A DNA stretch of 64,000 nt, from IMG/VR virus record IMGVR_UViG_3300049617_000342, positions 18,536-82,535 of that record; one strand, written 5' to 3'. This document shows positions 1 to 64,000 of this stretch, piece by piece. Position 1 is the first letter of the stretch. Each line of letters starts with the position of its first letter. The position numbers and the translations under genes were made by a program. The DNA is from a virus. Taxonomy: Duplodnaviria > Heunggongvirae > Uroviricota > Caudoviricetes. Under the pieces are notes generated by a model. The model had not been told where the DNA came from. It was given only the letters and a program-made list of their open reading frames with translations, and made no database searches.

Positions 1-167
1 TTCTGTTGCCAGGTCCCTAACGAACCCCGCTGCCCTTAGGCAGCAGCTTGGAAGTATTGTTCTTCGTCGCTTAATGGTGGTTGCTTTTTAAGGAGGTTGC
101 CGCCATCCCCCGCTTGCAGACCTTGACTCGATATCCCTGTCGATGCCTAGTCGGGCCCAAAGGGATA

Positions 168-1076
168 TTACCGCGGGCGCTGTAGCTTGTACTCCGAGTG
201 GTCCTTGCCGATGTACTCGAGGTTGTTGTTCGAGTCCATGCCGTAGCCGGGGCGCATCTCGACCATGAGGTGTCGGCAGTGGGGGTGCGTGGGGTCGATG
301 GTGGCGAGCCAGTCGGCTCCCTTCTTGCCGATGTTGGTGCCGTTGGCCATGAGCTCGCTGAGCTTGTAGACCTTGAACTTCCCGTCGGGCGTGAACCAGA
401 ACTTGCGGCACGCGGGGCAGGTGTCTCCGTCGTTGGGGCCGGCCTTGAAGACGTGGATGTCCTCGGGCTCCCTGTCGGGATTGTTGTGGAGGATGGCGTC
501 GACCGCGCCCCAGTTGGAAGCCCTGGAGAGCTCGGTGCGTACGATGGTGGACCACCTGTGGCGCCAGTTGTCCACCTTGCCGTGGAGCTCCTCGCCGAGG
601 TGCTTGCCCCACTTCTTCGGGTCCTTGATGAGGCCGTAGATCTGTCCGCCCTCGGCCCTGTCGAACACGGGCATGAAGCTCGCCTCGACGATGCCGGCTA
701 TGTCGGTCTTGAGGTCGGTGCCGGCCTTCTCGGCGTAGCGGGCGAACATCCTCTCGAGGAAGTCGAGGGCACCCTTGCGCTGGCCCATGGGGATCAGCGT
801 GTCGGCGACCTTGGCGTGGGTTCTGATGTAGGCCTCGGTGACGGCCATGGCGGGCGCGATGTTGGTTATCCAGCCGTGGCGCACAAGGTCCTTGAGCGCC
901 GTTGCAGTGATGCCGTGTGGGCCTATGCTCTTGTACTTGAGGTAGTTGATGAACCTGTTGGCCGACGCGTCGATCGATTTGGCGGTCTTAGGGCTTATTG
1001 GCACAGGACGCGGTCTTCTGGGCACCGCACGATCTCGCATTGGTGCACCGTTGCCTCGCCAAGTTCGGTGAGCCAC
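168..1076 (-). CDS. phage head morphogenesis / minor capsid protein (Mu F / SPP1 gp7-like)
   Basis: 302 aa ORF directly downstream of the portal candidate. Contains a TELSRA-type motif and a C-terminal CPAC…HPHCRH zinc-binding pattern typical of the MuF-like family. The start overlaps the upstream ORF by about 80 nt. Confidence 0.5.
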   Translation of the reverse strand: MAHRTWRGNGAPMRDRAVPRRPRPVPISPKTAKSIDASANRFINYLKYKSIGPHGITATALKDLVRHGWITNIAPAMAVTEAYIRTHAKVADTLIPMGQRKGALDFLERMFARYAEKAGTDLKTDIAGIVEASFMPVFDRAEGGQIYGLIKDPKKWGKHLGEELHGKVDNWRHRWSTIVRTELSRASNWGAVDAILHNNPDREPEDIHVFKAGPNDGDTCPACRKFWFTPDGKFKVYKLSELMANGTNIGKKGADWLATIDPTHPHCRHLMVEMRPGYGMDSNNNLEYIGKDHSEYKLQRPR

Positions 1077-1375
1077 CTTAGTTCCTGAGGCAGAACCGGC
1101 TTGGCTTCGGAAAACAGCCTGTCATTCTCCGACACGGCGAACCTTCGGAGGCATTCCTCGAGGCCTATGATCAGGGTGGCAGCGAGGGTGAGCTTTCCCT
1201 CCTGCCATATCGTGGGCATGGGCTTGACCAGCCTGTAGATGAAGCGGTAGGAGGTGTCTATCGGTGGCATCTGCACGTATTCCATCTGGACCTTGTCGGT
1301 CTTAAAGATGCTTATAGCACCGCCCTGCTTGAGGGAGTCGGACATCTGCTCCACTTCCTTCTCTAGCCCGGTCAT
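995..1375 (-). CDS. hypothetical protein (126 aa)
   Basis: ORF with protein-like composition between the portal and MuF-like genes; its ATG overlaps the portal stop (ATGA-type). Confidence 0.4.
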   Translation of the reverse strand: MTGLEKEVEQMSDSLKQGGAISIFKTDKVQMEYVQMPPIDTSYRFIYRLVKPMPTIWQEGKLTLAATLIIGLEECLRRFAVSENDRLFSEAKPVLPQELRWLTELGEATVHQCEIVRCPEDRVLCQ

Positions 1376-3534
1376 TTATTCTCCTCGTGTGTGTGCTCTT
1401 CCACCTCGGCGTGCACGGCCGCCATGACTTCCTTCATGAACTTCTCGGCCGCGTCCTCGTGGTCCTTCATGAGCTTGGCCGCGAGCTTGTCCACGTGGCT
1501 GTCGTTGGGCCTTCCTGAGCCGCTCTTGGAGAGGTCGTCGTTGACCTGGCTCTTGAGCATGGTGTTCCTCATGGCCTTGAAGAGGTCGGGGTTGCTCTGC
1601 ATGAACAGCATCACGGCCTTGCCCTGAGCCTTGGCTGCCGCTGCGGCTGCCGCCGGGTCCTGCTGCTGCCCCGGGGGTCCGTTCTTGCCTGGGGGGCCCT
1701 TCTTCTTGTCGTCCCCGCCCTTGTCGTCGTCCTTGTCCTTGTCGCCCTTCTTCTGTGGCGGGCCCTTCTTCTCGCCGCCGTCTCCGTCCTGGTTCTCGTC
1801 GTCGCCGTCCATCTCGCCGTTCTCGGCTGCCTCGCCCATGGCCTGCTGCTGCATCATTTGCATCTGGAGGTTCTGCCATGCAAACCAGAACTGCTCTGGG
1901 ATGTATTGGAGATCGGGGCGCTCGCTGGCTCCCGTCACGCCCATGAAGTACTCCATGAAGACGCCCTTGTAGAGGTTGGCCTGCAGGGTCTGTATGAGGA
2001 GCGGGTTGAGGATGAGGTTGCCGCCGATGGGCAGCTCCGCGCGCTCGGTCTCCCGGCGGACCTCGTTGACGGTGGTGGTTACCGCTACTTCCTTGGTGAG
2101 TCGGTCCGTCTCCTCGCCCCTGGTCTCGGCGTCGAGGCCGACGAAGCAGAATCGGTACTTGGCAGCGAACTCCTTGTTCCAGTACGGCAGCACGTCCTCG
2201 TTCATTATCGCTTCGATGCGGGCGAGGAGCGGCCTTAGGCTGCGGCTCTTGGAGGCGCTGATCTTGTACTCGTTGGAGGACTCGCCTAGGCTGCGCTGCT
2301 CGTTGCCCTTGGCGAGGTATCCGAAGCCGGTCTCCTCGGGGTCGATGGCGAAGCAGGCGTGGATGGTCCTGAGGACGTGGTCCTGGTAGGCCGCGTACTC
2401 CATGTCGCGGTTGCCCGCGGTGAGGGGAACCCACTGGACGCCCTTGATGCCGGCGAGGATGGGCGTTCTCCAGCTATTCAGCGGCCCCGTGACCTGCTGG
2501 GTCCACTGGGCCTGGAGCATCTTGAGCTGGTTGGGCGTCATGTCGCCCTGGATTACGAGCAGGCCCCTGGAAGCGACGCCGTTGGTGAAGAACCCGCGCT
2601 GGTGGTTCTCGACCTGGAGCTGCGCCGTGATCATGGACAGCGCGCGCTCCAAGGGGCCTATGCAGTAGCCCTGGAGGTCGATGTCGGTCTCGCTGTTGAG
2701 CTTGGCGAAGATCAGCTCCTCGTGGGTGAACTCCTCCACGACCTTGTTGTCCATGACCTGGACGTACTCGATCTTCTCGGCCGGGGGAGCCTTGTCCTGC
2801 TCCTCCTTGTGCTCGTCGGCGCGCTCGCGCCACAGGTTCCGCTGGGCGTGAACCGCCTTGGGGTCCGCCTTGGGTGAGGCGTAGTAGATGCCCTCGGACG
2901 CGAGGGGGAGGAAGTAGCCGATGCCAGGGCCGTCGATGCCCATCGTCTTGGCGCGCGACTGCCCGCGCTCGATGGCGGAGTGCCCATAGACCAGGAGGTC
3001 CCTGGAGACCATGTAGCCCCAGTCCGAGAAGCTGAGCTTGTCCTGAGGGGCCCTGTCGTCCGGGTTGCCGCAGTTCGTTATGAAGACGGTCCCGCTCTCG
3101 ATCTCCTTGGGGTCCGGCTTCTGGCTCTTGTCCTTGCACATGAACTTCCAGCCGTTGTCGAACCTGTCGGCTTGGTCTCGGCAGAACGTCTGGACCTGCC
3201 CCGCGAGGATGTTGATTATGATGCTGGCGGCCGGCGCCCTGCGCGCGACCTGCTTGAGGAGCTGGTTGGTGATGTAGCCGCTCTTGGGGCGGAAGAGGCC
3301 CTGGGCGTTGTTGTTCTCGACGAAGGGGTCGAAGATGAGTCCCTTGCGGCCGAACCCTCCCTCCTTTTCCTTCTTCTCCAGGGTCTCGGCCTGGCTGGTC
3401 CCCGACTTGTTGAGGTCGTTGATCTTGCTGTCGAGCCAGCTCTCGAAGAGCATGGGCACCTTGCCGAGGATGCCGCTCTTAGCGAGCCTCTCCTGGTCCA
3501 GCTGCGCCTCAGTCTTGGTCTGCTCGTTCGCCAT
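1372..3534 (-). CDS. putative portal protein
   Basis: 720 aa ORF sitting TerL – HNH – this ORF – MuF-like, which is the canonical portal position. It has an acidic/Lys-rich low-complexity C-terminus. The call rests on size and synteny only. Confidence 0.45.
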   Translation of the reverse strand: MANEQTKTEAQLDQERLAKSGILGKVPMLFESWLDSKINDLNKSGTSQAETLEKKEKEGGFGRKGLIFDPFVENNNAQGLFRPKSGYITNQLLKQVARRAPAASIIINILAGQVQTFCRDQADRFDNGWKFMCKDKSQKPDPKEIESGTVFITNCGNPDDRAPQDKLSFSDWGYMVSRDLLVYGHSAIERGQSRAKTMGIDGPGIGYFLPLASEGIYYASPKADPKAVHAQRNLWRERADEHKEEQDKAPPAEKIEYVQVMDNKVVEEFTHEELIFAKLNSETDIDLQGYCIGPLERALSMITAQLQVENHQRGFFTNGVASRGLLVIQGDMTPNQLKMLQAQWTQQVTGPLNSWRTPILAGIKGVQWVPLTAGNRDMEYAAYQDHVLRTIHACFAIDPEETGFGYLAKGNEQRSLGESSNEYKISASKSRSLRPLLARIEAIMNEDVLPYWNKEFAAKYRFCFVGLDAETRGEETDRLTKEVAVTTTVNEVRRETERAELPIGGNLILNPLLIQTLQANLYKGVFMEYFMGVTGASERPDLQYIPEQFWFAWQNLQMQMMQQQAMGEAAENGEMDGDDENQDGDGGEKKGPPQKKGDKDKDDDKGGDDKKKGPPGKNGPPGQQQDPAAAAAAAKAQGKAVMLFMQSNPDLFKAMRNTMLKSQVNDDLSKSGSGRPNDSHVDKLAAKLMKDHEDAAEKFMKEVMAAVHAEVEEHTHEENK

Positions 3535-4020
3535 TTATTTCCTAGTCCTCTTGGGCTTCCTGGGCTTCCTGTAGCCCCTGGCTATCTGGTAGTCTTCCCG
3601 GGCGATGCGCTCTTCCTGGGTCTTGACGTCGTGACATGCCTCGCAGATGGCCTGTAGGTTCCGGGGCTCGCACCACGTGGCGAACACCGTAGCGTCCATT
3701 CCCATCTGCTCGAAGGAGGACTCAACGGAGATCACGGGCTGCTTGTGGTCCACGGCGCTGCTCCACTCCGGTGCCGGCTTGCCGCACGCGGCGCACCTGA
3801 TCCACTTCTTGCAGCGGGGCTTCGACGGGTCGGCGTGCTCGATGCGCGCTGCGCCCATAACGAACTCACGCAGCTCCGAGCGCGCGAAGGCCCTGCGTAT
3901 CGCTCCCTTCAGGGCAGCCCTGTCTTTCGGGCTGATGTTCGGGTTCGCGAAGACCGGGTGCGGAGGCGGAGGCGGCGCCTTTACGAACTTATCACCCACG
4001 AGCCTCTCTCCTTGTGGCAA
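3535..4020 (-). CDS. HNH endonuclease
   Basis: 161 aa. Zn-finger/HNH pattern CAACGKP…VDHKQP…CEACHDVKT. It lies next to the terminase and portal genes, as packaging-associated HNH endonucleases do. Confidence 0.6.
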   Translation of the reverse strand: MPQGERLVGDKFVKAPPPPPHPVFANPNISPKDRAALKGAIRRAFARSELREFVMGAARIEHADPSKPRCKKWIRCAACGKPAPEWSSAVDHKQPVISVESSFEQMGMDATVFATWCEPRNLQAICEACHDVKTQEERIAREDYQIARGYRKPRKPKRTRK

Positions 4021-4021
4021 G

Positions 4022-4945
4022 CTACTCGGCCAGGAAGACGAATCCCTGCGACTGATACAAGGTCGGGTTGTAGAGCTGTATCTGGTACGTGCGGCCGCGC
4101 TTCAGGTTCAGGCCCGGGAAGCACTGTATGTCTCCGGGGACGGGCGGCTCGACCTCGTTGGTGCTGCCGATGTCGCCGTTGTAGCGGACTATCGTCTTCT
4201 GGTCCACGGCTATCATAACCCACTTGTAGGCGTCCTTGTAGATGTTCAGGTCGCCGGGCGTGACCATGGTGACGGTCTCCGCGTACGGGGTGGGGTTGGT
4301 GAACGTCACGAAGGTATCGGTGACCCGGGTGAGCTTGAACTGGCCGCGGTTGGGCGCCGAGAACTGGAGCGACTGGATGTCGATGGTGTCGCCGACCTGC
4401 ACGGGCCCGCTGGTGTACACGTCGACCTGGCCGGTCTGGACCTCGGAGATGCCGATCTGGTTCTGCCACGATATGAAGTTTGAGCCGACCTTTATGAGGG
4501 TGAAGTCGCCCTGGTTTAGGGGGCTGAAGGGTGCGCCCAGTGTCACGCCGTCGCCGGCCACCATGCCGGCGAATATGGGTGCCGTCCCGACTCCCGTCCA
4601 TGTCGCGGTGATCACGCCCTGGGCGAAGCTGAGGTTCCACTGGGTCGTGCCGTCCCCGTCCTGCCTTCCCGTGCGCTGGCCGAACGAGCCCGATATGGTA
4701 ACCGTGGCGCCGGTGTTGCTGACCACGAAGATGTTGGAGGTGGTGTAGCTGAGCGCCCTGAGGGTGGACATCACGGTGTTGGTCTCGCCCGGCGCCAGGT
4801 TCACGGAGACTGTCCTGGAGATGCCGGTGGGCATCCCGAGCATGGAGAACGAGAGGTCCGCCTCGCGGAGCTTCGGGTTCTGGGACTTGGGCCCGTCCAG
4901 GTAAGCCAATAGGTTCAGGCTTACGTTGATAAGAGGCTTAGACAT
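4022..4945 (-). CDS. hypothetical beta-rich (Ig-like?) protein
   Basis: 307 aa, rich in T/S/G/V with no long hydrophobic stretch. It is inserted between TerL and the HNH/portal genes. Confidence 0.4.
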   Translation of the reverse strand: MSKPLINVSLNLLAYLDGPKSQNPKLREADLSFSMLGMPTGISRTVSVNLAPGETNTVMSTLRALSYTTSNIFVVSNTGATVTISGSFGQRTGRQDGDGTTQWNLSFAQGVITATWTGVGTAPIFAGMVAGDGVTLGAPFSPLNQGDFTLIKVGSNFISWQNQIGISEVQTGQVDVYTSGPVQVGDTIDIQSLQFSAPNRGQFKLTRVTDTFVTFTNPTPYAETVTMVTPGDLNIYKDAYKWVMIAVDQKTIVRYNGDIGSTNEVEPPVPGDIQCFPGLNLKRGRTYQIQLYNPTLYQSQGFVFLAE

Positions 4946-5004
4946 TCTCGAGTTGCTCCGTGGGTTTGGTGGCTAGAGTACAAGTAGATTTTACCCCGCT
5001 ACGA

Positions 5005-6906
5005 TCAGGTCCAGGTCCAGAGCGCCCCGCCGGCCTCCCCTGGTCCGACTGGCCCTATGCCCGGCTGCGCCGGGACCTCCGCCCTGTTGTCGATGAACGG
5101 TATCCCCTTGTCCCTCAAGATGTCGGTATTGCTGGGTATGTTCGTGGCCTTGGTCAGCTCCTGGCTCTGCACGCTCTCCGCCCCGGGCATGGTGGCCCTC
5201 ATGCGGCCGACGAGCCAGTAGATCGTGTACCTGAGGGCGTCGAGGAAGTGGTTGAAGCTGTCGTGGGGGTCCTCCATGTCCAGGACCCTGCCGGCCTTGT
5301 CGGTCTTCTTGTGGTACAGCTCGAACTCCTCGAATATGCTCTCGATGGGCCGGCCCTTGCCGCCGTCCTCTATGCTTCCGCTGACCGCCATGGGGAGGCC
5401 CACGTCCAGGTCGGGCGCGAAGAATATGCGGGTGGCCCCGTTCTGCCCCGGGACCCTGAGGCAGCCCTTGACCAGGTTGACGCCGAAGGCTATGCGCTTG
5501 TCGATCTCGTCCGTGGTGGGGGCGACGCCCTTGAGGATGTCGCGGCCCGAGGCGTTCGCAAGGTCGGGGCACCACATCTGGACGTCGTACCTGGGCTGTA
5601 GGTCCTGCCTGATCACGCTCTCGATGAACTCGGGGTCGTTCATCTTGATCTTGGCCATGGCCTCGACCACGTACATGTAGCCGCGGCGGTCCACCGCTAT
5701 GACCAGGGCGACGCTGGGGCTGGGGTTGAACCCCCAGTCGATGCCCCCGTAGAACTGCGCGCCGCGCTTCTTCAGCTCGGCTATGAACTCGTACCTGCCG
5801 ACCTTGGTCGTCGGCATGGCCCCGGTCAGCCTGTGCCACATGGCGTCCCACCCGGGCACGTGCACGGCCCTGTCGAACTCCCAGTAGATGAGGCCCTCGG
5901 TGGTCGGCTTGAGGCTGGCGATCTGGGCGAGGGCCCAGTCCCAGCTGCCGGACAGCGCTATCTTGTTTATGACGTCGTCGATGGTCCTGAGGAGGGCGCT
6001 CTTGGAGGTCTGCTTCTTGAGGTCGCCCTGGCAGAGGGGGGCGAGCATGCACTTGCGGCAGCCGTCGAAGGTGCTGTCGATGCGCTGGAGCCCCACCTTC
6101 TTGTTGGCGTCCATGCCCTCGACCTCGGCCTGGGAGTACGTCTCGCCCTTGTCCCGGTTGATCCACATGGGCGTTGGCACCTGGCCGGAGCGGCTGTCGG
6201 GGCACCTCTCGGTGTTCTCGAAGGTGGTCCACTTCCTGATCTTCAGGCCGGTCTTGGATACGTTCTTAAGCTCCTGCTCGGCGAGGGAGTGGCCCTGCTG
6301 GCGGCTAGTGATCTTGATTACGACCGCGGGCTTGCCCTTGCGGGAGGTTCCCAGGATGCCGTGCGCGTCCCTGTAGGCCTTGACGTTGTTCGGCTCCATG
6401 GAGGACGCCAGCTCGTCGAAGGTGAGCAGCGAGCAGTGGCCCCCCTGGACCGCCTTGGGGGTCGCGGGCAGTATCTCCATCCCCACGGCCTCGCCGTCGA
6501 TGTTGAGCTTGATCTCCCTGGTGTTGTGCTTGACGACGGCGTTGTTGAGGTTGGGCTGGTGGTTGATGTAGCTGGCCAGGTAGGCCTTGGCCCGTCCGCC
6601 CTGCTGGCTGGTCATGGCGACGTGGATGGCCTCGCGCTGGTCGTGGAGGAACGCCAGCAAGTCGATGATCGAGAGGCCGACCGTCTTGACGCCGTCGCGG
6701 CCGGCGAGCCCCATCATGGCCAGCGGCTTGCCGGTCATTATGGCCTCGTAGGCCTCCCACACGAAGTCCAGCGGGGTGCAGTCGGCGAAGCGGCTGACGA
6801 GGCAGCCCGGAAGCTCGAAGCCGAGGTTGTCCAGGACCCAGTCCTGAAGCTCGTACTTGTCGTGGAGCGGCGCCATGAGCAGCTTGACTGCGTCTACGCC
6901 GGACAC
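5005..6906 (-). CDS. terminase large subunit
   Basis: 633 aa. N-terminal ATPase-like region (GLAGRDGVKT). C-terminal nuclease region YGGIDWGFNPSPSVALVIAVDRRGYMYVVEA, typical of TerL RNaseH-fold nuclease domains. The C-terminal ~20 aa look like read-through. Confidence 0.65.
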   Translation of the reverse strand: MSGVDAVKLLMAPLHDKYELQDWVLDNLGFELPGCLVSRFADCTPLDFVWEAYEAIMTGKPLAMMGLAGRDGVKTVGLSIIDLLAFLHDQREAIHVAMTSQQGGRAKAYLASYINHQPNLNNAVVKHNTREIKLNIDGEAVGMEILPATPKAVQGGHCSLLTFDELASSMEPNNVKAYRDAHGILGTSRKGKPAVVIKITSRQQGHSLAEQELKNVSKTGLKIRKWTTFENTERCPDSRSGQVPTPMWINRDKGETYSQAEVEGMDANKKVGLQRIDSTFDGCRKCMLAPLCQGDLKKQTSKSALLRTIDDVINKIALSGSWDWALAQIASLKPTTEGLIYWEFDRAVHVPGWDAMWHRLTGAMPTTKVGRYEFIAELKKRGAQFYGGIDWGFNPSPSVALVIAVDRRGYMYVVEAMAKIKMNDPEFIESVIRQDLQPRYDVQMWCPDLANASGRDILKGVAPTTDEIDKRIAFGVNLVKGCLRVPGQNGATRIFFAPDLDVGLPMAVSGSIEDGGKGRPIESIFEEFELYHKKTDKAGRVLDMEDPHDSFNHFLDALRYTIYWLVGRMRATMPGAESVQSQELTKATNIPSNTDILRDKGIPFIDNRAEVPAQPGIGPVGPGEAGGALWTWT

Positions 6907-7611
6907 CTATCTCCCCTTGGCCCTTTTCTCGTCCGCCCTGCGGCGCCTCTCCGCCCTTATCGGGTCCTCGGCGTCCTGCGGGATCTCCTTGGAGGTCACC
7001 TCGACCGCCGGCTTCTCGCTGGACTGGTTCACGGTCACGGACACTAGGGGAGCGGCCACCTGGTTGGGCGGCAGGTCGATGTTGGACGGCGGTATGCGGC
7101 CGCCGCCGGGCAGCCTCTGGACCTTGGGCTCTATGAGGTCGTTGAGCATGGTGACGGCCGACTGGTACCCGTGGAGGGTGTTGGGCAGGCACGCCGGGGG
7201 CTCGACCCTGTCCGGAGCGGCCAGGTACCTGAGTATGTCGGCCCTCCACTTGACGTGGGTCGCCTTGATCATCTCGGACATGAACTGGGTGCTGTCGAGC
7301 TTCACGCTCTTGGCGGACTCTATGATGCTCTCCTGCAGGTCGTTCTTGTAGCGGAGCTTGGCCTGGTCCCACCCGTACTCGACGCGGGCGTACAGGAGCA
7401 GCGGGAGGTCGTACTCCGGGAACATCCTCGCGATTTCCTGGCAGGTGTATCCGAGAAGGTAGATCGAGCCGAGGCTCTCGGCCTTGGAGCGGGCAAGGCC
7501 CGGCTTGCCCTTCTCGACCCACTCGGCGACTGACTTGGCCTCGGCCTCGTTCAGCCCGGCCGACTGGTAAACGGTTAGGGCTGTCTCTGGTTTCGTTTCT
7601 GTATCACTCAT
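6907..7611 (-). CDS. putative terminase small subunit / DNA-binding protein
   Basis: 234 aa ORF immediately upstream of TerL with a basic C-terminus; its stop abuts the TerL start. The call is by position only. Confidence 0.3.
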   Translation of the reverse strand: MSDTETKPETALTVYQSAGLNEAEAKSVAEWVEKGKPGLARSKAESLGSIYLLGYTCQEIARMFPEYDLPLLLYARVEYGWDQAKLRYKNDLQESIIESAKSVKLDSTQFMSEMIKATHVKWRADILRYLAAPDRVEPPACLPNTLHGYQSAVTMLNDLIEPKVQRLPGGGRIPPSNIDLPPNQVAAPLVSVTVNQSSEKPAVEVTSKEIPQDAEDPIRAERRRRADEKRAKGR

Positions 7612-7990
7612 TTGATTCCAAGTATTTAATGGCGGCCTTGAGGCGCTCCACGGAGTCCTTCATGTGCCCTATGCTAAGATTGCAATCACGACACAGGAGC
7701 CCTCGGACCTTGCCCGTTTGATGGCAATGGTCAACACCCAAGGGCTGAACCTTTTTGCTCTTGCCTACGAAGGTTTCGGGCTGGCCGCAAATGGCACACA
7801 GGTCACGTTGTTTTTCTTTGATTTGGGTGTAGTCTTGAACGGTTATGTTGTACTTGGTTCTGAGCATCCACTCCAAGTTCTTGGCATCGAAGCGGGCGCG
7901 GTTCTTCTCTCGCCACACTTTCCCCAGTGCGCGGTGACGCTCGGACGTCTTAAACTGACCTGACTTTCCGCCTAAACTCCACTCTGACAT
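7604..7990 (-). CDS. recombination endonuclease VII (T4 gp49-like Holliday junction resolvase)
   Basis: 128 aa with LCAICG…VDHCHQTGKVRGLLCRDCN, which matches the Endo VII DHxH…RGLLC..CN zinc/catalytic signature. Confidence 0.7.
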   Translation of the reverse strand: MSEWSLGGKSGQFKTSERHRALGKVWREKNRARFDAKNLEWMLRTKYNITVQDYTQIKEKQRDLCAICGQPETFVGKSKKVQPLGVDHCHQTGKVRGLLCRDCNLSIGHMKDSVERLKAAIKYLESNE

Positions 7991-8348
7991 AGTAGTTCGG
8001 TAGTATCGTCCTCGCCTGGTTGGCTAGCTGCTGGGCCGCGTTGACTGGCGCACCCCATCGTTTGAGCAAAAGCAGACCGATCTTACCAAGTATACCCTGG
8101 CGCTTTTCGAAGAACCTCTGGAAAAGATAGAGGATCCAGGACTTCGGCTTGAGGTAGAAGATCAGGCCGAGGTCGCCCTCCCCGTAGAGGCCGTCGACGT
8201 CGAGCCGGGCGTCCGCTATTCCCGGCTGCGTGATGGCGAGCGACCACATGTCGTCGGCTATGGGCATGGAGAACACGCCCATCTCGGCGAGCACCCTGCT
8301 GGCCATGCTCTGCTCGTCAATTAGCGATGAGAGCTTCCGCTCGTCCAA
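7950..8348 (-). CDS. hypothetical protein (132 aa)
   Basis: ORF with balanced composition between the phosphoesterase and Endo VII genes. Confidence 0.35.
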   Translation of the reverse strand: MDERKLSSLIDEQSMASRVLAEMGVFSMPIADDMWSLAITQPGIADARLDVDGLYGEGDLGLIFYLKPKSWILYLFQRFFEKRQGILGKIGLLLLKRWGAPVNAAQQLANQARTILPNYYVRVEFRRKVRSV

Positions 8349-9348
8349 GCAGGACCTCCTTCTCTGTGCGCCAGTTTCGGCTCATTATGAAGTCCCGGAG
8401 GCGGGCCTCCCTGGGGACATTATCCGCCCTGGGGGCTACAGCGTCCTTCTTCGCCTTGAACGCGGGGACCACCCTGCGGGCGTTCTCCGTTAAGTGCTTG
8501 TATTCCGCGCCTCTGGTGAGCTCGAGGATCTCCTGAGGCGTCCCCTCGGCCACCAGCTTGTAGCTGGTCGTGGCGTCGGGCTTGGGCATGTTGGCCCTCA
8601 GAGCGTCTATGGTGGGGTACTCCACCTGGACGAACTCCGGCATGTCGAGCTCTATGTGCTTCTCGCTCTGGCACTTCTGCTGCCTGGACTCGCCTATGGT
8701 TACGTAGTAGAGGCCCTTCCTTTGGCCGGCGTCGGCGAAGGACTGCTGGTAGGGCGTTCCCGGGTAGTAGATGTTCTCTCCGACAGACTGTGCCGTGTGG
8801 ATGTGCCCGCTGATGACCCTGGATAGGTGCGCGACGCACTTCGGGTCCGCGCCATTCGGGTCGTAGAACCCGTTGTCGAACATGACGCCGTTGAACGACT
8901 GGTGGCAGAAGAGGACGCTGCCGTCCTCCATGTTCCTGCATAGCTCCTCGAACTCACTCTGGCTCCTGATGAACGGAAGAAAGTTGACGGTTACGCCCGC
9001 GATCTTCCAGGCCGCGTGCTCGTCTATCACGTGCGCGACCGTCTTGAACGGCTCCAGCGCGTGCGAGCCACCCTTGGCGCTCGAGTAGTCGTGGTTGCCC
9101 ACCATGAGGACGACGCGCTCGTCGCCGAAGTGCTTGCTGGCCCTGGTTATGAAGCTCGACCACAGGGTCATTATCTCGGACCTTATGATGGCGTAGTTGT
9201 CGAACAGGTCGCCCAGGATGATGAGAGTCTTGTAGCGCCCAGTGAAGGCCTCGGCGGCCAGCTTCTCGAGGAAGAGCCTGCTGTCCTCGAGCCTAGATAG
9301 CTTGAGGTGCGGATCGCCGACGACGAGAACCCTCTCGAAGTCGGTCAT
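8317..9348 (-). CDS. metallophosphoesterase, SbcD/Mre11/T4 gp47-like recombination nuclease subunit
   Basis: Internal ATG (MTDFERV…) of the long track ORF 8317..10350; 343 aa. Carries the calcineurin-like motifs VVGDPHL, GDLFD, GNHD and GHIH. Its ATG overlaps the UvsX-like stop (ATGA). Confidence 0.6.
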   Translation of the reverse strand: MTDFERVLVVGDPHLKLSRLEDSRLFLEKLAAEAFTGRYKTLIILGDLFDNYAIIRSEIMTLWSSFITRASKHFGDERVVLMVGNHDYSSAKGGSHALEPFKTVAHVIDEHAAWKIAGVTVNFLPFIRSQSEFEELCRNMEDGSVLFCHQSFNGVMFDNGFYDPNGADPKCVAHLSRVISGHIHTAQSVGENIYYPGTPYQQSFADAGQRKGLYYVTIGESRQQKCQSEKHIELDMPEFVQVEYPTIDALRANMPKPDATTSYKLVAEGTPQEILELTRGAEYKHLTENARRVVPAFKAKKDAVAPRADNVPREARLRDFIMSRNWRTEKEVLLGRAEALIAN

Positions 9349-10544
9349 GAGGTCTTCTTGTAGACCTCTGCCATCAGGGCCCTCTGGAGCTCTGGCTTGG
9401 CGTTGAGGTCCTCGACCAGGTTGTCGAAGCCGTTCCACTTGACCTCTTGTCCGTCGAGAACCGCTGCCCACCAGGCGTTGTTGACCTTGGGGGGTTCCTT
9501 GTTCGCGATTTCCTTCTTGGTCTGCTCGGAGAAGGGATGGTACACCGCGCCGGTGCCCGTCGCTAGCTTGGCGACCTCTAGGCCCTGGTTGACGATGCCG
9601 GTGTTGTACTTGACCTGGAACTCCGCCGTCCTGAACGGGGAGTCGAGGTTGGCCTTGCTGACCGTGGCCCTGATTGTGTGCCCCTCCTGGATCGAGACCT
9701 CGCTGGACGCCTTGGGCGAGCCGTTGAGGATCATCTGGTCGGAGAAGATCTTGCTGTCCTTGTTGTTGATGCGCTCCACCAGGACCATGTGCTCGCAGAA
9801 GTGCTTGAGCGCCTGGCCGCACGGGATCTTCCACTTGATGCCCTGGTACTCGACCTCGTCCGCGTTCATGTTCTCGTTGACCTGCTGGACGAAGACCGTC
9901 ATGATGTTGTATTGGCGGATCACCGGGAGGATCTCGCGCAAGGCTGGGTTGAGGAACCTGGACAGGTCGCCCATGTCCATCTTCTCCGCGCCGCCCTTGG
10001 CTCCCTGGCTGCCGATCTGGTTGGTGCTGGACATGGAGGTGGCCTTGACTTCCTTTGGCCCCCTGATGCCCTTGATCGAGTCTATTCCGAGGTACTTGAT
10101 CGGAGCGCCCTGCTCTAGCATGTAGAGGAGCCCGGGTCCGCCCGTCTTGCCGTCGCTGCTCTTGAACTTGGGGTCCCTCGAGACTATCCAGTCGAAGATG
10201 TCGTGGATGGTGTTGGCCTGCCTGATCATGTGGCGCTTTGGGTCCACGCCGAGCTTCGCCGCGCGTTCGGGGACTGGTGGCCTGAACTCCGAGCTGATCG
10301 TCACGCCGATCGCGTCGGGGTCGAACCTGTGGAGAGCACCCAGTCCGCACATGGAGAGGAAGGACTTCCCGCCCTGCTCGGGGCCGTAGAGGCAGACCGT
10401 GTACCCCTGGTAGAACCCGCCGCCCATCGCCCAGTTGATGCCGGGGCTGTCGAGCGCGATCTTGGTCCTGGCCGAGACCTCGGAGCCGATGATGTTCTTC
10501 TCGTCTTCCTGGAACATCTCCATCCAGTTCGTTTCTTTAGCCAT
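9345..10544 (-). CDS. uvsX: UvsX/RecA-family recombinase
   Basis: RecA-fold ATPase with Walker A GPEQGGKSF. The likely start is MAKETNWMEMF (AAGGA RBS), 8 codons downstream of the track start. Confidence 0.7.
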   Translation of the reverse strand: MAKETNWMEMFQEDEKNIIGSEVSARTKIALDSPGINWAMGGGFYQGYTVCLYGPEQGGKSFLSMCGLGALHRFDPDAIGVTISSEFRPPVPERAAKLGVDPKRHMIRQANTIHDIFDWIVSRDPKFKSSDGKTGGPGLLYMLEQGAPIKYLGIDSIKGIRGPKEVKATSMSSTNQIGSQGAKGGAEKMDMGDLSRFLNPALREILPVIRQYNIMTVFVQQVNENMNADEVEYQGIKWKIPCGQALKHFCEHMVLVERINNKDSKIFSDQMILNGSPKASSEVSIQEGHTIRATVSKANLDSPFRTAEFQVKYNTGIVNQGLEVAKLATGTGAVYHPFSEQTKKEIANKEPPKVNNAWWAAVLDGQEVKWNGFDNLVEDLNAKPELQRALMAEVYKKTS

Positions 10545-10728
10545 TGGATTCCTTTCTTGGAGGGACAAGCTTCTTCTCGACTTCGCTCAGCCTTCTTTCT
10601 ACCGCCTGGTGCCTGCTGTCGACGTAGAACTTGTTGGCCGCGATTGTGGCCTTGAGGGTGCCGATCTCGTTGAATAGGAACGCGAAGGCAAAGACCACCA
10701 GTATGGCCGCGACCACTACGACGAGCAT
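10537..10728 (-). CDS. small membrane protein (63 aa)
   Basis: MLVVVVAAILVVFAFAFLFNE… is a single TM helix. Its ATG overlaps the HAD gene stop (TGATG). It is the C-terminal part of track ORF 10537..11274, whose upstream part looks like a GC shadow frame. Confidence 0.4.
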   Translation of the reverse strand: MLVVVVAAILVVFAFAFLFNEIGTLKATIAANKFYVDSRHQAVERRLSEVEKKLVPPRKESNG

Positions 10729-11336
10729 CACCCGAAGACCAGTCTGGCGATGTCCTGTGCGAGTGTCTCGTGCGTGGTGCGCTGCTTCGTCTCGGACTTG
10801 TTGTAGGGGTGGTCCACGAGAAGGCCCTTGCCGCCGTACTCCTCGGCCGAGCCGATGTTGTAGCCGACGTCGTCTATTAGGTAGCAGTTCTCCATGGGGA
10901 CGCCGAGGCGCTGCGCGACCTCCCTCATGACCTCGCCCTTCTTCTGGGCGTGGGCCCCGAGGATCTTGCGGGCTATGAACTGGGCGTCGTACTGCATCTC
11001 CAGAGACCTGATGCGGTCTGGCCTGAACGCCTCCTTGAAGGTGCTGAGGACGAACACGTTCGGGTGCGACAGGATCGCGCCGATGGCCTTGGTGTCGATG
11101 CTGGGGAACGGCTTGAGGTCCCTGAGACCGCCCTTGAGGCCGAACTCGTCGACCATGAGGCTCTCGGTGGCCTTGTCGGTCATGTCCGGGAAGCTGGCGC
11201 TGAAGTGGTAGTTCTTCCTGTCGCGAAAGTTCTCCGGCACCGTGTAGCCCTTGGACCTCCAGAACTCGACCCACGGGCCCTCGTAGTCCAGAAGGACACC
11301 GTCTACGTCTATGAACACTAGCTTGCTAGGTGTCAT
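10728..11336 (-). CDS. HAD-superfamily hydrolase (nucleotidase-like)
   Basis: 202 aa with the N-terminal FIDVDGVL HAD motif I and a later D-rich motif (YLIDDVGYN). Confidence 0.5.
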   Translation of the reverse strand: MTPSKLVFIDVDGVLLDYEGPWVEFWRSKGYTVPENFRDRKNYHFSASFPDMTDKATESLMVDEFGLKGGLRDLKPFPSIDTKAIGAILSHPNVFVLSTFKEAFRPDRIRSLEMQYDAQFIARKILGAHAQKKGEVMREVAQRLGVPMENCYLIDDVGYNIGSAEEYGGKGLLVDHPYNKSETKQRTTHETLAQDIARLVFG

Positions 11337-11547
11337 TCTTTTCTCCTTGGTTGAGCATCTTCCCCATCTCTTCGTCCAGGACCTGAGTCGATGACCTCCA
11401 GCCTTCTCGAAATGCGGTTGACACTAGGTCCCTGAGGATCGCGTCGGATATCCCCGGCGTCGTCACTCGGTACCTTTGTCGCGCCCTTTCGATTGCCTCG
11501 CTTAGGTGCTCGCGGTACTTTTTTCCTGCGTCTATCGGGATTATCAT
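11326..11547 (-). CDS. hypothetical protein (73 aa)
   Basis: Helical, protein-like sequence. It lies inside, and +1-shifted relative to, the R/K/P-rich tail of ORF 11333..11938. Confidence 0.35.
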   Translation of the reverse strand: MIIPIDAGKKYREHLSEAIERARQRYRVTTPGISDAILRDLVSTAFREGWRSSTQVLDEEMGKMLNQGEKNDT

Positions 11548-11938
11548 CGGTTGCCTTGTGGGGGGCTGTCTCTTTGATCCCCTCGTCGACTGCGGTGAAG
11601 GAGCCGATCCTGATGGCTTCAGTCTCCTGGGGTTCCCGCGCCTTGATGACGAGGATCTTGTGGGTGATCTCCTCGCCCTCCGGGACCCTCTGCTTGATTG
11701 TCTCTCCGAAGGCCTGGGACGCCGCTATGCCAACCTTCTGCATGAGCTGGTCCTCCTGGTACTTCTTGAACGCGGGCATGCCGTGCTCGCCCAGGCGGTA
11801 CTTCTCCAGGTCGGACACGACGTACTTGTGCTCCACGAACTGTAGCCACTTGGTTATCCAGGCGTCGACCTGCTTCTCGCGGCCGCTGCCCCGGACTATG
11901 GTTCTCAGCTCTGCGAGGGAGCGGAAGCGGTTAAGCAA
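11333..11938 (-). CDS. hypothetical protein; C-terminal ~70 aa may be frame artefact
   Basis: The N-terminal ~130 aa are protein-like; the remainder is R/K/P/G-rich, typical of out-of-frame GC-rich translation. Confidence 0.3.
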   Translation of the reverse strand: MLNRFRSLAELRTIVRGSGREKQVDAWITKWLQFVEHKYVVSDLEKYRLGEHGMPAFKKYQEDQLMQKVGIAASQAFGETIKQRVPEGEEITHKILVIKAREPQETEAIRIGSFTAVDEGIKETAPHKATDDNPDRRRKKVPRAPKRGNRKGATKVPSDDAGDIRRDPQGPSVNRISRRLEVIDSGPGRRDGEDAQPRRKE

Positions 11939-12428
11939 CGTCCGACCCGCTTGGGGCCGCCGATGACTGACCCTTGTAGTCTCTGGTCCCGTTGTAGACG
12001 GCCCTGGCGTCGTCGTGCAGCCTGGTGAACTTCTCGAACTTGTTCTCCATGTAGGTCTCGAGCGCCTTGTTGTAGGCCTCGAGCTCCTTGGCCTGGACGT
12101 ACTCGGGGTGCGACTCGGTGTAGGCCTCGACGTTGTCGACCGTCGGCTTGAGGCCCTTCTGCTGGAGCGCGAGGGGTGCGATGTCGAGCATGATGCGGCC
12201 GCGGACCGCCTTGGAGTTGGTCTTGGACGTCTCGTAGTCGAACATGGCTTTGGTCCAGTAGGACGACGCTATGTCCGATGCCTTCATGAACTCCTGCATG
12301 TAGAAGGGGGCGTTCAGGTTGTTGATGCTGACCACCTCCTGAGCCATCTTCTCGTACACGAGGACGTTCTTCATGTCCAGGGGGACAAGGAAGCCGCTGG
12401 GCGCCTCGTACTCCTGGATGTCGGTCAC
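11931..12428 (-). CDS. hypothetical protein (165 aa)
   Basis: ORF; overlaps the gp32-like stop by 4 nt. Confidence 0.45.
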   Translation of the reverse strand: MTDIQEYEAPSGFLVPLDMKNVLVYEKMAQEVVSINNLNAPFYMQEFMKASDIASSYWTKAMFDYETSKTNSKAVRGRIMLDIAPLALQQKGLKPTVDNVEAYTESHPEYVQAKELEAYNKALETYMENKFEKFTRLHDDARAVYNGTRDYKGQSSAAPSGSDVA

Positions 12429-13561
12429 TCTGTCTTCTGCCTGTTGGCTGCCATCGCTCTGAGCCTAGCGATCTCGGCCGCCGCGTTGCTGGCCGCCGGG
12501 GTCTTTGGCAGTGTGGCCTTGGGGACTGTCGCCGTCGGAGCCGCTGCCTTGGGTGCCGCGGGCACCGTGAGCTTGGTCACCATGGGCGCCTTGGGTAGGG
12601 TCTCCTTGGGTATCGTTGTCGCCTTGGCTGCCGCAGCCTTGACTACCGGCGCGGGTGCCTCGGCCTCCGTGTCTACGGAGGTGGAGTACGAGACCGCTGG
12701 GACCTCGCCTTCCTCCTCGGGTGTCTCTGCTAGCTCGGCCTTTGCCGTCTCTGCCGCCTTGCTGCTTGAGGGCAACGGCTCGCCTTCCAGGTAGCGCTGT
12801 AGCTGTGCGGAGGTCGTTGGCTTCTGGAGCGTGTGGATGTCGTACAGTGGGCCTTCCGCTCCCTGGAGTTGGGCCTCTATCTGCACCGCAAGCTCCTCGG
12901 GCATAGAGGTGCGGTCGATCTTCTCAAGCTCCTCCCCGTCCACGACCTTGCTGATCTTCTTGAACTCGACGGGGTACTTGGTCATGAGCTTCTTGCCGGT
13001 CCTGGTGATCTCGAACCAGGCGCCAGTCCTCAGGCTGGTGGGGTCGAACTTCTTCTTCTTTATGGCGATCTCGATCTTGCCCATCAGATTCTCGACGGCG
13101 GTCTTCTTCAGCTCGAGTATGACGACCCGACCGTCGGAGAGGTAGGCGTTGACCGCGAAGTACACCTTGGCCTTGAACTGGAATATGGTGTCGTCAAGCT
13201 CCTCGATGCGCTCCTTGGTGCCGCCGATCTGGATGGGCTTGCCGCCCGCTGGGTCCTTCTTGAAGTAGCTGTCGCGCTCGTTCTGCGCCGACTTGACGAT
13301 CTCGCACACCGGGCAGAAACGCTCGGTGGGGTAGCTACAGGAGACCGGACGCTTGCCGCCCTCGGCGGTCACGAAGCCCCAGTGGATCTCGTACTTGTGG
13401 AACAGTAGGTTCCTGTGGTTGGTGCCATAGGGAGGGAGCACCTTGAAGTGCACCGTCTCGTCCTGCTCGATCTGCTTGCGGTCCCACGACTTGCCGCTGG
13501 AGCCGATGGCGCCCTGGTTGCCCTCTAGGTCGAATGAAACCTCAAACTCTTGCTCGCTCAT
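12425..13561 (-). CDS. single-stranded DNA-binding protein, T4 gp32-like
   Basis: VHFKVLPP resembles the gp32 N-terminal core. The His…C-x8-C-x2-C cluster (HKYEIH…CSYPTERFCPVC) resembles the gp32 zinc site. An A/P/T/K-rich C-terminal linker follows. Confidence 0.55.
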   Translation of the reverse strand: MSEQEFEVSFDLEGNQGAIGSSGKSWDRKQIEQDETVHFKVLPPYGTNHRNLLFHKYEIHWGFVTAEGGKRPVSCSYPTERFCPVCEIVKSAQNERDSYFKKDPAGGKPIQIGGTKERIEELDDTIFQFKAKVYFAVNAYLSDGRVVILELKKTAVENLMGKIEIAIKKKKFDPTSLRTGAWFEITRTGKKLMTKYPVEFKKISKVVDGEELEKIDRTSMPEELAVQIEAQLQGAEGPLYDIHTLQKPTTSAQLQRYLEGEPLPSSSKAAETAKAELAETPEEEGEVPAVSYSTSVDTEAEAPAPVVKAAAAKATTIPKETLPKAPMVTKLTVPAAPKAAAPTATVPKATLPKTPAASNAAAEIARLRAMAANRQKTE

Positions 13562-14133
13562 TTTCTGTCGATCTCCTTCCAGTAGTTCTTGATGTCGCTT
13601 AGTGCCGCCACGACCCTGCTCTTAAGCTCGTCTTCCGTGGTCTCGTCGGTGATGTTGATGCCGAACTTGAGCCCCCGGGGCTTCTCGCTCGCATCCCTAT
13701 ATACTGTCACTGGAAGGTAGTCCTTGTTGAGGCGGTCTGAGAAGATCCTGGAGTCCTGCTTCCTGACGCCGGCAACGTACACGCCGTCCTTGCGACGGTA
13801 GTAGTCCGTGTCGAGGAACGACTCCGACTCCCATCCGGCCTTGACGTACTTCTTCATGAGGCCGCCGAAGTACTCGTCTATGTCCGCCTGCGTCTTGACG
13901 GCCTTGCCGGCGAGCTTCTGGCTGGGCATGGTGACCCCGACCTTGCTCGCGAAGTTCCTGATGTCGTGCTCCTCGAGGTACCCGCGCCTCACCCTGTCGA
14001 TGCGTGGGACCGCCGACTTCTGCGCGATCTCCTCGATGTCGCCGATGTTCGTCGCCGCCTTGAGCGACGCGATGATGTTGGCGACCTTGGCGACGTCCGA
14101 CTTCTCGCCCTCCAAACCGATTATCCTCTTCAC
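13558..14133 (-). CDS. hypothetical protein (191 aa, GTG start)
   Basis: Protein-like C-terminal part of track ORF 13558..14655. GTG start overlaps the stop of the upstream gene (GTGA). Confidence 0.45.
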   Translation of the reverse strand: MKRIIGLEGEKSDVAKVANIIASLKAATNIGDIEEIAQKSAVPRIDRVRRGYLEEHDIRNFASKVGVTMPSQKLAGKAVKTQADIDEYFGGLMKKYVKAGWESESFLDTDYYRRKDGVYVAGVRKQDSRIFSDRLNKDYLPVTVYRDASEKPRGLKFGINITDETTEDELKSRVVAALSDIKNYWKEIDRK

Positions 14134-14612
14134 GCGTTTGCCTCCTCTGGCTCGTCGGCGCTGGTCCTGAAGTCGAGATGGGTTATCATCCCCTTGGTGG
14201 CCAGTATGTCGCCCATTGTCTGTATGTCCGTCTTGAGACGGGACCTGTCTATCTTGAATGTGGACTTCCCGATCACTATGTTCAGCTCTGTGTCGTCGTC
14301 GGCGAAGATCTCCTGCTCGAACTCGTCCGCGCCCTTGACCATGAATGCCAGGGTGTTGGTGAAGTACCTGATGGCGCCCACCGCCTCGTTGGCCTGGTCG
14401 GTCGCGGTGTCCGCCTGGATCTTCCTTCTGAGCACCACGAGCTTGGTTCCGCCCGGCACGGGTAGGAGCACCTCGATAGTCGAGTACAGGTAGTTCACGG
14501 CCTTCTTGCCGCCATCGTTTATCTGGTAGATCACGACCGGGCTGTTGTAGATGGCGTGGCGGACTGCCTGCTCGATCGGGTTGGGTACGTCCAACTCTCT
14601 CTTTTTGCTCAT
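14130..14612 (-). CDS. hypothetical protein (160 aa)
   Basis: ORF immediately downstream of dnaE. Confidence 0.45.
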   Translation of the reverse strand: MSKKRELDVPNPIEQAVRHAIYNSPVVIYQINDGGKKAVNYLYSTIEVLLPVPGGTKLVVLRRKIQADTATDQANEAVGAIRYFTNTLAFMVKGADEFEQEIFADDDTELNIVIGKSTFKIDRSRLKTDIQTMGDILATKGMITHLDFRTSADEPEEANA

Positions 14613-14618
14613 GTTTTC

Positions 14619-17600
14619 CTATAGCTCCACTAGTCTCGAGATGCTGAGGGACCACAGTCCGGGCGTCCTGCTCGGCTTTACTCTACCCCTGCATATCAGG
14701 ATCTTGTTTCCCGACGGCTCCCTCTCGCCGTGGCGCCTCATGTTGTCGCGCGTGGAGGGCCAGATGACCCCCTCGACCTTGTCGCCGGCGTTGACGATGC
14801 TCAGGCGCAGCGCCTTGACCTTCTCCTTGGTCTTCTTGTCGGTGTACTCGAAGTCCTCCTTGGACTCGAGCAGCCCGGAGAACACCACCTCGCGGTCCTT
14901 CTTCCCCATGCCGGAGTCCCAGAACAGCGCCAGGTCCTTGGTGCTCCTGGTGGAGACGAACACGCCGCCGCTGTCGCGGTACGTGTCGATGCCGGACTCG
15001 TCGTAGAGGATGTGGCTCTCCATGAGCGGGCGGAACATCTCGTGCACGTCCATCCTGTAGATCGAGAGGAGGGACATGCGCTTGATCTCAAGCTCCAGGC
15101 CGTCGAAGCTGAACTTCAGGGCCAGCTCGTCCTCTATCTGTTCGTTCTGGCACTTGCTACCCTTGGGCCCGGGCTTCGCGCCGCTGGTGACGATGTAGGC
15201 CTCGACCGCGTCCCTTAGGTCCCTGCCGGTCTTGCCCTCGCCGAGCTTGAGGCCGGAGAGCTTCTTCAGGTAGAGGTACTCGCGGAAGAGGTCCTTCTCC
15301 GACTTGCCAGGCTCTATCAGGGAGAACGCGCCTACGAGTATGAGCTTCTCGAATATGCCCTCGTTGCAGGCCTTCCTGTCGACCCTCTCGAAGAAGTCCT
15401 GCAGGCTGCTGAACTGGGCCTCCGCCATTATCTCGGACGTCTCCTGCGAGAAGCCTCCCTGCGCGATGTCGTTGGCGCGATCGTCTATGGCCTTCTGTAT
15501 GGCCTTGCACGCCGCGGCGCCGACGCCCTTGACCATCCACAGGGGCGTGTGGACCTTGCCGTCGGGCCTGGCCTCGAACTCGTCCATGGGCCCGTTGACG
15601 TGCGGGAGAACCAGCATGTCCTTTAGGGTGCGCGCGTAGCCCTTCTCGCGGATGTCCTCCTCCTTGCAGTTCTGGAGGACGGCCGTCCACCACTCCTTGG
15701 GGAAGTGGTGCTTGAGGAACGCGCACGCATACGCGATGTTCCCGTAGCTGGCGGAGTGCGCGCGGTTGAAGGAGTACTTCGCGCTGGCCAGGCAGAGGTT
15801 GATGAAGACCTGAGACTGCTCCTCGGTCCACCCGCGCTCGCTGAGGCGGCGGCGAAGCTCGGGTATGAGGTTCTCCATGTCCTGCTTCTTCTTCTTCCCG
15901 ACCATCTCCCTGATCGTGTCGGCCTCCTCCTCGGAGTAGCCCGCGAGGTGCTGGAACATCAGCTGGAGCTGCTCCTGGTAGACGGCGACGCCGTAGGTGT
16001 CCTTGAGGATCGGCTCCATGCCGGGGTGCGCGTAGGTGATCGGGACCCGGCCGTTCTTCCGCTTGACGTAGGCGTCGGCCATGGTAAGCTTGTGGAACAG
16101 CGGCCTGCCCTCGTCGTCCACCGCCTGGACCTTGGGTGCCACCATTATGGGCCTGTCGGGGTCGTCCTGGTCTATCTCGGCAAGCAGCGGGCCCGGCCGG
16201 ATGATGGCCACGATGACGGAGCAGTCCTCCTTGCGGGTGGGCTTGATCCGCTTGGTCCAGCCGGTCATGAGGGCGCTGTTCATCTGGAACACGGACTCCG
16301 TCTTGCCCTCCTGCAGGTCCCTGAACACTCCCTCGTCCTCCGGGAGCGTGTAGATGTTGTGGACCGTGCCGTCCGGCATGCAGACCTCCTCGATCGAGCG
16401 CTCGCCCAGCCAGAGGTCGAACTCCTTCTCGCCGATCTTCATCTTCTCCTTCCACACGTTGTAGCCCAGGGACTTCTGGACCAGCCTTATGCAGTTGGAT
16501 ATGTCGAGCAGGGTCGTCACGCCGAGGATGTCGAACTTTATCAGCCCGGCCTTCTCGGCCGCGCTGAAGCCCTGGGGAGGAGCCGTGTACTGGGTGCACG
16601 TGTGCCCGCTGACGTCGCACAGGGGAGCGCTCTCGTAGATGGGCCTGTCGCTGATGAAGTACGCCGACGCATGGCGGCCGACGCTCCTCGGTATGCCGAG
16701 CATCTTGGTGAACATCGTCCTGAGGTCCTTGGTGGGGTCCTCGTCGTGGTACTTGACCAGGAACGCCTGGAGGGCCTCGTCGGTGTAGAGGTATCCCTCG
16801 TGCTCCACGCCGTCCTTGTCGGTGTAGCCCTCCAGGAACTCCCTGTCCTTGGTGCCCATCGGGGTGTTGGGGATGTTCTTGGTTATAACCTCGACCTCCG
16901 GCATCAGCGCCTCTAGCCGCTCAACCAGCTGGTCCCTCTTGGGTCCCCTGGGTGTGCGGTCTATCTCGTTCTCTAGGGGGTTGACGTAGAGGACCCTGAA
17001 GGCGTCCTTGAGGGCGCTCTTGAGCTTCATCGTGCCGTGGGTGGTGGCCTGGGCAAAGTTCTCCCCGTAGGTCTCCGAGAGCTTGGCCAGCAATGGCTTG
17101 CGGTTACCCATGTCCCAGTCTATGTCGGGGAACTTCCTGCGCTTGATACGGCCAGGAGAGAGGAACCTGGAGAACGGAAGCTTGTACTCGAACGGGTCGA
17201 GGTGCGTGATCTTGAGGAGGTAGCACAGGAGCGACCCTGCCCCGGAGCCCCGTCCGGGCGCGCTGAGGATGGAGTGGGCCCTGGTCCAGCTCTGCCACTG
17301 CTCCATGAACAGGAAGTACCGGGCGAAGTCCTGGACGCCGTTGTCGCAGATGATCTCCATCTCCATCTGGAGTCGCTCGAGCCAATCGGGGTCGTCCCAC
17401 TTCATTCGCCCGTGCTCCTCGATCTTCCGCATTATGAGGCCCTTGAGCGCCTCGCGCTCGTCGGCGGCCGCGTCCCTGAGGTCCTGCGGGATCTCTATGA
17501 TGGGCTGGTGGTACTCGTCCTTGATGGTGAGTGCCTTGGCCATCTCCACGATCTGGTGGTTGCTCTCCACCGCCTCGACGAAGATCTTCCGGTTCTCCTC

Positions 17601-18530
17601 GTCGTCCCCGTAGTTCTCGCTCCAGTGGTCCCAGGCGTCCTGGGTGGTCATCATGTGGTACGAGTTGTGGAAGTGCCAGCCGTCGGGGTCGCCGTTCTTG
17701 AGCAGCATGTCCTGGACCGGCTTCTCGTCCGGCTTGACGAAGTGGCTGTCGACCGTCAGGATCAGGGGAAGGTTGTTGGCCCGGGCTATCTCGATGTTCT
17801 TGAGGTTGCAGGCCTTCTGGAGGTCGCCGTCTGGGCTGAAGTCGGTGCACTCGTTCGGCGTGAAGACCTTCTCCTTGCGGTCCCAGTCGTGCGTGCAGTT
17901 GTGCGGCATCAGCTCGACGAACAGGCGGCCCGCGTAGGCCGACATGAGCCTCTCGAGGTTCCGCTGGGCGCCGTCGTTCTCGCCGTTCAGGAGCGCCTTG
18001 TTGACGGCCCCGATTAGACAGCCGCTGCCCAGCACTAGCCCCTCGTTGTACTGGACCAGCTCGTCGAAGGTTATGCGGGGCTTCACCTGGCCGAAGCGCT
18101 TGATGACTCGGGCGTACATGCCCTCGACGTTGCGGGTGACCTTGTCCTTGGTTACAGCCTTCTGGGTGTAGATCTCGCTCTTGTCGAAGGACAGGGAGCC
18201 GAGCTTCAGCAGGTTGCGGTAGCCGGCCTCGTTGACCGCCCAGGCGGTGACGTGGTAGTACTCGTAGGCCTTGCCGCTGAACTTGTAGTCCGCGTCCGGC
18301 GCCACGTAGAACTCGACGCCGGGTATGCCCACTATGCCGGCCTCGCCGGCGCTCTTGTACATCTCGAGGGCGCCGATCATCCAGCCGTGGTCGGTGACCG
18401 CCATTCCTGGCGCCCCGTTGTCCTTGCACCACTGGATGTACTCGGAGATGGTCGACGCCCCGTCGAGGACGGAGTAGACGGTGTGGGAGTGAAGCGGACA
18501 TAGCTGCAGCTTCGTCGGTGATTCTGACAT
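14619..18530 (-). CDS. dnaE: DNA polymerase III alpha subunit (DnaE family) with N-terminal PHP domain
   Basis: ~1303 aa. The N-terminus LHSHTVYSVLDGASTI…VTDHG matches PHP-domain motifs, and the length and architecture match DnaE. The start was moved to the internal ATG (MSESPTKL), because the track start would overlap the tRNA. Confidence 0.85.
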   Translation of the reverse strand: MSESPTKLQLCPLHSHTVYSVLDGASTISEYIQWCKDNGAPGMAVTDHGWMIGALEMYKSAGEAGIVGIPGVEFYVAPDADYKFSGKAYEYYHVTAWAVNEAGYRNLLKLGSLSFDKSEIYTQKAVTKDKVTRNVEGMYARVIKRFGQVKPRITFDELVQYNEGLVLGSGCLIGAVNKALLNGENDGAQRNLERLMSAYAGRLFVELMPHNCTHDWDRKEKVFTPNECTDFSPDGDLQKACNLKNIEIARANNLPLILTVDSHFVKPDEKPVQDMLLKNGDPDGWHFHNSYHMMTTQDAWDHWSENYGDDEENRKIFVEAVESNHQIVEMAKALTIKDEYHQPIIEIPQDLRDAAADEREALKGLIMRKIEEHGRMKWDDPDWLERLQMEMEIICDNGVQDFARYFLFMEQWQSWTRAHSILSAPGRGSGAGSLLCYLLKITHLDPFEYKLPFSRFLSPGRIKRRKFPDIDWDMGNRKPLLAKLSETYGENFAQATTHGTMKLKSALKDAFRVLYVNPLENEIDRTPRGPKRDQLVERLEALMPEVEVITKNIPNTPMGTKDREFLEGYTDKDGVEHEGYLYTDEALQAFLVKYHDEDPTKDLRTMFTKMLGIPRSVGRHASAYFISDRPIYESAPLCDVSGHTCTQYTAPPQGFSAAEKAGLIKFDILGVTTLLDISNCIRLVQKSLGYNVWKEKMKIGEKEFDLWLGERSIEEVCMPDGTVHNIYTLPEDEGVFRDLQEGKTESVFQMNSALMTGWTKRIKPTRKEDCSVIVAIIRPGPLLAEIDQDDPDRPIMVAPKVQAVDDEGRPLFHKLTMADAYVKRKNGRVPITYAHPGMEPILKDTYGVAVYQEQLQLMFQHLAGYSEEEADTIREMVGKKKKQDMENLIPELRRRLSERGWTEEQSQVFINLCLASAKYSFNRAHSASYGNIAYACAFLKHHFPKEWWTAVLQNCKEEDIREKGYARTLKDMLVLPHVNGPMDEFEARPDGKVHTPLWMVKGVGAAACKAIQKAIDDRANDIAQGGFSQETSEIMAEAQFSSLQDFFERVDRKACNEGIFEKLILVGAFSLIEPGKSEKDLFREYLYLKKLSGLKLGEGKTGRDLRDAVEAYIVTSGAKPGPKGSKCQNEQIEDELALKFSFDGLELEIKRMSLLSIYRMDVHEMFRPLMESHILYDESGIDTYRDSGGVFVSTRSTKDLALFWDSGMGKKDREVVFSGLLESKEDFEYTDKKTKEKVKALRLSIVNAGDKVEGVIWPSTRDNMRRHGEREPSGNKILICRGRVKPSRTPGLWSLSISRLVEL

Positions 18531-18556
18531 TCGCCTATATCGTACCAAGGTTGGAG

Positions 18557-18632
18557 TGGTAGCCCCACCCCGAGTCGAACGGGGATCATCCATTTAGGAA
18601 ACGGAAGCTCTGTCCACTTAAGCTATGGGGCC
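18557..18632 (-). tRNA. tRNA-Arg (anticodon CCU)
   Basis: Cloverleaf folded by hand on the reverse complement. Acceptor stem GGCCCCA/TGGGGCT (G1·U72), D-stem GCTT/GAGC, anticodon stem TCCGT/ATGGA with loop TTCCTAA, T-arm CCCCG-TTCGACT-CGGGG, and an encoded CCA. Coordinates ±1. Confidence 0.75.
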
Positions 18633-18755
18633 GATCGGATTTTACTGATCTCCCGTTTTGCCTTCTGTCTCGCGGACTTTTTGTCGACTCGGATTTTGTT
18701 GCGGCGGTTGGGGTGGGGCTTGGACAGAGTCTTCCAGCCCTTGGGGTTCTTGTCC

Positions 18756-18950
18756 TTAGCGTAGGGTTTCATCGTCCTTTAGGAGCCTGAACTGTCCGAG
18801 GGCCCTTTCATAGGATCTGGGCCACATCTTTTTGAGGTCAGCCAGTCTAGGCTTGAGTGTCTTGTTATAGTCCTCTTCTGTGAGGTCTCCCGCCGCGAGA
18901 AGTGCCTGCCTGATGAACTGCTTGACTTTCTTGACGTTTCTACTTGCCAT
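18756..18950 (-). CDS. hypothetical protein (64 aa)
   Basis: ORF in the track. Confidence 0.35.
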   Translation of the reverse strand: MASRNVKKVKQFIRQALLAAGDLTEEDYNKTLKPRLADLKKMWPRSYERALGQFRLLKDDETLR

Positions 18951-19401
18951 CTGTCACCTTGGCCGCCTCTGCGGCTTCTTTGGTCTTCTTGTCGTTCTCT
19001 GCCTTGACCTCGGCTGCTATCACCTTGGCGAGGTCGCTGCGGGCCATGGTGCTGATCTTGCGGCTCGGGTTGAAGATGTACTTGACTTCGCCCTTGTCGT
19101 TCCTGAACGGCGTGAAGCCGGGGGAGTTGAACTGGCGCCCGGTTGTGGCCAGCATGGACTGGTACTTCCTGATCTTGCCGTTGCGCATCTGCGTGGCGAT
19201 CTGGCCCTCGGATAGGCCCATGGCGAATGGCGGGTACGCGATGAGGTGCTTCTCGAGTTTCTTCTTGAGGTCGGCGTTGGCCGCTGCCTTGTCCTTGAGT
19301 TTGTCCCCGGTGTCCTTTGACTCCCCGATGACCTCCTCGTTGGTGTAGGCGAAGAACTTTCGTGCCTCGTACTTGCCAGTCGTCTTGTTAAGTGTTGCCA
19401 T
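18940..19401 (-). CDS. hypothetical protein (153 aa, Lys-rich)
   Basis: ORF in the track. Confidence 0.4.
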   Translation of the reverse strand: MATLNKTTGKYEARKFFAYTNEEVIGESKDTGDKLKDKAAANADLKKKLEKHLIAYPPFAMGLSEGQIATQMRNGKIRKYQSMLATTGRQFNSPGFTPFRNDKGEVKYIFNPSRKISTMARSDLAKVIAAEVKAENDKKTKEAAEAAKVTDGK

Positions 19402-19419
19402 TCGTACCTCCGGTTAAGC

Positions 19420-20268
19420 TTATGATACTTCTTCCTCTGGGGCCATCTGGGTGGGCTCGGACTCTTCCTCCCCGGTGCCCTCCTCGTCGCTCATGGTGAG
19501 CAGCTCGACCACGGCCTCCTGCCTCTCTTTTTCCAGCGTCAGGAACATCGCCTTGGCCTTCTCGGGGCCCTCGGTCTCGACGACGCCGACCAGCCAGTCG
19601 AGGTCGGTGCGCGACTGGACGTCCACGGGCTGCGCCGCGGCGACGAACAGGTGGTTCTCGCCCTCGCGGTTGATGCCCTCCAGGATCATGTCGAGGCTGA
19701 CTGTGCAGCTGCTGCCGACCTGCTCCTCCTTCATCTCCACCCTGTCCTTGGGGCAGCGCGGGAGCACGACGCCCAGGCCCGACTTGGGCAGCGTCGACTT
19801 CTTGAACTTGTCGGCCCGGCCGCACACTGGGCACCTGAACGCCTTGACGTCGCGCTGGAGTATCGTGTCCGGGTGGAACTTGTGGCGTGTGCGGCGCAGG
19901 TAGTTCTGCAGGCGGCCGAAGACTATGCTCTTCTCGGCCTGGGCCAGCGCGGCCTCTGGGTTCGCCCTCTTCTTGGCGAGCTGGGCCTTCCGCTTCTCTG
20001 GGTCCTTGATGGTGCTGGTCATGGCCAGCTCGGGGTCGAACTTGTTCTTGAGGGCCATGAAGACTTCCTGGCGGCACTGGTTTATGAGGTCCTCGTAGTC
20101 CATGCTGGCCTCGAACAGGGCGAGCGCGGGCAGGAACTTGCGGACCATGTAGTGGCACATCGGCTCGTACTTCTTGATGCGGGCGTCGTCGATGTCTATG
20201 CCGGCCTTGCACTTGTGGCTCTTCACTGTTTGGCCTCCTTGATGATCTGTCTGAGGGCACCCATCCAT
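19420..20268 (-). CDS. putative sigma-factor-like protein with internal C4 zinc ribbon
   Basis: Segment DYEDLINQCRQEVFMALKNKFDPE resembles sigma-70 region 2.1/2.2. CPVCGR…LPRCP is a zinc ribbon. Acidic C-terminus. Confidence 0.35.
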   Translation of the reverse strand: MDGCPQTDHQGGQTVKSHKCKAGIDIDDARIKKYEPMCHYMVRKFLPALALFEASMDYEDLINQCRQEVFMALKNKFDPELAMTSTIKDPEKRKAQLAKKRANPEAALAQAEKSIVFGRLQNYLRRTRHKFHPDTILQRDVKAFRCPVCGRADKFKKSTLPKSGLGVVLPRCPKDRVEMKEEQVGSSCTVSLDMILEGINREGENHLFVAAAQPVDVQSRTDLDWLVGVVETEGPEKAKAMFLTLEKERQEAVVELLTMSDEEGTGEEESEPTQMAPEEEVS

Positions 20269-20295
20269 GCCGTCCTCAGCTGCTTGACGGTTGGC

Positions 20296-20472
20296 TTAGC
20301 CTCCGTGGCTGTCTTTGGCTGCGATTTGGATGAAGCACTGGTCGCAGATGTCCTTGCCTTCTTGGTATTTGTCGCAGGTCGGGCACTGGCCGTCGAGCGG
20401 TACGAGGATGATTTCGCCGGCATCTTTGACTTGCTCTTGCTCTTCATAAAACAGTTCCTTCATTTTTCCCAT
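20296..20472 (-). CDS. small zinc-ribbon protein (58 aa)
   Basis: MGKMKELFYEEQEQVKDAGEIILVPLDGQCPTCDKYQEGKDICDQCF… with CxxC…CxxC and a GAGGGG RBS. Too short for the ORF track. Preferred over the K/S-rich ORF 20223..20447 in another frame. Confidence 0.35.
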   Translation of the reverse strand: MGKMKELFYEEQEQVKDAGEIILVPLDGQCPTCDKYQEGKDICDQCFIQIAAKDSHGG

Positions 20473-20520
20473 ACGTCACCCCTCAGATTCAATTCTAACT
20501 GGTTTTCCGAGTGTACGCAA

Positions 20521-21486
20521 CTAGTTTTTGTCGGGCTCGAAGTAAATCTCCAACCTGTCGGAAGGAGTGGAGATCTCCTGCGCGTCGCGGGCCGCCTGGC
20601 GGACCTCCTCGGGGGTGCACTCGCCGAAGTCCTTGCGGCCCTCGGGCGGGAAGATCCTGAACACCTTCTTGGAGCTTCCGAGCCTGTTCACCAGGTCGTA
20701 GACCTCGTCGCTCGCGTCGGGGTCTATCCCCACGAAGACCTTGGTGGCCGAAGAGTCGAGTATCAGCTTGACCTGGGCCTTGCTTACCTGCTTCCCGAAC
20801 GAGCACACGCCCCCGAGGCCGCCCATGCACAGCTTGAATGCGTCGAACGGCCCCTCGGCTATGGCTATGGTGTCCACCGCGTAGTCGTAGTTCAGGAGGT
20901 ACTTGGACTTGTTCAGGCCGGTCATGGAGAGCAGCCTCAGCTCGTCGCCCTTGGGGTCCACCTTGCGCGCCTGCCACCCGTAGATCTGGCCGCCGCGCTT
21001 CACGGGAAACACCACCGCGTCCATGGAGCCGCTCCACCTGAGGTCGAACTCGATTATGAGCTGGGGGTCCAGGCAGCCGCGGGACGCCATGTAGTCCATT
21101 CCCCTGCCGCTGGTCTCGAGCGGCGGGAAGCCAACGCCCATCGACACCGGCTTCTCCGGCGCCTCGTCCTCGGCCGCCCACTCCTCGCCGAACTGGACGT
21201 CGCCCTCCCACTCGTCGACCTTGCCCTGGGCGCCGCCGCCGAACAGTACCCCGTGGGCCTCCTCTATCAGGCACCCTTCCAGGTCCGCCACGAGCTGCTT
21301 CCAGCCCCACTTGCTGTTGCACCTGAAGCAGATGGCCGCCCCGGACTTCCTCCGGATATAGAGGTGCTTCTCCTTGCCGCACTCTGGGGCAATGCAGTCG
21401 GTGACCCAGCTCTTTGGGTTGCCGTCGCTAAGCTCTATGCCTTTGTTTTCTAGGAATTCCCTTAGGGCCGTGAACTCTGCTTGCAT
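20521..21486 (-). CDS. DNA primase (DnaG-like: zinc-binding + TOPRIM)
   Basis: CHC2-type zinc finger (CIAPECGKEKH…CFRC). TOPRIM motifs IAIAEGPFDA and VFVGIDPDASDE. Start set at the internal ATG (MQAEFTAL) with GAAGAGGG RBS. Confidence 0.75.
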   Translation of the reverse strand: MQAEFTALREFLENKGIELSDGNPKSWVTDCIAPECGKEKHLYIRRKSGAAICFRCNSKWGWKQLVADLEGCLIEEAHGVLFGGGAQGKVDEWEGDVQFGEEWAAEDEAPEKPVSMGVGFPPLETSGRGMDYMASRGCLDPQLIIEFDLRWSGSMDAVVFPVKRGGQIYGWQARKVDPKGDELRLLSMTGLNKSKYLLNYDYAVDTIAIAEGPFDAFKLCMGGLGGVCSFGKQVSKAQVKLILDSSATKVFVGIDPDASDEVYDLVNRLGSSKKVFRIFPPEGRKDFGECTPEEVRQAARDAQEISTPSDRLEIYFEPDKN

Positions 21487-21692
21487 TCGCGCGCCCTCTT
21501 CACGTCGAAGACGAAGCCGCCCCTGGAGCGGACCTTGGCCTCTGCGTTTCTGACGGCGCCGAGCCACGTGCGGGACCAGGCGACGGGGAACCTCTCTCCC
21601 TTGTGGCGGGTGGAGATCCAGCCTATGGCTGCGAACCTGAAGCTGTCGGAGTTGGTTACGTACTTGGTGCTGAAGAACTTAACGCTCTTCAC
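21462..21692 (-). CDS. hypothetical protein (76 aa)
   Basis: ORF in the track. Confidence 0.3.
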   Translation of the reverse strand: MKSVKFFSTKYVTNSDSFRFAAIGWISTRHKGERFPVAWSRTWLGAVRNAEAKVRSRGGFVFDVKRARECKQSSRP

Positions 21693-21969
21693 TCTTGACC
21701 TCGAGCTGGTACGTCGAGTTGGCGGTCTTGAACTGTAGGAACCTGTTCTTGGAGACGACGCCCTGGTACTTCGCCATGTCCATGATCTCCCTCACGAAGG
21801 TCGTGGTGATGGCGCGGCAGTCTAGACCCGGAGTCAGGGACCTCCCGAAGATCTGGAAGCTCTTGCCCACCTCCGGCAGCTCGTCGAACGAGCCGTCCAT
21901 GTGGTCGGTCCTGATGTTGTTGTGGTTCGACTGTAGCCTGGTGATTCTTCCCGAGTATCTCACGCGCAC
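21679..21969 (-). CDS. hypothetical protein (96 aa)
   Basis: ORF in the track. Confidence 0.4.
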   Translation of the reverse strand: MRVRYSGRITRLQSNHNNIRTDHMDGSFDELPEVGKSFQIFGRSLTPGLDCRAITTTFVREIMDMAKYQGVVSKNRFLQFKTANSTYQLEVKSEER

Positions 21970-21973
21970 TATT

Positions 21974-22429
21974 CTACGCGGCGGCGAAGTACTCGAGCCA
22001 CTGCTCCTCGGTCAGGCGGTGGTCGACGAGCCCGCTGAGGCCCTCGGGGTCCATCTTGGGGAAGTAGGCCTCCATCTGCCTCATGGCCCACTCGTAGGCC
22101 ATCTGGTCCGCCATGGCGTGCTGCTTGACGACCTCGCCCAGAACCTCCTTATCGGTGGCCTCCTTCTCTACCTCGCCCCAGGGAGGGAAGACGGCCCAGA
22201 AGCCGGGGTCGTTCCTGAGCCGCAGCAAGCCGGCGTAGAAGACCACGATGCCGGCCGCCCTGGCAGCGAAGCCCTCAGGGACCTCCACCGTCTTCCTTCT
22301 GAGGTCAAGCACGGATGCGAGCTTGTCAAGGTCACGAGTCGCCAGGGCGCGGAAGTCTGGCGCGACAAACTTGAGGATCCTTCTGGCGGTGTTGAATGTG
22401 AGGGTGTGCTCGATGGAGTGGTCCGACAT
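21974..22429 (-). CDS. hypothetical protein (151 aa)
   Basis: ORF in the track. Confidence 0.45.
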   Translation of the reverse strand: MSDHSIEHTLTFNTARRILKFVAPDFRALATRDLDKLASVLDLRRKTVEVPEGFAARAAGIVVFYAGLLRLRNDPGFWAVFPPWGEVEKEATDKEVLGEVVKQHAMADQMAYEWAMRQMEAYFPKMDPEGLSGLVDHRLTEEQWLEYFAAA

Positions 22430-22430
22430 C

Positions 22431-22655
22431 TCAACCCAGCTGCTCCCGAGCCACGATGAGTCCGCGCTCTGGGTCGTAGGGGGAGAAGCCGACGGTCACC
22501 TTGTCGCCAGTGATGACCCTGATCTTGAACTTCCTGAGGCGGCCGGCGAGCTGCGCCTTCACGGTGACGCCGTTGTCCAGCAGGACGGTGAACTGCCCGT
22601 TGCCCTTGCTCTCCACGACGGTGCCGTCCATCTTCAGTAGGTCATCTTTTGCCAT
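22431..22655 (-). CDS. infA: translation initiation factor IF-1
   Basis: 74 aa, colinear with bacterial IF-1 along its whole length. Compare MAKDDLLKMDGTVVESKGNGQFTVLLDNGVTVKAQLAGRLRKFKIRVITGDKVTVGFSPYD with E. coli [61 protein letters not shown]. Confidence 0.85.
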   Translation of the reverse strand: MAKDDLLKMDGTVVESKGNGQFTVLLDNGVTVKAQLAGRLRKFKIRVITGDKVTVGFSPYDPERGLIVAREQLG

Positions 22656-23316
22656 CGGCCCTCTCCATTATCAGTTGTGCCCTGGTCCTGTACTCGGTGT
22701 CGGGGCCGTGCTCCGCGAAGTCTCGGACGTAGCTGATCAGTTCCTTCACTATGGACACCTGCTTCTCGTAGACGCCCGCGGTCACGAGCGCGTCGCCCCG
22801 GGCGGTGTGCAGGTCCTTCTCGTCGAACTCTATCTTGTGATACTGGGCGTAGTGTATCAGCTTGCCCAGCCTGCCGGGGTACATGCCGGCATCTAGTAGG
22901 AGGTTGCCACCGATGCCGCTATCCCTTATCTGGTAGCTGAAGAACTTCTCCCAATGTCTCCTCTTGAGGAGCTGCTCCCATATCTTGTCGAGGTCGCCCT
23001 GGACGCCGTGCCCGAGGACGTAGATCTTGTCCTCGCCGTCCTTGGTGTGCTGCCGTGCCCACTGGACGAGTGCCTGTGCCCCCTCGGAGTAGGTCACCGC
23101 GACCTTGTCGTGCTCCACCAGGTCTATATGGTTGACAGTGAGGCTCTCGGGCGTTATCAGGTACTTGCCGTCGTTGGGTTTGAGCTTGAGGTCGAGCTCG
23201 TCTATTAGCTCCCACTTTCCGCTCTCGTGTATGAGGAACAGCCCGAAGTAGGCGGTCAGTATCGACTCGTCCCAGAACCCGCCGGACTCCAGGTCGATCG
23301 ATATGGCCCTCATCAC
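22642..23316 (-). CDS. DnaQ-like 3'-5' exonuclease (DEDDh)
   Basis: Exo I AISIDLESGG, Exo II LGHGVQGDLDKIW, Exo III HTARGDALVTAGVY. A candidate proofreading partner for the DnaE polymerase. Confidence 0.65.
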   Translation of the reverse strand: MMRAISIDLESGGFWDESILTAYFGLFLIHESGKWELIDELDLKLKPNDGKYLITPESLTVNHIDLVEHDKVAVTYSEGAQALVQWARQHTKDGEDKIYVLGHGVQGDLDKIWEQLLKRRHWEKFFSYQIRDSGIGGNLLLDAGMYPGRLGKLIHYAQYHKIEFDEKDLHTARGDALVTAGVYEKQVSIVKELISYVRDFAEHGPDTEYRTRAQLIMERADGKR

Positions 23317-23690
23317 GCGTTGGCTTTGATTATCGCGGTCCCTTGCTTCTCGAGCTGCTCGGATGTGGGGCCGTTTATGTTCTCGTTGGGGTCCTGGACC
23401 GCGCCGGTGCGCTTAAGCTCCTCGATAACGAACTTGATCCTGTTCTGCATGTGCTTTATGGTGGTGGTCGAGGAGGAGGTGAGGTTCTTGAGGGCGGCTC
23501 GCGCCTCCACGATCTCCTTCTTGGTCTGAAGGTAGATCTGGGTGTCGTGGATGCCCTTCTCCATGTCGAAGATCAGCTTCTTGCGCTCCTCGTCCGTCTG
23601 GAGGTCCCTGACTGTGTCGACGAACGTCTGGCTCACTCCGGGTGGGTAGACGGGTCCGGTCGACTTCCTGCTGCGGAACTTCTTCGCCAT
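23313..23690 (-). CDS. hypothetical protein (125 aa)
   Basis: ORF in the track. Confidence 0.4.
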   Translation of the reverse strand: MAKKFRSRKSTGPVYPPGVSQTFVDTVRDLQTDEERKKLIFDMEKGIHDTQIYLQTKKEIVEARAALKNLTSSSTTTIKHMQNRIKFVIEELKRTGAVQDPNENINGPTSEQLEKQGTAIIKANA

Positions 23691-23730
23691 GTGTGTCTCC
23701 TGTCAAAATGTGTGGGTCTGCATTAGATTT

Positions 23731-24240
23731 CTACCAGTGGTAGCTGAGGCCGGTGCCGAACGTGGGGCCGTTCTGGGAGTCGACCCTGTAGCTGAAGTAG
23801 TGCTGGACCCCGAAGAAGATGGGGCTCCTTATCTCGGACACCTGGAGCGAGTTCGCGGTGACGCCCAGCTTGGTGTGGCCCACGATCGGGGCGTCGAAGG
23901 AGGCCTGGAGTTGCTGGTTCTTGACGACCGTGCCGGCGTAGATGACCGCGGCCATCCACGTTATGCCCATGGCCTCGGCCTTCCTGACGGCCTGGTCTCC
24001 GATCTGCCTCTCGTACTGCTCTAGCTTGTCCGTGACCCCGGTCTGCTTGCCGGCGGCCTCCAGGGCCTTGCCGAAGGCATCCTTCTCGTTGGGGGTGTAG
24101 TCCGACGGTATCTCGGAGGAGGCGAAGTTTCGAAGCTGGTCGAAGGTCTGGGAGGCGTGCAGGGGCAGCGACGCCGCTAGGACTGCGGCGACAAGATAAG
24201 CTTTGAGATCTCGTCTACGTGGACCGGCTTGTAGTCCCAT
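23731..24240 (-). CDS. secreted beta-barrel (OMP-like) protein
   Basis: N-terminal signal peptide (RRR…AYLVAAVLAASLPLHA). Alternating amphipathic beta pattern. C-terminus GLSYHW ends in an aromatic residue, as in OM beta-barrels. The start overlaps the upstream gene by 64 nt. Confidence 0.4.
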   Translation of the reverse strand: MGLQAGPRRRDLKAYLVAAVLAASLPLHASQTFDQLRNFASSEIPSDYTPNEKDAFGKALEAAGKQTGVTDKLEQYERQIGDQAVRKAEAMGITWMAAVIYAGTVVKNQQLQASFDAPIVGHTKLGVTANSLQVSEIRSPIFFGVQHYFSYRVDSQNGPTFGTGLSYHW

Positions 24241-24767
24241 ACATCCACCCCCACGTTAATCATCTTACCCCTTTGCTTCCACTTTTCGTGGACATGGCCG
24301 CACAGCAGCCAGCGGCCATCGTCCTTCAGGCGCCACTTCAGATACCTTTGATCTTGGGAGGGGTCCGGGTCAGCGTACGGCATGTGGCTCAGGTTCACCA
24401 CGGCAACTCCCGGGATGTCCAGCGTCATGTGTTCGTGGACCTCGTCCCACCCATTCTCCAGGTACTTCTGAATCCACTTGGCTCGGTTTTCTGGATGCCT
24501 GGACTTGCGGTTCACGGGATGGCAGAAGTCGTGGTTGCCGCATATCAAGATCTTCTTGCCCATCAAGCGTTTGGTGTATAGCTCGACGCTCCTGAAGGCC
24601 ATCGAGAAGTCTCCAAGGTGGTACACGGTGTCGTCCGGCCCCACGACGTCGTTCCAGTTCTTGACCAGCATCTCGTTCATCTCTTCGACAGACGCGTATG
24701 GGCGACTGCAATACCGGATGACATTGGCGTGCCAAAAGTGATGGTCAGAAGTCAGATAGATCGCCAT
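24177..24767 (-). CDS. calcineurin-like metallophosphoesterase
   Basis: Motifs LTSDHHF, HLGDF, GNHD and CGHVHE. Confidence 0.6.
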   Translation of the reverse strand: MAIYLTSDHHFWHANVIRYCSRPYASVEEMNEMLVKNWNDVVGPDDTVYHLGDFSMAFRSVELYTKRLMGKKILICGNHDFCHPVNRKSRHPENRAKWIQKYLENGWDEVHEHMTLDIPGVAVVNLSHMPYADPDPSQDQRYLKWRLKDDGRWLLCGHVHEKWKQRGKMINVGVDVWDYKPVHVDEISKLILSPQS

Positions 24768-24778
24768 GGTCCGAAGTG

Positions 24779-25069
24779 TTAGCCACCGATCAGGGTGTTG
24801 GGTTTGGGAGCCAACGATGGTGCGTTGGCTATCCTCTTCAGCCCCTTCGCGAGCAGCTGCTCGTCCGATAGGGACTCGATGTCGATGTCGTTTCCGAAAA
24901 CCACGATGCCTATGAGGCCGTGGGGCTTGAGCTGCTCCAGGTACGTCTTGAGGACCACGTTCTTCAGCTCGCCCTTGCGGTCCTTGATGAACAGGACGCG
25001 GTCCTTGACCTCGAGGGTCTTCAGGCTGATGTTCGCGTAGTCGATCTGCTCTACCTTCTCGTCAAGCAT
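24779..25069 (-). CDS. hypothetical protein (96 aa)
   Basis: The internal ATG (MLDEKVEQ) is preferred; the N-terminal part of the track ORF is Arg-rich shadow. Confidence 0.4.
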   Translation of the reverse strand: MLDEKVEQIDYANISLKTLEVKDRVLFIKDRKGELKNVVLKTYLEQLKPHGLIGIVVFGNDIDIESLSDEQLLAKGLKRIANAPSLAPKPNTLIGG

Positions 25070-25320
25070 GCTTGACCTCCTGTTTGGGCGGTGGTGTTCG
25101 TGGCCTCGTTGAACTTCTTCCACGCGTCGTAGACCGCGACCGGCATGAAGTGCTTCGTATCGAAGGTGCTCCACTCGCCGGAGTCGTCGTAGACCAGAAA
25201 ACATGGGTAGCCGCCGGAGCCTTCCCCCAGGACTTCGGCCTCGTAGACCTTGCCCTCTGTCAGGCGCCTGGTCTTTTTGAAGATGCCGCTCTCGTACCCG
25301 TCACTGCAAACCAATGTCAT
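25051..25320 (-). CDS. hypothetical protein (89 aa)
   Basis: ORF in the track. Confidence 0.35.
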   Translation of the reverse strand: MTLVCSDGYESGIFKKTRRLTEGKVYEAEVLGEGSGGYPCFLVYDDSGEWSTFDTKHFMPVAVYDAWKKFNEATNTTAQTGGQACLTRR

Positions 25321-25667
25321 ACCTTAGGTTTACCGTCCACGTCGATCCAGCCTTCCTTCACCGCGTGCTCCTTGCCGTGCTCCTGGATGAGCCGGGGAAG
25401 CTCGTGCTTCCGCCAGTGCTCGCTCGCCCTGTCCCCGACCATCTTCTTGATGCCCTGCACGTTCTTCATGCCGTGGTACTCGTCGCTGGTCTCGACGGCC
25501 CTGGCCTGGGGGGTCGCTGGCTGTCTGGTGGATGGCAGGTTGCATGCGGAGGGAGGGCTCTTGTTCCAGTCGGGCGCTTCGCAGAGGACCTCGTCGTCCG
25601 CGTTCGTGACCGGCCGGAGCTTCTTGTTGTAGTGTCCCGCCGGGCAGACGTACGTGTAGATGGGCAT
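25317..25667 (-). CDS. hypothetical protein with N-terminal CxxxH…C zinc-ribbon-like motif
   Basis: 116 aa ORF beginning YTYVCPAGH…. Confidence 0.4.
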   Translation of the reverse strand: MPIYTYVCPAGHYNKKLRPVTNADDEVLCEAPDWNKSPPSACNLPSTRQPATPQARAVETSDEYHGMKNVQGIKKMVGDRASEHWRKHELPRLIQEHGKEHAVKEGWIDVDGKPKV

Positions 25668-26080
25668 CAGTGTCCCGAGCCGGCCCTCACCGCCTCGGCG
25701 CCGATGTACGCCGCGAGGAGGCCTATGCCTATTCCGATCCAGAGGTCGAACTTGGACTTCTGCTTCTCCTGAGCAAGCTGGCTCTGGTACAGGCTCGAGT
25801 CCGCTATGGCGTTGTCTCCGCGCTTCTGCTGGTACTGGATGTCGAGGTCCTTGAGCGTGAGCTGCTTCCCCTGCTCGTCCACTATCTGGGCGTTGTAGTC
25901 CCCGTCCACGAGCTGCTTCTGGACCGTCTTGTTGTAGTCGAGGCTGAGCCCGACGCGGTCGCAGTCCTTCACGGTGTCGCCGACCTTGAGGTCGACGGCG
26001 TTGGGGCAGTCCGCTGCGGCGCTACTTGCGATTGTTGTAGAAATCAGCAGGGTCGCCAGTACCGACTTTGCTCTCCGCAT
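25667..26080 (-). CDS. secreted/membrane-anchored protein (137 aa)
   Basis: Signal peptide MRRAKSVLATLLISTTIASSAAADC and a C-terminal hydrophobic segment (LWIGIGIGLLAAYIGA). Confidence 0.45.
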   Translation of the reverse strand: MRRAKSVLATLLISTTIASSAAADCPNAVDLKVGDTVKDCDRVGLSLDYNKTVQKQLVDGDYNAQIVDEQGKQLTLKDLDIQYQQKRGDNAIADSSLYQSQLAQEKQKSKFDLWIGIGIGLLAAYIGAEAVRAGSGH

Positions 26081-26300
26081 CCTGCTTCTCCTTCTGGAGC
26101 TGGTCTATCTTGGCCTGCTCCTGCTGTGTCTGCTGCTGGTTCTGGGAGATCTGCCCAGCAAGGGCGTCCTCCTTCTTCTTGTTCCTGTTGAGGAGCCACT
26201 GGTCCACGGCCTGTACGGCCCCGTCCTTGCCAAGCACCAGGAGCCCGACTATGATCAGCGGTATCAGTACCAGTAGGACCAGCTTCTCCAGCAACGTCAT
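26022..26300 (-). CDS. small membrane protein with Q-rich coiled coil (92 aa)
   Basis: MTLLEKLVLLVLIPLIIVGLLVLG… followed by QNQQQTQQEQAKIDQLQKEKQ. It is the C-terminal part of track ORF 26022..26765; the remainder is GC shadow. Confidence 0.35.
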   Translation of the reverse strand: MTLLEKLVLLVLIPLIIVGLLVLGKDGAVQAVDQWLLNRNKKKEDALAGQISQNQQQTQQEQAKIDQLQKEKQDAESKVGTGDPADFYNNRK

Positions 26301-26329
26301 GGTGGAGAAGAGGGCCTTGCCTGCCTCTA

Positions 26330-27319
26330 CTAGTCCTCGTCCCGTGCCTGCTGGCAGAACTCCACCACCGCCTTGCGGGCTGCTGGCGGGATTTTGTTGG
26401 ACATTACTCCCAGGAGGCTGCACGCCTCCTTGGCCTTCTTGAACAGATCCGCCTGCTTGTCCGGTTCCTGTGGGTTGGTCCATGGCCTGCTTTTCCCCTC
26501 CGCTATCTTGCGGGGCAATTCCTTCTGTATGAAGTTCCTGACTGCCTCGTACGTCACTATGAACGCGTAGCTGAGTTCCCTGCTGTCCGACGCGAAGGCC
26601 ACGCCAGCTATGTCCCCCTTGTCGTCCAGGACGGCGCTGCCGCTGGAGCCCGGGAGTATGGTCGCAGAGACAACCTGTGACTCGTAGTCCTTGAATATGG
26701 GTATACCGCCCAGGAACGCGCACAGGAAGGCCTTGTTCTCGTCGGCTAGGTCGGCCTCGGTGCACTCCTTGATTCCCGTCATGATCTGGATGATCTTCTT
26801 GCCCGAGAAGTGCCCCCTCGTTATGATTGTGGGGAACAGCGCGGGGTGCCCGACTATGGTCACCGGCTCGAACTCCCTTGGCCTGTGTGACGCGAGCCTG
26901 GCCTTGTCGCCGTACTCGTAGGCCACCGTGAGGGCGCAGAGGTCGTGCTCGTCAGAGAGGTAGTAGCCCGTCACGTTGTGCTCGGAGCCGTCGGGCCCGC
27001 TCACCTTGCCGCCCTTCTTTAGGACGTGCTCGCAGACGTGGCTGTTGGTCAGGATGAGGCTCTCGGACTCGTCGGTCTGTATGACGCTGCCGCTGCCGCC
27101 GGAGTTGCCCTCCTGGTTGGTGATCATCACCGCGAAGCTCTGGGGCGCCGGCCTCTTGTTCAGCTCGTCTATCAGGTGTAGGGCGTCCATGTGCTTCTTC
27201 CCTGCGATCCCACCGAAGGCCAGACTGGCGATCAGGAGAATGGCGGGGGCCTTGTCCACCGCGGCGTCCTTGGCCGCTGCGGCCCTGAACAGAATCTTGG
27301 CTATCAACGAAGCGATCAC
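26330..27319 (-). CDS. trypsin-like serine protease with N-terminal membrane anchor
   Basis: N-terminal hydrophobic segment. His motif LTNSHV, Asp region, Ser motif PGSSGSAV (GDSGG-like). Confidence 0.6.
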   Translation of the reverse strand: MIASLIAKILFRAAAAKDAAVDKAPAILLIASLAFGGIAGKKHMDALHLIDELNKRPAPQSFAVMITNQEGNSGGSGSVIQTDESESLILTNSHVCEHVLKKGGKVSGPDGSEHNVTGYYLSDEHDLCALTVAYEYGDKARLASHRPREFEPVTIVGHPALFPTIITRGHFSGKKIIQIMTGIKECTEADLADENKAFLCAFLGGIPIFKDYESQVVSATILPGSSGSAVLDDKGDIAGVAFASDSRELSYAFIVTYEAVRNFIQKELPRKIAEGKSRPWTNPQEPDKQADLFKKAKEACSLLGVMSNKIPPAARKAVVEFCQQARDED

Positions 27320-27332
27320 AAATTCTCCTTTG

Positions 27333-29048
27333 TCATTGCTGGCTTATCTCCTGAGAAGCCTTGATTATGCCCTCTTGCATTGCGCGGATCTTCTCCGCCT
27401 CCTCGGTGTTCGAGACGGCGATAACCCCACCGAGTGTCATAAGCATCTGCGCGACGGACAGCGAGTTGTCCAGCGCGGTCATGGTCACCTTGGCGGGGTC
27501 CATGATGCCCGCCTCCCACCAGTCCACGTACTTCATCCCCAGAGCGTCGAACACCAGGAACTTGCCGTCCTTGGGGCCGACCAGGTCGGCCGTGTTCTGG
27601 AGGTCCTTCTCGTCTATGAGGCCGGCGTTCTTTAGTATCTGGATGAACGGCATCGCCATGGCCTTCCTGAGGATGCCCTCGGCGCCCTCGGGCGACATCC
27701 CCTTCGCTATCTGGAGCAGCGTGGTTCCTCCACCCGGGACGACGCCCTTCTCGACCGCGCTGCGGACCGAGCTGACCGCGTCGACCACCCGAGCGTGGCG
27801 CTCCTTGGCCTCGAAGCTGGACACGCCGCCGGCATAGACGACCGCGACGCCGCCCGTTAGGCAGCTGATGCGGTACCGTATGCGGTCCTGGTCGAAGTCG
27901 TTGGCGCCCTGCATCTTCTCCTTGAGGTCTGCTATCCTCTTCTCGATCAGCTCGATCTTGGCGTCCGCCTCGACGACGGTGTCGCTCGGGGTGACCTTGA
28001 TCGACCGGGCGAAGCCCATGTTGAGGATGGTGGCCTCCTTGAGCCCGTGGGCCACGGGGTCGAACACCTGCCCGTCGACGTAGGCCGCGAGGTCGTGCAG
28101 GAAGCCCTGCTTGCCGTGCGCCTGGCCGTTCCTGGGGGTGATCAGCGGCATGCACGTGAACCGGCCGAGCCTGAAGTTCTGCGCGAGCAGCTTCAGCACC
28201 GCGTCGGAGTACCTGTGGGCGAAGATGATAAGGGGCGTCATCAGGGCCCGGCCGTTCTCGCCGATCTCCTTGCTGACGTCCGTCATGACTGGGATTATGT
28301 CCTCGGCCACGTTGATCTCGCCGTCGTAGAGCAGCACGTATGCGCCGCCCTCGATCTTCGTGTCGCCGTAGGCGTTGTTGTTGACGAACAGGGTGCTGGC
28401 GGAGCCGCCCAGGTCGCGGAGCCCCGTGGTTATAGGGAAGCCAGGCTTGATCTCGACGCTGGTGTCCGCCCCGGCGCCCTCCTCGGCTATGATCATCCCG
28501 TCCTCGCCTACCTTGTCGGCGGCCTCGGCCACCTTCTCGGCTATCTCGAGGTCGTGGTTGGCGCTGACCTTGGCTACGTGCTTGAGGGCGGCGCGGCTGT
28601 CCTCGACGGACATGCCCTTGATCTGCTTGGCCATGGCCTCGACCGCCGGCTTGACCTTGTCGTTCAGTATGGTCTTGAGCCTGCGGCTGAGCTCCTGGGG
28701 GCTGATGTGCGGGTTCTTCTGGAGGAACTCCTGGCCCTCGCGGACCATGGCGGCAGCCAGCACTATGGCCGTCGTGGTGCCGTCTCCGGCGACCCTAGCG
28801 GTGCGCTCGCAGACCTCCTTGGAGGCGTCCACGACCACCCGCTCGACGGCGCCCTGCTCCGCGTAGTACCTGGATACGGTGACGCCGTCCTTGGTGGACA
28901 GCGGCGCCTTGCCAAGCTCCTGCTCGAGGAGCATGGTGCGCCCGCCGGGGCCGAGGGTCATGCCCACGGCCTTCGACAGGTTGTCTATCGCGGTGAAAAC
29001 CTTGAGCCTGAACTCTGCGCTGTCAAGAAACGTTATCGGTGCCGGCAT
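27333..29048 (-). CDS. groL: chaperonin GroEL (Cpn60)
   Basis: 571 aa, colinear with GroEL. Matches include AGDGTTTA, the equatorial ATP-binding regions, and GGVAVVYAGGVSSFEAKERHARVVDAVSSVRSAVEKGVVPGGG. Confidence 0.9.
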   Translation of the reverse strand: MPAPITFLDSAEFRLKVFTAIDNLSKAVGMTLGPGGRTMLLEQELGKAPLSTKDGVTVSRYYAEQGAVERVVVDASKEVCERTARVAGDGTTTAIVLAAAMVREGQEFLQKNPHISPQELSRRLKTILNDKVKPAVEAMAKQIKGMSVEDSRAALKHVAKVSANHDLEIAEKVAEAADKVGEDGMIIAEEGAGADTSVEIKPGFPITTGLRDLGGSASTLFVNNNAYGDTKIEGGAYVLLYDGEINVAEDIIPVMTDVSKEIGENGRALMTPLIIFAHRYSDAVLKLLAQNFRLGRFTCMPLITPRNGQAHGKQGFLHDLAAYVDGQVFDPVAHGLKEATILNMGFARSIKVTPSDTVVEADAKIELIEKRIADLKEKMQGANDFDQDRIRYRISCLTGGVAVVYAGGVSSFEAKERHARVVDAVSSVRSAVEKGVVPGGGTTLLQIAKGMSPEGAEGILRKAMAMPFIQILKNAGLIDEKDLQNTADLVGPKDGKFLVFDALGMKYVDWWEAGIMDPAKVTMTALDNSLSVAQMLMTLGGVIAVSNTEEAEKIRAMQEGIIKASQEISQQ

Positions 29049-29356
29049 TATTCCTCGTAGTCGTCAGCGTCGTAGTTGTCTTCGCCCAGGACCACGACGT
29101 TGTTGAGGTCTCCGAGGTCGATGATGTTAAGGTCCTTGTCGGTGTCGAGCAGGTAGATGTAGCCCTCGCCGATGTCCTTGACGATGCCCTCGATGTTGTC
29201 CGTATCCGAGTCGGCGTAAACGGCCCTGACCACCTTGCCGGTCACGTGCGCTGCGAGCCTGGCGTACTTGCTGGTCTCTGAAACTCCGTCCGCGGCGAGC
29301 TTCTTGGCCACGGTTCCTGCTAGTGTTGGTGCGTAGTCGATCGTTTCTTCTGTCAT
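29048..29356 (-). CDS. hypothetical acidic protein (102 aa); a co-chaperonin role is speculative
   Basis: Translationally coupled (TAATG) immediately upstream of GroEL. No recognisable GroES or gp31 motifs. Confidence 0.35.
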   Translation of the reverse strand: MTEETIDYAPTLAGTVAKKLAADGVSETSKYARLAAHVTGKVVRAVYADSDTDNIEGIVKDIGEGYIYLLDTDKDLNIIDLGDLNNVVVLGEDNYDADDYEE

Positions 29357-29802
29357 ATGTTTTCCTCCTGGCTCTTGGCCGTGTACTTGCCCTCATAGAG
29401 GGCCTTGGAAACATAAGTGTACTGCAAAAGGAGGTACGAGGGAGGAACCGCCTGGATACCCATCTTGGCGGCGATGCCGTCGGGGTTCGGCTGGAAGCCA
29501 TTCAGCCTTAGGCCCAAGGGTCCGGCTAGGCTGCCGGTGGCTCCGTCCGCCGCCGCTTCGTCAACTTTGGCAGCAAACTCCCTCAGCTCCTGGTCGGTGG
29601 GGGTCTCCGTCTTGCACCTCTTGCCGATGCCTATGACGTAGCGGTTCTTGGTCTCGTCCTCGTAGACGTAATACATCTGCTTATGGACCACGCCGTCGAA
29701 TAGGGCCTTCCTGGTTTCTTCCTTGAATAGGGGCTTTATCTTGTCCGACCAGTCCTCGGTCTGTATTTCGGACCCCTCTTGCATTTTCGCTTCCATTACC
29801 AC
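29353..29802 (-). CDS. hypothetical protein (149 aa)
   Basis: ORF in the track. Confidence 0.4.
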   Translation of the reverse strand: MVMEAKMQEGSEIQTEDWSDKIKPLFKEETRKALFDGVVHKQMYYVYEDETKNRYVIGIGKRCKTETPTDQELREFAAKVDEAAADGATGSLAGPLGLRLNGFQPNPDGIAAKMGIQAVPPSYLLLQYTYVSKALYEGKYTAKSQEENI

Positions 29803-30074
29803 TCCACCTCGAACCTGAGTTCTCCGTTGGGGCCCTTCGTGTCCGGGCCGGGGTTTATGAAGAGCTTTATGCCGCTCTCCGACAGTATCTTCTCCTGCAC
29901 CTTCTCGGCGTACCGCTCGGGCACGTAGAAGTAGGTGTTCTGGAAGCCGAGCCTGGCGTAGCGGAGCATGTGCGCGAAGGCCATGTCGGGCATCCTCACG
30001 ACCTCCTCCCTAGACGCCTTGGTGGCCTTGCCCAGCTTCTGGGCCCAGCTACCCTTCTTCTTCCGTCTCATCAT
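29796..30074 (-). CDS. hypothetical protein (~92 aa)
   Basis: Internal ATG chosen to avoid a 176-nt overlap with the upstream gene. Confidence 0.3.
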   Translation of the reverse strand: MMRRKKKGSWAQKLGKATKASREEVVRMPDMAFAHMLRYARLGFQNTYFYVPERYAEKVQEKILSESGIKLFINPGPDTKGPNGELRFEVEW

Positions 30075-30726
30075 CCGCCTTACGGTGGCCACGGGCCCAG
30101 TCCGTCCGAAGTTGGTTAGGGAGTCCGCCGTCATGGTAGTTGAGGCCAAGCGCATCGCATTGCTCCTGTATGGTGGGGTTCCCCCACGGGTCCAGTATCT
30201 TGTCGCCCTTGCCCAGGCCGGCAAGCTGTATCAGGTTCAGTATCACGAGCGAGGGGAGCAGCCTCCTCTCCCTGCGGTCGCAGCGGACGGGCCAGTGGTC
30301 GCCGATGCAGGTGAGGAACTCGTCCTCGTCGAACTGCTCCTCTCGCCCCGCCGCCCCGCGCCTGGGCCGGGCTGGGCCGTCCCTGTCTATGTGCCAGTCC
30401 TTGCCCCTACAGAGGACGGCTATGGGCTCCCAGGCGTTGGTGATCCGCCTGCTCCTCGTGGTCACGACGTGCCTGTCCCTGTGCCACGATATGAGCGACA
30501 CGAGGTGGAAGCCGGCGATCTCCAGCTCGGTCAGGAGCTTGGCGCCGTTGCCCGGGGCATCCACGTGTATCGGCATCGAGAGGCATATCAGGCCGCGCTT
30601 GTCGACCTGGCTGGCCTGGTCTATCACCGGGGCCGAGTCCCACGTCTTGGCGTACGGCATCCTGGATATGAGTGCCTGGAAGCTTCCCCTCTCCGGCACC
30701 ACCACGCTGCTCTTCTTGGCCGCCAC
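30049..30726 (-). CDS. hypothetical protein (225 aa); weak resemblance to circularly permuted DNA methyltransferases
   Basis: A late ILDPWGNP segment is reminiscent of MTase motif I (ILDPFxGSG) but lacks GxG, and there is no clean DPPY motif. Confidence 0.3.
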   Translation of the reverse strand: MAAKKSSVVVPERGSFQALISRMPYAKTWDSAPVIDQASQVDKRGLICLSMPIHVDAPGNGAKLLTELEIAGFHLVSLISWHRDRHVVTTRSRRITNAWEPIAVLCRGKDWHIDRDGPARPRRGAAGREEQFDEDEFLTCIGDHWPVRCDRRERRLLPSLVILNLIQLAGLGKGDKILDPWGNPTIQEQCDALGLNYHDGGLPNQLRTDWARGHRKADDETEEEG

Positions 30727-30736
30727 TGTCTCTCCG

Positions 30737-30991
30737 TTACCTGTAGGTGCAGCTTACGGCGACGCTTCCGTTGGAGTGGGAGAGGACCACGGTGCACTGC
30801 CTGTCTCCGCGGTCGCACTCGTAGATGTCGGCGAAGTCGACCTTCTCGCTGAGCCTACAGTTCGAGTCCAGTATGGGCTCCGCGGGGACCGCGGGCGGGT
30901 GCTTGATGCCGTAGTACGCCCCGCCGCCCACACCGACCAGGATCAGCGCGACGGCCAGCAGCAGGACAGCGTCAAACAGACTTAGTTTCAA
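30737..30991 (-). CDS. small membrane protein (84 aa)
   Basis: N-terminal TM helix LFDAVLLLAVALILVGVGGGAYY. C-terminal Cys-containing domain. Confidence 0.4.
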   Translation of the reverse strand: MKLSLFDAVLLLAVALILVGVGGGAYYGIKHPPAVPAEPILDSNCRLSEKVDFADIYECDRGDRQCTVVLSHSNGSVAVSCTYR

Positions 30992-31223
30992 GTGCGAGTA
31001 CCTCGTCCTTCGGGACGGCCACTATGCGGATGTCCCCGTTCACGAACATGATTGGTGCGGTGATCTTGAATTTCTTCACGAAGTTGTTGACGGAGTGGAC
31101 GAACATCCTCATGCCGTGGGAGCCGAAGTTCTCGTCGAGGTACACGACGAGGAACTCGCCTGGCTTCACGTCGACGTGGGCTATCCGTTCTACGAGCGCT
31201 TCTGGTGTTAGCGTCTCTGACAT
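30972..31223 (-). CDS. hypothetical protein (83 aa)
   Basis: ORF in the track. Confidence 0.4.
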   Translation of the reverse strand: MSETLTPEALVERIAHVDVKPGEFLVVYLDENFGSHGMRMFVHSVNNFVKKFKITAPIMFVNGDIRIVAVPKDEVLALETKSV

Positions 31224-31294
31224 TTGTCCCCAAAAAGTGAAAGGGCACCGGAGAATTTCCGATGCCCTTATAGTTTACCTTTGGGTACTACTAC

Positions 31295-32704
31295 TTAGCT
31301 GTTGTTGGCCTTTGGGTCGATCAGCGTCTTGCTGGTTTTGTCCTCGAGTTTGCCGAGGTATCCAGGTGCGTCGATACCGCTGCTCTTGAGCATCTCGTGG
31401 AAGCCTGGTAGCATCCCCGCGAAACTCTTCACGAAGCCAGCGACTCCGCTGTCCCCGTTTCCGCTTCCACCGTCGAAGACCACGACCTTGTCGAACTTGA
31501 GGTTCTTGATTGCCTCGGTCTGCTTGGTGACGAGCGTCTCCATCTTCTCGATCATTAGGAGTGTTGGTGCGAGCTCAGGCGATGCTGCCGCGATGAGGTT
31601 CTTGTAGCCGGCTGCCTTGGCGTCGAGGACGAGCTGGATTCCTTTGGCTTCCGCCTCGTACTTGGCGAGGATACCGTCTGCCTGCCCCTTCGCCTCGATG
31701 CGGGTCTTCTCTGCGTTGGCGTTTGCCTGTGTCTCGATGATGCTCTTGGTTACTTGTTGCTGCGCGAGTTGCTCCTTCTCGAGCTTGGCGAGCTCTTTCT
31801 CTTTTTCCGCCTTGAAGACCGCTGTTGCGGCTTCGGCTTGGGCTACCTGACCGGCTCTGGTCGCGGTTGCCTTGGCCACTTCCAAGGTTGCGTTGTAGCT
31901 GGCGATCTTGGCGTTCGCGTCGTTCTCACCCTTGATTGCGTTGGAGTTGAACTCGGCGACCTTGATTCTCTGGTTGGATGTCGCTTCTTGCTTCCCCACC
32001 TCTGCTGCGGCGTTCTGCTGGGCGACGCTGACCTGTTGGTCCTTGGTGGCTGTTGCTACGCCGATTTCCCCGTCCTTGTTGCGGCCGGCTACGGCGATCT
32101 TGGCTTCGTTCAAGGCACCGGCTATGGCGTTCTGGCCGATAGCCTTGAGGTACCCGGACTCGTCGGTGATGTCGTGGATGTTGACGTTGATGATCTCTAG
32201 GCCGATCTTGTGGAGCTCAAGGTTGACGTTGTCGTCGACCGTCTTGAGGAACTTGTCTCGGTTGCTGTTGATCTCCTCGATCTGCAAGGTCGCTATTGCG
32301 AGACGGAGCTGGCCGAGAACCATGTCCCGTGCCTGGGTCATTATCTCTTCCTTCTTCAAGCCGAGCAAGCGCTCTGCCGCGTTCTGCATGATCTCGGGTT
32401 TGGTCGAGATCGCGACCGTGAAGGTGGAGGGGATGCTTACCCGGATGTTGTTCTTCGCCAAGGCGCCCTGAAGGTCGACCTCGAGCGCGAACGGGTAGAG
32501 CGACATGTACGCGTAGTCCTGGATGAGCGGGATTACGAACGCGCCGCCGCCGTGGATGCAGCGTGCGGTCTGGTTGCCGCCGACGCGGCCGTAGATGACT
32601 AGGATCTCGTTCGAGGCGCAGCGCTTGTACTGGTTGACCGCGAAGAGGAGGCCGAACAGGAATATTGCCGCCGGCACGACGTAAAGCGCTATGGTTCCAA
32701 ACAT
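31295..32704 (-). CDS. flotillin-like SPFH/Band-7 protein (YqiK-like)
   Basis: N-terminal TM, then an SPFH domain (…VIPLIQDYAYMSL…), then a long Ala/Glu-rich coiled-coil 'flotillin' region (AQAEAATAVFKAEKEKELAKLEKEQLAQQQ…). Confidence 0.75.
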   Translation of the reverse strand: MFGTIALYVVPAAIFLFGLLFAVNQYKRCASNEILVIYGRVGGNQTARCIHGGGAFVIPLIQDYAYMSLYPFALEVDLQGALAKNNIRVSIPSTFTVAISTKPEIMQNAAERLLGLKKEEIMTQARDMVLGQLRLAIATLQIEEINSNRDKFLKTVDDNVNLELHKIGLEIINVNIHDITDESGYLKAIGQNAIAGALNEAKIAVAGRNKDGEIGVATATKDQQVSVAQQNAAAEVGKQEATSNQRIKVAEFNSNAIKGENDANAKIASYNATLEVAKATATRAGQVAQAEAATAVFKAEKEKELAKLEKEQLAQQQVTKSIIETQANANAEKTRIEAKGQADGILAKYEAEAKGIQLVLDAKAAGYKNLIAAASPELAPTLLMIEKMETLVTKQTEAIKNLKFDKVVVFDGGSGNGDSGVAGFVKSFAGMLPGFHEMLKSSGIDAPGYLGKLEDKTSKTLIDPKANNS

Positions 32705-33295
32705 TTAACTCTCCTTTGATTGTAGGCCGACAATCGGCTCGACGAGTAGTTTACCATCGTATATCCCCGCAACGCGAATGCGCTGAAAGGCCTTGACTTC
32801 CCCGGACTTGACGATCGCCTCGAACTCCTTGAGGCCGCCGAGGGACTGGATCTGGACCGTCGCCTTGCCGTCCTCCTTGGGGAGGTAGACCATGCCGTTC
32901 TTGCCGACCATCGAGGCCATGTCGAGCTCGTAGTCCGGGGTCTTGTCCAGCCTCTTTATCAGGTACATCACCGTGCTGGTGAGGACCATGGTGGCGAAGC
33001 CCGCCGCGAAGGCGAGGGCCGCGGTGGCGGCGGACGAGAAGCCGTGCTCGAATCTAAAGGACAGGCCCGACCAGCCGAAGCCCATCAGGAAGCCGAAGAT
33101 CGAGATGATCGATAGTAGCTTGAACTGGTTGTCCGAGTGGTTCGCCGTGGCGTGGGGGTGCCCGACGTCGTGGACGTGGACCTCGCCGAGGCCGTGGGCG
33201 GCGCCCATCACGTCTCCGACGAAGATCGAGATCAGCCGGAAGCCGAACAGGATCGAGCCGAAGCTCGCGATAGCCATGTAGAACTTGTATTCCAT
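32705..33295 (-). CDS. NfeD-like membrane protein (YqiJ-like partner of SPFH proteins)
   Basis: Multi-TM N-terminus plus a C-terminal soluble beta (OB-like) domain. Immediately upstream of, and stop/start-adjacent to, the flotillin gene, matching the conserved NfeD–SPFH operon arrangement. Confidence 0.6.
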   Translation of the reverse strand: MEYKFYMAIASFGSILFGFRLISIFVGDVMGAAHGLGEVHVHDVGHPHATANHSDNQFKLLSIISIFGFLMGFGWSGLSFRFEHGFSSAATAALAFAAGFATMVLTSTVMYLIKRLDKTPDYELDMASMVGKNGMVYLPKEDGKATVQIQSLGGLKEFEAIVKSGEVKAFQRIRVAGIYDGKLLVEPIVGLQSKES

Positions 33296-33657
33296 TATTT
33301 TGCCCTCTCGACGAGCGCCGCTATGGCGCTGGTTATTTCATAGTCTCCGGCCACCGGCGCGTTGGCCGATATCTGGCCCGGCTTCGGCGCGGCCCTGCTC
33401 CCCGGGTTCCAGGCGCCGTCCACCACGCCGCTGCCCGAGAGCATCTTGATCAGCCCGGTCGCCTCGCCCAGGAACTTCTGGCTATCCACGACGAACGACA
33501 GCCCCGCCAGGGCGGCTGCGACGACGTCGGTGCTCTGGTACGGTGTCGGGTCCCGGAGGACGTCCAGGTCACTCGCGGCCGTGACGAGCTCTTCCCCGGA
33601 CTGGGGGCTCAGCTTCTTCCTGTTCCGGGGCGACGACAGTTGGTCGTAGGTTATCAT
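33295..33657 (-). CDS. hypothetical protein (120 aa)
   Basis: ORF in the track. Confidence 0.4.
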   Translation of the reverse strand: MITYDQLSSPRNRKKLSPQSGEELVTAASDLDVLRDPTPYQSTDVVAAALAGLSFVVDSQKFLGEATGLIKMLSGSGVVDGAWNPGSRAAPKPGQISANAPVAGDYEITSAIAALVERAK

Positions 33658-33668
33658 GCGCTGGAATT

Positions 33669-33893
33669 CTACGCGGGTCCATGGCCTCCACGGTTTCGCT
33701 CAGCTTTTTTGGTCCTGACCCTGATCTCCTCGGCCTCCTGGACCTGGTCGTCGAGCGTGAGGCCTGCGGACTTCAGGACCTTGACGAAGCCGCCCTGGAC
33801 GCCGCCGAGTATCGAGATGACGAAGAAGGCGGCCACGGGGTTCGCGGTCGCCCAGTTGACGAGCCTCTCCGCGAATTTCACAAGGTCATCCAC
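33669..33893 (-). CDS. small membrane protein (74 aa)
   Basis: Central hydrophobic helix PVAAFFVISILGGVQGGFV. Confidence 0.35.
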   Translation of the reverse strand: MDDLVKFAERLVNWATANPVAAFFVISILGGVQGGFVKVLKSAGLTLDDQVQEAEEIRVRTKKAERNRGGHGPA

Positions 33894-33938
33894 CGCTTCC
33901 GACCCTCAGCCTTATGCAGGCGCCCGTCAGCGGGTGGC

Positions 33939-34394
33939 TCATTCGCTGCACATGCAGTGGGTGCCGTGCTCGTCCATGTGTATCTCCTTGAGCCTCTTGT
34001 GGCCGGCGTCCGACCAGCAGATCGCGCGGCAGTACATCTCGCCCTGGAAGCCGGTGTCGTTCCTGATGTTGTCGCGCTCCTCGTCCATGACCGCGTCGCA
34101 GAGCAGCTCCACCGAGCCGTCGAAGTTCCCGGTCCAGTAGTCCGAGGCCTTCGTGATGATCTCCTTGTCCTCGTCGGCGAAGGGGCCGTTCCTCATGTCG
34201 CTGGCGAAGGCGTACATGCCCTCGACGCACCCGGAGTGCCAGGCGTAGGGGTCGAGCGGCGGAGGAGAGGCGGGCTTCTCCACGGGCACGCCGTCCGCTA
34301 TCCGAGGCTCCTGGATCGCCCTGTGCGAGAGCACGCCGGCGAAGACCGCGGAGGCCAGGGCGGCACCGACCACGAAGCCAAACAGTGTCCTCAT
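33939..34394 (-). CDS. secreted Cys-rich protein (151 aa)
   Basis: Internal ATG (MRTLFGFVVGAALASAVFAGVL is a signal peptide) with GGAGGA RBS. Eight Cys in the mature part. The N-terminal part of the track ORF is shadow. Confidence 0.45.
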   Translation of the reverse strand: MRTLFGFVVGAALASAVFAGVLSHRAIQEPRIADGVPVEKPASPPPLDPYAWHSGCVEGMYAFASDMRNGPFADEDKEIITKASDYWTGNFDGSVELLCDAVMDEERDNIRNDTGFQGEMYCRAICWSDAGHKRLKEIHMDEHGTHCMCSE

Positions 34395-34537
34395 CAGCAC
34401 ATCCTCCATCCGAATAGGTACGCTATCGACAGCAGGATCAGGAGCGCCACGGGGACGCCGGTGGCGTACTCGAGGGCGCACACGGCCACGAGGGTCGCTG
34501 CGGATGCTCCGGCTGCTGTCAGGATTATCTTTTTCAC
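34394..34537 (-). CDS. possible small membrane protein (47 aa, GTG start)
   Basis: VKKIILTAAGASAATLVAVCALEYATGVPVALLILLSIAYLFGWRMC. Its stop overlaps the ATG of the downstream secreted protein (TGATG). Below the track size cut-off. Confidence 0.25.
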   Translation of the reverse strand: MKKIILTAAGASAATLVAVCALEYATGVPVALLILLSIAYLFGWRMC

Positions 34538-34672
34538 GTTTGTATTTTACGGTCCTGGCGCGGGGGAGTGAGCCCCCGCCGGCGGGATTGCCTCTCGGCG
34601 ACACAGGTCACTAGCCCGTGAGGGTGGCGTTCCCATACCAGGTGCCGTTGCCACCAACAGGCAAAATGAAGT

Positions 34673-34993
34673 CTACTCGCAGTAGTGGAGCAGGAGCCAG
34701 GGGTACCTGTGGCGCTTGTCGGCGGGGCGGACCTCGCGGGCCCACTGCTGGGTGCCCTGCAGGACGATGCCCCAGCAGAGCGGCTCGTCGCGGCAGCGGT
34801 GGCAGGCCCTCAGCTCGTGCTCGCCCAGGCACCCGTCCTCGGGCTGGGACCTCTTGATCAGCCAGACCTCCTCGGCCGCGGCGTCGTTGGACTCGGCGAA
34901 GTCGGCGAGGTCCCTGGCGCCGAACGTGGGCTCGGGCATGGATGGCGTGCAGGCGAGGAGGAGCAGCAGCGCGAGGGGGCTAGGCACCTTCAT
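34673..34993 (-). CDS. secreted protein / possible lipoprotein (106 aa)
   Basis: Signal peptide MKVPSPLALLLLLAC (lipobox-like L-L-A-C), then a mature domain with 6 Cys. Confidence 0.4.
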   Translation of the reverse strand: MKVPSPLALLLLLACTPSMPEPTFGARDLADFAESNDAAAEEVWLIKRSQPEDGCLGEHELRACHRCRDEPLCWGIVLQGTQQWAREVRPADKRHRYPWLLLHYCE

Positions 34994-35243
34994 TCTTGAT
35001 GGCTTCCATGTGCCTGCGGATGTAGCGCATGAACAGGATGGCCTTGTCCTCGGCGAGGAACGTGGCGTTGCCTATGTCGCTGGTGGGCACGGGGAAGAGG
35101 AAGTGGTCGTCGGTCTCGTAGAAGAGCTGCGCGTCCCTGTAGTAGGCGAAGCGCACCCTGCCCCTGACGCGGTCCTTGAGCGTCACGGGTTGCCGAAGAG
35201 GGAGTGTATCGCCCTGAACACGTCGTAGCCGGTGACCATCCAC
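34980..35243 (-). CDS. hypothetical protein (87 aa)
   Basis: ORF in the track. Confidence 0.3.
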   Translation of the reverse strand: MDGHRLRRVQGDTLPLRQPVTLKDRVRGRVRFAYYRDAQLFYETDDHFLFPVPTSDIGNATFLAEDKAILFMRYIRRHMEAIKNEGA

Positions 35244-35341
35244 GTCACCATGCCGAGGACGACCACCGCAAGGGAGACACCGAGGTAGACGACCAGCAGG
35301 GCCCCGACGAACTTCGCCCCGGTTCTGAGGACCTTAGTCAC
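35183..35341 (-). CDS. small membrane protein (52 aa, GTG start)
   Basis: VTKVLRTGAKFVGALLVVYLGVSLAVVVLGMVTWMV… GTG overlaps the upstream stop (GTGA). Confidence 0.3.
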   Translation of the reverse strand: MTKVLRTGAKFVGALLVVYLGVSLAVVVLGMVTWMVTGYDVFRAIHSLFGNP

Positions 35342-35517
35342 TTGCCGTCTTCCATCCCCTGCGTCGGCGCGCCGAGCAGGTAGCCTGTCGCCTTGTCCTT
35401 CACCGTCGAGCCCACGACGTAGAGCACGGGGAGGCTGATGGCCAGCGCCACGATGCCCAGGAACAGCTGCGCCAGGAAGATGCCGATGCCGAGCTTGAAT
35501 CCGTCCTTGACTGTCAT
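35338..35517 (-). CDS. small membrane protein (59 aa)
   Basis: MTVKDGFKLGIGIFLAQLFLGIVALAISLPVLYVVG… First gene of the leftward block. Confidence 0.35.
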   Translation of the reverse strand: MTVKDGFKLGIGIFLAQLFLGIVALAISLPVLYVVGSTVKDKATGYLLGAPTQGMEDGK

Positions 35518-35557
35518 GTTTTCTCCTTTTCCCATTTGTATCAGTATACTTCTGCAA
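35518..35557. promoter_or_regulatory. AT-richer divergent intergenic region between leftward and rightward gene blocks
   Basis: It is the only noticeably A/T-enriched 40 bp stretch in this part of the window (ttttctccttttcccatttgtatcagtatacttctgcaa). It contains TTGTAT and TATACT hexamers, and genes diverge on both sides. Confidence 0.3.
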
Positions 35558-36136
35558 ATGTCTGTCGACAAAAAGAACCACAACGACTTCATCCAGGCGC
35601 GCGGCCACTACTCCACCGTCCCCAACGAGATCTGGGAGAGGGGGGACCTCGACCACCTGGCCAAGGTGGTGTGGTGCTACATCCTGAGCCGGGCCCCCGA
35701 CTGGGGCTCGAGCCGGAACAACCTCGCCAGGAACCTGAAGATGGGCAAGGACCAGGCCACCCGCTGCATCGGGGACCTGGAGCGCCTGGGGATGCTCAGG
35801 GTGACCAAGAGCTTCGGCGAGCGCGGCTGGGACTTCGAGGTCGTCCCCCCCACCGGGTGGTCACCGGAGTCCACTGGACCAGATCTGGTCCGGGGGCGGA
35901 CTAGGCCCCAGTCCACACACAATAAGCAAAACGTTATTAATAAACATATTAAAGAGGCTTCGAAACGTAAGCCATCGAAACCAGGTTGGAGGAGGAGCGA
36001 GGTCTCCGAGAAGACCGGGTTTGAGAGGGAGAGCGGGCGGTGGCCTCATGACCCCGAGGGCGACGCCCTCAGGAAGAGGATGAGGGCCGAGGACCGGGAC
36101 CGCGCGTGGCGCGACTCCAAGAAGCAGGACCAGTAG
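35558..36136 (+). CDS. hypothetical DNA-binding (winged-helix-like) protein, basic C-terminus
   Basis: Internal ATG (MSVDKKNHNDF…). The segment QATRCIGDLERLGMLRV is HTH/wHTH-like. The K/R-rich tail looks like a replication-initiator or regulator. Confidence 0.4.
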   Translation: MSVDKKNHNDFIQARGHYSTVPNEIWERGDLDHLAKVVWCYILSRAPDWGSSRNNLARNLKMGKDQATRCIGDLERLGMLRVTKSFGERGWDFEVVPPTGWSPESTGPDLVRGRTRPQSTHNKQNVINKHIKEASKRKPSKPGWRRSEVSEKTGFERESGRWPHDPEGDALRKRMRAEDRDRAWRDSKKQDQ

Positions 36137-36146
36137 AATGTGCCCG

Positions 36147-36161
36147 AGGCTCTCAGAGCCT
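36147..36161. promoter_or_regulatory. perfect 15-bp palindrome AGGCTCTcAGAGCCT
   Basis: It sits immediately after the stop of the 35558 gene and before the aminotransferase gene. It could be an operator or a short terminator stem. Confidence 0.25.
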
Positions 36162-36218
36162 TGCGGAACCCAGGGGGCCACCGCCAGAAATGGCTCCCGA
36201 ACTTTTCACGGAGAACCG

Positions 36219-37412
36219 ATGTCAGACTCGGCCATGCTAGACGCCAAGAAGCCCCTGCCCGAGGACTGGATCGACCTCGGCATAGGCGACGCGCGCATAG
36301 TCAGGGAGGCCCTGCTGGAGTCCTTCCCGGACCTCCAGGCCCGCGAGGTCTTCAGGGACCGCTGGCTCTCGCAGGAGGTCCAGTCGCTGGGCTACCTCCA
36401 GCCGGAGGGAATCCCGGGCCTCAGAATTTCCCTCAGGAAGCTGCACGAGCTACAGTTCGGGGAGGTGTGCGTCACCGCCGGCGCCAAGGCGGCGCTGCTG
36501 GCCGTGCTCGTGGCCGCGAAGGGGATGGGCCGGAAGGCCGTCACCGCCTACGTGCCTTACTGGTCCAGCTTCCCCAGGCTCGCCGAGATCGCCGGCCTCC
36601 ACTTCTTCCCGTTCGCGCCGCTCGCCAAGGAGGCCCAGCCATTCAAGCCCGGCGAGACCGTGATGATCGTCACCGACCCCAACAACCCCGACGGCCGGAA
36701 CACTTACGACTCGGTCTACGAGACGATCAGGGAGATGGGCTACATGCTGGTCCACGACGCCGCCTACTGGTCGCCGATCTACGGCATCGACAAGTCGAGG
36801 AAGCTGCCGTCCGCGGACGTGCACGTGTTCAGCTGCTCGAAGGCCATGGGCCTCAGCGGGGCCAGGGTCGGCTACACGATAGCGTGGCCCGAGATGCACA
36901 GGGAGATAGTCGAGGCGGTGGAGGCCACGACCAGCGGAGCGTCCGAGTACGCGCAGCAGGTGGTCTGGGACGCCGTGAACCTACAGACCAGCCGGCCCGA
37001 GCAGTGGGCCTCGTTCGTCAACGACGCCAAGAGCAAGATCGACATGAACAGGAAGGCGTTCCTGGAGAACCTGCCGAACGGCGTCGCCAGCACCGGCAGC
37101 ATGTACGCGGCGGACGACCAGCAGGGCATCTTCCTCTGGCTGGAGAAGGGACCGGAGTACGGGGTGGACAGGGTCCGCGTCGTGGACGGCAAGGACTTCG
37201 GCAGACCCGGATGGTTCAGAATCAACCTGGGCAACTACGGCCTAAAGGAAACAATCGACATTGCCAAGAAAAGAATGGGGAAGTCCCGAAGCGGAGCTGA
37301 ACCGAGTTGGAAAGATCCTAAGTCGAAGGACTGGTCGTCAATCGGCAAGGCGCTATCGGGCCTCCGCAAGTTTCGTGGGGGGTCCAAATCCCGACAAAAA
37401 TCAAAGCGCTAG
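36219..37412 (+). CDS. PLP-dependent aminotransferase (class I/II fold)
   Basis: 397 aa from the internal ATG (MSDSAMLD). Lys motif SCSKAMGLSGARVGY matches SxSKxxGxxGxRxG of fold-type I aminotransferases. A PNNPDG-type turn lies upstream. Confidence 0.65.
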   Translation: MSDSAMLDAKKPLPEDWIDLGIGDARIVREALLESFPDLQAREVFRDRWLSQEVQSLGYLQPEGIPGLRISLRKLHELQFGEVCVTAGAKAALLAVLVAAKGMGRKAVTAYVPYWSSFPRLAEIAGLHFFPFAPLAKEAQPFKPGETVMIVTDPNNPDGRNTYDSVYETIREMGYMLVHDAAYWSPIYGIDKSRKLPSADVHVFSCSKAMGLSGARVGYTIAWPEMHREIVEAVEATTSGASEYAQQVVWDAVNLQTSRPEQWASFVNDAKSKIDMNRKAFLENLPNGVASTGSMYAADDQQGIFLWLEKGPEYGVDRVRVVDGKDFGRPGWFRINLGNYGLKETIDIAKKRMGKSRSGAEPSWKDPKSKDWSSIGKALSGLRKFRGGSKSRQKSKR

Positions 37413-37528
37413 GGTCCGCGCGATCCATAAGAAAATCAAGGAATGAAGAACCCGGACGCGTACCTGATCCCGATCTACGCCATCCTCCTTGTCGCTGTCT
37501 TGCTGACGGTGGCGAAGGGCATGGCGTA

Positions 37529-37801
37529 GTGGCCGAGAAGCACAAGTTCCTACCGGGCGACTGGATGATCTGCCGCAGCGACGCTGGCGTCGAGGGGCTG
37601 ATCACGGTCGGCAAGAGGTACCAGGCTCTCAGCCACGAGGGCCTCACCAACTTCCTCAAGCTCGTCGGAAGCCCAAGCCTCATGGTCACCGTCGAGTGCG
37701 ACGACGGCCAGCCCCGCAGCGTCAACAAGCTCCGCTTCGTCCCCGACACCCAGACCGTCGCCAGGAAAGGCAAGCTTGCCCTCCTTAAGATCCGTAGGTA
37801 A
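37529..37801 (+). CDS. hypothetical protein (90 aa)
   Basis: ORF with a GTG start overlapping a preceding 28-codon mini-ORF (MKNPDAYLIPIYAILLVAVLLTVAKGMA). Confidence 0.4.
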   Translation: MAEKHKFLPGDWMICRSDAGVEGLITVGKRYQALSHEGLTNFLKLVGSPSLMVTVECDDGQPRSVNKLRFVPDTQTVARKGKLALLKIRR

Positions 37802-37935
37802 GGTCGTCGGGCTCGGACTCCTCGGCGTGGCGGCGGCATTCTCCTGCGCTTTCGCGCTCTTAGTTTGGGTCAACAGCATCCTCCCTCCCCGGTAAAATCT
37901 TCCTGTCCGAAAACAACCCTAAAAAGGATATCACT

Positions 37936-39582
37936 TTGCCAGCACCGGAACAGTCCAAGTTCTCCCTAGACATCATGCAGCAGAAGTACTCGCACACCAA
38001 GAAGGACGGCACCAAGGAGACGTGGGCGGAGATCGCCAAGCGCGTCGCCAAGCACGTCATGAAGAGCGTTGGCGCCAGCCGCGAGCTGTCTCTGGAGATC
38101 GAGCAGGCCATCGCGGAGATGAAGTTCCTGCCCGGCGGCCGCTACCTCTACTCGTCGGGGAAGCCCTTCCACCAGACCCAGAACTGCCTGCTCCTGAAGG
38201 CCGAGGACAGCCGCGCGGGCTGGGCCGACCTCATGCACAAGGCCACCATGGCCCTCATGACCGGCGCCGGCATCGGCGTCGACTACAGCGACATCCGCGC
38301 GGAGGGGAAGCCGGTCCGCAAGACGGGCGGCACCGCCACCGGCCCGCTGGCCCTCATGCAGATGGTCAACGAGGCCGGCCGCGGCATCATGCAGGGCGGA
38401 GCCCGAAGGTCCGCGATCTGGGCGGGGCTCAGCTGGCGGCACCAGGACGTGCACAAGTTCATCACCATGAAGAACTGGCGCCAGGAGGTCCGCGACCTCA
38501 AGCTCAAGGACTTCAACTTCCCGGCCACCATGGACGGCACCAACATCAGCGTGCAGCTCGACGACGAGTTCTTCGAGGCGTACGAGGTCGACACGCACCC
38601 GCAGCACACCCACGCGCAGTCCGTCTACTGGGCCACCATCAAGCAGATGCTCACCACCGCGGAGCCGGGCTTCAGCATCGACACCGGCAAGAACGCCGGC
38701 GAGAGCCTCAGGAACGCCTGCACCGAGATCACCACCAGGGACGACAGCGACATCTGCAACCTCGGCTCGATCAACATGGCCAAGGTCACCTCCGTCGAGG
38801 AGATGAGGAGGCTGGTGGAGATATCCACCGCGTTCCTGCTGGCCGGCACCGTCTACAGCGACGTGCCCTACGCCCAGGTCGACCAGGTGCGCACCAAGAA
38901 CCGACGTCTCGGCCTCGGGCTCATGGGGCTCCACGAGTGGCTGCTCTCCAGAGGCAAGAAGTACGGCGTCGACAAGGACCTCGAGCCCTACCTGGAGGAG
39001 TACGCCAAGAGCGGCGACTACGCCAGGAAGTACGCCGAGCAGTGGGACCTGAGCGTCCCCGTCAAGACCAGGGCCATAGCCCCCACGGGCACCATCGGCA
39101 TCCTGGCCGACACGACCACGGGCGTCGAGCCCCTCCTCAGCGCGGCCCACAAGCGGCGCTACCTCAAGCACACGACCTGGAACTACCAGTACGTCGTCAG
39201 CCCCATAGCCAAGAAGCTCGTTGAGAGCGGCGTCAACCCGGAGATGATCGAGGACGCCTACAGCCTAGCCGAGGACGTCGAGCGCCGGCTCGCCTTCCAG
39301 GCGTGGCTCCAGGGCTACGTCGACCACGGCATCTCCAGCACCATCAACCTCCCCGCCTGGGGCACCGAGCTCAACAACGAGGGCAGGGTCCAGGCGTTCG
39401 GCAACACCGTCATGAGGTATCTGCCCCAGCTCAGGGGCATGACCGTGTACCCCGACGGCGCCAGGGGAGGCCAGCCGCTCACCCCAGTCAAGTACTCCAC
39501 CGCCATGAAGCATCTCGGCGAAGTCTTTGAGGAAACCAGCGACATCTGCGACATAACCAAGGGCGGGACCTGCGGGTCCTAA
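37936..39582 (+). CDS. ribonucleotide reductase catalytic subunit (probably class II, NrdJ-like)
   Basis: The N-terminus LDIMQQKYSHTKKDGTKETWAEIAKRVAKHV is RNR-like. Active-site motif NACTEI (N-x-C-x-E) and CNLGSIN are present. At 548 aa and with no NrdB nearby, class II is more likely. TTG start with AAGGA RBS. Confidence 0.7.
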   Translation: MPAPEQSKFSLDIMQQKYSHTKKDGTKETWAEIAKRVAKHVMKSVGASRELSLEIEQAIAEMKFLPGGRYLYSSGKPFHQTQNCLLLKAEDSRAGWADLMHKATMALMTGAGIGVDYSDIRAEGKPVRKTGGTATGPLALMQMVNEAGRGIMQGGARRSAIWAGLSWRHQDVHKFITMKNWRQEVRDLKLKDFNFPATMDGTNISVQLDDEFFEAYEVDTHPQHTHAQSVYWATIKQMLTTAEPGFSIDTGKNAGESLRNACTEITTRDDSDICNLGSINMAKVTSVEEMRRLVEISTAFLLAGTVYSDVPYAQVDQVRTKNRRLGLGLMGLHEWLLSRGKKYGVDKDLEPYLEEYAKSGDYARKYAEQWDLSVPVKTRAIAPTGTIGILADTTTGVEPLLSAAHKRRYLKHTTWNYQYVVSPIAKKLVESGVNPEMIEDAYSLAEDVERRLAFQAWLQGYVDHGISSTINLPAWGTELNNEGRVQAFGNTVMRYLPQLRGMTVYPDGARGGQPLTPVKYSTAMKHLGEVFEETSDICDITKGGTCGS

Positions 39583-39611
39583 CCTCCCCAAACGACTGGA
39601 TAATATGGCAA

Positions 39612-39932
39612 GTGGGAAAGTTCGAGAAGGGCGACTACGTCCTCGTCGTGAGGTCCAAGGCCGGCTATTCCGGGCCAGGTAGAGTTCTAAACCCGGCGTA
39701 CGGGGACGCCTACATAGTCAGCGTCGAGCACGGACCCATAACCCTCGTCACCGCAAGAGAGGGCGACCTGCAACCCACGGAGCGCCATGAAGCCAAGGAA
39801 GAAGTCGCCGAGGAAGCCGAGGAGGCCGATCCTTTCCGTCAGGGTGACGACCCTGCCGAGAGAAGGCGTCGCAGACGCGCCAGAACTGTTCGGGCAATGG
39901 GTCGAAGGGCTCCTGGTCGATTCAGAAGGTAG
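39612..39932 (+). CDS. hypothetical protein (106 aa); C-terminus may be a frame artefact
   Basis: The N-terminal 60 aa are protein-like (MGKFEKGDYVLVVRSKAGYSG…), then the sequence turns acidic and then poly-Arg. Confidence 0.3.
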   Translation: MGKFEKGDYVLVVRSKAGYSGPGRVLNPAYGDAYIVSVEHGPITLVTAREGDLQPTERHEAKEEVAEEAEEADPFRQGDDPAERRRRRRARTVRAMGRRAPGRFRR

Positions 39933-40119
39933 GCCCCAAAGGGCGCCGCGCCCGTTCCACCCCATCTACCTGAAGGGGAACAAGAAGCGGTCCAGGAAGG
40001 ACTGGGACTTCTCCACCGCCGACGTCAAGGTAGTCTTCGAGAAGGAGGGCGGCTGGGAGGTCGTCCTGTCGAGCGGCCGCAGGATGATGGTCAAGAGGGT
40101 AGCCAACCCCGCGAACTAA
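39787..40119 (+). CDS. hypothetical protein (110 aa), +1 frame relative to the previous ORF
   Basis: The C-terminal 60 aa are protein-like (…FSTADVKVVFEKEGGWEVVLSSGRRMMVKRV). Confidence 0.3.
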   Translation: MKPRKKSPRKPRRPILSVRVTTLPREGVADAPELFGQWVEGLLVDSEGRPQRAPRPFHPIYLKGNKKRSRKDWDFSTADVKVVFEKEGGWEVVLSSGRRMMVKRVANPAN

Positions 40120-40134
40120 AAGTACATTCTATAC

Positions 40135-41673
40135 GTGCCACTGATTGAGCTGATGCCAGCATGGGCCGTAGTGTCCGACGACAGACCAGCGCTCGAGGAG
40201 ATCCACGAGAGGCTGAGCTACGAGGACAAGTCCGTCGAGCGCGAGCTTCGCATGTTCCTCAAGGCCCAGCGCTGGAAGCAGCGCGACTACGAGGAGCACC
40301 CCGAGAGGAAGCCGGCCTGGTACGACGAGTGGCTGGCCAAGAGGAAGGCCGAGCTTAGGGCCGGCGTCGTCAAGTACTGCACCGAGTTCTCCGGCGACCA
40401 GCTGATGGTCCCGATAGGCCTACTGTCCGAGCTGGGCTACGAGGACTGGACCGAGCAGGACTACCGCGAGGCGCCCGAGAAGCTCCACATGCCCTACCAC
40501 GCCAAGCCCAGGCTGCGCCAGCCGCAGGTCGAGGGCCTGGACGCCATCAAGCGCAACATGTTCGGCCTGGTCAGGATGGCCACCGCCGTCGGGAAGACCC
40601 TCCTGGCCCAGGAGGCCATCCACTACCGCGACTGCAAGACCGTGTTCCTCGTCCCCTCCCTGCCCATTCTGAACCAGACCGTCGAGAGGTTCTCCGCCGC
40701 CTTCGGCTGGGACATGGTCGGCCAGTACGGCGACGGCAAGCAGCAGCTCAGGAGCATAGTCGTCGCCACCTACAAGAGCGCCGGGGCGGCCCCCGACGGG
40801 ACCTTCGACGACTACCGGATGATGATAGCCGACGAGGTCCACCACATATCGGCAGAGACCTTCCTCCCGGCGGCAATGGACAAGCTCAGCAGGTGCGTCT
40901 ACAGGTACGGCCTCTCCGCCGACGAGGAGCGGGCCGACGGATCCACCATGGCGGTCACGGGCGCGATAGGCCCGGCCATCTACGACTACCCCGTGTGGAA
41001 GGGCATCGAGGACAACCTGCTGGCCAGGCCCACCTTCTACATGGTCGGCGTGACCAGGACCAGCGGCACCTTCAAGAAGTGGAAGGTCGAGAGGAAGAGG
41101 CGCGTCGAGAAGGGCGTCGTGAGCTGCCAGTCCTACGACGGGGACGACGACGGTCTGGCCTACAAGCACTGGGTCCTGGGCAACGACCACCTGAACCAGT
41201 GGGTGGCCGAGATGGCGGTGGCGGTGCACCAGAACGGGCTGCAGTCCCTCATCCTGATCGACGAGAGGGAGCACGCGGAGAAGCTGTCCGAGATGCTGGA
41301 CCTCCACGGCGGCAAGGGCAAGTACCTCGTGGCGCTCGGCGGGGACAAGGACAACGACGAGAAGCGCGAGCTGTTCAACAGGCGGCGCTGCCCGATACTC
41401 CTGGCCACCACGACCTTCGGGGAGGGCGCGGACACCATCGCGGTCGACGCGCTATTCGAGCTGAACCTGGGCGCCAGCAGGAGCAAGACCAAGCAGAACG
41501 ACGGGCGGGCCATGCGGAACGACCCCGACGAGGATGGCGTACCGAGGAAGCCGACCGCCATGATCTTCGACCTCTACTTCCCCGGAAACAAGACCCTCGA
41601 CAGGCACTCCGGGATCAGGGAGGGCACCCACGCCGAGACCAGGTGCGAGATACTCAGGGAACACGTAATCTAA
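40135..41673 (+). CDS. SF2 DEAD/DExH-box helicase (UvsW-like)
   Basis: Walker A ATAVGKT, motif II DEVHH, motif VI-like LLATTTFGEGADT. The ~510 aa length matches T4 UvsW-type helicases. Confidence 0.7.
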   Translation: MPLIELMPAWAVVSDDRPALEEIHERLSYEDKSVERELRMFLKAQRWKQRDYEEHPERKPAWYDEWLAKRKAELRAGVVKYCTEFSGDQLMVPIGLLSELGYEDWTEQDYREAPEKLHMPYHAKPRLRQPQVEGLDAIKRNMFGLVRMATAVGKTLLAQEAIHYRDCKTVFLVPSLPILNQTVERFSAAFGWDMVGQYGDGKQQLRSIVVATYKSAGAAPDGTFDDYRMMIADEVHHISAETFLPAAMDKLSRCVYRYGLSADEERADGSTMAVTGAIGPAIYDYPVWKGIEDNLLARPTFYMVGVTRTSGTFKKWKVERKRRVEKGVVSCQSYDGDDDGLAYKHWVLGNDHLNQWVAEMAVAVHQNGLQSLILIDEREHAEKLSEMLDLHGGKGKYLVALGGDKDNDEKRELFNRRRCPILLATTTFGEGADTIAVDALFELNLGASRSKTKQNDGRAMRNDPDEDGVPRKPTAMIFDLYFPGNKTLDRHSGIREGTHAETRCEILREHVI

Positions 41674-41677
41674 TAGC

Positions 41678-42247
41678 ATGAAGAACACCATCGTCGTCAA
41701 CCTCTACGGCGGCCCAGGCGCCGGCAAGACCACGGTCTCGGCCGACCTGTTCGCCCGCCTCAAGAAGAGCTACGTGTCCTCCGAGCTGGTCCGCGAGTAC
41801 GTCAAGGACTGGGTCTGGGAGGGGCGCAGCATCAACCCGTTCGACCAGGTCTACATCCTCGCCAAGCAGTCCCGCAAGGAGCAGATCCTCTACGGCAAGG
41901 TCGACGTGGTCATCACCGACAGCCCCATCTGGCTGGTGCCCATGTACGAGCAGCTCTACGGCTCCAAGCCCCACATATGCCAGCAGATCGTCGACAAGTT
42001 CGCCAAGGAGGCCGAGGCCAAGGGAGTGACCTACCTCCACGTCCTGGTCGTGCGCGAGCACGCCTACGACACCGAGGGCCGGTACCAGACCGAGGTGGAG
42101 GCCAAGAAGCTCGACCAGCTCATGCGCGAGTACATGGACCTGAACTTCGGCACCGGCTACATTGAGATAGGCAGCTCGAGGGCCGTGGACACCGTGATGC
42201 ACATGCTGGCGGAGCAGGTCGGCAAGAACATAGGTAGACTTGAGTAG
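41678..42247 (+). CDS. P-loop nucleotide/nucleoside kinase-like protein
   Basis: 189 aa beginning MKNTIVVNLYGGPGAGKTT (Walker A at the N-terminus, like small kinases). Paralogous to the ORF at 47504. Confidence 0.5.
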   Translation: MKNTIVVNLYGGPGAGKTTVSADLFARLKKSYVSSELVREYVKDWVWEGRSINPFDQVYILAKQSRKEQILYGKVDVVITDSPIWLVPMYEQLYGSKPHICQQIVDKFAKEAEAKGVTYLHVLVVREHAYDTEGRYQTEVEAKKLDQLMREYMDLNFGTGYIEIGSSRAVDTVMHMLAEQVGKNIGRLE

Positions 42248-42286
42248 GCCAAGGCGCCCTCGACGGCGTACAGCCAGGGATATCCT

Positions 42287-42313
42287 AGCCCGGCGGAAAC
42301 GCTGGGCTTTTTA
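42287..42313 (+). terminator. putative rho-independent terminator
   Basis: AGCCCGGCG-GAAA-CGCTGGGCT with one mismatch in the stem, followed by TTTTTA. Located 40 nt after the kinase stop. Confidence 0.4.
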
Positions 42314-42395
42314 ACGCGCAAAATTTTAGTAGCGTTCGGCCCCGAACCGTGTTATTCTAATCGAGCCGTGCAATGCCGCACGCTGGGAGGTCCGC

Positions 42396-43328
42396 ATGAA
42401 TCCAGCCAAAAAGCTCACCTACATCCACCTAGACAACCCCACGAAAGACGAGGCCATGAAGTTCGTAGGCTTCGACGTCCACAGATCCCCGATCAAGTTC
42501 ACCGAGCCCAACGGCACCGTGCACACCTCCAAGAAGGAGACCATCTTCCGCATCGACGGCAACACCCCCATCGAGATGGGAATCTGCTCGCGCGGCTACA
42601 AGATCGTCCACCACACGGCGGCCCTAGCCAAGAGCTTCGAGGCCCTCGACAAGCTCGGCATCCCCTACAAGCTCACCCGCGTCAGCACCGACCAGAACGG
42701 CAGCAAGATGTACGCCCGCTTCGAGCTCATCAAGAAGTACCAGATCACCGAGGCACGCCTGGACGCCCTCAACCCCATCCTGACCACCATCAACGGCTAC
42801 GACGGCAACACCGGCCTGGGCTTCGACATCGAGAGCATCCGCCTCGTGTGCATGAACCTCGCCAGCACCAGCATGAGGGACGTCAGCAACAGGTATCTCC
42901 ACGTCGGAGACGTCAACCCCGAGAAACTCCTGGAAGTAGCGGCCCGCAGCCTCGACACGTTCGAGAACAAGCTCGTGCCCTTCTACAAGTCGATGGCCCA
43001 AAACGAGGTCACCAAGAAGGTAGCCATCAACGCCGTCGCAGTGGCAGTGAAGGACGGCATCCTCCCACAGGGCCTGGCCAACTTCGCCAAGCACTGCGTG
43101 GACAGCGACCACGCCAAACAAGAGGGCATCAAGCTAACGCCATGGGCGATGTTCAACGCCTTCACCTGGGCAGCCACCAAGAGAGACTCAGACGTGAGCC
43201 CCAGCCGCGCCAAGGAGATCAACGGCAAGATCGCCAGACTCTTCGCGGACGGCGGCAAGGACCTGGTTGCCAAAGCAGAAGCAATCACTGAAAAAGAAGT
43301 AAACGAGATCTTCGAAAAGGTGGCCTAG
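42396..43328 (+). CDS. hypothetical protein (310 aa)
   Basis: Well-formed ORF preceded by a 146-bp intergenic region. No motif recognised. Confidence 0.5.
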   Translation: MNPAKKLTYIHLDNPTKDEAMKFVGFDVHRSPIKFTEPNGTVHTSKKETIFRIDGNTPIEMGICSRGYKIVHHTAALAKSFEALDKLGIPYKLTRVSTDQNGSKMYARFELIKKYQITEARLDALNPILTTINGYDGNTGLGFDIESIRLVCMNLASTSMRDVSNRYLHVGDVNPEKLLEVAARSLDTFENKLVPFYKSMAQNEVTKKVAINAVAVAVKDGILPQGLANFAKHCVDSDHAKQEGIKLTPWAMFNAFTWAATKRDSDVSPSRAKEINGKIARLFADGGKDLVAKAEAITEKEVNEIFEKVA

Positions 43329-43343
43329 GAGGCCGCCTCCCCC

Positions 43344-43369
43344 TGGCCACGGACGGCCACCCCCTTTCC
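43344..43369 (+). terminator. weak hairpin + pyrimidine run
   Basis: TGGCC-ACGGAC-GGCCA followed by CCCCCTTTCC. Confidence 0.2.
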
Positions 43370-43380
43370 TAGGAGAAGGA

Positions 43381-43734
43381 ATGAAGAAGCTTGCACTAGT
43401 TCTATTGTTCCTGGCCGGATGCGGTCAGACCCAGAGCCCACCATACACCCAGCTCCACGGAGACTGGGCCTTCAGCCCAACGTCCTGGGTGTTCCTCGCC
43501 GGCAACCAGTTCACCTACCAGAAGTGCCCGCTCGCGACCCAGCCCTACGCCTGCTACAACGGCGCCGGAGGGTGCGCGGTGGTCGGGACCTGGACGGACC
43601 TGAACCCCGGGTCGTCCTCGGGATACATGTCGATAACAGTCAGCCCCCTCAGCACGTGCCCGGCACCAACCGGCACGGTGGTGGAGCCATACACAATCTC
43701 AAACGGAGTCTTAAACCTAGGAGGTTTCCAGTGA
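43381..43734 (+). CDS. lipoprotein (117 aa)
   Basis: Signal peptide + lipobox MKKLALVLLFLAGC. The mature part has 6 Cys. Confidence 0.55.
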   Translation: MKKLALVLLFLAGCGQTQSPPYTQLHGDWAFSPTSWVFLAGNQFTYQKCPLATQPYACYNGAGGCAVVGTWTDLNPGSSSGYMSITVSPLSTCPAPTGTVVEPYTISNGVLNLGGFQ

Positions 43735-44336
43735 TCAAGAAGCTAGCGTTCATATGGGCTGCCGTGCTCGGCATGCTCGTCGCCATGGCGACAACTGCGA
43801 AGGCAGGTTCTTTGCTAAACCAGGGCGTCAGCCTAGAGGTGGAGGGCGGCGGCCTCAACTACCAGCTCGAGAACAACGGCACGAGCAGCTACAACACGCA
43901 CAAGTGGTCGCCCGACGGACGGCTCAACTACAGCGGGCTCCTCGGAGTAAGGCTCGTGATGGAAGACCACCTCTTCTACAACTCGCTCATGCTCTACGGC
44001 GGCAACAACGGCATAGGCCAGCCGGTCGGAGGCCTCGTGCAGTCCAGCGGCTTCAAGATCGAGCGCATGGGCTACATCGGGAACGGCAACCACCCAGGGA
44101 CCCTCTACGTGGGCTGGGCCATCGGCGGCTACCTGCAAAACGACAACTCGTACAAGGCCACCACCGGCCAGTACCCAAACGAGCTCACCGCGTTCGGGAG
44201 CGAGGGCCTAGTGCCCATCCTCGGACTCGAGCTGGACTACAAGGTGCCCATCAGCGACAGCGTCTACATCAAGCTCGACGACATCATCCAGCCCTCGAAC
44301 ATCAACACCGCCCTCTCACTCGGATACACCTTCTGA
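43731..44336 (+). CDS. secreted beta-barrel (OMP-like) protein (201 aa, GTG start)
   Basis: GGAGG RBS. Signal peptide IKKLAFIWAAVLGMLVAMATTAKA. Gly/Tyr-rich alternating strands. C-terminal LGYTF. Confidence 0.45.
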   Translation: MIKKLAFIWAAVLGMLVAMATTAKAGSLLNQGVSLEVEGGGLNYQLENNGTSSYNTHKWSPDGRLNYSGLLGVRLVMEDHLFYNSLMLYGGNNGIGQPVGGLVQSSGFKIERMGYIGNGNHPGTLYVGWAIGGYLQNDNSYKATTGQYPNELTAFGSEGLVPILGLELDYKVPISDSVYIKLDDIIQPSNINTALSLGYTF

Positions 44337-44878
44337 TGAAAACCCTACTGGTCCTCACGACAGTACTGTTCCTGGCAGGGTGCGGCAGCCAACAGAGCGA
44401 CATCCTGGAAGAGCCCCCGATGTTCTCGGGGGTCGACCCCCAGATAAAGACCTGGTTCGACACGTTCACCAGCGAGAGCGGCGTCTCGACAGCCGGCATA
44501 TCGGCCGGGTTCACGGCCCTCCCGAACGGCATAGCCGGGGAGTGCGTGTGGGGCGGCGTCTACAACGAGGTCCGCATGGACACGAGCTACTGGGTCGTCC
44601 TCACCAACGACGGCTTCGGCGGCAGCGAGCGCATGAAGCAGCTCGTCTACCACGAGCTCGGCCACTGCGCCCTTTTCCTACAGCACATAAACGAGTGCTC
44701 CGACGGCACCACGGCCCCGGACGGCACCATAAGCAGCTGCAACCAGGGGCACAGCCAGCCCATGAGCATAATGAACTGGATGGCCTTCAGCGACGTGCAG
44801 GCCATAGGCTTTGTCAACAGCAACGCCAAATACGTCAACGCCCTCAAGGCCAACCAACCGATAGGGAGCTACCCATGA
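44336..44878 (+). CDS. lipoprotein with HExxH zinc-metallopeptidase motif
   Basis: MKTLLVLTTVLFLAGC lipobox plus VYHELGHCAL. Start overlaps the upstream stop (TGATG). Confidence 0.5.
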   Translation: MKTLLVLTTVLFLAGCGSQQSDILEEPPMFSGVDPQIKTWFDTFTSESGVSTAGISAGFTALPNGIAGECVWGGVYNEVRMDTSYWVVLTNDGFGGSERMKQLVYHELGHCALFLQHINECSDGTTAPDGTISSCNQGHSQPMSIMNWMAFSDVQAIGFVNSNAKYVNALKANQPIGSYP

Positions 44879-45288
44879 AGGCAAGACGATGGGAGAGAAC
44901 CACAAAGTTTGGTAGGGTCAAGTGGAGGGAGTACCGCTACACGGGAGTCCCCCTGGCCATAACCACGCAGATGAACGGCGTCTTCGAGACGCGATCGCAC
45001 ATCGATCCGAACTGGCACGCTACCGTGCTTAGAAGCTGGGACACGATAGAGTCCAACATGGCGTTCGGCCCCATGCCGTACAAAGAGGTCCCCATCTCCA
45101 CCATGACGGGAGGTCAAGGCGTCGGCGGGGGCGGTCGAGTCCAGATCATCGAGTGGAACACCAACAAGGGCGAGGGCCCATGGCAAAAGAACGAACACGG
45201 GGACCAGGTCCCCACGGAGGACAGACATGCCTGCACGTGCGACTTCACCGCGCTTCTACGAGACGGCTGCAAGTGCGGAGGTAGATAG
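44875..45288 (+). CDS. hypothetical protein with C-terminal 4-Cys motif (137 aa)
   Basis: Ends …HACTCDFTALLRDGCKCGGR. Paralogous C-terminus to the ORF at 46850. Confidence 0.45.
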   Translation: MKARRWERTTKFGRVKWREYRYTGVPLAITTQMNGVFETRSHIDPNWHATVLRSWDTIESNMAFGPMPYKEVPISTMTGGQGVGGGGRVQIIEWNTNKGEGPWQKNEHGDQVPTEDRHACTCDFTALLRDGCKCGGR

Positions 45289-45292
45289 GAAG

Positions 45293-45904
45293 ATGGTGAT
45301 CAACAAGGCCGCCCTGGAGAAGTACCCGAGATACGTCCCCGTAGCCGAGCGCATAGTACTCGTCCTCCGGGTCTGCGACGGCTCCCTCAGCGAGAAGGAC
45401 ATAGCCGACCACGTCGAGTGCCCCCTGGAAATCGTAGCCAAGGTATGCCGACCCCTCGAGGGCCGCTTCATCAGCTACGAGGGCAAGAGCCCGCGCCGGT
45501 CCGCCTTCAGCCACCGCTGGACGGCCGACATATTCTTCGTCGAGGCCATGAAGCACCTCAACGGCAACGCCGAGCTCGCCGTCAAGCTGGGGACCTACGA
45601 CTCCCGACGCCTGAAGAAGGAGCGCAAGGAGCTCGACCACTACTACTTCAAGATCACGCGCCTCATGTGCCAGGGCGAGCAGGGCTCCGCCAAGGAGTTC
45701 GCCGACGCCGTGGGATGCACCAAGGACCACGCCCTCCAGTTCTTCCGGTCGTGCGCCACCCCGGCCGGGCTCGTGAAGAGCGACGAGGTCAACGAGATAG
45801 AGGCCAAGATCTGGGTGTGGACCGGACCCGTCGCCATCGAGCACGCGGTCGAGGCCGCCAAGAGCGCCTGCATAGAGCACAAGTGGGGCCACGACGCCCG
45901 CTAG
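45293..45904 (+). CDS. hypothetical protein (203 aa)
   Basis: Internal ATG (MVINKAALEKY) with GGAGG RBS. Confidence 0.4.
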   Translation: MVINKAALEKYPRYVPVAERIVLVLRVCDGSLSEKDIADHVECPLEIVAKVCRPLEGRFISYEGKSPRRSAFSHRWTADIFFVEAMKHLNGNAELAVKLGTYDSRRLKKERKELDHYYFKITRLMCQGEQGSAKEFADAVGCTKDHALQFFRSCATPAGLVKSDEVNEIEAKIWVWTGPVAIEHAVEAAKSACIEHKWGHDAR

Positions 45905-45935
45905 CGTATAACCGAGTCGAACCCTAGGAGGCACC

Positions 45936-46850
45936 ATGCTCAAAGAGAGCACCATTTCCGAAATCAAGAGACAAATCGAAGAGCAGGGCTTCGCCCTCAT
46001 CCCCGAGTTCTACTCGCCGAGCTTCCTGAGGGAGCTGGACGACGAGGCCACCCTGATGGAGCAGCACTACACCCCCGAGAACATCGACAACCACAGCGTC
46101 TACCTCAGCGACCGCACCGACACGCGCGTCAGCAACGCCATGATGATCAGCCAGTCCGGGCGCAGCATGCTCCCCGTGGTCCCCGCGGCCGTGGAGAGCG
46201 TCGGCGGCACGACCACCCTGATGCACATAGTCCAGTTCCTCACGGACCACAACCAGATCATAGGGTCGCTCACCGGCAAGGACGTCGCCGCGAACAGCCG
46301 CAGCATGCTCAACTGGCAGCGCTACTCGGCCGGCAGCAAGCCCGTGGCCGCCCACTACGACGGCGAGTACCTCAAGTACAACAAGAAATCCCCCACCGAG
46401 TTCGAGCTGATCGAGGGCGTGCTGCCCAGGTACGTGCTCGTCCTCACGGTCCACAACGAGAACACCGACGGCCCACAGGGCACCGTGCTGACCGACCTAG
46501 AGACCGGCAAGACCTACGACGAGCTTCCCAGCAAGGAGGGCAACCTCCTGATCTTCGACAACATCCGCTTCCGACACGCGGTCCCCACGCTGCCCAAGCC
46601 CAGAAGGATGCTCGGGCTCCGAAACTGGGACCACAAGGGCGTGCACTACGTCCGCACCCCGGACCTAGCCAACGAGCTCAGCCAGTACCAGGTGATGCCC
46701 GACGGAGGCTTCCACTCGGTCCTAGACCTGATGAAGGTCCCCCTGGTGCAGCGCGAGTTCAGCGCCATCAACCGCCAGATCGACTTCATGATCGGCGGCG
46801 AGTGGGAGAAGATGCGGGCCCAGCAGAAGTCCGAGGGGGCGGTGTTCTGA
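45936..46850 (+). CDS. putative 2-oxoglutarate/Fe(II)-dependent dioxygenase-like protein
   Basis: 304 aa. The HYDGEY (HxD) … FRHAV (distal His) spacing is compatible with the 2OG-oxygenase facial triad. This is weak, motif-only evidence. Confidence 0.35.
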   Translation: MLKESTISEIKRQIEEQGFALIPEFYSPSFLRELDDEATLMEQHYTPENIDNHSVYLSDRTDTRVSNAMMISQSGRSMLPVVPAAVESVGGTTTLMHIVQFLTDHNQIIGSLTGKDVAANSRSMLNWQRYSAGSKPVAAHYDGEYLKYNKKSPTEFELIEGVLPRYVLVLTVHNENTDGPQGTVLTDLETGKTYDELPSKEGNLLIFDNIRFRHAVPTLPKPRRMLGLRNWDHKGVHYVRTPDLANELSQYQVMPDGGFHSVLDLMKVPLVQREFSAINRQIDFMIGGEWEKMRAQQKSEGAVF

Positions 46851-47242
46851 TGACGGCCGCCAACCTGAACGTAGCCATACGCGACGAGGAGGGGTTCACC
46901 ATCTTCAGCGCCGACAAGTGCACCATGGTCGACTCCCTAATAGCGACCACCGAGGAGTCGATCATACACCAGGGCCAGGGCAACAAGCTGATAGTCTCCA
47001 CCGTGGAGGTGCAGGGGCCGATCAGGAGGACCTACAAGGTCGACAAGTGGAACATGTCCGCCAACCTCCAGGGCAGGTACTCCATGAGCATAATCACCAG
47101 CGACGAGGTCCAGGGCGTGCACCTCGGCCGCGGCACGCCGGCAGCCGGGTTCGTGCCCGTGGCCCCGCCGGCCCAGAAGAAGAAGTGCAGCTGCACCATG
47201 AGGACCCTCATGATGCGCGGCTGCCAGTGCGGTGGCCAGTGA
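46850..47242 (+). CDS. hypothetical protein with C-terminal 4-Cys motif (130 aa)
   Basis: Ends …KCSCTMRTLMMRGCQCGGQ. ATG overlaps the upstream stop (TGATG). Confidence 0.45.
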   Translation: MTAANLNVAIRDEEGFTIFSADKCTMVDSLIATTEESIIHQGQGNKLIVSTVEVQGPIRRTYKVDKWNMSANLQGRYSMSIITSDEVQGVHLGRGTPAAGFVPVAPPAQKKKCSCTMRTLMMRGCQCGGQ

Positions 47243-47379
47243 GTCGCGCGCTGATCAACGTCCTCTGGATCGTGAACATCCTCATCCTGATATTCTGGAC
47301 CGTGCCCCAGTTCAAGCGCATCTACAGCGAGCGGCACTGCACGGACAACTCGTGCCCCTACGTGGCGCCGGGCAAATGA
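47239..47379 (+). CDS. small membrane protein (46 aa, GTG)
   Basis: VSRALINVLWIVNILILIFWTVPQF… GTGA overlap with the upstream stop. Confidence 0.3.
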   Translation: MSRALINVLWIVNILILIFWTVPQFKRIYSERHCTDNSCPYVAPGK

Positions 47380-47507
47380 GCCTCGACTTCTACATGCTGA
47401 TGTGCGGGTACTCGGTGTCGTTCATGTTCTACTGGAGCAACCCCATGTTCAACTGCCACACCATACTGGACAACCGCAGGGTGATGATCGCCATGGAGAA
47501 GAAGTGA
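47376..47507 (+). CDS. small hydrophobic protein (43 aa)
   Basis: MSLDFYMLMCGYSVSFMFYWSNPMF… ATGA overlap with the upstream stop. Confidence 0.3.
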   Translation: MSLDFYMLMCGYSVSFMFYWSNPMFNCHTILDNRRVMIAMEKK

Positions 47508-48091
47508 AGATAGCGGTGGGTGGGGCCCCGGGCAGCGGCAAGTCCACCATGGTCGCCGGCCTCTTCCACAGGCTGAAGACCAACGGCGTGCGCGCCGAGA
47601 TGGTGCCCGAGCTCATCAAGTACAAGGTCTACGACGGCGTGGACTTCACGCGCACGGGCTTCGACATCAGCAACACACTAGAGCAGCAGAAGCTCGAGGA
47701 GATCTTCGACAAGGCGCTGAGGAACGGCGACATAGACGTGGCCCTCTGCGAGGCGCCGCTCTGCAACGGGTTCTTCTACGCCACGTTCTACGGCAAGGAC
47801 CTCGAGGTCAGCGTGCTCAAGGCGATCACCGAGAAGGCCATGAAGAGCTACGACAAGTTCCTGCTCGTGCAGAGGCCCGACGAGGCGGACTACCAGGAGT
47901 TCGGCCGGCACGAGTCCAAGGGCAAGAGCGCGATGCTGCACGACCACATACGCCGCCGGCTGGGCCACCTGGGCGTCAGCGACCGGGTCGTCGTAGCCAG
48001 CGCGTTCGACGCCCCCGCCAAGGTCGCGGAACTCCTGGGGATAGAGAAGGACGCCAAAACCGCTGGCAATTCGGCCGGGGTCGTGATATGA
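47504..48091 (+). CDS. P-loop nucleotide/nucleoside kinase-like protein (paralogue of 41678)
   Basis: GTG start. VKIAVGGAPGSGKSTMVAGLFHRLK…VPELIKYKVY parallels GGPGAGKTT…SELVREYVKDWVW in the other kinase. Confidence 0.5.
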   Translation: MKIAVGGAPGSGKSTMVAGLFHRLKTNGVRAEMVPELIKYKVYDGVDFTRTGFDISNTLEQQKLEEIFDKALRNGDIDVALCEAPLCNGFFYATFYGKDLEVSVLKAITEKAMKSYDKFLLVQRPDEADYQEFGRHESKGKSAMLHDHIRRRLGHLGVSDRVVVASAFDAPAKVAELLGIEKDAKTAGNSAGVVI

Positions 48092-48110
48092 TTAAGGACT
48101 GGAGTATCCG

Positions 48111-48305
48111 ATGTGCCTGCTCTGCATTGAAATAGCCAAGGGAAACATGACGTACGGCGAGTACATACGCGCCCGCCGCGAGTTCGTCGGCACGACCAAC
48201 GAGGAGAGGGACCACCTCAAGGACCTCGACAGGATGACCATAGACCAGTTCGCCAGCGACGGTATAGACGAGCTGATGAAACCCAAGGAGAGCAAGAGAC
48301 CATGA
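48111..48305 (+). CDS. hypothetical protein (64 aa)
   Basis: ORF in the track. Confidence 0.35.
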   Translation: MCLLCIEIAKGNMTYGEYIRARREFVGTTNEERDHLKDLDRMTIDQFASDGIDELMKPKESKRP

Positions 48306-48598
48306 GAGTCTGGAAGGTCAGGATCATAGGGCAGGGAGCCGGCAACATAGAGAAGACGCTCAACGAGATAGAGAGAACCCCCGGGGTCACGCTACACCAG
48401 ATTCTGGTGACTGACCACGGCGTTAACGTCGTGACGTACACGGAGAAGGATGTATCCAATGAAGCAGGCAAGACAGGAAAAGCGAAGCCAGGTCCAGGTG
48501 GCGATACTGAGGGCGCGGGCGGTGTCTGCCAAGCAGGTACTCTTCCCGACCGCAGGGCTGGGAAAGACGACAACGCAGGTACAACTCTCCTTAACTGA
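48302..48598 (+). CDS. hypothetical protein; tail overlaps a +1 ORF at 48450..48665
   Basis: The N-terminal 55 aa are protein-like; the G/K/A-rich tail is doubtful. Confidence 0.3.
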   Translation: MRVWKVRIIGQGAGNIEKTLNEIERTPGVTLHQILVTDHGVNVVTYTEKDVSNEAGKTGKAKPGPGGDTEGAGGVCQAGTLPDRRAGKDDNAGTTLLN

Positions 48599-48665
48599 GC
48601 AGGGGTACAGCGTGGTGCCCGAGAACGTTCGCGGCAACCCGTACCTCAGAATAGGGTGGAAATGA
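48450..48665 (+). CDS. hypothetical protein (71 aa) with GLGKTT P-loop-like segment
   Basis: ORF in the track. Confidence 0.3.
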   Translation: MYPMKQARQEKRSQVQVAILRARAVSAKQVLFPTAGLGKTTTQVQLSLTEQGYSVVPENVRGNPYLRIGWK

Positions 48666-49021
48666 CATACGACAGAGAACCGAAGACAGAGAACACCAAC
48701 GGCAAGGGCGGCGCGTTCGAGCTCAAGTACGGCTACAGGAGCCGACGGCAGTTCCTCCTCGCCAGAAGCGTCAACCCGGACGTGTTCGAGAACATGGCCC
48801 GCGACCACTGGTGGTTCCAGAAGTCCGCTCTCCTTCACCCCGAGTGCCCCAGCCACATACGCGACTGGTTCTCCAGGGACCCGGTCTGGTACAAGCGCCT
48901 CGTGGCGTACTTCGCGACCAAGGGCCCCGAGGGCTACTGGTCCAAATCCGCCAACGACCCCGACAAGAGAATCCAGCGCATCTACCGCGCCATAACCCTA
49001 GTCCCATCGAAGATGGCATGA
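48656..49021 (+). CDS. hypothetical protein (121 aa)
   Basis: ORF in the track. Confidence 0.4.
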   Translation: MEMTYDREPKTENTNGKGGAFELKYGYRSRRQFLLARSVNPDVFENMARDHWWFQKSALLHPECPSHIRDWFSRDPVWYKRLVAYFATKGPEGYWSKSANDPDKRIQRIYRAITLVPSKMA

Positions 49022-49203
49022 CCGCCGCGATGATGTCCATGATAATGAGTTGGTGCGCCGCGGTCCACACCGTCGGGCCCGTGGTCGTCAACGGCCCCAA
49101 CCGCGAGCTCCAGTGCCGCGAGACGCTGATCAAGTGCGTCGACGGGATGAGCGAGCTCACCAACTCCATACCGGCCGACTGCCTCAAGAGGTCTCTCGAG
49201 TGA
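49018..49203 (+). CDS. hypothetical Cys-containing small protein (61 aa)
   Basis: ATGA overlap. Sequence MTAAMMSMIMSWCAAVHTVG…. Confidence 0.3.
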   Translation: MTAAMMSMIMSWCAAVHTVGPVVVNGPNRELQCRETLIKCVDGMSELTNSIPADCLKRSLE

Positions 49204-49376
49204 AGGTGCTCCTGGCAGTGCTGCTGGGGTTCCCGTGGCTCACCACTATCATCCTCTGGAAGGCCCTCAAAAACAGCAAGCAGGTAAACAAGCTCCTGGC
49301 GGACATAAACGCCGACATGGCGAGGAGGCTCGGGCAGCTCAGGGCCGTCGTCAACAGGAACAGCAAGGAGCTATAG
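49200..49376 (+). CDS. small membrane protein (58 aa, GTG)
   Basis: VKVLLAVLLGFPWLTTIILWKAL…. Confidence 0.3.
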   Translation: MKVLLAVLLGFPWLTTIILWKALKNSKQVNKLLADINADMARRLGQLRAVVNRNSKEL

Positions 49377-50107
49377 TGTCGAAGAAAAAGAAGGCTGGAC
49401 CGGCCAAGAAGGTGAATCCCAAGGACGACTACCCCGACGGGGTGATGGCGCCAATGCACTCCAGCGAGGCGCCGGTCAAGCTGAGCCACTGCGACTACCC
49501 CATCACGAACGTCATGGTCGACTCGGCCGAGGCCCTGGTAGAGCTAGCGGACAGCCAGCTCAAGATACTGGGCGACAGCGAGATGTACGGCTACACCATC
49601 GGGCTCATGCCCGGCTACGACAACGTCGCCCCGAGCAGGGTGTTCGGGCCCGTGGCCCTCATGACCTACTTCAACGTCAACCTCAAGCCCCGCATAGACA
49701 TGGCCACCATACAGCAGAACTGCCCGGACGCCAAGGGGAAGAGCGTCGACCGCATACTCCAGGGCTGGTACGGCGAGGACCTGTTCTTCGGCGTGGAGAA
49801 CTGCGCGAAGATCCTCAGGGCCAACCCGACCACCAAGCGCGCCGTCATAACCCTCGGGCGCCGGTTCCTCGAGGCCGACAGGGACGCCAGCGAGTGGAAG
49901 TGCATGCGCGAGCTGGTGTTCACGCTCCGAGACGGCAAGCTCAACTGCCACGCCTTCGCCAGGGCCCAGGCCCTAGAGGTGCTACCCAAGAACCTCTTCG
50001 TGAACACTTCGATACAGCGCGTGCTGGCCGAGAAGATCGGCGCGGAGCCGGGCTGGTACCTACACACCATGGCCCTGCTGTTCAGGGGCGGACAGGACAA
50101 GACATGA
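49376..50107 (+). CDS. thymidylate synthase family enzyme (ThyA / dNMP 5-hydroxymethylase-like)
   Basis: 243 aa with a GTG start (TAGTG overlap). The core KCMRELVFTLRDGKLNCHAFARAQ aligns with ThyA …[22 protein letters not shown]… (catalytic Cys, DGKL, second Cys/His). The size matches T4 dCMP hydroxymethylase (246 aa). Confidence 0.55.
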   Translation: MSKKKKAGPAKKVNPKDDYPDGVMAPMHSSEAPVKLSHCDYPITNVMVDSAEALVELADSQLKILGDSEMYGYTIGLMPGYDNVAPSRVFGPVALMTYFNVNLKPRIDMATIQQNCPDAKGKSVDRILQGWYGEDLFFGVENCAKILRANPTTKRAVITLGRRFLEADRDASEWKCMRELVFTLRDGKLNCHAFARAQALEVLPKNLFVNTSIQRVLAEKIGAEPGWYLHTMALLFRGGQDKT

Positions 50108-50337
50108 GCCAGAGAGAGATAAGCTTCAAGGACGAGTACGTCCCGGGGCCAGGCGACCGCAGCGAGCGCGAGCACGTCGACCTCATAGCCAAGGCCAACA
50201 CCGGGATGCGCGCCCTGAGGACCATCAGCGAGAAGTACGGCGACATGACGACCCAGGTCCGCGGCGACACCAAGGAAAGGCTCGAGGTCGGGGACAACTA
50301 CAAGAACATAGACATACAGTTCGAGGTGAAGAAGTGA
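50104..50337 (+). CDS. hypothetical protein (77 aa)
   Basis: ATGA overlap. Confidence 0.35.
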   Translation: MSQREISFKDEYVPGPGDRSEREHVDLIAKANTGMRALRTISEKYGDMTTQVRGDTKERLEVGDNYKNIDIQFEVKK

Positions 50338-50555
50338 AGTCCTACCTCGTCTCGAAGACCATAGCCAGCGTCCTCAAGACGGTCAAGGAGGGCGGGATGC
50401 TCACAGACGGCAAGAGCTACTGGAAGATGGGAAGCCAGGGGGTCGCGTACCCGGTGGACAAGAGGGGCACCCGCGTGTCGAAGGGCACCGAGCTGTGGTC
50501 CAACTGCACCATAGAAAAGAACGCCTACTGGCCCGGGCTCAAGAAGGTCAAGTGA
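50334..50555 (+). CDS. hypothetical protein (73 aa)
   Basis: GTGA overlap. Confidence 0.35.
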   Translation: MKSYLVSKTIASVLKTVKEGGMLTDGKSYWKMGSQGVAYPVDKRGTRVSKGTELWSNCTIEKNAYWPGLKKVK

Positions 50556-50782
50556 AGGGGTTCATCCTCAGCGTCAACTACCCGCTGGGCGCGGGGATCA
50601 TCAAGGCGCAGAACGGCCGCAAGTACTGCTTCCTGATGAAGGACCTGGGCGACGGGTACCCACCCGAGATCTACCCTCCCAAGAACGAAGACGACGTAGA
50701 GTTCGAGAAGGGCGCGCAGGGCCGCTTCGGGTACCCCGAGGCAACCAAGCTACGGTGGCTGAGCCGAATGGAGATAAAGTGA
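50552..50782 (+). CDS. hypothetical protein (76 aa)
   Basis: GTGA overlap. Confidence 0.3.
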   Translation: MKGFILSVNYPLGAGIIKAQNGRKYCFLMKDLGDGYPPEIYPPKNEDDVEFEKGAQGRFGYPEATKLRWLSRMEIK

Positions 50783-50973
50783 AATACAACGTCAAGATCA
50801 GGGTGACCATGAGCGGGGCCGAGACGGAGCAGTTCGAGGCAGCAGACGCCTCGCTGGCAAGGGCGGCCGCCGAGGAGTACGCCTCCAAGCAGCTGGTGGA
50901 CATGGCAAAGGAGACGAGCCCCGAGGACGAGTTCAAGTCGAGCTTCGTCATCGAGGAAGTGAAGGAAGCTTGA
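50779..50973 (+). CDS. hypothetical acidic protein (64 aa)
   Basis: GTGA overlap. Confidence 0.3.
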   Translation: MKYNVKIRVTMSGAETEQFEAADASLARAAAEEYASKQLVDMAKETSPEDEFKSSFVIEEVKEA

Positions 50974-51395
50974 ACGGCCTTCCCAAGCAGGTCATCGTCA
51001 TCAGGCGGGACCTCGGCATGAAGAAGGGCAAGATGGTCGCCCAGGGCGCCCACGCGAGCCTGGCCGTCTTCCTGAGCAAGGAGAACTTCTGGGCAGTGGA
51101 CGGGGAGCTCGGCGGCTTCGACTACTACTTCCACAACGGCGACGCCGAGGGCAAGATGCACGAGGCCATCGGAGAGTGGTTCAGCGGCAAGTTCACCAAG
51201 ATAGTCGTGGGAGTGGAGGGCGAGGCCGAGCTCAGGGCCGTATACGAGAAGGCGAGGGAGCTGCACCTGCCCTGCTCGCTGATACAGGACGCGGGCGAGA
51301 CCCAGGTGGCGCCCGGGAGCTTCACGGCGGCGGCCATCGGCCCCGGACCGGCGGAGATGATAGACGGCATAACAGGAGGCCTGAGGTTGCTATGA
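50970..51395 (+). CDS. peptidyl-tRNA hydrolase, PTH2 family
   Basis: KQVIVIRRDLGMKKGKMVAQGAHAS matches the PTH2 N-terminal signature (vRtDLkMgkGKiaAQcsHA). TTG start assumed; the start is uncertain. Confidence 0.6.
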   Translation: MNGLPKQVIVIRRDLGMKKGKMVAQGAHASLAVFLSKENFWAVDGELGGFDYYFHNGDAEGKMHEAIGEWFSGKFTKIVVGVEGEAELRAVYEKARELHLPCSLIQDAGETQVAPGSFTAAAIGPGPAEMIDGITGGLRLL

Positions 51396-51649
51396 GCAAG
51401 AAGACCACGTTGAAGCAGTTCGAGAAGAGCGGGTGGAGATTCCCCAACGGCCTGAACTCCTTCGAGAAGAAGGAGTACCTGAAGGTCTGGTCCACCGGGA
51501 AGTTCCCCAAGCACATGAAGGTCAAGATCGACAAGGACTTCGAGGCGACCAGCGCCATGGCCAGGGTCCTGGGCTACGGTAAGATCAGCTTCATAGCCAG
51601 GAAGACCAGGCGGTCGCCCTTCTACGCGGTGCTCAAGCTAGTCAAATGA
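51392..51649 (+). CDS. hypothetical basic protein (85 aa)
   Basis: ATGA overlap. Confidence 0.35.
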   Translation: MSKKTTLKQFEKSGWRFPNGLNSFEKKEYLKVWSTGKFPKHMKVKIDKDFEATSAMARVLGYGKISFIARKTRRSPFYAVLKLVK

Positions 51650-51855
51650 CCATGCCATCGGAGCGCTCCAGGGCGATAGGCTACGCGCACCAGTTCCTCA
51701 GGGACCTGCTCGACCCCAAGAAGACCCCCAGGGTGCCCAAGGCGATCAGGCAGCGGGCCCTCAGGGTGCTGCGCCACTACCCGTCGAACCTCTACGTCGA
51801 CATGGCCGCCAAGGTCGTGCCCGACATATTCGGCAACCGAAAGGACAACCCGTGA
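51646..51855 (+). CDS. hypothetical protein (69 aa)
   Basis: ATGA overlap. Confidence 0.35.
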   Translation: MTMPSERSRAIGYAHQFLRDLLDPKKTPRVPKAIRQRALRVLRHYPSNLYVDMAAKVVPDIFGNRKDNP

Positions 51856-52190
51856 GAAACTCCAACTGGCTAGCGGACGCCGTGATCCTGTTCGCGTACT
51901 GCCTGGCGGCCGCGGTCGCCGTCCCGGCGCTCGCCGACAACTGGGACCTGCCGACGGCCTCCGTTGCCCACGAGAAGTCCGTGGCCAACGACAAGGCGCA
52001 GGAGAGGGCGCAGGCCGAGGAGACCTGGCACTACGTCATCAAGAGCGTCGACTACGCCATGCAGATGGGGGACACCCACTGCCAGGTGAACTACGAGGTC
52101 AGCCGCTTCCCCAAGATACGGCAGAACCTGGAGGCCAAGGGCTACACCTTCAAGATGATCGGGCTCAGCCTGGTCGAGGTGAGCTGGTGA
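51852..52190 (+). CDS. hypothetical protein with N-terminal hydrophobic segment (112 aa)
   Basis: GTGA overlap. Confidence 0.35.
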   Translation: MRNSNWLADAVILFAYCLAAAVAVPALADNWDLPTASVAHEKSVANDKAQERAQAEETWHYVIKSVDYAMQMGDTHCQVNYEVSRFPKIRQNLEAKGYTFKMIGLSLVEVSW

Positions 52191-52498
52191 CGCCGGACTG
52201 GGACGACCTCATAAAGGCGGTGCTCGGCGACGGGGATCTGCCCAAGGGCACAGTCACGACGTTCCAGAGCAGCGTCAGCAGCGTATCCATAGCCACCAGC
52301 GAGGACAGCAAGATGACGACGGTCAAGGTGGACGGCAAGGTCCTTACCGGCGCCGAGGCCAAGAAGGTCCAGAACGAGATAGCGGACATGCTCGCGACCT
52401 CCATGGGCGCCACGGACAAGACCAAGGAGGCCCTGGAGAAGATGAAGGCCAGCGCCGAGAAGATGGCGTCCAAGCTGAAGAAGAGGGGCAAGAAGTGA
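52187..52498 (+). CDS. hypothetical protein (103 aa)
   Basis: GTGA overlap. Confidence 0.35.
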   Translation: MTPDWDDLIKAVLGDGDLPKGTVTTFQSSVSSVSIATSEDSKMTTVKVDGKVLTGAEAKKVQNEIADMLATSMGATDKTKEALEKMKASAEKMASKLKKRGKK

Positions 52499-52815
52499 CC
52501 GAGAAGGCGCCCGAGGGCAAGGTCGACATGGAGGCCATCAGGAGGGCGCTCGGCGAGCTGACCAAGAAGCGCGTCACGATAGCCCAGCAGGTCTCGTGGT
52601 ACTTCAGGACGTACCTGCCGAAGATCGCCAAGGGCGCCGGGTACTGCAAGAGGCACGACTGGTTCTACGTGAAGGAGCCGCTGACCAGGGGCGGCCCGGT
52701 GTGCGAGTGCACGATGTGCGACCTCGAGAAGCTGACCGGCGCCGCCATCGCGGACGGCCTGAACCCCTACGACGGGTTCAAGAAGATCCCCACGGCCGCC
52801 GCCCCCAGGAAGTAG
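52495..52815 (+). CDS. hypothetical protein with CxC…C…CxxC cluster (106 aa)
   Basis: GTGA overlap. Confidence 0.35.
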   Translation: MTEKAPEGKVDMEAIRRALGELTKKRVTIAQQVSWYFRTYLPKIAKGAGYCKRHDWFYVKEPLTRGGPVCECTMCDLEKLTGAAIADGLNPYDGFKKIPTAAAPRK

Positions 52816-52848
52816 ACTAATCCAGTAACCAAATCGCAAGGAGAGCCA

Positions 52849-53148
52849 ATGAGCGAGCAGCCACAGCAGCAGTACCCGTTCCTGTTCACGGCGGCCGAGG
52901 TGAACCTCATCCTCAAGGGCCTGGAGGAGCTTCCGCACAAGCTGAGCGCGGGCCTCATAGGGCAAATCCTGAGCGGCGCGAAGGCCATAGAGGCCAAGGC
53001 GGCGGAGGCGGCCGAGAACCTGAAGAAGTCGAAGGCGGAGTACGCTGACAGGCGGGACGCGAAGGCGGAGGGGCCGAAGGTGGAGGCCAAGCCGGAGCAG
53101 CCCAAGAAGTCGTCCGGGCCGAAGCTGGCCAAGTCCCTCCAGAGCTAG
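52849..53148 (+). CDS. hypothetical protein (99 aa), Ala/Lys/Glu-rich C-terminus
   Basis: Last gene of the rightward block. Confidence 0.4.
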   Translation: MSEQPQQQYPFLFTAAEVNLILKGLEELPHKLSAGLIGQILSGAKAIEAKAAEAAENLKKSKAEYADRRDAKAEGPKVEAKPEQPKKSSGPKLAKSLQS

Positions 53149-53390
53149 GGCACGAAGGGCGGCTTGGCGGGCCACACGATGGTCGTGGGGTCCGTCTTGT
53201 TCGGGTCCATGCACGTCCTGAGCGCCTGGATGTACTGCAGAAGCTGCACGTAGAGGGGCTGCGCTAGCGTCGTCTGTATGTGCAGGGCCTGCTCGTCGAG
53301 GTGCCGGGCCCTCATCCACTCGCACTGTATTATCAGCCCGTTCCTCTTGGCCCTGGCCATGGCCATCCCGTTCTGGTTCCTAGCTGGCAT
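53145..53390 (-). CDS. hypothetical protein (81 aa)
   Basis: Its stop overlaps the stop of the convergent plus-strand gene (cTAGg read on both strands). Confidence 0.4.
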   Translation of the reverse strand: MPARNQNGMAMARAKRNGLIIQCEWMRARHLDEQALHIQTTLAQPLYVQLLQYIQALRTCMDPNKTDPTTIVWPAKPPFVP

Positions 53391-53399
53391 TCAACCCTC

Positions 53400-56300
53400 C
53401 TATGATATCGGTATCGGGTTCGTGAAGATCGAGTAAGTAGAGGCGGTGAACTCGTCCGACCCGTTCAAGGGGGTCAGGCCGCCGGTGGTCCAGGACTGGT
53501 ATCCGAAGTTGATGTACCCCACGCTGGGTTTCAGGAGCACGGTGAAGTTGACCGCCACGTTGTCCCCCTTGGCCATGTAGCCGCAAAGCTCCACCGGGCT
53601 GAAGACCTTGGTCGCCTGCGAGGTGTAGCCGGGCGGCAGCGACACCTGGGCCTCGCTGGCGCTCGTGGTGGCCACCGCCATGGTTCCCTTTATCAGTATC
53701 GAGTCCGTCCCGTCGAACTTGTACCAGAAGCTGGAGGACGACACGGTGATCCCCGAGAAGGTCGGGGTGTACGGCGTCCACACGGTCGGCCCAATGGCCT
53801 TGGCCCCGCTTAGAAGCTCGATCGAGAAGGACGAGTTGATCGGGGCCGTGCCGCCGTTGACGTTGTGGGTGGTGTCGATCCAGATGGCCACCGTGTCGCC
53901 CTGGTTCAGCTGGACCTCGGCCGTGCCGGACGCGGCCGCGGAGCCTATGATCTGGCAGAGCGTTAGGTACGCGGCGCCGTTGACCGCGAGGAACACGTCG
54001 CTGTTCGAGCTGCTCACGCTCAGCGCGCAGCTCACCCTGTAGGTGCCCTTGAACGGGGCGGTGTATAGGCCCGTGCCGGTGGCGTAGGCGTTGTCGGTGT
54101 CGAACGAGACCGTGTCGAACGTTATCGGGCTGTTCGCGCCTATGTTGGTGGTCGTGTTCATGTAGGCGGACGCCGACACCAGACGGCCTATGCCGGTGGA
54201 CACGCTCGGGGCCTGCGCCGCCAGGGTTATCGAGACGGTGGGTATGTAGCCGACGTCGGTGCCCGTCAGGGCGCTGTAGTTGAGGGTGGTGGACGTGTCG
54301 TAGACGATCGTGGCCACGTCGCCGGCGTTTAGGAACACCTGCAGGGTGCCGCTGGTTATGGCGGACTGGTTGTGCGTGAGGCGGCCCCCGACGTTGACGC
54401 CGTTGACGTTCACGTACGTGTCGGCCACGGTGGTGGGGAAGAAGCAGGTCGCCTGGAAGTCGTAGTAGCCGCTGACCGGGGCCGTGAACTGGCCGTTGGT
54501 GGCGTTGTACGCGCTGTTGGTGTCGTAGTAGGTGAACGGGAACACGATGGGCACCCCGGCCGTCACCGAGAGGGTGCCGCTGCTGGCCGGGTTGACCCCG
54601 AACTTGGCGGTGACGCCGGGCATCTGTGCGCCCGTCGGTGCTCCGAACGAGCCCAGCGGCTTGGCGAACAGCTTGCAGCCGACGACGGCCTGGTCGCCTC
54701 GGTTGGTGCCGCCGCCGACGTAGACGGTGTAGGTGTGCGTGCCGGCGGGCGGGCTGTCTATGAAGCTGTAGCCCGAGGCCGGCGTCATCAGGATGTTTAT
54801 GGAGATGTTGTCCTGCATCTGCTGGTAGCCGCCGCCCACGTAGGCGCCGTCCCTGTAGAAGCTGACGAAGGCGTAGCTCACCGCCGGCGTGGAGTCGGTG
54901 GCTATGTAGCCGGCCCCGTTGCCGCTGCCGTCGCTGCACAGGCCCACCAGTATGTCCCCGCCGTTGGTCTCCAGGGTGACCGATATGGGTGTGAGTCCGG
55001 TGTGGTCCATGACCTGCGTCGGGCCGGCGCCGGAGAACGAGAAGGTCCCGGTGGACAGGCTCTTGACGAGCGTGGAGACCGCGTCCTGCTGCGCCCCGTA
55101 GAGGCCCTTGATGGGCACCTTGAAGCTGGCGTACCAGTTGGCCCCGCTCTCGGCGAAGTTCAGGGCGTTCATCTTGCTGAACGCGCCGCTCGCTGTGGCG
55201 GCCGTGAAGTAGACGTTGTTGACGTCCGAGCCGTCGAAGAACGGGTAGGTCTGCCACTCGGCGGTGTTTATGCCGGCGGCGGTGCCGCTGGTCGTCAGAG
55301 AGTTGGCGAAGCCGTCGAGGGTCTCTCCCAGGCTGCTTAGCTTTGTGGCGTCCGCCTGGAGCCCGGCCGGGAGGCCGAGGGCCATCGGGGCCGCGGTCGA
55401 GCTGCCGACCAGCATGGACACCCTGAACTCCATGGTGTCGCCCACGATCCTGCTGAACGTCTGGAGGTTGCTGTACGCCCCGAAGCTGGCCGACGGCACG
55501 ACCTGCCTGGTGCTGACCCACGGGGTGACCGGCGCGGCCATGTTGCCGTTGAGCCCGACGCCCTCGGCGAACATGTAGAAGTTGGCGATGCCTCCCCTGA
55601 TGTAGAGGGTCCCGCCCGTGTTGGCCCCCTGGAGGTCGAACACGTAGGTCTTGCCGGCGACTAGGCTGTAGACGGACTGGCACCAGGCCGTGTCTATGAT
55701 GCCGCCCGTCGTCGCGTAGACCTCGCCCTGGCTCTCCTGGAGGAGGGCCGCTCCACCGCTGGTGTTCCACACCCTCACCGCGGCCTCCTGCGAGCTGCCG
55801 GTCTGGTAGAGGGAGACGTTGCTGTAGACCTTGTAGGTCCCGCTGATCACCGGCGTGAAGGTGAACGCCGGGCTGGTGCTGAAGGTCTGGAAGCCGCCGC
55901 TGATGCCCGCGCTCTGCGTCGTGACGGGACTGGAGGCGTAGAAGGCGAAGGCGCTGCCCTGCATGGCGCCGTTGGGGCCGTAGGTGCCGCTGGGCAGGTA
56001 GACGCTGCTGACCCACTGGGTCGTTATGTTGGTCGAGAACGCTATGTTCGCGACCCACGTCAGCACGTCGTTGGCGTTGAGCTTAAGGGCCATCACGAGG
56101 CCCTGGGCCCCCAGGGTGCCGGTGTTGTCTATTATCTCGCTGGTGGCGGAGCCGTTGACGTAGAGCTGCACCTGCTTGGTGCCGCCCGTGTAGTTGCCGT
56201 CCCAGCCCACGAGGTAGTAGCCGGAGTAGGGAACGACGTAGTGGCCGCTGGCGTTGTCGTAGGCGCTGTTGCTGTCGTACTCGGTGGTCCCCAGGGCTAT

Positions 56301-57533
56301 GGGGTTCCCCGCGGACCAGCTGCCGGACCCGCTGGCCTTGAAGTTGACCGGGAAGTTCTGGTTGGCCTGTATCAGGCCGACGCCCTCGGCGAACATGTAG
56401 AACTGCGCGCCGTCGCCCCTCAGGTACGCGTTGCCGGTGCCGCTCGCGACTATCCCCTGTATGTCGAAGACGTAGGGCTGCCCGCCGACGAGCTGGTAGG
56501 TGCTCTGGATGGTGACGCTGCTTATGAACGCGCCGCTGGAGTTGACGTACGCCTGCCCCTGGCTCTCCGCCACGAGCGTCGCCCCGCCGCTGGTGTTCCA
56601 CACCCTCGCCTTGACCTGGTTGTTCGCGGTGTCGGCCTCCAGGGGCACGGTCGAGTAGACCTTGTAGATCCCGCTGACCGCCGGCGTGAACGTGAACGCG
56701 GGGCTGTTGCTGAACGTCGTGAACGGGCTGGTGTAGGGTATCGCGGAGCTTATGACCGTGACCGGATTCGAGTCGTAGATGGCGAACGAGCTGCTGCCCG
56801 TGTTAAGCGTGCCGTTGAGCCCGATGCCCTCGGCGAACATGACGAACGGGATGTTCGAGCCGTCGGCGGTTATGGTGCCGTTCCCGATGTTCTTGCCCTG
56901 CAAGTCGAAGACGTAGCTCTGGCCCGCGACCAGCGTGTAGACGCTCTGGCACGACGCCGAGCCCGCGCGCCCGCTGGGCACGAGGTAAGGGTTGAAGCCG
57001 CCCTGGCTCTCGGCGAGGAGGGTCGCGGAGCCGCCGGTGTTGAATATCCTGACCACGCCCCAGGGGTCGGCGCCGGAGTTGCCGTCGAGCGTGGCCGTGC
57101 AGTAGACCTTGTAGGTGCCGCTTATGGTGGGGGTGAACGTGAGCGCGGGGCTGTTGTCGAAGGTGGTGAACGAGCCGCCGACCACGCTGCTGGCCGTGGT
57201 GACCTGCGAGGACTGGTACGTGGCGAAGGCCGCGCTGCCGCTGGCGAGCAGGGGCGTCTCGACGCCGGCCGCGGTCTGCCTGTAGGGAAGGTCGTCGTTC
57301 TTGAAGTAGATCTGGTCGTGCCCCGTGGAGGGCGGGCTGGGCGTGGCGATCTGCGCGAGGTCTATGGGGTTGGGCGAGCTGCCGCCCATGCCGACCCAGG
57401 AGCCGTTCTGGTAGGCCTGGAACAGACCCAGCGTGGTGTCGTAGTAGAAGTCTCCGTTCCTCGGGCTGGAGGGGGGAGAGGGGAGCTGCCCTAGGTTGAC
57501 GCCCGCGGAGAAATCCTGTACGTTCCTAGCCAT
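53400..57533 (-). CDS. giant tail-fibre-like protein with tandem C1q/TNF-like domains
   Basis: 1377 aa, S/T/G/N/V-rich. Three tandem ~150-aa repeats (…GTYKVY…VRIFNTGG…LLAESQG…YVFDLQG…). At least three C1q-signature segments (e.g. YYDTNSAYNATNGQFTAPVSGYYDFQATCFF). The N-terminal module is shared with the next two genes. Confidence 0.6.
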   Translation of the reverse strand: MARNVQDFSAGVNLGQLPSPPSSPRNGDFYYDTTLGLFQAYQNGSWVGMGGSSPNPIDLAQIATPSPPSTGHDQIYFKNDDLPYRQTAAGVETPLLASGSAAFATYQSSQVTTASSVVGGSFTTFDNSPALTFTPTISGTYKVYCTATLDGNSGADPWGVVRIFNTGGSATLLAESQGGFNPYLVPSGRAGSASCQSVYTLVAGQSYVFDLQGKNIGNGTITADGSNIPFVMFAEGIGLNGTLNTGSSSFAIYDSNPVTVISSAIPYTSPFTTFSNSPAFTFTPAVSGIYKVYSTVPLEADTANNQVKARVWNTSGGATLVAESQGQAYVNSSGAFISSVTIQSTYQLVGGQPYVFDIQGIVASGTGNAYLRGDGAQFYMFAEGVGLIQANQNFPVNFKASGSGSWSAGNPIALGTTEYDSNSAYDNASGHYVVPYSGYYLVGWDGNYTGGTKQVQLYVNGSATSEIIDNTGTLGAQGLVMALKLNANDVLTWVANIAFSTNITTQWVSSVYLPSGTYGPNGAMQGSAFAFYASSPVTTQSAGISGGFQTFSTSPAFTFTPVISGTYKVYSNVSLYQTGSSQEAAVRVWNTSGGAALLQESQGEVYATTGGIIDTAWCQSVYSLVAGKTYVFDLQGANTGGTLYIRGGIANFYMFAEGVGLNGNMAAPVTPWVSTRQVVPSASFGAYSNLQTFSRIVGDTMEFRVSMLVGSSTAAPMALGLPAGLQADATKLSSLGETLDGFANSLTTSGTAAGINTAEWQTYPFFDGSDVNNVYFTAATASGAFSKMNALNFAESGANWYASFKVPIKGLYGAQQDAVSTLVKSLSTGTFSFSGAGPTQVMDHTGLTPISVTLETNGGDILVGLCSDGSGNGAGYIATDSTPAVSYAFVSFYRDGAYVGGGYQQMQDNISINILMTPASGYSFIDSPPAGTHTYTVYVGGGTNRGDQAVVGCKLFAKPLGSFGAPTGAQMPGVTAKFGVNPASSGTLSVTAGVPIVFPFTYYDTNSAYNATNGQFTAPVSGYYDFQATCFFPTTVADTYVNVNGVNVGGRLTHNQSAITSGTLQVFLNAGDVATIVYDTSTTLNYSALTGTDVGYIPTVSITLAAQAPSVSTGIGRLVSASAYMNTTTNIGANSPITFDTVSFDTDNAYATGTGLYTAPFKGTYRVSCALSVSSSNSDVFLAVNGAAYLTLCQIIGSAAASGTAEVQLNQGDTVAIWIDTTHNVNGGTAPINSSFSIELLSGAKAIGPTVWTPYTPTFSGITVSSSSFWYKFDGTDSILIKGTMAVATTSASEAQVSLPPGYTSQATKVFSPVELCGYMAKGDNVAVNFTVLLKPSVGYINFGYQSWTTGGLTPLNGSDEFTASTYSIFTNPIPIS

Positions 57534-57539
57534 GGCTTC

Positions 57540-59609
57540 CTAGGCCAGCGGCCTGGCGTAGAGGACCGTGTACTCTATGGTGGAGCTGGCCGCGTTCCCG
57601 CCGTCCTGGTTCTGGTTGTAGACCTGTACCGAGTAGGTGTGCGTCCCGACGGGGGGCGTGTCTATGAACCTGACCGACGCCGGGGTCCACGCGGCCGTCT
57701 CGTAGCCGGTGTTGTTGCCCGTCATCATGGCCTGGACCGATATGCAGACGCCGTCCCTGTAGAGCTGCACGTAGACCTGGGGCCAGCAGTTCACGGGCGC
57801 CCCTGTCCTGGCGGTCCTTATCCTTCCAGGGTTGGTGGTGCCGTCGTCCATGAAGCCTATCTCCACGTCGCCGCCGTTGCACACGACGGTGGAGGTGAGC
57901 GGCACCGCCGAGAGGTCCGTTACGGGGACGAGGCTCGTGCTGAAGCCGAAGCCGGAGCCCGTGCTGTTCGACTTCTTGATCCTGGAGACCAGGGACGCGG
58001 GCACGGCGGAGGGGGATATGCCCGCTATGATGGTGGCCACGAGCACGGAGTAGTAGACGTTGACGCCCGACGGTGCAGTCGGCGCGCTGCTGGACACGTA
58101 CCACGCGTTGGCCGTGTAGGTGTGCGTCCCGGCCGGCGGCGTGTCGGTGAACGAGAAGCTGCCTGGCGGGAAGCCGGTGATGCCGACCGCTATGTTGTTC
58201 TGCTGGCCGGCGAGCATGGTGCATATGGGTGTCCCGTCCCTGTAGATCTGGATGGCCGCGTAGGCCACGAGGCCGGTGTTCCTGTAGACCTGGATCATGG
58301 ACTCGTTGGTTCCGCCGCTGCCCGGGTCGGGCTCGAAGCCTATCTTGACGGCCTGCCCCTGCGTGGTGATCACGCACTGTATGGGGTTGACGCCGCCGCT
58401 GTCGGTGATGGGCACGCCGGGCGAGGCCGTGTTGTTGGTGCTGAAGGCCCCGGTGGGCAGGCTCTTGATCGGTATGTTGAGGCCCACGTCCATGGCCGCG
58501 GGCGCCTGGAGCACGACCGACACCTGGTTGCCGCTGGCGCTGCCGTCGGTGGTGAAGGTGTTGCCCACCGTGACGGTCAGGTAGTCCCCGACCTTCATGT
58601 TGACGTGCGTCGCTATCCTGGTCGATATGGCGACGATGCCGGGCTGGCCGCCGTTGGCCCAGATGTCCTCGGCTATGGCGCTGCCGTTCAGGTTGAGGAA
58701 CAGCTCGTTCTGGCCGTCGCTGCGGCTGGAGCCGGTGTACTGCGAGACGTTGACCGCGTAGACGCCCGCCACGGGCGCGACGAACTGCCACGCGCTGCCG
58801 GGGTTGTTGACCGCGTTGTAGTTGTCGATGACCTTGTTCTCGAAGAAGAGCTGGCCGGTCGGGCCCTGGACGGTGGTGCTGTTGTAGATGGCGGCCACTA
58901 TCGGGCTGGCCTGGGGTATCGCGGGCACGGGGCTTATGGACACGTTGGCGAAGTCGAACGTCCAGGCGAGCGCGTTCGTGGTGGCGACGTGCCAGATCAC
59001 CCTGTAGTGCGTGCTGTTGTAGTTGGTCTGGAAGTAGCCGGTGAACGTGGCCGGCGTGGCGACGCCCCCGATGAACACGTTGGGCGTGACGGGGATGAGG
59101 ACCGCGTTCGTTATGTCGTACACCCACATCTCGATGTCACTGTCGCTGCCGAAGCTGCCGTCGCTGAGCTGGAAGTTGGCGCTGGCTTGGTACTGGAAGC
59201 TGACCTTGATGACGCCCGGGGAGAAGGCGAGGTCGCTCTGGAAGTCGTACGAGAAGCCCTGGCCCTGCGCGTTGACCGCGCTCTTGGCGAGCACGCCCAT
59301 GGTGTGGCCGACCAGCGGGTTGGTCTGGGTGCTCGTGAGGGCCAGGCCGGTGGCCGAGCCGCCCGTCCCCGTCGTCGGGGTGTGGACGGCGCCGTTGTTG
59401 TAGAGGTTGTATCCGTTGGTCGAGCCCACGCTGGGGTTGGTGTCGTAGTTGATGGTCCCGGACCCGCCAAGGGGGCCCCAGGAGCCGTTCTGGTAGCCGA
59501 GGAAGCCCTGGATCGAGTCGAAGTACACGTCCCCGTCCACGGGGTTGGACGGCATGGTGTACCCGCGGAACGTTATGCCCTTCTTAACCAGGAAGAAATC
59601 GTCTGCCAA
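57540..59609 (-). CDS. tail-fibre-like protein (689 aa)
   Basis: The N-terminal module matches its neighbours (…GDVYFDSIQGFLGYQNGSWGPLGG). The rest is beta-rich, G/S/T/N-rich. Confidence 0.5.
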   Translation of the reverse strand: MADDFFLVKKGITFRGYTMPSNPVDGDVYFDSIQGFLGYQNGSWGPLGGSGTINYDTNPSVGSTNGYNLYNNGAVHTPTTGTGGSATGLALTSTQTNPLVGHTMGVLAKSAVNAQGQGFSYDFQSDLAFSPGVIKVSFQYQASANFQLSDGSFGSDSDIEMWVYDITNAVLIPVTPNVFIGGVATPATFTGYFQTNYNSTHYRVIWHVATTNALAWTFDFANVSISPVPAIPQASPIVAAIYNSTTVQGPTGQLFFENKVIDNYNAVNNPGSAWQFVAPVAGVYAVNVSQYTGSSRSDGQNELFLNLNGSAIAEDIWANGGQPGIVAISTRIATHVNMKVGDYLTVTVGNTFTTDGSASGNQVSVVLQAPAAMDVGLNIPIKSLPTGAFSTNNTASPGVPITDSGGVNPIQCVITTQGQAVKIGFEPDPGSGGTNESMIQVYRNTGLVAYAAIQIYRDGTPICTMLAGQQNNIAVGITGFPPGSFSFTDTPPAGTHTYTANAWYVSSSAPTAPSGVNVYYSVLVATIIAGISPSAVPASLVSRIKKSNSTGSGFGFSTSLVPVTDLSAVPLTSTVVCNGGDVEIGFMDDGTTNPGRIRTARTGAPVNCWPQVYVQLYRDGVCISVQAMMTGNNTGYETAAWTPASVRFIDTPPVGTHTYSVQVYNQNQDGGNAASSTIEYTVLYARPLA

Positions 59610-59647
59610 GGTGCCTCCTCCGCTTCACTTTCCGCGGAGTGCTGGGG

Positions 59648-61576
59648 TTATCGCAGGAACCGCTTGATGAAGATCCTCAGGGTCCTGTCGGTCGTGTTGG
59701 TGCTCGTGAACTGGAGGTTCGCGCTGCCCGCGCTGTAGGCGAGGGAGAACTGGACGCCGATGTCGCCAGAGTCGTTGTAGGTGTCGGTTATGGACGGTAT
59801 CGACCCGTCGCTGTTGGCCACGCAGGAGAGCCTCCCCTGCCTGACGATCGTCGGGCTGCCGCCGTCGGTCATGTAGTAGTCGGCGATGAAGCCGCCGTAG
59901 CTCGCGACCGCGAACGAGGTGGACGCGTCGACGTTGGCCACGCCGCTGGTGTTGTTCGCCAGGGTGATGTCGGCGTACTGCTCCTCGAGGTAGCTGCCCG
60001 GGGTGGGCCCGAAGAGGAGCTTGTTCGCCACGAGCTGCGGGCTGGTCGTGCTGCTGTCCGCGAGCGCGGCCGCGTTGTTGCTGAGTATGACCCTGTTCGC
60101 GTCCGGGGCCAGGAGCTTGCTGATCTGGATGGCCGCGGTGGCGTTGACCTTGGAGTCGGTGATGGCGCCGTTGGGGATGTAGAGCTGGTCGCTGCCGTTG
60201 ATGCCCACGGTCGAGCCGTCGACCTTGACGGAGAGCTTGGTGCCGCTGCCGCCGGCGAGGGCGCCGGTGGACGAGAGGGCCGAGGACGCGATCTGCGTCT
60301 CCGTGATCCCCGCGTTGAGGACGTAGATCTCGTTGCCGCCGTTGAGGCCGATCGTGGAGTTGTCGTAGAGGACGTTGAACTGGCCGCTCGACAGGTTGAG
60401 GCCGGCGCCGGCGGTGTACGCCCCGGCGGAGCTGAACTGTACGAAGGTGATGGCGGTGGTGTCCATCGTGCCGCCGGGCATGGACGTGCAGACCCAGCCG
60501 ATGTCGGCGTTGACGGAGCCGGTCTGGACGAAGACCGCCGCGGCGGGCACCTCGACCCAGAGGACCATGTCGGGGGCGCGCGTGAGGACGTAGGCGTTGG
60601 AGCCGCCGCCGACCGTGCTGACGTACCAGATGCCGTTGTAGGGGGCGTTGCCGCCGGCCTCGTTCTTGACGAGGATGCGGTCGTTGAGGACGGTGGTGTG
60701 GCCGTCGATGACCAGGGCGCCCACGGCGTTGGCCGTCAGGGTGTCGCCGGTTCCCTCCGGCCCGCCGCCGGCGGCGAAGGTGTAGGCGGGGAGGGTGGTG
60801 GTGGTCGCGACCACTACCGCGTCCTTCCAGTGCACGCCGTTTATGGCGTTGTCGACGTAGCCCTTGGTGGCGGCCTGGCTGGCCGAGCTGAGGCTGGTCG
60901 GGGTGGCCAGGTTGGTGATCATCCCGCCGTTCATGTTCAGCGTTCCGCTGAGGCTCGCGGCCGCTGCGGTCAGGGTGCCCGTCAGGGTGGGCGAGGCGGA
61001 GAACACCAGGTTGCCGGTGCCGGTGGTTCCCGAGGCGCCGGAGAGGTAGCCGAGCTGTGTCGGGGTGACGGCGCTCGATACGAGGACCTTGCCGGCGCCG
61101 AGGTACGGCACGGTGCTGGCGGTGAGCTGGTTGAACTCGACGCCGCTGGTGGACCAGCTGAGCTGTATCGCGGCCGCGCCGTCCTTGAGGGTCCTGTTCT
61201 GCCAGTCGAGGGAGACGAAGCCGCCGGAGTCGTCGAGGACCCTGCTGTAGGCCCCGACCGAGACCGAGCCGGCGCTGTCCAGGAGGCTCTGGATGTTGCC
61301 GGAGAGCCAGCTGAACGTCTGGGTGCCGACCTTGAAGGTGGCGTCCGTCCCGGGCGTCATGTCCTGGTTGACCGCCACCGGGCTGCTGAGGTTGCTTAGG
61401 AAGGTGTTGGCCGAGCTTCCGCCCGTGCCGATGCTGGTCCACCCGCCGTTCTGGTAGATCCTGAACGTGTTCGCGCTGGTGCTGTAGTAGATCTCGCCGT
61501 TGTAGGCCGTGCCCGGGTCGGCCGACAGACTTCCGACGACTATTGGGCTCCTGCCTAGCTGTAGCTCGTTTGCCAT
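59648..61576 (-). CDS. tail-fibre-like protein (642 aa)
   Basis: N-terminal module (…GEIYYSTSANTFRIYQNGGWTSIGTGG). Internal fibre motif …SSASQAATKGYVDNAI…, the classic P…AATKxYVD tail-fibre signature. Confidence 0.55.
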   Translation of the reverse strand: MANELQLGRSPIVVGSLSADPGTAYNGEIYYSTSANTFRIYQNGGWTSIGTGGSSANTFLSNLSSPVAVNQDMTPGTDATFKVGTQTFSWLSGNIQSLLDSAGSVSVGAYSRVLDDSGGFVSLDWQNRTLKDGAAAIQLSWSTSGVEFNQLTASTVPYLGAGKVLVSSAVTPTQLGYLSGASGTTGTGNLVFSASPTLTGTLTAAAASLSGTLNMNGGMITNLATPTSLSSASQAATKGYVDNAINGVHWKDAVVVATTTTLPAYTFAAGGGPEGTGDTLTANAVGALVIDGHTTVLNDRILVKNEAGGNAPYNGIWYVSTVGGGSNAYVLTRAPDMVLWVEVPAAAVFVQTGSVNADIGWVCTSMPGGTMDTTAITFVQFSSAGAYTAGAGLNLSSGQFNVLYDNSTIGLNGGNEIYVLNAGITETQIASSALSSTGALAGGSGTKLSVKVDGSTVGINGSDQLYIPNGAITDSKVNATAAIQISKLLAPDANRVILSNNAAALADSSTTSPQLVANKLLFGPTPGSYLEEQYADITLANNTSGVANVDASTSFAVASYGGFIADYYMTDGGSPTIVRQGRLSCVANSDGSIPSITDTYNDSGDIGVQFSLAYSAGSANLQFTSTNTTDRTLRIFIKRFLR

Positions 61577-61589
61577 TCCCCTCTAACCC

Positions 61590-61937
61590 CTAGCTGATGT
61601 TTCTCACGGCGTACCAGAACTGCCCGCCGGACCCGGTGGCCGTGCTGATGTACTGGACCAGGATGTTGGGGCCGCTGACGACGCCGGACAGGACCACGCC
61701 CGTGCTGCTCTGGGACGTGCTGTCGTTCTCGAATGATATTATCGTCCCGTTCGAGGAGACGAAGAGCCTGCCCACCTGGGTGGCGCCGGCCCTGACCATG
61801 GAGTACTCTATGACCACGTTCAGGGGGCTGCCCGCCGGGAGGGTGAACAGGGTGACGGGCGAGGACTGGTTGTCCAGGACCGCCAGGGGCCCCGTCACCG
61901 TCTGGACGACGTAGTCGACTCCCGGGAACAGCGGCAT
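61590..61937 (-). CDS. small beta-rich structural protein (115 aa)
   Basis: ORF between the fibre genes. Confidence 0.4.
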   Translation of the reverse strand: MPLFPGVDYVVQTVTGPLAVLDNQSSPVTLFTLPAGSPLNVVIEYSMVRAGATQVGRLFVSSNGTIISFENDSTSQSSTGVVLSGVVSGPNILVQYISTATGSGGQFWYAVRNIS

Positions 61938-61938
61938 C

Positions 61939-64000
61939 CTAGCTCGCCTCCTCTATCTCGATGGACAGCGGCGAGACCTGGAGGTTGCTTGAGAACTCCA
62001 GGGTGTTGTTGGAGATCTCGTTGTAGTACTGGTCCAGGGTGACGCCCGCGATGTACCTCGGGACCCTCTGGCCGTTGACGTACGGCACCAGGGCGCCCCT
62101 GACGGTGCCGGCGAACGCGCCCACGGTGTAGGTGAAGTTCAGCTGGACCCTGGTCTTCCCGAGGACGTTGAACGTGGGCATGCAGTTGTTCGGGGTGCCC
62201 GAGTTGTCGGACATGACGAACGCGCTGGCGCCGGCTCCGGGGAGCACGGGGGCGTAGCTGGGCGTGCCCGTGGGGCCGGCGGTGCCGTCGGACCACCGCC
62301 TGGTCATGTACTTGAGGGTGGCGTTGGTCCCGGAGTTGTCGAGGGTGTAGATCAGGTTGACGTTGCCGCCCGAGAGGCTGGCGGAGAACGTGAGGCCCGT
62401 GGCCCCGGTGTAGCTGCCGCCGCTGGAGACCTGCGCCGTGGCCCCGTCGTTGACGAGCCAGGCCGTGCCCATCTCCTTGACCCCGTTCCTGAGGATGGAG
62501 AACTCCACGACGATGTTCTCGCTGCCCAGGGCGGTGACCGAGAACACGTTGGCGGTGGTGTTGTTGAGGAGCGTGCTGGTGACCGGGGCCGCCTGCTCCA
62601 TGAAGTCGACGCCGTTGAAGTACCTGAACGTCCTGTTGACTAGCCACGTGGTCCCGTTGAACTCGGTCAGCTGGTCGTGGAACTGGGTGCCCTGCTGGAC
62701 CACGAGGAGGTCCCCGCCGGCCGGGTCGTAGGGGCTGGCGAAGTCGGGCTGGGCGGTCCAGGCTATGGAGCCGGGCGTGGTGGTGCCGGCCAGGCCGCTG
62801 TCGTCCAGGACGGCGTGGTACACCTGGCCGCTGGTGAGGGTGTTGGTGCCGCCGAACGTGAACGTGTAGACGGTAGGCGTCGTGGTGAGGGTGGCGCTGT
62901 TGAGGGGCGCGCTGGTCTCGATCAGGGTGCCGGGCTGGCCCGCGCTGTCCGTGTAGACCTTGACGTACAGGTTCCCGCTCGGGGGCGGCGACAGGGTGGC
63001 GATGGAGAGCTGGAACTGGACGTCGTCCAGGAAGGCCGTGAAGCCGGCGGTGAACGTCTGGCCGAGGCTGACCGTGTTGAGCGTCTCGCTCTCGGTGGTG
63101 TTGGTCGAGAGGTTCTGCGCGAACACGACGGGGCTGGAGCCGCTGTTGAGCGCCGCGAACACCAGGCCCTGGTTGGTCTGGGGCGTCCACGTGGAGCCGC
63201 TGTCCGTCGAGAGGCTGAACTCTGGGGGCGACGTCGCGGGGACCTCGCCCATGCCGACCGCGATGTAGTGCAGGCCGCCGAGGCCGACTATATTCGTGAA
63301 GTCTATGACGAACCAGTACTGGGTGCCGCCCGTGAGCGCGGCGGTCAGGCTGGCCAGCTGCCACTGGGTGACGTTGCTGCTGTTGATCGTGCTGCCGGCC
63401 ACGGACACCGTCGCGCCCGGCACCAGGGTGCCCGGCTGGCCGGCGTTGTCGGTGAAGATGCTCAGCGTGTACGAGCCCGTGTAGCTGTTTAAGCTGCCCA
63501 GCTCGTAGAGCAGGGCCGTCAGGGTCTCGCTGGTCGCGGGCGTGAACGGCTGGGCCACCTGCGTCGTGGTGGCGGTGGCCTGGTAGTACGTGGTGTGGGT
63601 GTTGTTGAAGCACCCGGGGGCGCTGGACGATATGAGGCCCGAGCCCGTGGTGACCGCGAACAGGAGGTTGGCGTTGTTGCCGCTGTCCTGGATCGGCGTC
63701 CAGGTGGACCCGCTGTTCGAGCTGATGTTGGCCACGGCGTTGGTGATGAAGTTGTAGTCCTGGAACACCAGGACGAACCCGCTCCCGAACACCACGTTGC
63801 TGGCGTCCACGACCAGGTGGTAGGTCTGCCCGCTGGTCAGGGTGCCGCTGGAGAACGCGACGGTGACCGGGCTGGGGTTGTAGGGCGTGGTGGTGGCGAA
63901 GGGCAGCGAGGTCGCTAGGACCTGCACCACGTTCGTCACGTTCGTGCCGCTCGGTAGGCCGCCGCTGTCCGTCTGGATGCTGACGTTCAGGTAGCCGCCC
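61939..64000 (-). CDS. large repeat-containing structural protein, 5'-truncated by window edge
   Basis: The reading frame stays open from 63939 to the window end (…GGYLNVSIQTDSGGLPSGTNVTNVVQV…). The track 'start' is an internal GTG. There are two internal repeats around …D(N/S)AGQPGTL…. Confidence 0.5.
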   Translation of the reverse strand, partial: GGYLNVSIQTDSGGLPSGTNVTNVVQVLATSLPFATTTPYNPSPVTVAFSSGTLTSGQTYHLVVDASNVVFGSGFVLVFQDYNFITNAVANISSNSGSTWTPIQDSGNNANLLFAVTTGSGLISSSAPGCFNNTHTTYYQATATTTQVAQPFTPATSETLTALLYELGSLNSYTGSYTLSIFTDNAGQPGTLVPGATVSVAGSTINSSNVTQWQLASLTAALTGGTQYWFVIDFTNIVGLGGLHYIAVGMGEVPATSPPEFSLSTDSGSTWTPQTNQGLVFAALNSGSSPVVFAQNLSTNTTESETLNTVSLGQTFTAGFTAFLDDVQFQLSIATLSPPPSGNLYVKVYTDSAGQPGTLIETSAPLNSATLTTTPTVYTFTFGGTNTLTSGQVYHAVLDDSGLAGTTTPGSIAWTAQPDFASPYDPAGGDLLVVQQGTQFHDQLTEFNGTTWLVNRTFRYFNGVDFMEQAAPVTSTLLNNTTANVFSVTALGSENIVVEFSILRNGVKEMGTAWLVNDGATAQVSSGGSYTGATGLTFSASLSGGNVNLIYTLDNSGTNATLKYMTRRWSDGTAGPTGTPSYAPVLPGAGASAFVMSDNSGTPNNCMPTFNVLGKTRVQLNFTYTVGAFAGTVRGALVPYVNGQRVPRYIAGVTLDQYYNEISNNTLEFSSNLQVSPLSIEIEEAS

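Follow-up and report, generated by a model that had tools for sequence, protein, structure and literature searches.

A short thymidylate-synthase-fold protein paired with an Fe(II)/2-oxoglutarate oxygenase in phages and bacteria points to undescribed remodeling of thymine/uracil nucleotides

The window analyzed here is a stretch of 64,000 nucleotides belonging to a 93-kb phage contig, in which a gene encoding a short protein with the thymidylate synthase (ThyA) fold, hereafter called mini-ThyA, lies downstream of genes encoding an Fe(II)/2-oxoglutarate (2OG)-dependent oxygenase and two P-loop kinases. The features concerned are the following:

41678..42247, + strand: P-loop kinase, the second of the AAA_28 or "thymidylate kinase"-like type in the window, the membership of which in the pathway is uncertain
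45936..46850, + strand: Fe(II)/2OG-dependent oxygenase, 304 aa, with H140-x-D142...H214 and R223/R229
47402..48091, + strand: P-loop nucleotide kinase (AAA_28; PHROG 2107, "thymidylate kinase"), between the oxygenase and mini-ThyA
49359..49369, + strand: Shine-Dalgarno site (AAGGAG), 6 nt before the GTG start of mini-ThyA
49376..50107, + strand: mini-ThyA gene, 243 aa, GTG start

The first-pass annotation of this DNA had placed the ORF at the same coordinates and given the same length, with a GTG overlapping the upstream stop codon, all of which was confirmed. The GTG at 49376 overlaps the TAG of an upstream ORF of 58 aa (TAGTG), an arrangement suggesting that the translation of the two may be coupled, and the TGA stop codon (50105–50107) shares bases with the start ATG of the gene that follows (ATGA). 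An independent gene call on a Logan contig of identical sequence gave this start and stop as well. A later ATG start was rejected because the Shine-Dalgarno site at the GTG is strong, the N-terminal extension is also present in the relative P0002, and the independent gene call agrees. Further upstream, the apparent ORFs at 43754–44878 and 44380–45288 are frame artefacts spanning three smaller genes. A nucleotide search with positions 40000–60000 yielded no match among 50,697 phage records.

The segment KCMRELVFTLRDGKLNCHAFARAQ (mini-ThyA residues 175–198), which had been said to align with the catalytic segment of ThyA, was indeed found to align with the stretch running from the catalytic cysteine to Arg166 in all the profile and structure comparisons. 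The match with the Pfam profile Thymidylat_synt (PF00303; E 0.03) scores 13.9 bits, below the cut-off of 24.3 bits, and covers only profile positions 113–206 of 266. The NCBIfam ThyA models give at most 30.4 bits, as compared with cut-offs of at least 108, the best match being TIGR03283, a short methanogen-type ThyA (2.5e-7, 30.4 bits versus a cut-off of 174.55). PHROG 160 (thymidylate synthase) matches at 1.4e-5 and the top PDB sequence match is 9iqu (3.9e-6). The AF2 model of mini-ThyA (pLDDT 86) has the alpha/beta fold of ThyA, and Foldseek matches it to the CMP hydroxymethylase MilA, AfhB, T4 dCH, and ThyA with E values of 1e-12 to 1e-9 and a probability of 1.00. The likeness to ThyA is more than chance, although it is not visible by Pfam alone. 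Sequence and fold agree in assigning the protein to the ThyA superfamily, with a catalytic cysteine (C176) and an equivalent of Arg166 (R196); the similarity to the thymidylate synthase fold is significant, and the earlier assignment stands at the level of the fold. The size match with T4 gp42 pointed out in the first-pass annotation is misleading: the 243 aa include a Lys-rich, disordered N-terminal tail (residues 1–44, modeled with low confidence by AF2), and the ThyA-fold core spans residues ~45–240 (~195 aa), the chain ending ~12 residues past the last core beta-strand.

In the alignment with E. coli ThyA, residues Y132, K154-R155, C176, R196, and N206 of mini-ThyA correspond to Y94, R126-R127, C146, R166, and N177, and residues E173, K175, Q198, A199, and K205 to L143, P145, C168, D169, and F176, respectively, while R178 and E179 are further key residues. 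Counterparts of the dUMP-site residues Cys146, Arg166, Arg126′/127′, and Asn177 are therefore all present (C176, R196, K154-R155, and N206), and, like Tyr132, they are invariant in 157–158 of the 158 family sequences. With these residues, mini-ThyA retains what is required to bind a uracil 5′-nucleotide and to attack C6, and a dimer-type phosphate site, as in ThyA, is implied. Asn206 at position 177 is of the uracil type, unlike the Asp of the dCMP enzymes. As regards the folate site, Asp169, which contacts the pterin in ThyA and is required for catalysis, is replaced by A199; among the 158 family members, position 169 is Ala in 50, Asn in 106, and Asp in none. Residues K175 and K205 are invariant in the family, the hydrophobic folate-pocket residues P145 and F176 thus being replaced, and equivalents of Trp80 and Trp83 are missing. 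His207 and Tyr209 (the S/D-x-H-x-Y motif), which in ThyA contact the 3′-OH of the deoxyribose, are absent along with the C-terminal lid, since the chain stops earlier, its C-terminus being HTMALLFRGGQDKT. The features that ThyA needs in order to use methylene-tetrahydrofolate have been lost.

These data bear on the view taken in the first-pass annotation, namely that the protein is a ThyA-family C1 transferase that depends on folate and works either as a thymidylate synthase or as a pyrimidine hydroxymethylase like gp42. Here it would convert dUMP and methylene-tetrahydrofolate into dTMP or 5-hydroxymethyl-dUMP, and the oxygenase would then oxidize that product. Mini-ThyA has in common with canonical ThyA (EC 2.1.1.45, including TIGR03283) the fold and the equivalents of Cys146, Arg166, Arg126/127 (Lys-Arg), Asn177, and Tyr94; the TIGR03283 match shows that short ThyAs exist, and Glu173 provides the acidic residue at position 143 that serves as a hydroxymethylase criterion (PMC13326640). 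The order of the genes gives no pathway direction, and mini-ThyA could also act before the oxidizing enzymes. However, when the folate-binding residues were inspected, neither Asp169, W80/W83, P145, and F176 nor the C-terminal lid were found to be kept, the scores are far below the Pfam and NCBIfam cut-offs, and T4 dCH is only weakly matched. Asn206 at 177, where gp42-type dCMP hydroxymethylases have Asp, together with Ala199 and the loss of His207/Tyr209 and the C-terminal segment, leaves both the gp42-type enzyme and an ordinary ThyA unsupported. We consider a folate-dependent reaction of either kind improbable.

A word-indexed protein search was insufficient here, as it retrieved a single close relative, with 69% identity and located on a contig of 912 bp, and the family was revealed by a full HMMER scan. 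Within the thymidylate-synthase fold superfamily, mini-ThyA is short and divergent, and it belongs to an uncharacterized clade of ~200-aa proteins distributed among phages, marine Gammaproteobacteria, Acidimicrobiales, Chloroflexota, Myxococcota, diatoms, and dinoflagellates. The clade is recognizable by the signature K-C-x-R-E / R-x-Q-[A/N] / [P/V]-K-N, along with [ST]-K-R-A, Q-G-x-Y, and the early end of the chain. The query fits this pattern with EWKCMRE, RAQA, PKN, TKRA, and QGWY, the first three of which are the motifs of the phage and bacterial members. With the family HMM, the query scores 85.6 bits, the core members 175–236 bits, and representatives of the characterized classes at most 67.9 bits. 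The 44-aa Lys-rich tail is common to the query and P0002 and is missing from the other family members. No gene context could be obtained for P0003, P0005, and P0006, whose contigs are too short. Literature searches based on PDB codes, AfhB/HY126, ThyA-like proteins and 5hmU catabolism, and iso-orotate decarboxylase retrieved no publication on this short clade.

The window oxygenase matches no Pfam or PHROG model. Its AF2 model (pLDDT 91) shows the DSBH fold, the best Foldseek matches are prolyl-4-hydroxylases (E ~1e-10), and the HxD...H triad is invariant in the oxygenase family. The protein is 42–47% identical to the oxygenases adjoining mini-ThyA in phages and bacteria, and a homolog adjoins mini-ThyA, together with Tmk, in phage loci L005–L008, L014–L017, and L054–L056. 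Within the cluster region, only the oxygenase and mini-ThyA are common to the window and those phages: the two genes are inherited as a two-gene module consisting of mini-ThyA and a novel Fe(II)/2OG oxygenase, near a nucleotide kinase. The kinase at 47402..48091, the true start of which is probably a GTG near 47504 (VKIAVGGAPGSGKST), shows no sequence match with the Tmk of the other phages and is not homologous to it; we infer that it is the functional counterpart of that Tmk. No ThyX, second ThyA, dUTPase, or dCMP deaminase was found among the ~50 ORFs of the window that were scanned, nor were any glycosyltransferases, sugar-activation genes, or aGPT-Pplase-type enzymes. A class I/II aminotransferase (36138–37412), which might convert a 5-formyl into a 5-aminomethyl group, was left out of the pathway because its conservation does not extend to the other phage loci.

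The bacterial neighborhoods were drawn from 36 loci obtained in a profile search of genome contigs. An aldehyde dehydrogenase (ALDH) gene lies immediately upstream of mini-ThyA in 21 of the 36 loci, and is itself usually preceded by a 2OG oxygenase or a Zn alcohol dehydrogenase (Zn-ADH). The oxygenase, ALDH, and mini-ThyA occur together in 10 of the 36 loci, and one more has the oxygenase without ALDH; the combination of Zn-ADH, ALDH, and mini-ThyA is found in another 10, and ALDH and mini-ThyA alone in one, where the contig is truncated at its end. The Zn-ADH is nearest to benzyl-alcohol dehydrogenase and the ALDH to succinate-semialdehyde dehydrogenases. In Anaerolineae, the genes around mini-ThyA include those for three nucleoside phosphorylases (PNP_UDP_1) and one MFS transporter, and 4 nt downstream of mini-ThyA in Ca. 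Actinomarina lies a gene for an FAD oxidoreductase (Pyr_redox_2).

Both the closest solved structure and the closest PDB sequence are those of AfhB from phage HY126 (PDB 9iqu/9iqc), a flavin-dependent dCMP 5-hydroxylase (5hodCMP synthase) forming a class with RB69 gp48 and DLP3 gp80, the identity with mini-ThyA being just 16–17%. Mini-ThyA might accordingly be read as a uracil-specific, flavin-dependent C5 hydroxylase of the AfhB/RB69 gp48 type: Cys176 would activate dUMP, a flavin hydroperoxide occupying what was once the folate site would deliver OH, yielding 5-hydroxy-dUMP, and the neighboring kinase would phosphorylate this compound so that it could enter phage DNA. Mini-ThyA and AfhB are both short ThyA forms with a catalytic Cys, an acidic residue at 143 (E173), Gln168 (Q198), and a residue other than Asp at 169, and both are phage-encoded beside a kinase, the known hydroxylases being accompanied by a phage dNMP kinase; the FAD oxidoreductase of Ca. 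Actinomarina is also in keeping with a flavin enzyme. The pair Q168-N169 is present in 106 of the 158 family members, and D169N has been proposed as the substitution by which 5hodCMP synthases can be recognized (PMC13326640). However, Asn169 occurs only in the algal subgroup, the query (Ala199) and all the phage and bacterial members having Ala. As for the pair N177D and L143E, L143E is present (E173) and N177D is absent, N206 standing where every 5hodCMP synthase tested has Asp, which is the cytosine type. Mini-ThyA also differs from AfhB in that its chain ends earlier, without the S-x-H-x-[YF] motif kept by AfhB, and in that it has K-C-x-R-E and P-K-N, while the family HMM scores AfhB (50.9 bits) and RL38J1 (22.9 bits) no better than presumed folate-type homologs. 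Genes for arabinosylation, glycosylation, or sugar activation were not found near mini-ThyA, the partner of which is a 2OG oxygenase, and the conserved partners (2OG oxygenase, ALDH, and ADH) would have no role in a hydroxylase reading. We regard this type of hydroxylase, the main alternative, as unlikely.

The reading we prefer, though tentatively and with little certainty as to the reaction itself, is that mini-ThyA may be a folate-independent, Cys-dependent enzyme cleaving the C5 substituent of oxidized thymidylate. The oxygenase would oxidize the methyl at C5 of a thymine nucleotide to a hydroxymethyl, formyl, or carboxyl group, part of this oxidation being taken over in bacteria by the aryl-alcohol-type dehydrogenase and the aldehyde dehydrogenase. 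Cys176 would add to C6, and the C5–C bond would be broken by decarboxylation or retro-hydroxymethylation, giving a uracil nucleotide, which would amount to a folate-independent reversal of ThyA. Cys addition to C6 enables C5-methyltransferases to release formaldehyde from 5hmC and to take the carboxyl group off 5caC. To our knowledge, however, C5–C bond cleavage has been described in no ThyA-fold enzyme. In phages, the dTMP/dUMP pool might be reshaped in this way, or an oxidized intermediate might be passed to the kinase for use in DNA. It is conceivable, if somewhat doubtful, that in phages, marine bacteria, and algae mini-ThyA and the Fe(II)/2OG oxygenase together convert thymidylate into deoxyuridylate by oxidative demethylation of the nucleotide itself, via the 5-hydroxymethyl, 5-formyl, and 5-carboxy intermediates.

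A similar logic is found in the thymidine salvage of fungi, where thymine is converted to 5hmU, 5fU, 5caU, and finally uracil by T7H and iso-orotate decarboxylase (IDCase), the 2OG oxygenase oxidizing the methyl to a carboxyl group, which a second enzyme removes (PMC6305744). The fungal proteins are unrelated to the phage pair, as T7H does not resemble P4H, and IDCase has the amidohydrolase fold and depends on a metal; they work on free bases, whereas the mini-ThyA pathway would operate on nucleotides, with thiol-catalyzed C–C cleavage. Several points count against the cleavage of the C5 substituent. The nearest structure and PDB sequence are those of a flavin-dependent hydroxylase, Gln168 is common to mini-ThyA and that class, and the algal sequences carrying its proposed diagnostic pair make up most of the family. 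The bacterial ALDH resembles a semialdehyde dehydrogenase rather than an aromatic-aldehyde one. The phage clusters contain no ALDH, and the phage oxygenase would therefore need to perform several oxidations unaided. The benefit that a phage would derive from converting dTMP into dUMP is not obvious.

Lastly, the protein might be non-catalytic or directed at another target, either as a nucleotide-binding regulatory subunit of the oxygenase or as an enzyme whose target is a uracil or thymine base in DNA or RNA; in the latter case, the polymer would enter at the open C-terminus and the basic tail would bind nucleic acid. The loss of the 3′-OH-binding His/Tyr and of the C-terminal lid, the tail of the query and P0002, and the tight co-inheritance of mini-ThyA with the oxygenase are all consistent with this. 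The invariance of Cys176, Arg196, Lys154-Arg155, Asn206, and Tyr132, however, favors catalysis on a 5′-phosphorylated uracil nucleotide, family members other than the query and P0002 have no basic tail, and the bacterial genes around mini-ThyA are metabolic ones, encoding dehydrogenases, nucleoside phosphorylases, and a transporter. Such a role therefore seems quite improbable.

Nearly all the known pyrimidine hypermodifications of phage DNA start from the ThyA superfamily, the folate-to-flavin branch of which was found only in 2025–2026. Mini-ThyA is a further widespread branch, no member of which has kept the folate Asp, and it adjoins oxidizing enzymes in phages and, among the bacterial loci examined, in over half. 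Its pairing with the oxygenase points to an undescribed remodeling of thymine/uracil nucleotides; whether it is a C5–C lyase, a uracil hydroxylase, or something else, a new nucleotide chemistry is predicted, and possibly a new phage DNA base, which would also bear on the resistance of phages to restriction, marine thymine/5hmU recycling, and enzyme engineering. If oxidative demethylation does take place, mini-ThyA would be the first ThyA-fold enzyme running the chemistry backwards without folate, and a phage could erase dTMP from the pool or feed oxidized thymidine analogs into its DNA. The mini-ThyA/oxygenase gene pair is small, and its products look soluble.

The open reading frame of the 243-aa ThyA-like protein was confirmed at the following position:

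49376-50107, + strand: gene of the clade that we call mini-ThyA

The sequence AAGGAG is located 6 nt before the GTG start, which overlaps the TAG stop of an upstream 58-aa ORF, and the TGA stop overlaps the ATG of the following gene (ATGA, 50104-50107). The ORF is thus as the first-pass annotation had described it, and an identical Logan contig carries the same gene call. The window is a fragment of a tailed-phage genome (about 62% GC, part of a 93-kb contig), the genes of which encode, among others, a portal protein, a DnaE-type polymerase, a RecA-like protein, a class II ribonucleotide reductase, and the following products:

27333-29048, - strand: GroEL/Cpn60-like chaperonin
31295-32704, - strand: SPFH/flotillin-domain protein
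53400-57533, - strand: probable tail fibre, 1377 aa, C1q domains at the C-terminus

No nucleotide-level relative of window positions 40000-60000 was found among 50,697 phage records.

The first-pass annotation had predicted a ThyA-family enzyme of hydroxymethylase size, comparable to T4 gp42. Based on Pfam alone, the product would be classed as non-ThyA, since the match remained below the cut-off (13.9 vs 24.3 bits, E 0.03), but matches were obtained in other searches: PHROG 160 (thymidylate synthase) was the best match in PHROGs (1.4e-5) and TIGR03283 (short methanogen ThyA) in NCBIfam (2.5e-7), while 9iqu came first among the PDB sequences (3.9e-6). In all three, the matched part was residues about 130-233, in the C-terminal half. 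An AlphaFold model obtained with a 90-sequence alignment as input (pLDDT 86) was confident except in residues 1-44, a Lys-rich disordered tail, and Foldseek searches with this model retrieved MilA, AfhB, T4 dCH, and many ThyAs at E values of 1e-12 to 1e-9. The assignment of the ThyA fold is therefore secure. A lack of similarity to this fold, which would have refuted the first-pass annotation, was not observed; the annotation had picked out a real ThyA-fold gene and was right in this part. The Lys/Pro-rich N-terminal extension (window 49376-49507) was also found in the search match P0002 (69% identical) and in no other family member.

The protein was aligned with HY126 AfhB, RL38J1 gp216, further homologs, and what we take to be the sequences of E. 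coli ThyA and T4 dCH. Tyr94 (Y132), Cys146 (C176), Arg166 (R196), and Asn177 (N206) are conserved (E. coli numbering, with that of the phage protein in brackets), and Arg126/127 correspond to K154-R155. Position 143 is occupied by Glu, position 145 by Lys (Pro in ThyA), 168 by Gln, 169 by Ala (Asp in ThyA), and 176 by Lys (Phe in ThyA); positions 205-209, with the S/D-x-H-x-Y motif and everything beyond, are missing. Glu at 143 is a trait of enzymes making products other than methyl (PMC13326640), and D169N, the proposed mark of flavin-dependent 5-hydroxy-dCMP synthases (PMC13326640), is not present here. Since Asp177 is lacking, the protein is not expected to be a cytosine enzyme, and since Asp169, the hydrophobic PABA pocket, and the lid are lacking, its residues are not those of any folate-dependent member; with this set, it fits none of the three known classes. 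The proposed gp42-like identity was therefore abandoned, and the similarity in size is coincidental.

When 1.84 billion representative proteins were scanned in full with HMMER, only five reached E values up to 1e-10: the phage protein and others about 200 aa long. A profile search then revealed hundreds of 190-250-aa proteins in diatoms, dinoflagellates, other algae, and metagenomes, many of the algal ones carrying organelle-type presequences, and 36 bacterial loci with a family member emerged from a genome scan (Archangium, Anaerolineales, Acidimicrobiales, Woeseia, Cellvibrionaceae, Halieaceae, Alteromonadaceae, Halioxenophilus, and Ca. Actinomarina). The source labels read merely "thymidylate synthase domain" or "hypothetical," and literature searches retrieved no paper on this clade. 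Among 158 family sequences, Y98, N102, Q129, G130, Y132, K154, R155, K175, C176, R178, E179, R196, Q198, K205, N206, and G226 vary in no more than two sequences or not at all. At position 169, 106 sequences have Asn, all from the alga-dominated profile-search set, 50 have Ala, including all the bacterial and nearly all the phage members, and none of the 158 has Asp. This universal loss of Asp169, together with that of the folate pocket, contradicts a folate-dependent thymidylate synthase or hydroxymethylase, which we consider very unlikely. The motifs EWKCMRE, RAQA, and PKN of the phage protein are exactly those of the prokaryote/phage set, and along with P0002 and P0003, another search match, it is classified from its sequence as a divergent member of the clade.

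Family HMM scores (bits)
Core family members: 175-236
Phage protein of the window: 85.6
Planchet gp65, Enterococcus phage hydroxymethylase-like protein: 67.9
AfhB: 50.9
E. coli ThyA: 20.6
T4 dCH: 5.8

In the algal subgroup, the Q168-N169 pair, a proposed diagnostic of flavin-dependent 5-hydroxylases, is combined with Asn177. The named dinoflagellate members belong to Polarella, Effrenium, and Durusdinium. Matches in 7-11 separate stretches of P0016 (777 aa), P0052 (925 aa), P0176, P0193, and P0198, some from dinoflagellates, suggest polyproteins.

The most informative result was the genomic context. In IMG/VR phage contigs, the gene order is Tmk, a gene of about 290 aa, and mini-ThyA, the last two being directly adjacent. 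The protein of about 290 aa is homologous (42% identity, E 4e-66) to a product of the window:

45936-46850, + strand: Fe(II)/2-oxoglutarate oxygenase, 304 aa, assigned from motif and modelled fold

This protein had no Pfam or PHROG match. Its H-x-D...H motif and Arg residues are invariant across 23 homologs, its model is a double-stranded beta-helix (pLDDT 91), and the nearest structures are prolyl-4-hydroxylases (Foldseek E about 1e-10). It represents a new oxygenase family. In phages and bacteria alike, mini-ThyA lies at most one gene away from every oxygenase homolog with sufficient flanking DNA. Between the two genes of the window lies one for a P-loop kinase (AAA_28/"thymidylate kinase" PHROG type). 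Oxygenase and mini-ThyA are the only genes of the cluster region shared with the other phage loci, and behave as a mobile two-gene module.

In bacteria, the genes form a compact unit of three. Ten of the 36 bacterial loci carry, in this order, 2OG oxygenase, ALDH, and mini-ThyA (Archangium, several Gammaproteobacteria), and ten carry, likewise in order, Zn alcohol dehydrogenase, ALDH, and mini-ThyA (Acidimicrobiales, Woeseia). The oxygenase is directly upstream of mini-ThyA without ALDH in the gammaproteobacterial locus L048, the end-truncated contig L049 carries only ALDH and mini-ThyA, and no oxygenase, ALDH, or Zn alcohol dehydrogenase was found in the flanks of the remaining 14. The Zn alcohol dehydrogenase is nearest to benzyl-alcohol dehydrogenase and the ALDH to succinate-semialdehyde dehydrogenases. 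The three-gene unit (L018-L022, L031, L034-L038, L040-L042, L045, L047, L049-L051; Archangium, Acidimicrobiales, Woeseia, Halieaceae, Cellvibrionaceae, and Halioxenophilus) appears to be an as yet undescribed pathway of pyrimidine salvage or catabolism. In Anaerolineae, mini-ThyA occurs among three paralogous PNP_UDP_1 nucleoside phosphorylases (L025, 60-4279; L030, 1318-4343), followed in L025 by an MFS transporter, and in Ca. Actinomarina it precedes an FAD oxidoreductase. This metabolic context and the invariant catalytic and phosphate-binding residues argue against a regulatory subunit or polymer-directed enzyme; this reading, suggested by an open C-terminus and a basic tail, is improbable.

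The invariant Cys/Arg/Asn/Tyr set of mini-ThyA suits a uracil 5'-nucleotide, and the enzymes with which mini-ThyA is associated either oxidise C-H, alcohol, or aldehyde groups or act on nucleotides or nucleosides. It is likely that we are dealing with a C5-directed, folate-independent enzyme of a new ThyA clade, working with the oxygenase. In the simplest linear scheme that we infer, a variable first enzyme, either the oxygenase (on a methyl or hydroxymethyl group) or the aryl-alcohol dehydrogenase (on a hydroxymethyl group), would feed the constant ALDH and mini-ThyA pair: a 5-methyl- or 5-hydroxymethyl-uracil nucleotide would be converted into the 5-formyl, the 5-carboxy, and lastly the uracil nucleotide, mini-ThyA performing a thiol-catalysed C5-C cleavage. 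Lys175, Lys205, and Arg178, all invariant, would sit in what was once the folate pocket and might hold the anionic substituent. Cys-dependent C5-methyltransferases can remove C5 substituents, which the proposed chemistry would mirror. This specific mechanism, in which mini-ThyA cleaves an oxidised C5 substituent off a uracil nucleotide, is put forward tentatively. ALDH is absent from the phage clusters, so several successive oxidations would fall to the oxygenase, as with T7H and TET enzymes, or mini-ThyA would remove formaldehyde from 5hm-dUMP; the outcome might be dTMP depletion, dUMP supply, or an oxidised analog for the adjacent kinase. The scheme would resemble the fungal thymidine salvage pathway, but with unrelated proteins (PMC6305744). 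The mini-ThyA branch, which is uncharacterised, widespread, and apparently folate-independent, goes together with a new family of 2OG oxygenases, and its reaction is probably new, the exact chemistry being what we infer; the system is directly testable.

Two small ORFs at 44875-45288 (+) and 46802-47242 (+), one of them directly 3' of the oxygenase gene, share the Cys-rich ending C-x-C-x(9)-G-C-x-C-G-G-[RQ]-stop, with a BLASTP E value of 1e-5 for their final 25 residues, and may encode small zinc-binding paralogs. The long ORFs called in the adjoining region, at 43754-44878 and 44380-45288, were rejected as frame artefacts based on the GC3 profile, which gives at about 43730-44336 (+) and 44338-44878 (+) a signal-peptide protein (MKKLAFIWAAVLG...) and then a lipoprotein with the lipobox LFLAGCGS and a HELGH metalloprotease motif; these two proteins suggest a Gram-negative host. 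Further genes are as follows:

50970-51395, + strand: 141-aa protein, PHROG 1866 (function unknown), E 1.8e-25
36138-37412, + strand: class I/II PLP aminotransferase, PF00155, E 5e-26
37936-39582, + strand: class II (B12) ribonucleotide reductase, adjoining the aminotransferase
18557-18632, - strand: tRNA-Arg(CCT) gene
14619-18593, - strand: DnaE-type DNA polymerase III alpha ORF, 1324 aa

The 141-aa protein (GKMVAQGAHAS...) presumably resembles archaeal/eukaryotic-type peptidyl-tRNA hydrolase (PTH2). An aminotransferase beside a class II ribonucleotide reductase is unusual for a phage, and the other phage loci with oxygenase and mini-ThyA do not share it. The polymerase ORF, as annotated, has its first 37 nt in common with the tRNA gene, and its real start is probably further downstream.

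Follow-up and report, generated by a model that had tools for sequence, protein, structure and literature searches.

A shared N-terminal module in three consecutive tail fibre genes of an uncultured, GC-rich phage

Results

The region described here is the distal tail fibre cassette of an uncultured, GC-rich large phage represented by a 93-kb contig, and its features are listed in Table 1 by their positions in the window, i.e., the whole stretch of 64,000 nucleotides that was analysed. The DnaE polymerase of this phage is closest to that of Myxococcus phage Mx1. In minus-strand order, the genes encode a giant tail protein, a 115-aa jelly-roll protein (U115), the fibres A, B and C, and a chaperone. 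The initial annotation had placed three consecutive fibre genes at A, B and C, and all three open reading frames (ORFs) were found there on the minus strand; the description of the fibres as giant suits C but not A (642 aa) or B (689 aa). A Shine-Dalgarno site lies 4-8 nt upstream of the start codon in A, B and C alike, and U115 starts one base past the stop codon of the giant gene. The 81-aa ORF that closes the operon, 9 nt downstream of C, matches Phage_tail_APC (PF16778; E 6.4e-8, 32.8 bits, above the gathering cut-off of 26.6). This chaperone, the C1q heads of C and the tail fibre domain of A agree with the fibre identity proposed earlier, and the sequence evidence supports A, B and C as genes for fibres or receptor-binding proteins, located distally in the tail operon.

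Table 1. Features of the cassette (window positions; aa, residues of the encoded protein).
Feature	Position	Strand	Remarks
Giant tail protein gene, 3′ part	61939-64000	minus	ORF runs past the right edge of the window
U115-like ~110-aa beta-sandwich in giant protein	62287-62625	minus	Residues 439-551 of the visible 666; HMM E 9e-47
U115	61590-61937	minus	Stand-alone 115-aa copy of the U115-like domain; candidate socket
Fibre A (A-type)	59648-61576	minus	642 aa; N-terminal module, widespread tail fibre domain, C-terminal U115-like domain
Module of A	61412-61576	minus	aa 1-55
Central domain of A	60287-60937	minus	aa 214-430; common to tail-fibre-annotated proteins of many phages
C-terminal U115-like domain of A	59660-59974	minus	aa 535-639; domain HMM E 2.9e-6
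Fibre B	57540-59609	minus	689 aa; TTG start, GGAGGAGG upstream of start
Module of B (B/C-type)	59454-59609	minus	aa 1-52
Two tandem ~150-aa domain copies in B	57543-58469	minus	aa 381-529 and 540-689; PPxGTHTY motif
Fibre C	53400-57533	minus	1377 aa
Module of C (B/C-type)	57372-57533	minus	aa 1-54
Three ~145-aa repeats in C	55527-57233	minus	aa 101-243, 248-396 and 527-669; 48-54% identical
Domain of C homologous to both B copies	54654-55154	minus	aa 794-960
Two further C1q-like domains in C	53823-54641	minus	about aa 965-1090 and 1106-1237
Tail (fibre) assembly chaperone	53145-53390	minus	81 aa; PF16778; last gene of the operon

The frame of the giant gene is open to base 63999, which leaves 666 aa visible in the window, and the protein reaches at least 948 aa on another assembly of the same phage (L019). 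Its ortholog in contig L001 has 2287 aa, with 50% identity over L001 residues 1632-2283, and the N-terminal 350 aa of the ortholog are common to the large pre-fibre proteins of L003 and L015. When the first 430 aa of the large tail proteins were searched as a profile against the PDB, only spurious beta-trefoil matches were obtained. The U115-like domain, which occurs in the giant protein, in U115 and at the C-terminus of A, was also recognized in the A-type fibre of L001 (domain HMM E 4e-13), and the best solved-fold match of the U115 model, a tentative one, is T4 gp9, the long-tail-fibre connector. The last 114 aa of the giant protein in the window were rejected as a second, degenerate U115-like domain (hhalign probability 0.5%).

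The N-termini of A, B and C all read P..P..G(D/E).Y(Y/F)..(5-7)..F/L..YQNG.W....GG, as the initial annotation had claimed; the shared module is longer than the approximately 45 aa given there, spanning 52-55 aa. Alignment of the three N-termini yields 14 invariant columns out of 56, and pairwise BLASTP gives E values of 0.01 (A-B), 2e-9 (A-C) and 2e-6 (B-C). A six-frame translation of the whole 64 kb contains the motif, written as a regular expression, at these three sites only. An HMM trained on 17 N-termini, all from other phages, scores the three at 72, 61 and 47 bits (E 5e-22, 1.5e-18 and 3e-14), which establishes the significance on which the earlier claim depended; the same HMM matches nothing else among the 324 ORFs of the window, and its maximum over 3000 shuffled N-termini is 11.8 bits. 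The module is real and under selection.

The module consists of a hydrophobic leader (B/C-type consensus MAdNFFKi.kGi.L), a proline-rich turn (aPsnP.nGD) and a predicted three-stranded beta-meander (iYYDsTl..F..Y.nG.W). In the N-terminal class (n = 30), leader and core are equally well conserved, with top-residue frequencies of 0.65 and 0.63, and the distal parts are variable. An AlphaFold monomer model of residues 1-100 of C contains strands at 29-32, 37-42 and 45-49 (pLDDT 86-90) followed by GGSS, with residues 1-20 at low confidence (pLDDT 62-70). The sheet is followed by a glycine-rich hinge in each fibre: GTGGSS in A, LGGSGT in B and MGGSSP in C.

Comparison with solved structures points to TSP4 of Escherichia phage CBA120 and other Kuttervirus phages (PDB 7REJ, 7RFO, 7RFV). 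With hhalign, repeat profile A5 aligns with the Kuttervirus TSP4 N-terminus at a probability of 94.7% (E 6e-8, 26 columns, residues 53-79), and the TSP4 sheet segment VRYNPDSDEFEGYYENGGWLSLGGGG pairs with the module core. TSP4 is marginal in a PDB-wide hmmsearch (E 0.05-0.07), and the top Foldseek matches of the module model are CBA120 TSP3 and TSP4, all at E >0.3. These comparisons support a relationship, marginal database-wide, between the module core and the beta-prism II part of the TSP4 baseplate anchor domain. The initial annotation had proposed comparison with the T4 gp34/gp12 and T7 gp17 N-domains; Pfam and PDB profiles gave no sequence match to them, since profiles run against every PDB chain sequence listed neither T4 gp34 nor gp12 at E values up to 10, and the gp17 N-domain (PF03906) matched neither the full proteins at E 0.1 nor the N-termini at E 10.

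The anchor domain of TSP4 comprises a triple beta-helix, three-stranded sheets packed as beta-prism II and a Gly76-79 linker, and removal of the first 12-16 residues abolishes trimerisation (PMC8825819). The module resembles this domain in its N-terminal location, in a predicted three-stranded antiparallel sheet per chain and in the glycine-rich hinge; in TSP4, a short N-terminal segment essential for trimerisation precedes a trimeric beta-prism II. T4 gp34 also combines triple beta-helix and beta-prism II elements (PMC8825819), as the module may do. CBA120, like the phage studied here, has several receptor-binding proteins. However, similarity can be detected over about 26 residues only, and TSP4 alone carries an anchor domain in CBA120, whereas all three fibres carry the unit here. 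Moreover, TSP4 continues into the gp10-like branching domains XD1-XD3, whereas sequence searches of A, B and C with Pfam, PHROG and PDB revealed neither these nor any other known adaptor.

Judged by sequence, the module is one copy of a very widespread and essentially unannotated fibre repeat of approximately 45 aa. The repeat profile A4 detects 6,710 protein clusters at E ≤1e-3 and 1,005 at E ≤1e-10, with up to 20 stretches per protein; the copies are mostly internal, in giant proteins, and lie at the extreme C-terminus in some others. Of the 144 best-scoring proteins with a length of 200 aa or more, 19 have the unit in their first 25 residues. Two additional internal copies are present in relatives of A, internal copies occur in the A-like proteins P0040, P0060 and P0080 and tandem copies in P0071 and P0128, and leader positions 8-17 are present in some internal repeats. 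Word-indexed protein searches with short module alignments retrieved 0 and 6 short fragments, and an exhaustive HMM search was needed. Among repeat-rich relatives of the module, P0046 matches DUF7360 (PF24059; 4.5e-8) and P0035 matches Mtd_N (PF18454; 8e-13), and the A-type fibre of L003 matches DUF2793 (PF10983; 1.8e-10). These three families and the module have a common P..P..G-x-aromatic...G.W flavour, but, unlike these relatives, the three window modules match none of the models at E 10. The possibility that the module is itself an Mtd_N beta-prism was not supported, with no Pfam match and an hhalign probability of 0.5% against the N-terminus of Bordetella phage Mtd.

Identity among the three window modules is 27-39%, against 52-75% between each of them and the module in the same position in other phages (75% for B, 52% for A and 53-60% for C). 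In addition, the A-type and B/C-type consensus sequences differ, and the modules form two old positional classes. B and a 687-aa protein of L001 are 59% identical over their full length, and an orthologous three-fibre cassette is present in a 171-kb contig. Many phages combine a conserved N-terminus with variable distal parts and have 1-4 module-bearing genes at the locus; L003 and L051 each have three paralogous B/C-type fibres with N-termini 53-69% identical within the genome. At the DNA level, the longest identical stretch between modules is 13 nt, and one 41-nt family is 68-80% identical; an origin as a DNA-level recombination cassette was rejected on these values.

The earlier reading of a receptor-binding fibre architecture stands for the fibre genes with their conserved N-termini and variable ends, but not for its statement that the rest of each protein is unrelated, because B and C share a domain of approximately 150 aa and C1q-like domains. 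Both B copies match residues 794-960 of C (E 1e-12 to 9e-17), B residues 239-311 are similar to a C1q-like domain of C, and the A-C alignment extends to about residue 105. C matches C1q (PF00386) in three stretches (E 8e-21, 75 bits, gathering cut-off 23.7) and collagen X NC1 (1gr3) at E 0.0024; its first C1q-like domain lies at about aa 400-515, between the second and third ~145-aa repeats, and the C1q heads and repeats are distal. The central domain of A matches phrog_30390 (E 4e-25) and, by tblastn, is 34-44% identical to tail fibre genes of Limnohabitans, Methylophilales, Pelagibacter and Ralstonia phages and of cyanophages. Neither Pfam nor PHROGs assigned a function to B, U115, the giant protein or the module. 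Searches of deposited phages at both DNA and protein level turned up nothing related to the region, fibre C or the U115-like domain, and gave marginal matches only for the module consensus.

About 30 uncultured viral contigs contain a conserved cassette in which a large tail protein ending in a U115-like jelly-roll of about 110 aa is followed by an A-type fibre, which has the module and a C-terminal domain of this U115-like kind, by B/C-type fibres with C1q-like heads and by the chaperone. The N-terminal module is thus linked in gene order to U115-like domains. The cassette was found in 0 of 50,697 deposited phage genomes, and no cultured phage has it; a scan of bacterial genomes for hosts gave 3 MAG matches only and pointed to no host. 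Simple rules of stoichiometry between U115-like sockets and modules fail across loci.

Discussion

We consider it somewhat better than an even prospect that the module of each fibre nucleates trimerisation and joins the fibre to the tail at a hierarchy of sites, with the fibres probably not interchangeable. The N-terminal copy of the unit would be the virion-proximal end of the fibre, the beta-meanders of the trimer would together form a beta-prism II resembling that of the CBA120 TSP4 anchor domain, and this copy would serve both as trimerisation nucleus and as the stub that joins each fibre to the tail. With each fibre joined by its own stub, one virion would carry several different fibres. 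The conservation of A-type and B/C-type modules as separate classes makes it probable that the fibres are attached at different, hierarchically ordered sites, with A on the tail protein and B and C on further sites.

A sharper form of this explanation, which we advance tentatively and regard as possible but doubtful, is that the U115-like jelly-rolls are sockets for trimers of the N-terminal module. The giant tail protein would have its socket within its length or at its end, U115 would be a free socket, and A-type fibres would have one at the C-terminus. A would then dock on the tail protein, and B and C on the C-terminal domain of A, on U115 or on both, giving a compound fibre, branched or serial, comparable to T4 gp9/gp34 or TP901-1 BppU/BppL. 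Equally tentatively, this manner of assembly may extend to a broad clade of uncultured phages with contigs of 26-172 kb, whose multi-fibre organelles, hierarchical, branched or serial, would be made of two uncharacterised parts: a gp9-like socket, which forms the C-terminus of a tail-tip protein and of an adaptor fibre and also exists as a free protein of 115 aa, and a beta-prism plug in two specificity classes. If so, each socket-bearing gene would be followed by a plug-bearing gene, and the number and order of the fibres could be read from the genome.

Alternatively, the N-terminal unit may be only the first structural repeat of a generic shaft, a folding and trimerisation nucleus, with attachment specified by something else and the sharing due to common ancestry of fibre shafts. 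The breadth of the repeat family, the scarcity of N-terminal units among its best-scoring members, the internal and tandem copies and the inclusion of leader positions in some internal repeats all favour this explanation. A unit that elsewhere is mostly internal, multi-copy or C-terminal cannot itself specify docking; therefore, the specialised docking module proposed initially does not hold. However, the N-terminal copies fall into positional classes that are conserved, first 12 residues included, between very different phages; they always start at protein residue 1-5 and are tightly linked to a partner domain. Moreover, the only solved relative has the unit inside a baseplate anchor domain. 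We consider the generic shaft unlikely.

That A, B and C are interchangeable, competing for or sharing one docking site on the virion as first proposed, is less probable still. The motif common to all three and the paralogous B/C-type fibres of L003 and L051 are consistent with this proposal, but each window module is nearer to its own positional counterpart than to its neighbours, the two consensus sequences differ, and no DNA repeats able to drive cassette exchange are present. The two old positional classes argue for hierarchical attachment over interchangeable docking at one site. Finally, chance or compositional similarity, or mis-called starts, has a negligible probability despite the weak A-B BLASTP value, being refuted by the confinement of the motif to three sites, the independent profile with its low shuffled scores, the Shine-Dalgarno sites and the agreement of the orthologs in their N-termini.

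The preferred explanation, hierarchical attachment, has precedents in the branched receptor-binding systems of Klebsiella phages KP32/K11/KP34, E. coli phage G7C (gp63.1/gp66) and the Ackermannviridae (TSP1-4), for which a conserved N-terminal docking peptide is described (PMC6872550, PMC13352976, PMC11414711). As these accounts present them, such systems share with the cassette adjacent receptor-binding genes with short conserved N-termini and variable distal domains. They assemble hierarchically, one protein bearing the site of the next, by way of T4 gp10-like branching domains that the primary protein carries close to its N-terminus, whereas the candidate partner here is a C-terminal jelly-roll without a sequence match to those domains. 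The multi-fibre principle is a familiar, textbook phage design, and what is new is a member from an uncharacterised family. Multiple receptor-binding proteins per virion set the host range, and conserved N-terminal attachment modules are handles for swapping receptor-binding proteins in phage engineering. The shared module gains a fold-level anchor in the putative relationship to the beta-prism II unit of the TSP4 anchor domain. A cassette readable from the genome would help to annotate the hypothetical fibre genes of metagenomic phages, and the pairing of plug and socket, if true, would be a new modular attachment pair.

Fibre operon and its genomic setting

The right end of the window is formed by a minus-strand operon that runs from a giant tail protein gene through U115, a stand-alone 115-aa protein, and the three consecutive fibre genes A, B and C to an 81-aa ORF, downstream of which it converges with plus-strand genes. 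A single base separates the stop codon of the giant gene from the ATG of U115, and a Shine-Dalgarno sequence precedes the called start in each of A, B and C. The giant protein reaches at least 948 aa in another assembly of the same phage and 2287 aa in its ortholog on the related 171-kb viral contig L001 (positions 2770-9633), where an Ice_binding-like domain (PF11999, E 8e-33) occupies residues 427-614. The interval considered in the initial annotation ends just before the 81-aa ORF, which follows C directly. A 93,434-bp metagenomic contig carries the same proteins, every one labelled "hypothetical protein", with its baseplate genes situated past window base 64000, and no DNA-level match to the fibre region was found among deposited phages.

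Features of the window discussed in the text
Feature	Position	Strand	Remark
DnaE-type DNA polymerase III alpha subunit, 1324-aa ORF as called	14619-18593	-	phage's own
tRNA-Arg(CCT)	18557-18632	-	overlaps 5' end of the DnaE-like ORF as called
PF16778 tail assembly chaperone, 81-aa ORF	53145-53390	-	E 6.4e-8, above Pfam threshold
Fibre C, 1377 aa	53400-57533	-	
Three C1q/TNF-like domains of C	53823-56336	-	weak match to collagen X NC1 head
~150-aa domain in C	54654-55154	-	conserved YRDG...PPxGTHTY motif
Fibre B, 689 aa	57540-59609	-	TTG start
~150-aa domain in B, two copies	57543-58469	-	conserved YRDG...PPxGTHTY motif
Fibre A, 642 aa	59648-61576	-	
U115-like domain, C-terminus of A	59660-59974		
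U115, 115-aa ORF (free U115-like domain)	61590-61937	-	
Giant protein gene, C-terminal part (listed as 666-aa ORF)	61939 to beyond 64000	-	frame still open at base 63999
U115-like domain inside the giant protein	62287-62625		

The GC content is 65-67% in the fibre genes versus approximately 61-62% in other parts of the window, and the AT skew changes sign at ~33.5 kb and ~53.3 kb, exactly matching the direction of transcription (minus, plus and minus blocks). The DnaE-like polymerase probably starts further downstream than called; its best match, Myxococcus phage Mx1 at 33% identity, is the sole hint of relationship or host.

Several features identify A, B and C as fibres whose N-terminus is probably the proximal end. 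Residues 214-430 of A form a domain that recurs across many phages in proteins with a tail-fibre annotation, and C1q-type heads lie at the C end of C. In L001, the giant protein, a 116-aa protein and three fibres are kept in this order at 40-59% identity; elsewhere, the cassette sits after tape-measure-like or distal-tail-like genes, or Baseplate_J and sheath-initiator genes.

Shared and distinct parts of the three fibres

The observation that three consecutive fibre genes share an N-terminal module (N-module) is correct and highly significant. An alignment of the three N-termini (residues 1 to 52-55) has 14 invariant columns (M1, A2, P, G, Y, F, YQNG, W, GGS), and pairwise BLASTP between the N-termini yields E-values of 0.01, 2e-9 and 2e-6. 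In a six-frame translation of all 64 kb, the regular expression for the motif matches at these N-termini only. Finally, a profile made of 17 N-termini taken from other phages, with the window sequences excluded, matches only A, B and C among 324 window ORFs (E 5e-22, 1.5e-18 and 3e-14), and 3000 shuffled N-termini score at most 11.8 bits with it. The lack of significance in alignment statistics that the initial annotation named as a refutation is therefore not observed.

The initial annotation also described the remainder of each protein as unrelated, which holds only in part. B and C share a domain of ~150 aa, present twice in B (381-529 and 540-689) and once in C (794-960), with E-values down to 9e-17 and no match in Pfam, PHROG or PDB, and the alignment of A with C extends to approximately residue 105. 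C additionally has three repeats of 145 aa along with three C1q domains (PF00386, E 8e-21), and B has a weak C1q-like stretch. Because C1q-like domains also end many B/C-type fibres of other phages, such heads appear to be the usual receptor-binding tip across this group of phages.

The N-module as one copy of a fibre repeat

An exhaustive profile search for the module unit retrieved 6,710 protein clusters at E ≤1e-3, and the top-scoring proteins are 1,000-5,000 aa long with up to 20 copies each. Among the 144 top scorers with a length of 200 aa or more, only 19 have the unit inside their first 25 residues, in a ranking biased towards multi-copy proteins. Relatives of fibre A have the N-terminal unit and two internal copies, and some viral loci encode a protein that ends in the unit. 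In loci L004-L010, L013 and L014, it occurs (…T.ER.AL.P.NGM.IYNTT.NKFQGYQNGGW…) at the very C-terminus or as internal repeats and is thus not tied to N-termini. Given these multi-copy, internal and C-terminal occurrences, the N-module is one copy of a generic fibre repeat and no dedicated adaptor. Repeat-rich family members match Pfam DUF7360, DUF2793 and Mtd_N; the window modules themselves have no Pfam match.

Sequence searches led to a single relative of known structure, the N-terminal anchor domain of CBA120 TSP4, which the module repeat profile matched at E 0.05 among PDB-wide sequences and hhalign at 94.7% probability (E 6e-8, residues 53-79). This TSP4 segment is a three-stranded sheet per chain within a trimeric beta-prism II; the sheet is preceded by an intertwined triple beta-helix, which must keep its initial 12-16 residues for trimers to form, and is followed by a tetra-glycine linker (PMC8825819). 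In the AlphaFold model of C 1-100, a three-stranded meander (29-32, 37-42 and 45-49; pLDDT 86-90) is followed by GGSS, a predicted arrangement that resembles the sheet and linker of TSP4. The best Foldseek matches of this model were CBA120 TSP3 and TSP4, at E-values above 0.3. The N-domains of T7 gp17, T4 gp34 and T4 gp12, which the initial annotation had proposed for comparison, showed no similarity in Pfam and PDB sequence-profile searches, and neither did Mtd in Pfam and hhalign comparisons.

Two N-terminal classes and the question of docking

Many fibres with unrelated distal parts start exactly with the module unit. An alignment of 42 N-termini from multi-fibre loci yields two positional classes, A-type (m..N..k.sgpi.vGsLaaDPs.p.nG.iYYNtt) and B/C-type (MAdNffki.kGi.L.pq.saPsnP.nGDiYYDsTln.F..Y.nGaW.slgg); in the latter, the first 12 residues match the sheet in conservation (0.65 versus 0.63). 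The three window modules are only 27-39% identical to one another and are closer to their positional counterparts elsewhere (75% for B and 52% for A in L001, 53-60% for C), a pattern easier to reconcile with distinct, conserved attachment sites than with interchangeable docking at a single site. Conservation of the modules as a recombination substrate is ruled out by their negligible conservation at the DNA level.

Linkage to the U115-like domain

The U115-like domain, a beta-sandwich of ~110 aa, was also seen at L001-L003, L011, L015, L020-L024 and L026-L056. Homologous domains lie inside the giant protein and at the C-terminal end of fibre A (E 2.9e-6; for its L001 ortholog, 4e-13), and in other loci one or two copies end the large protein upstream of the module genes. 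In loci retrieved via module-bearing proteins, the recurring order is a large protein with two terminal U115-like domains, an A-type fibre (module and C-terminal U115-like domain) and a B/C-type fibre. In the converse search, via the U115-like domain only, 31 contigs were retrieved, 27 of them informative and several near-duplicates; at least one module gene lies downstream on the same strand in 25 of the 27 and is directly adjacent in 18. Each locus has 1-4 module genes, and an A-type fibre is directly followed by another module gene in 11 of 11 distinct contigs.

This tight linkage in gene order, together with a U115 model (pLDDT 80) that forms an eight-stranded sandwich, makes a plug-and-socket hierarchy, in which N-modules would dock on U115-like domains, an attractive hypothesis. 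Among solved folds, T4 gp9 scores best against the model, and generic jelly-rolls score nearly as high. However, the large proteins are homologous, and the linkage may be plain inheritance; moreover, domain counts do not match consistently across loci, and the L016 locus has no U115-like domain. Like a head domain, it is also found at the end of collagen-like proteins: in the small proteins P0160 and P0162, a collagen-like Gly-X-Y stretch is joined to a U115-like domain at the C-terminus, as in a fibre that bears a globular head.

Implications for tail architecture

The multi-fibre principle is well known from work on Ackermannviridae, G7C and Klebsiella phages (PMC6872550, PMC13352976, PMC11414711). 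The N-module, the U115-like partner domain and their cassette, absent from cultured phages of the collection searched, are uncharacterised so far. The initial annotation took the three fibres for interchangeable receptor-binding proteins docking to a common virion site. The general idea of that reading is right: one tail would carry several fibres, each having shuffled distal parts and a conserved N-terminal end for attachment and trimerisation. Its details are wrong or unproven: the module is a generic fibre repeat, the fibres share more than their N-termini, and the modules look site-specific rather than interchangeable.
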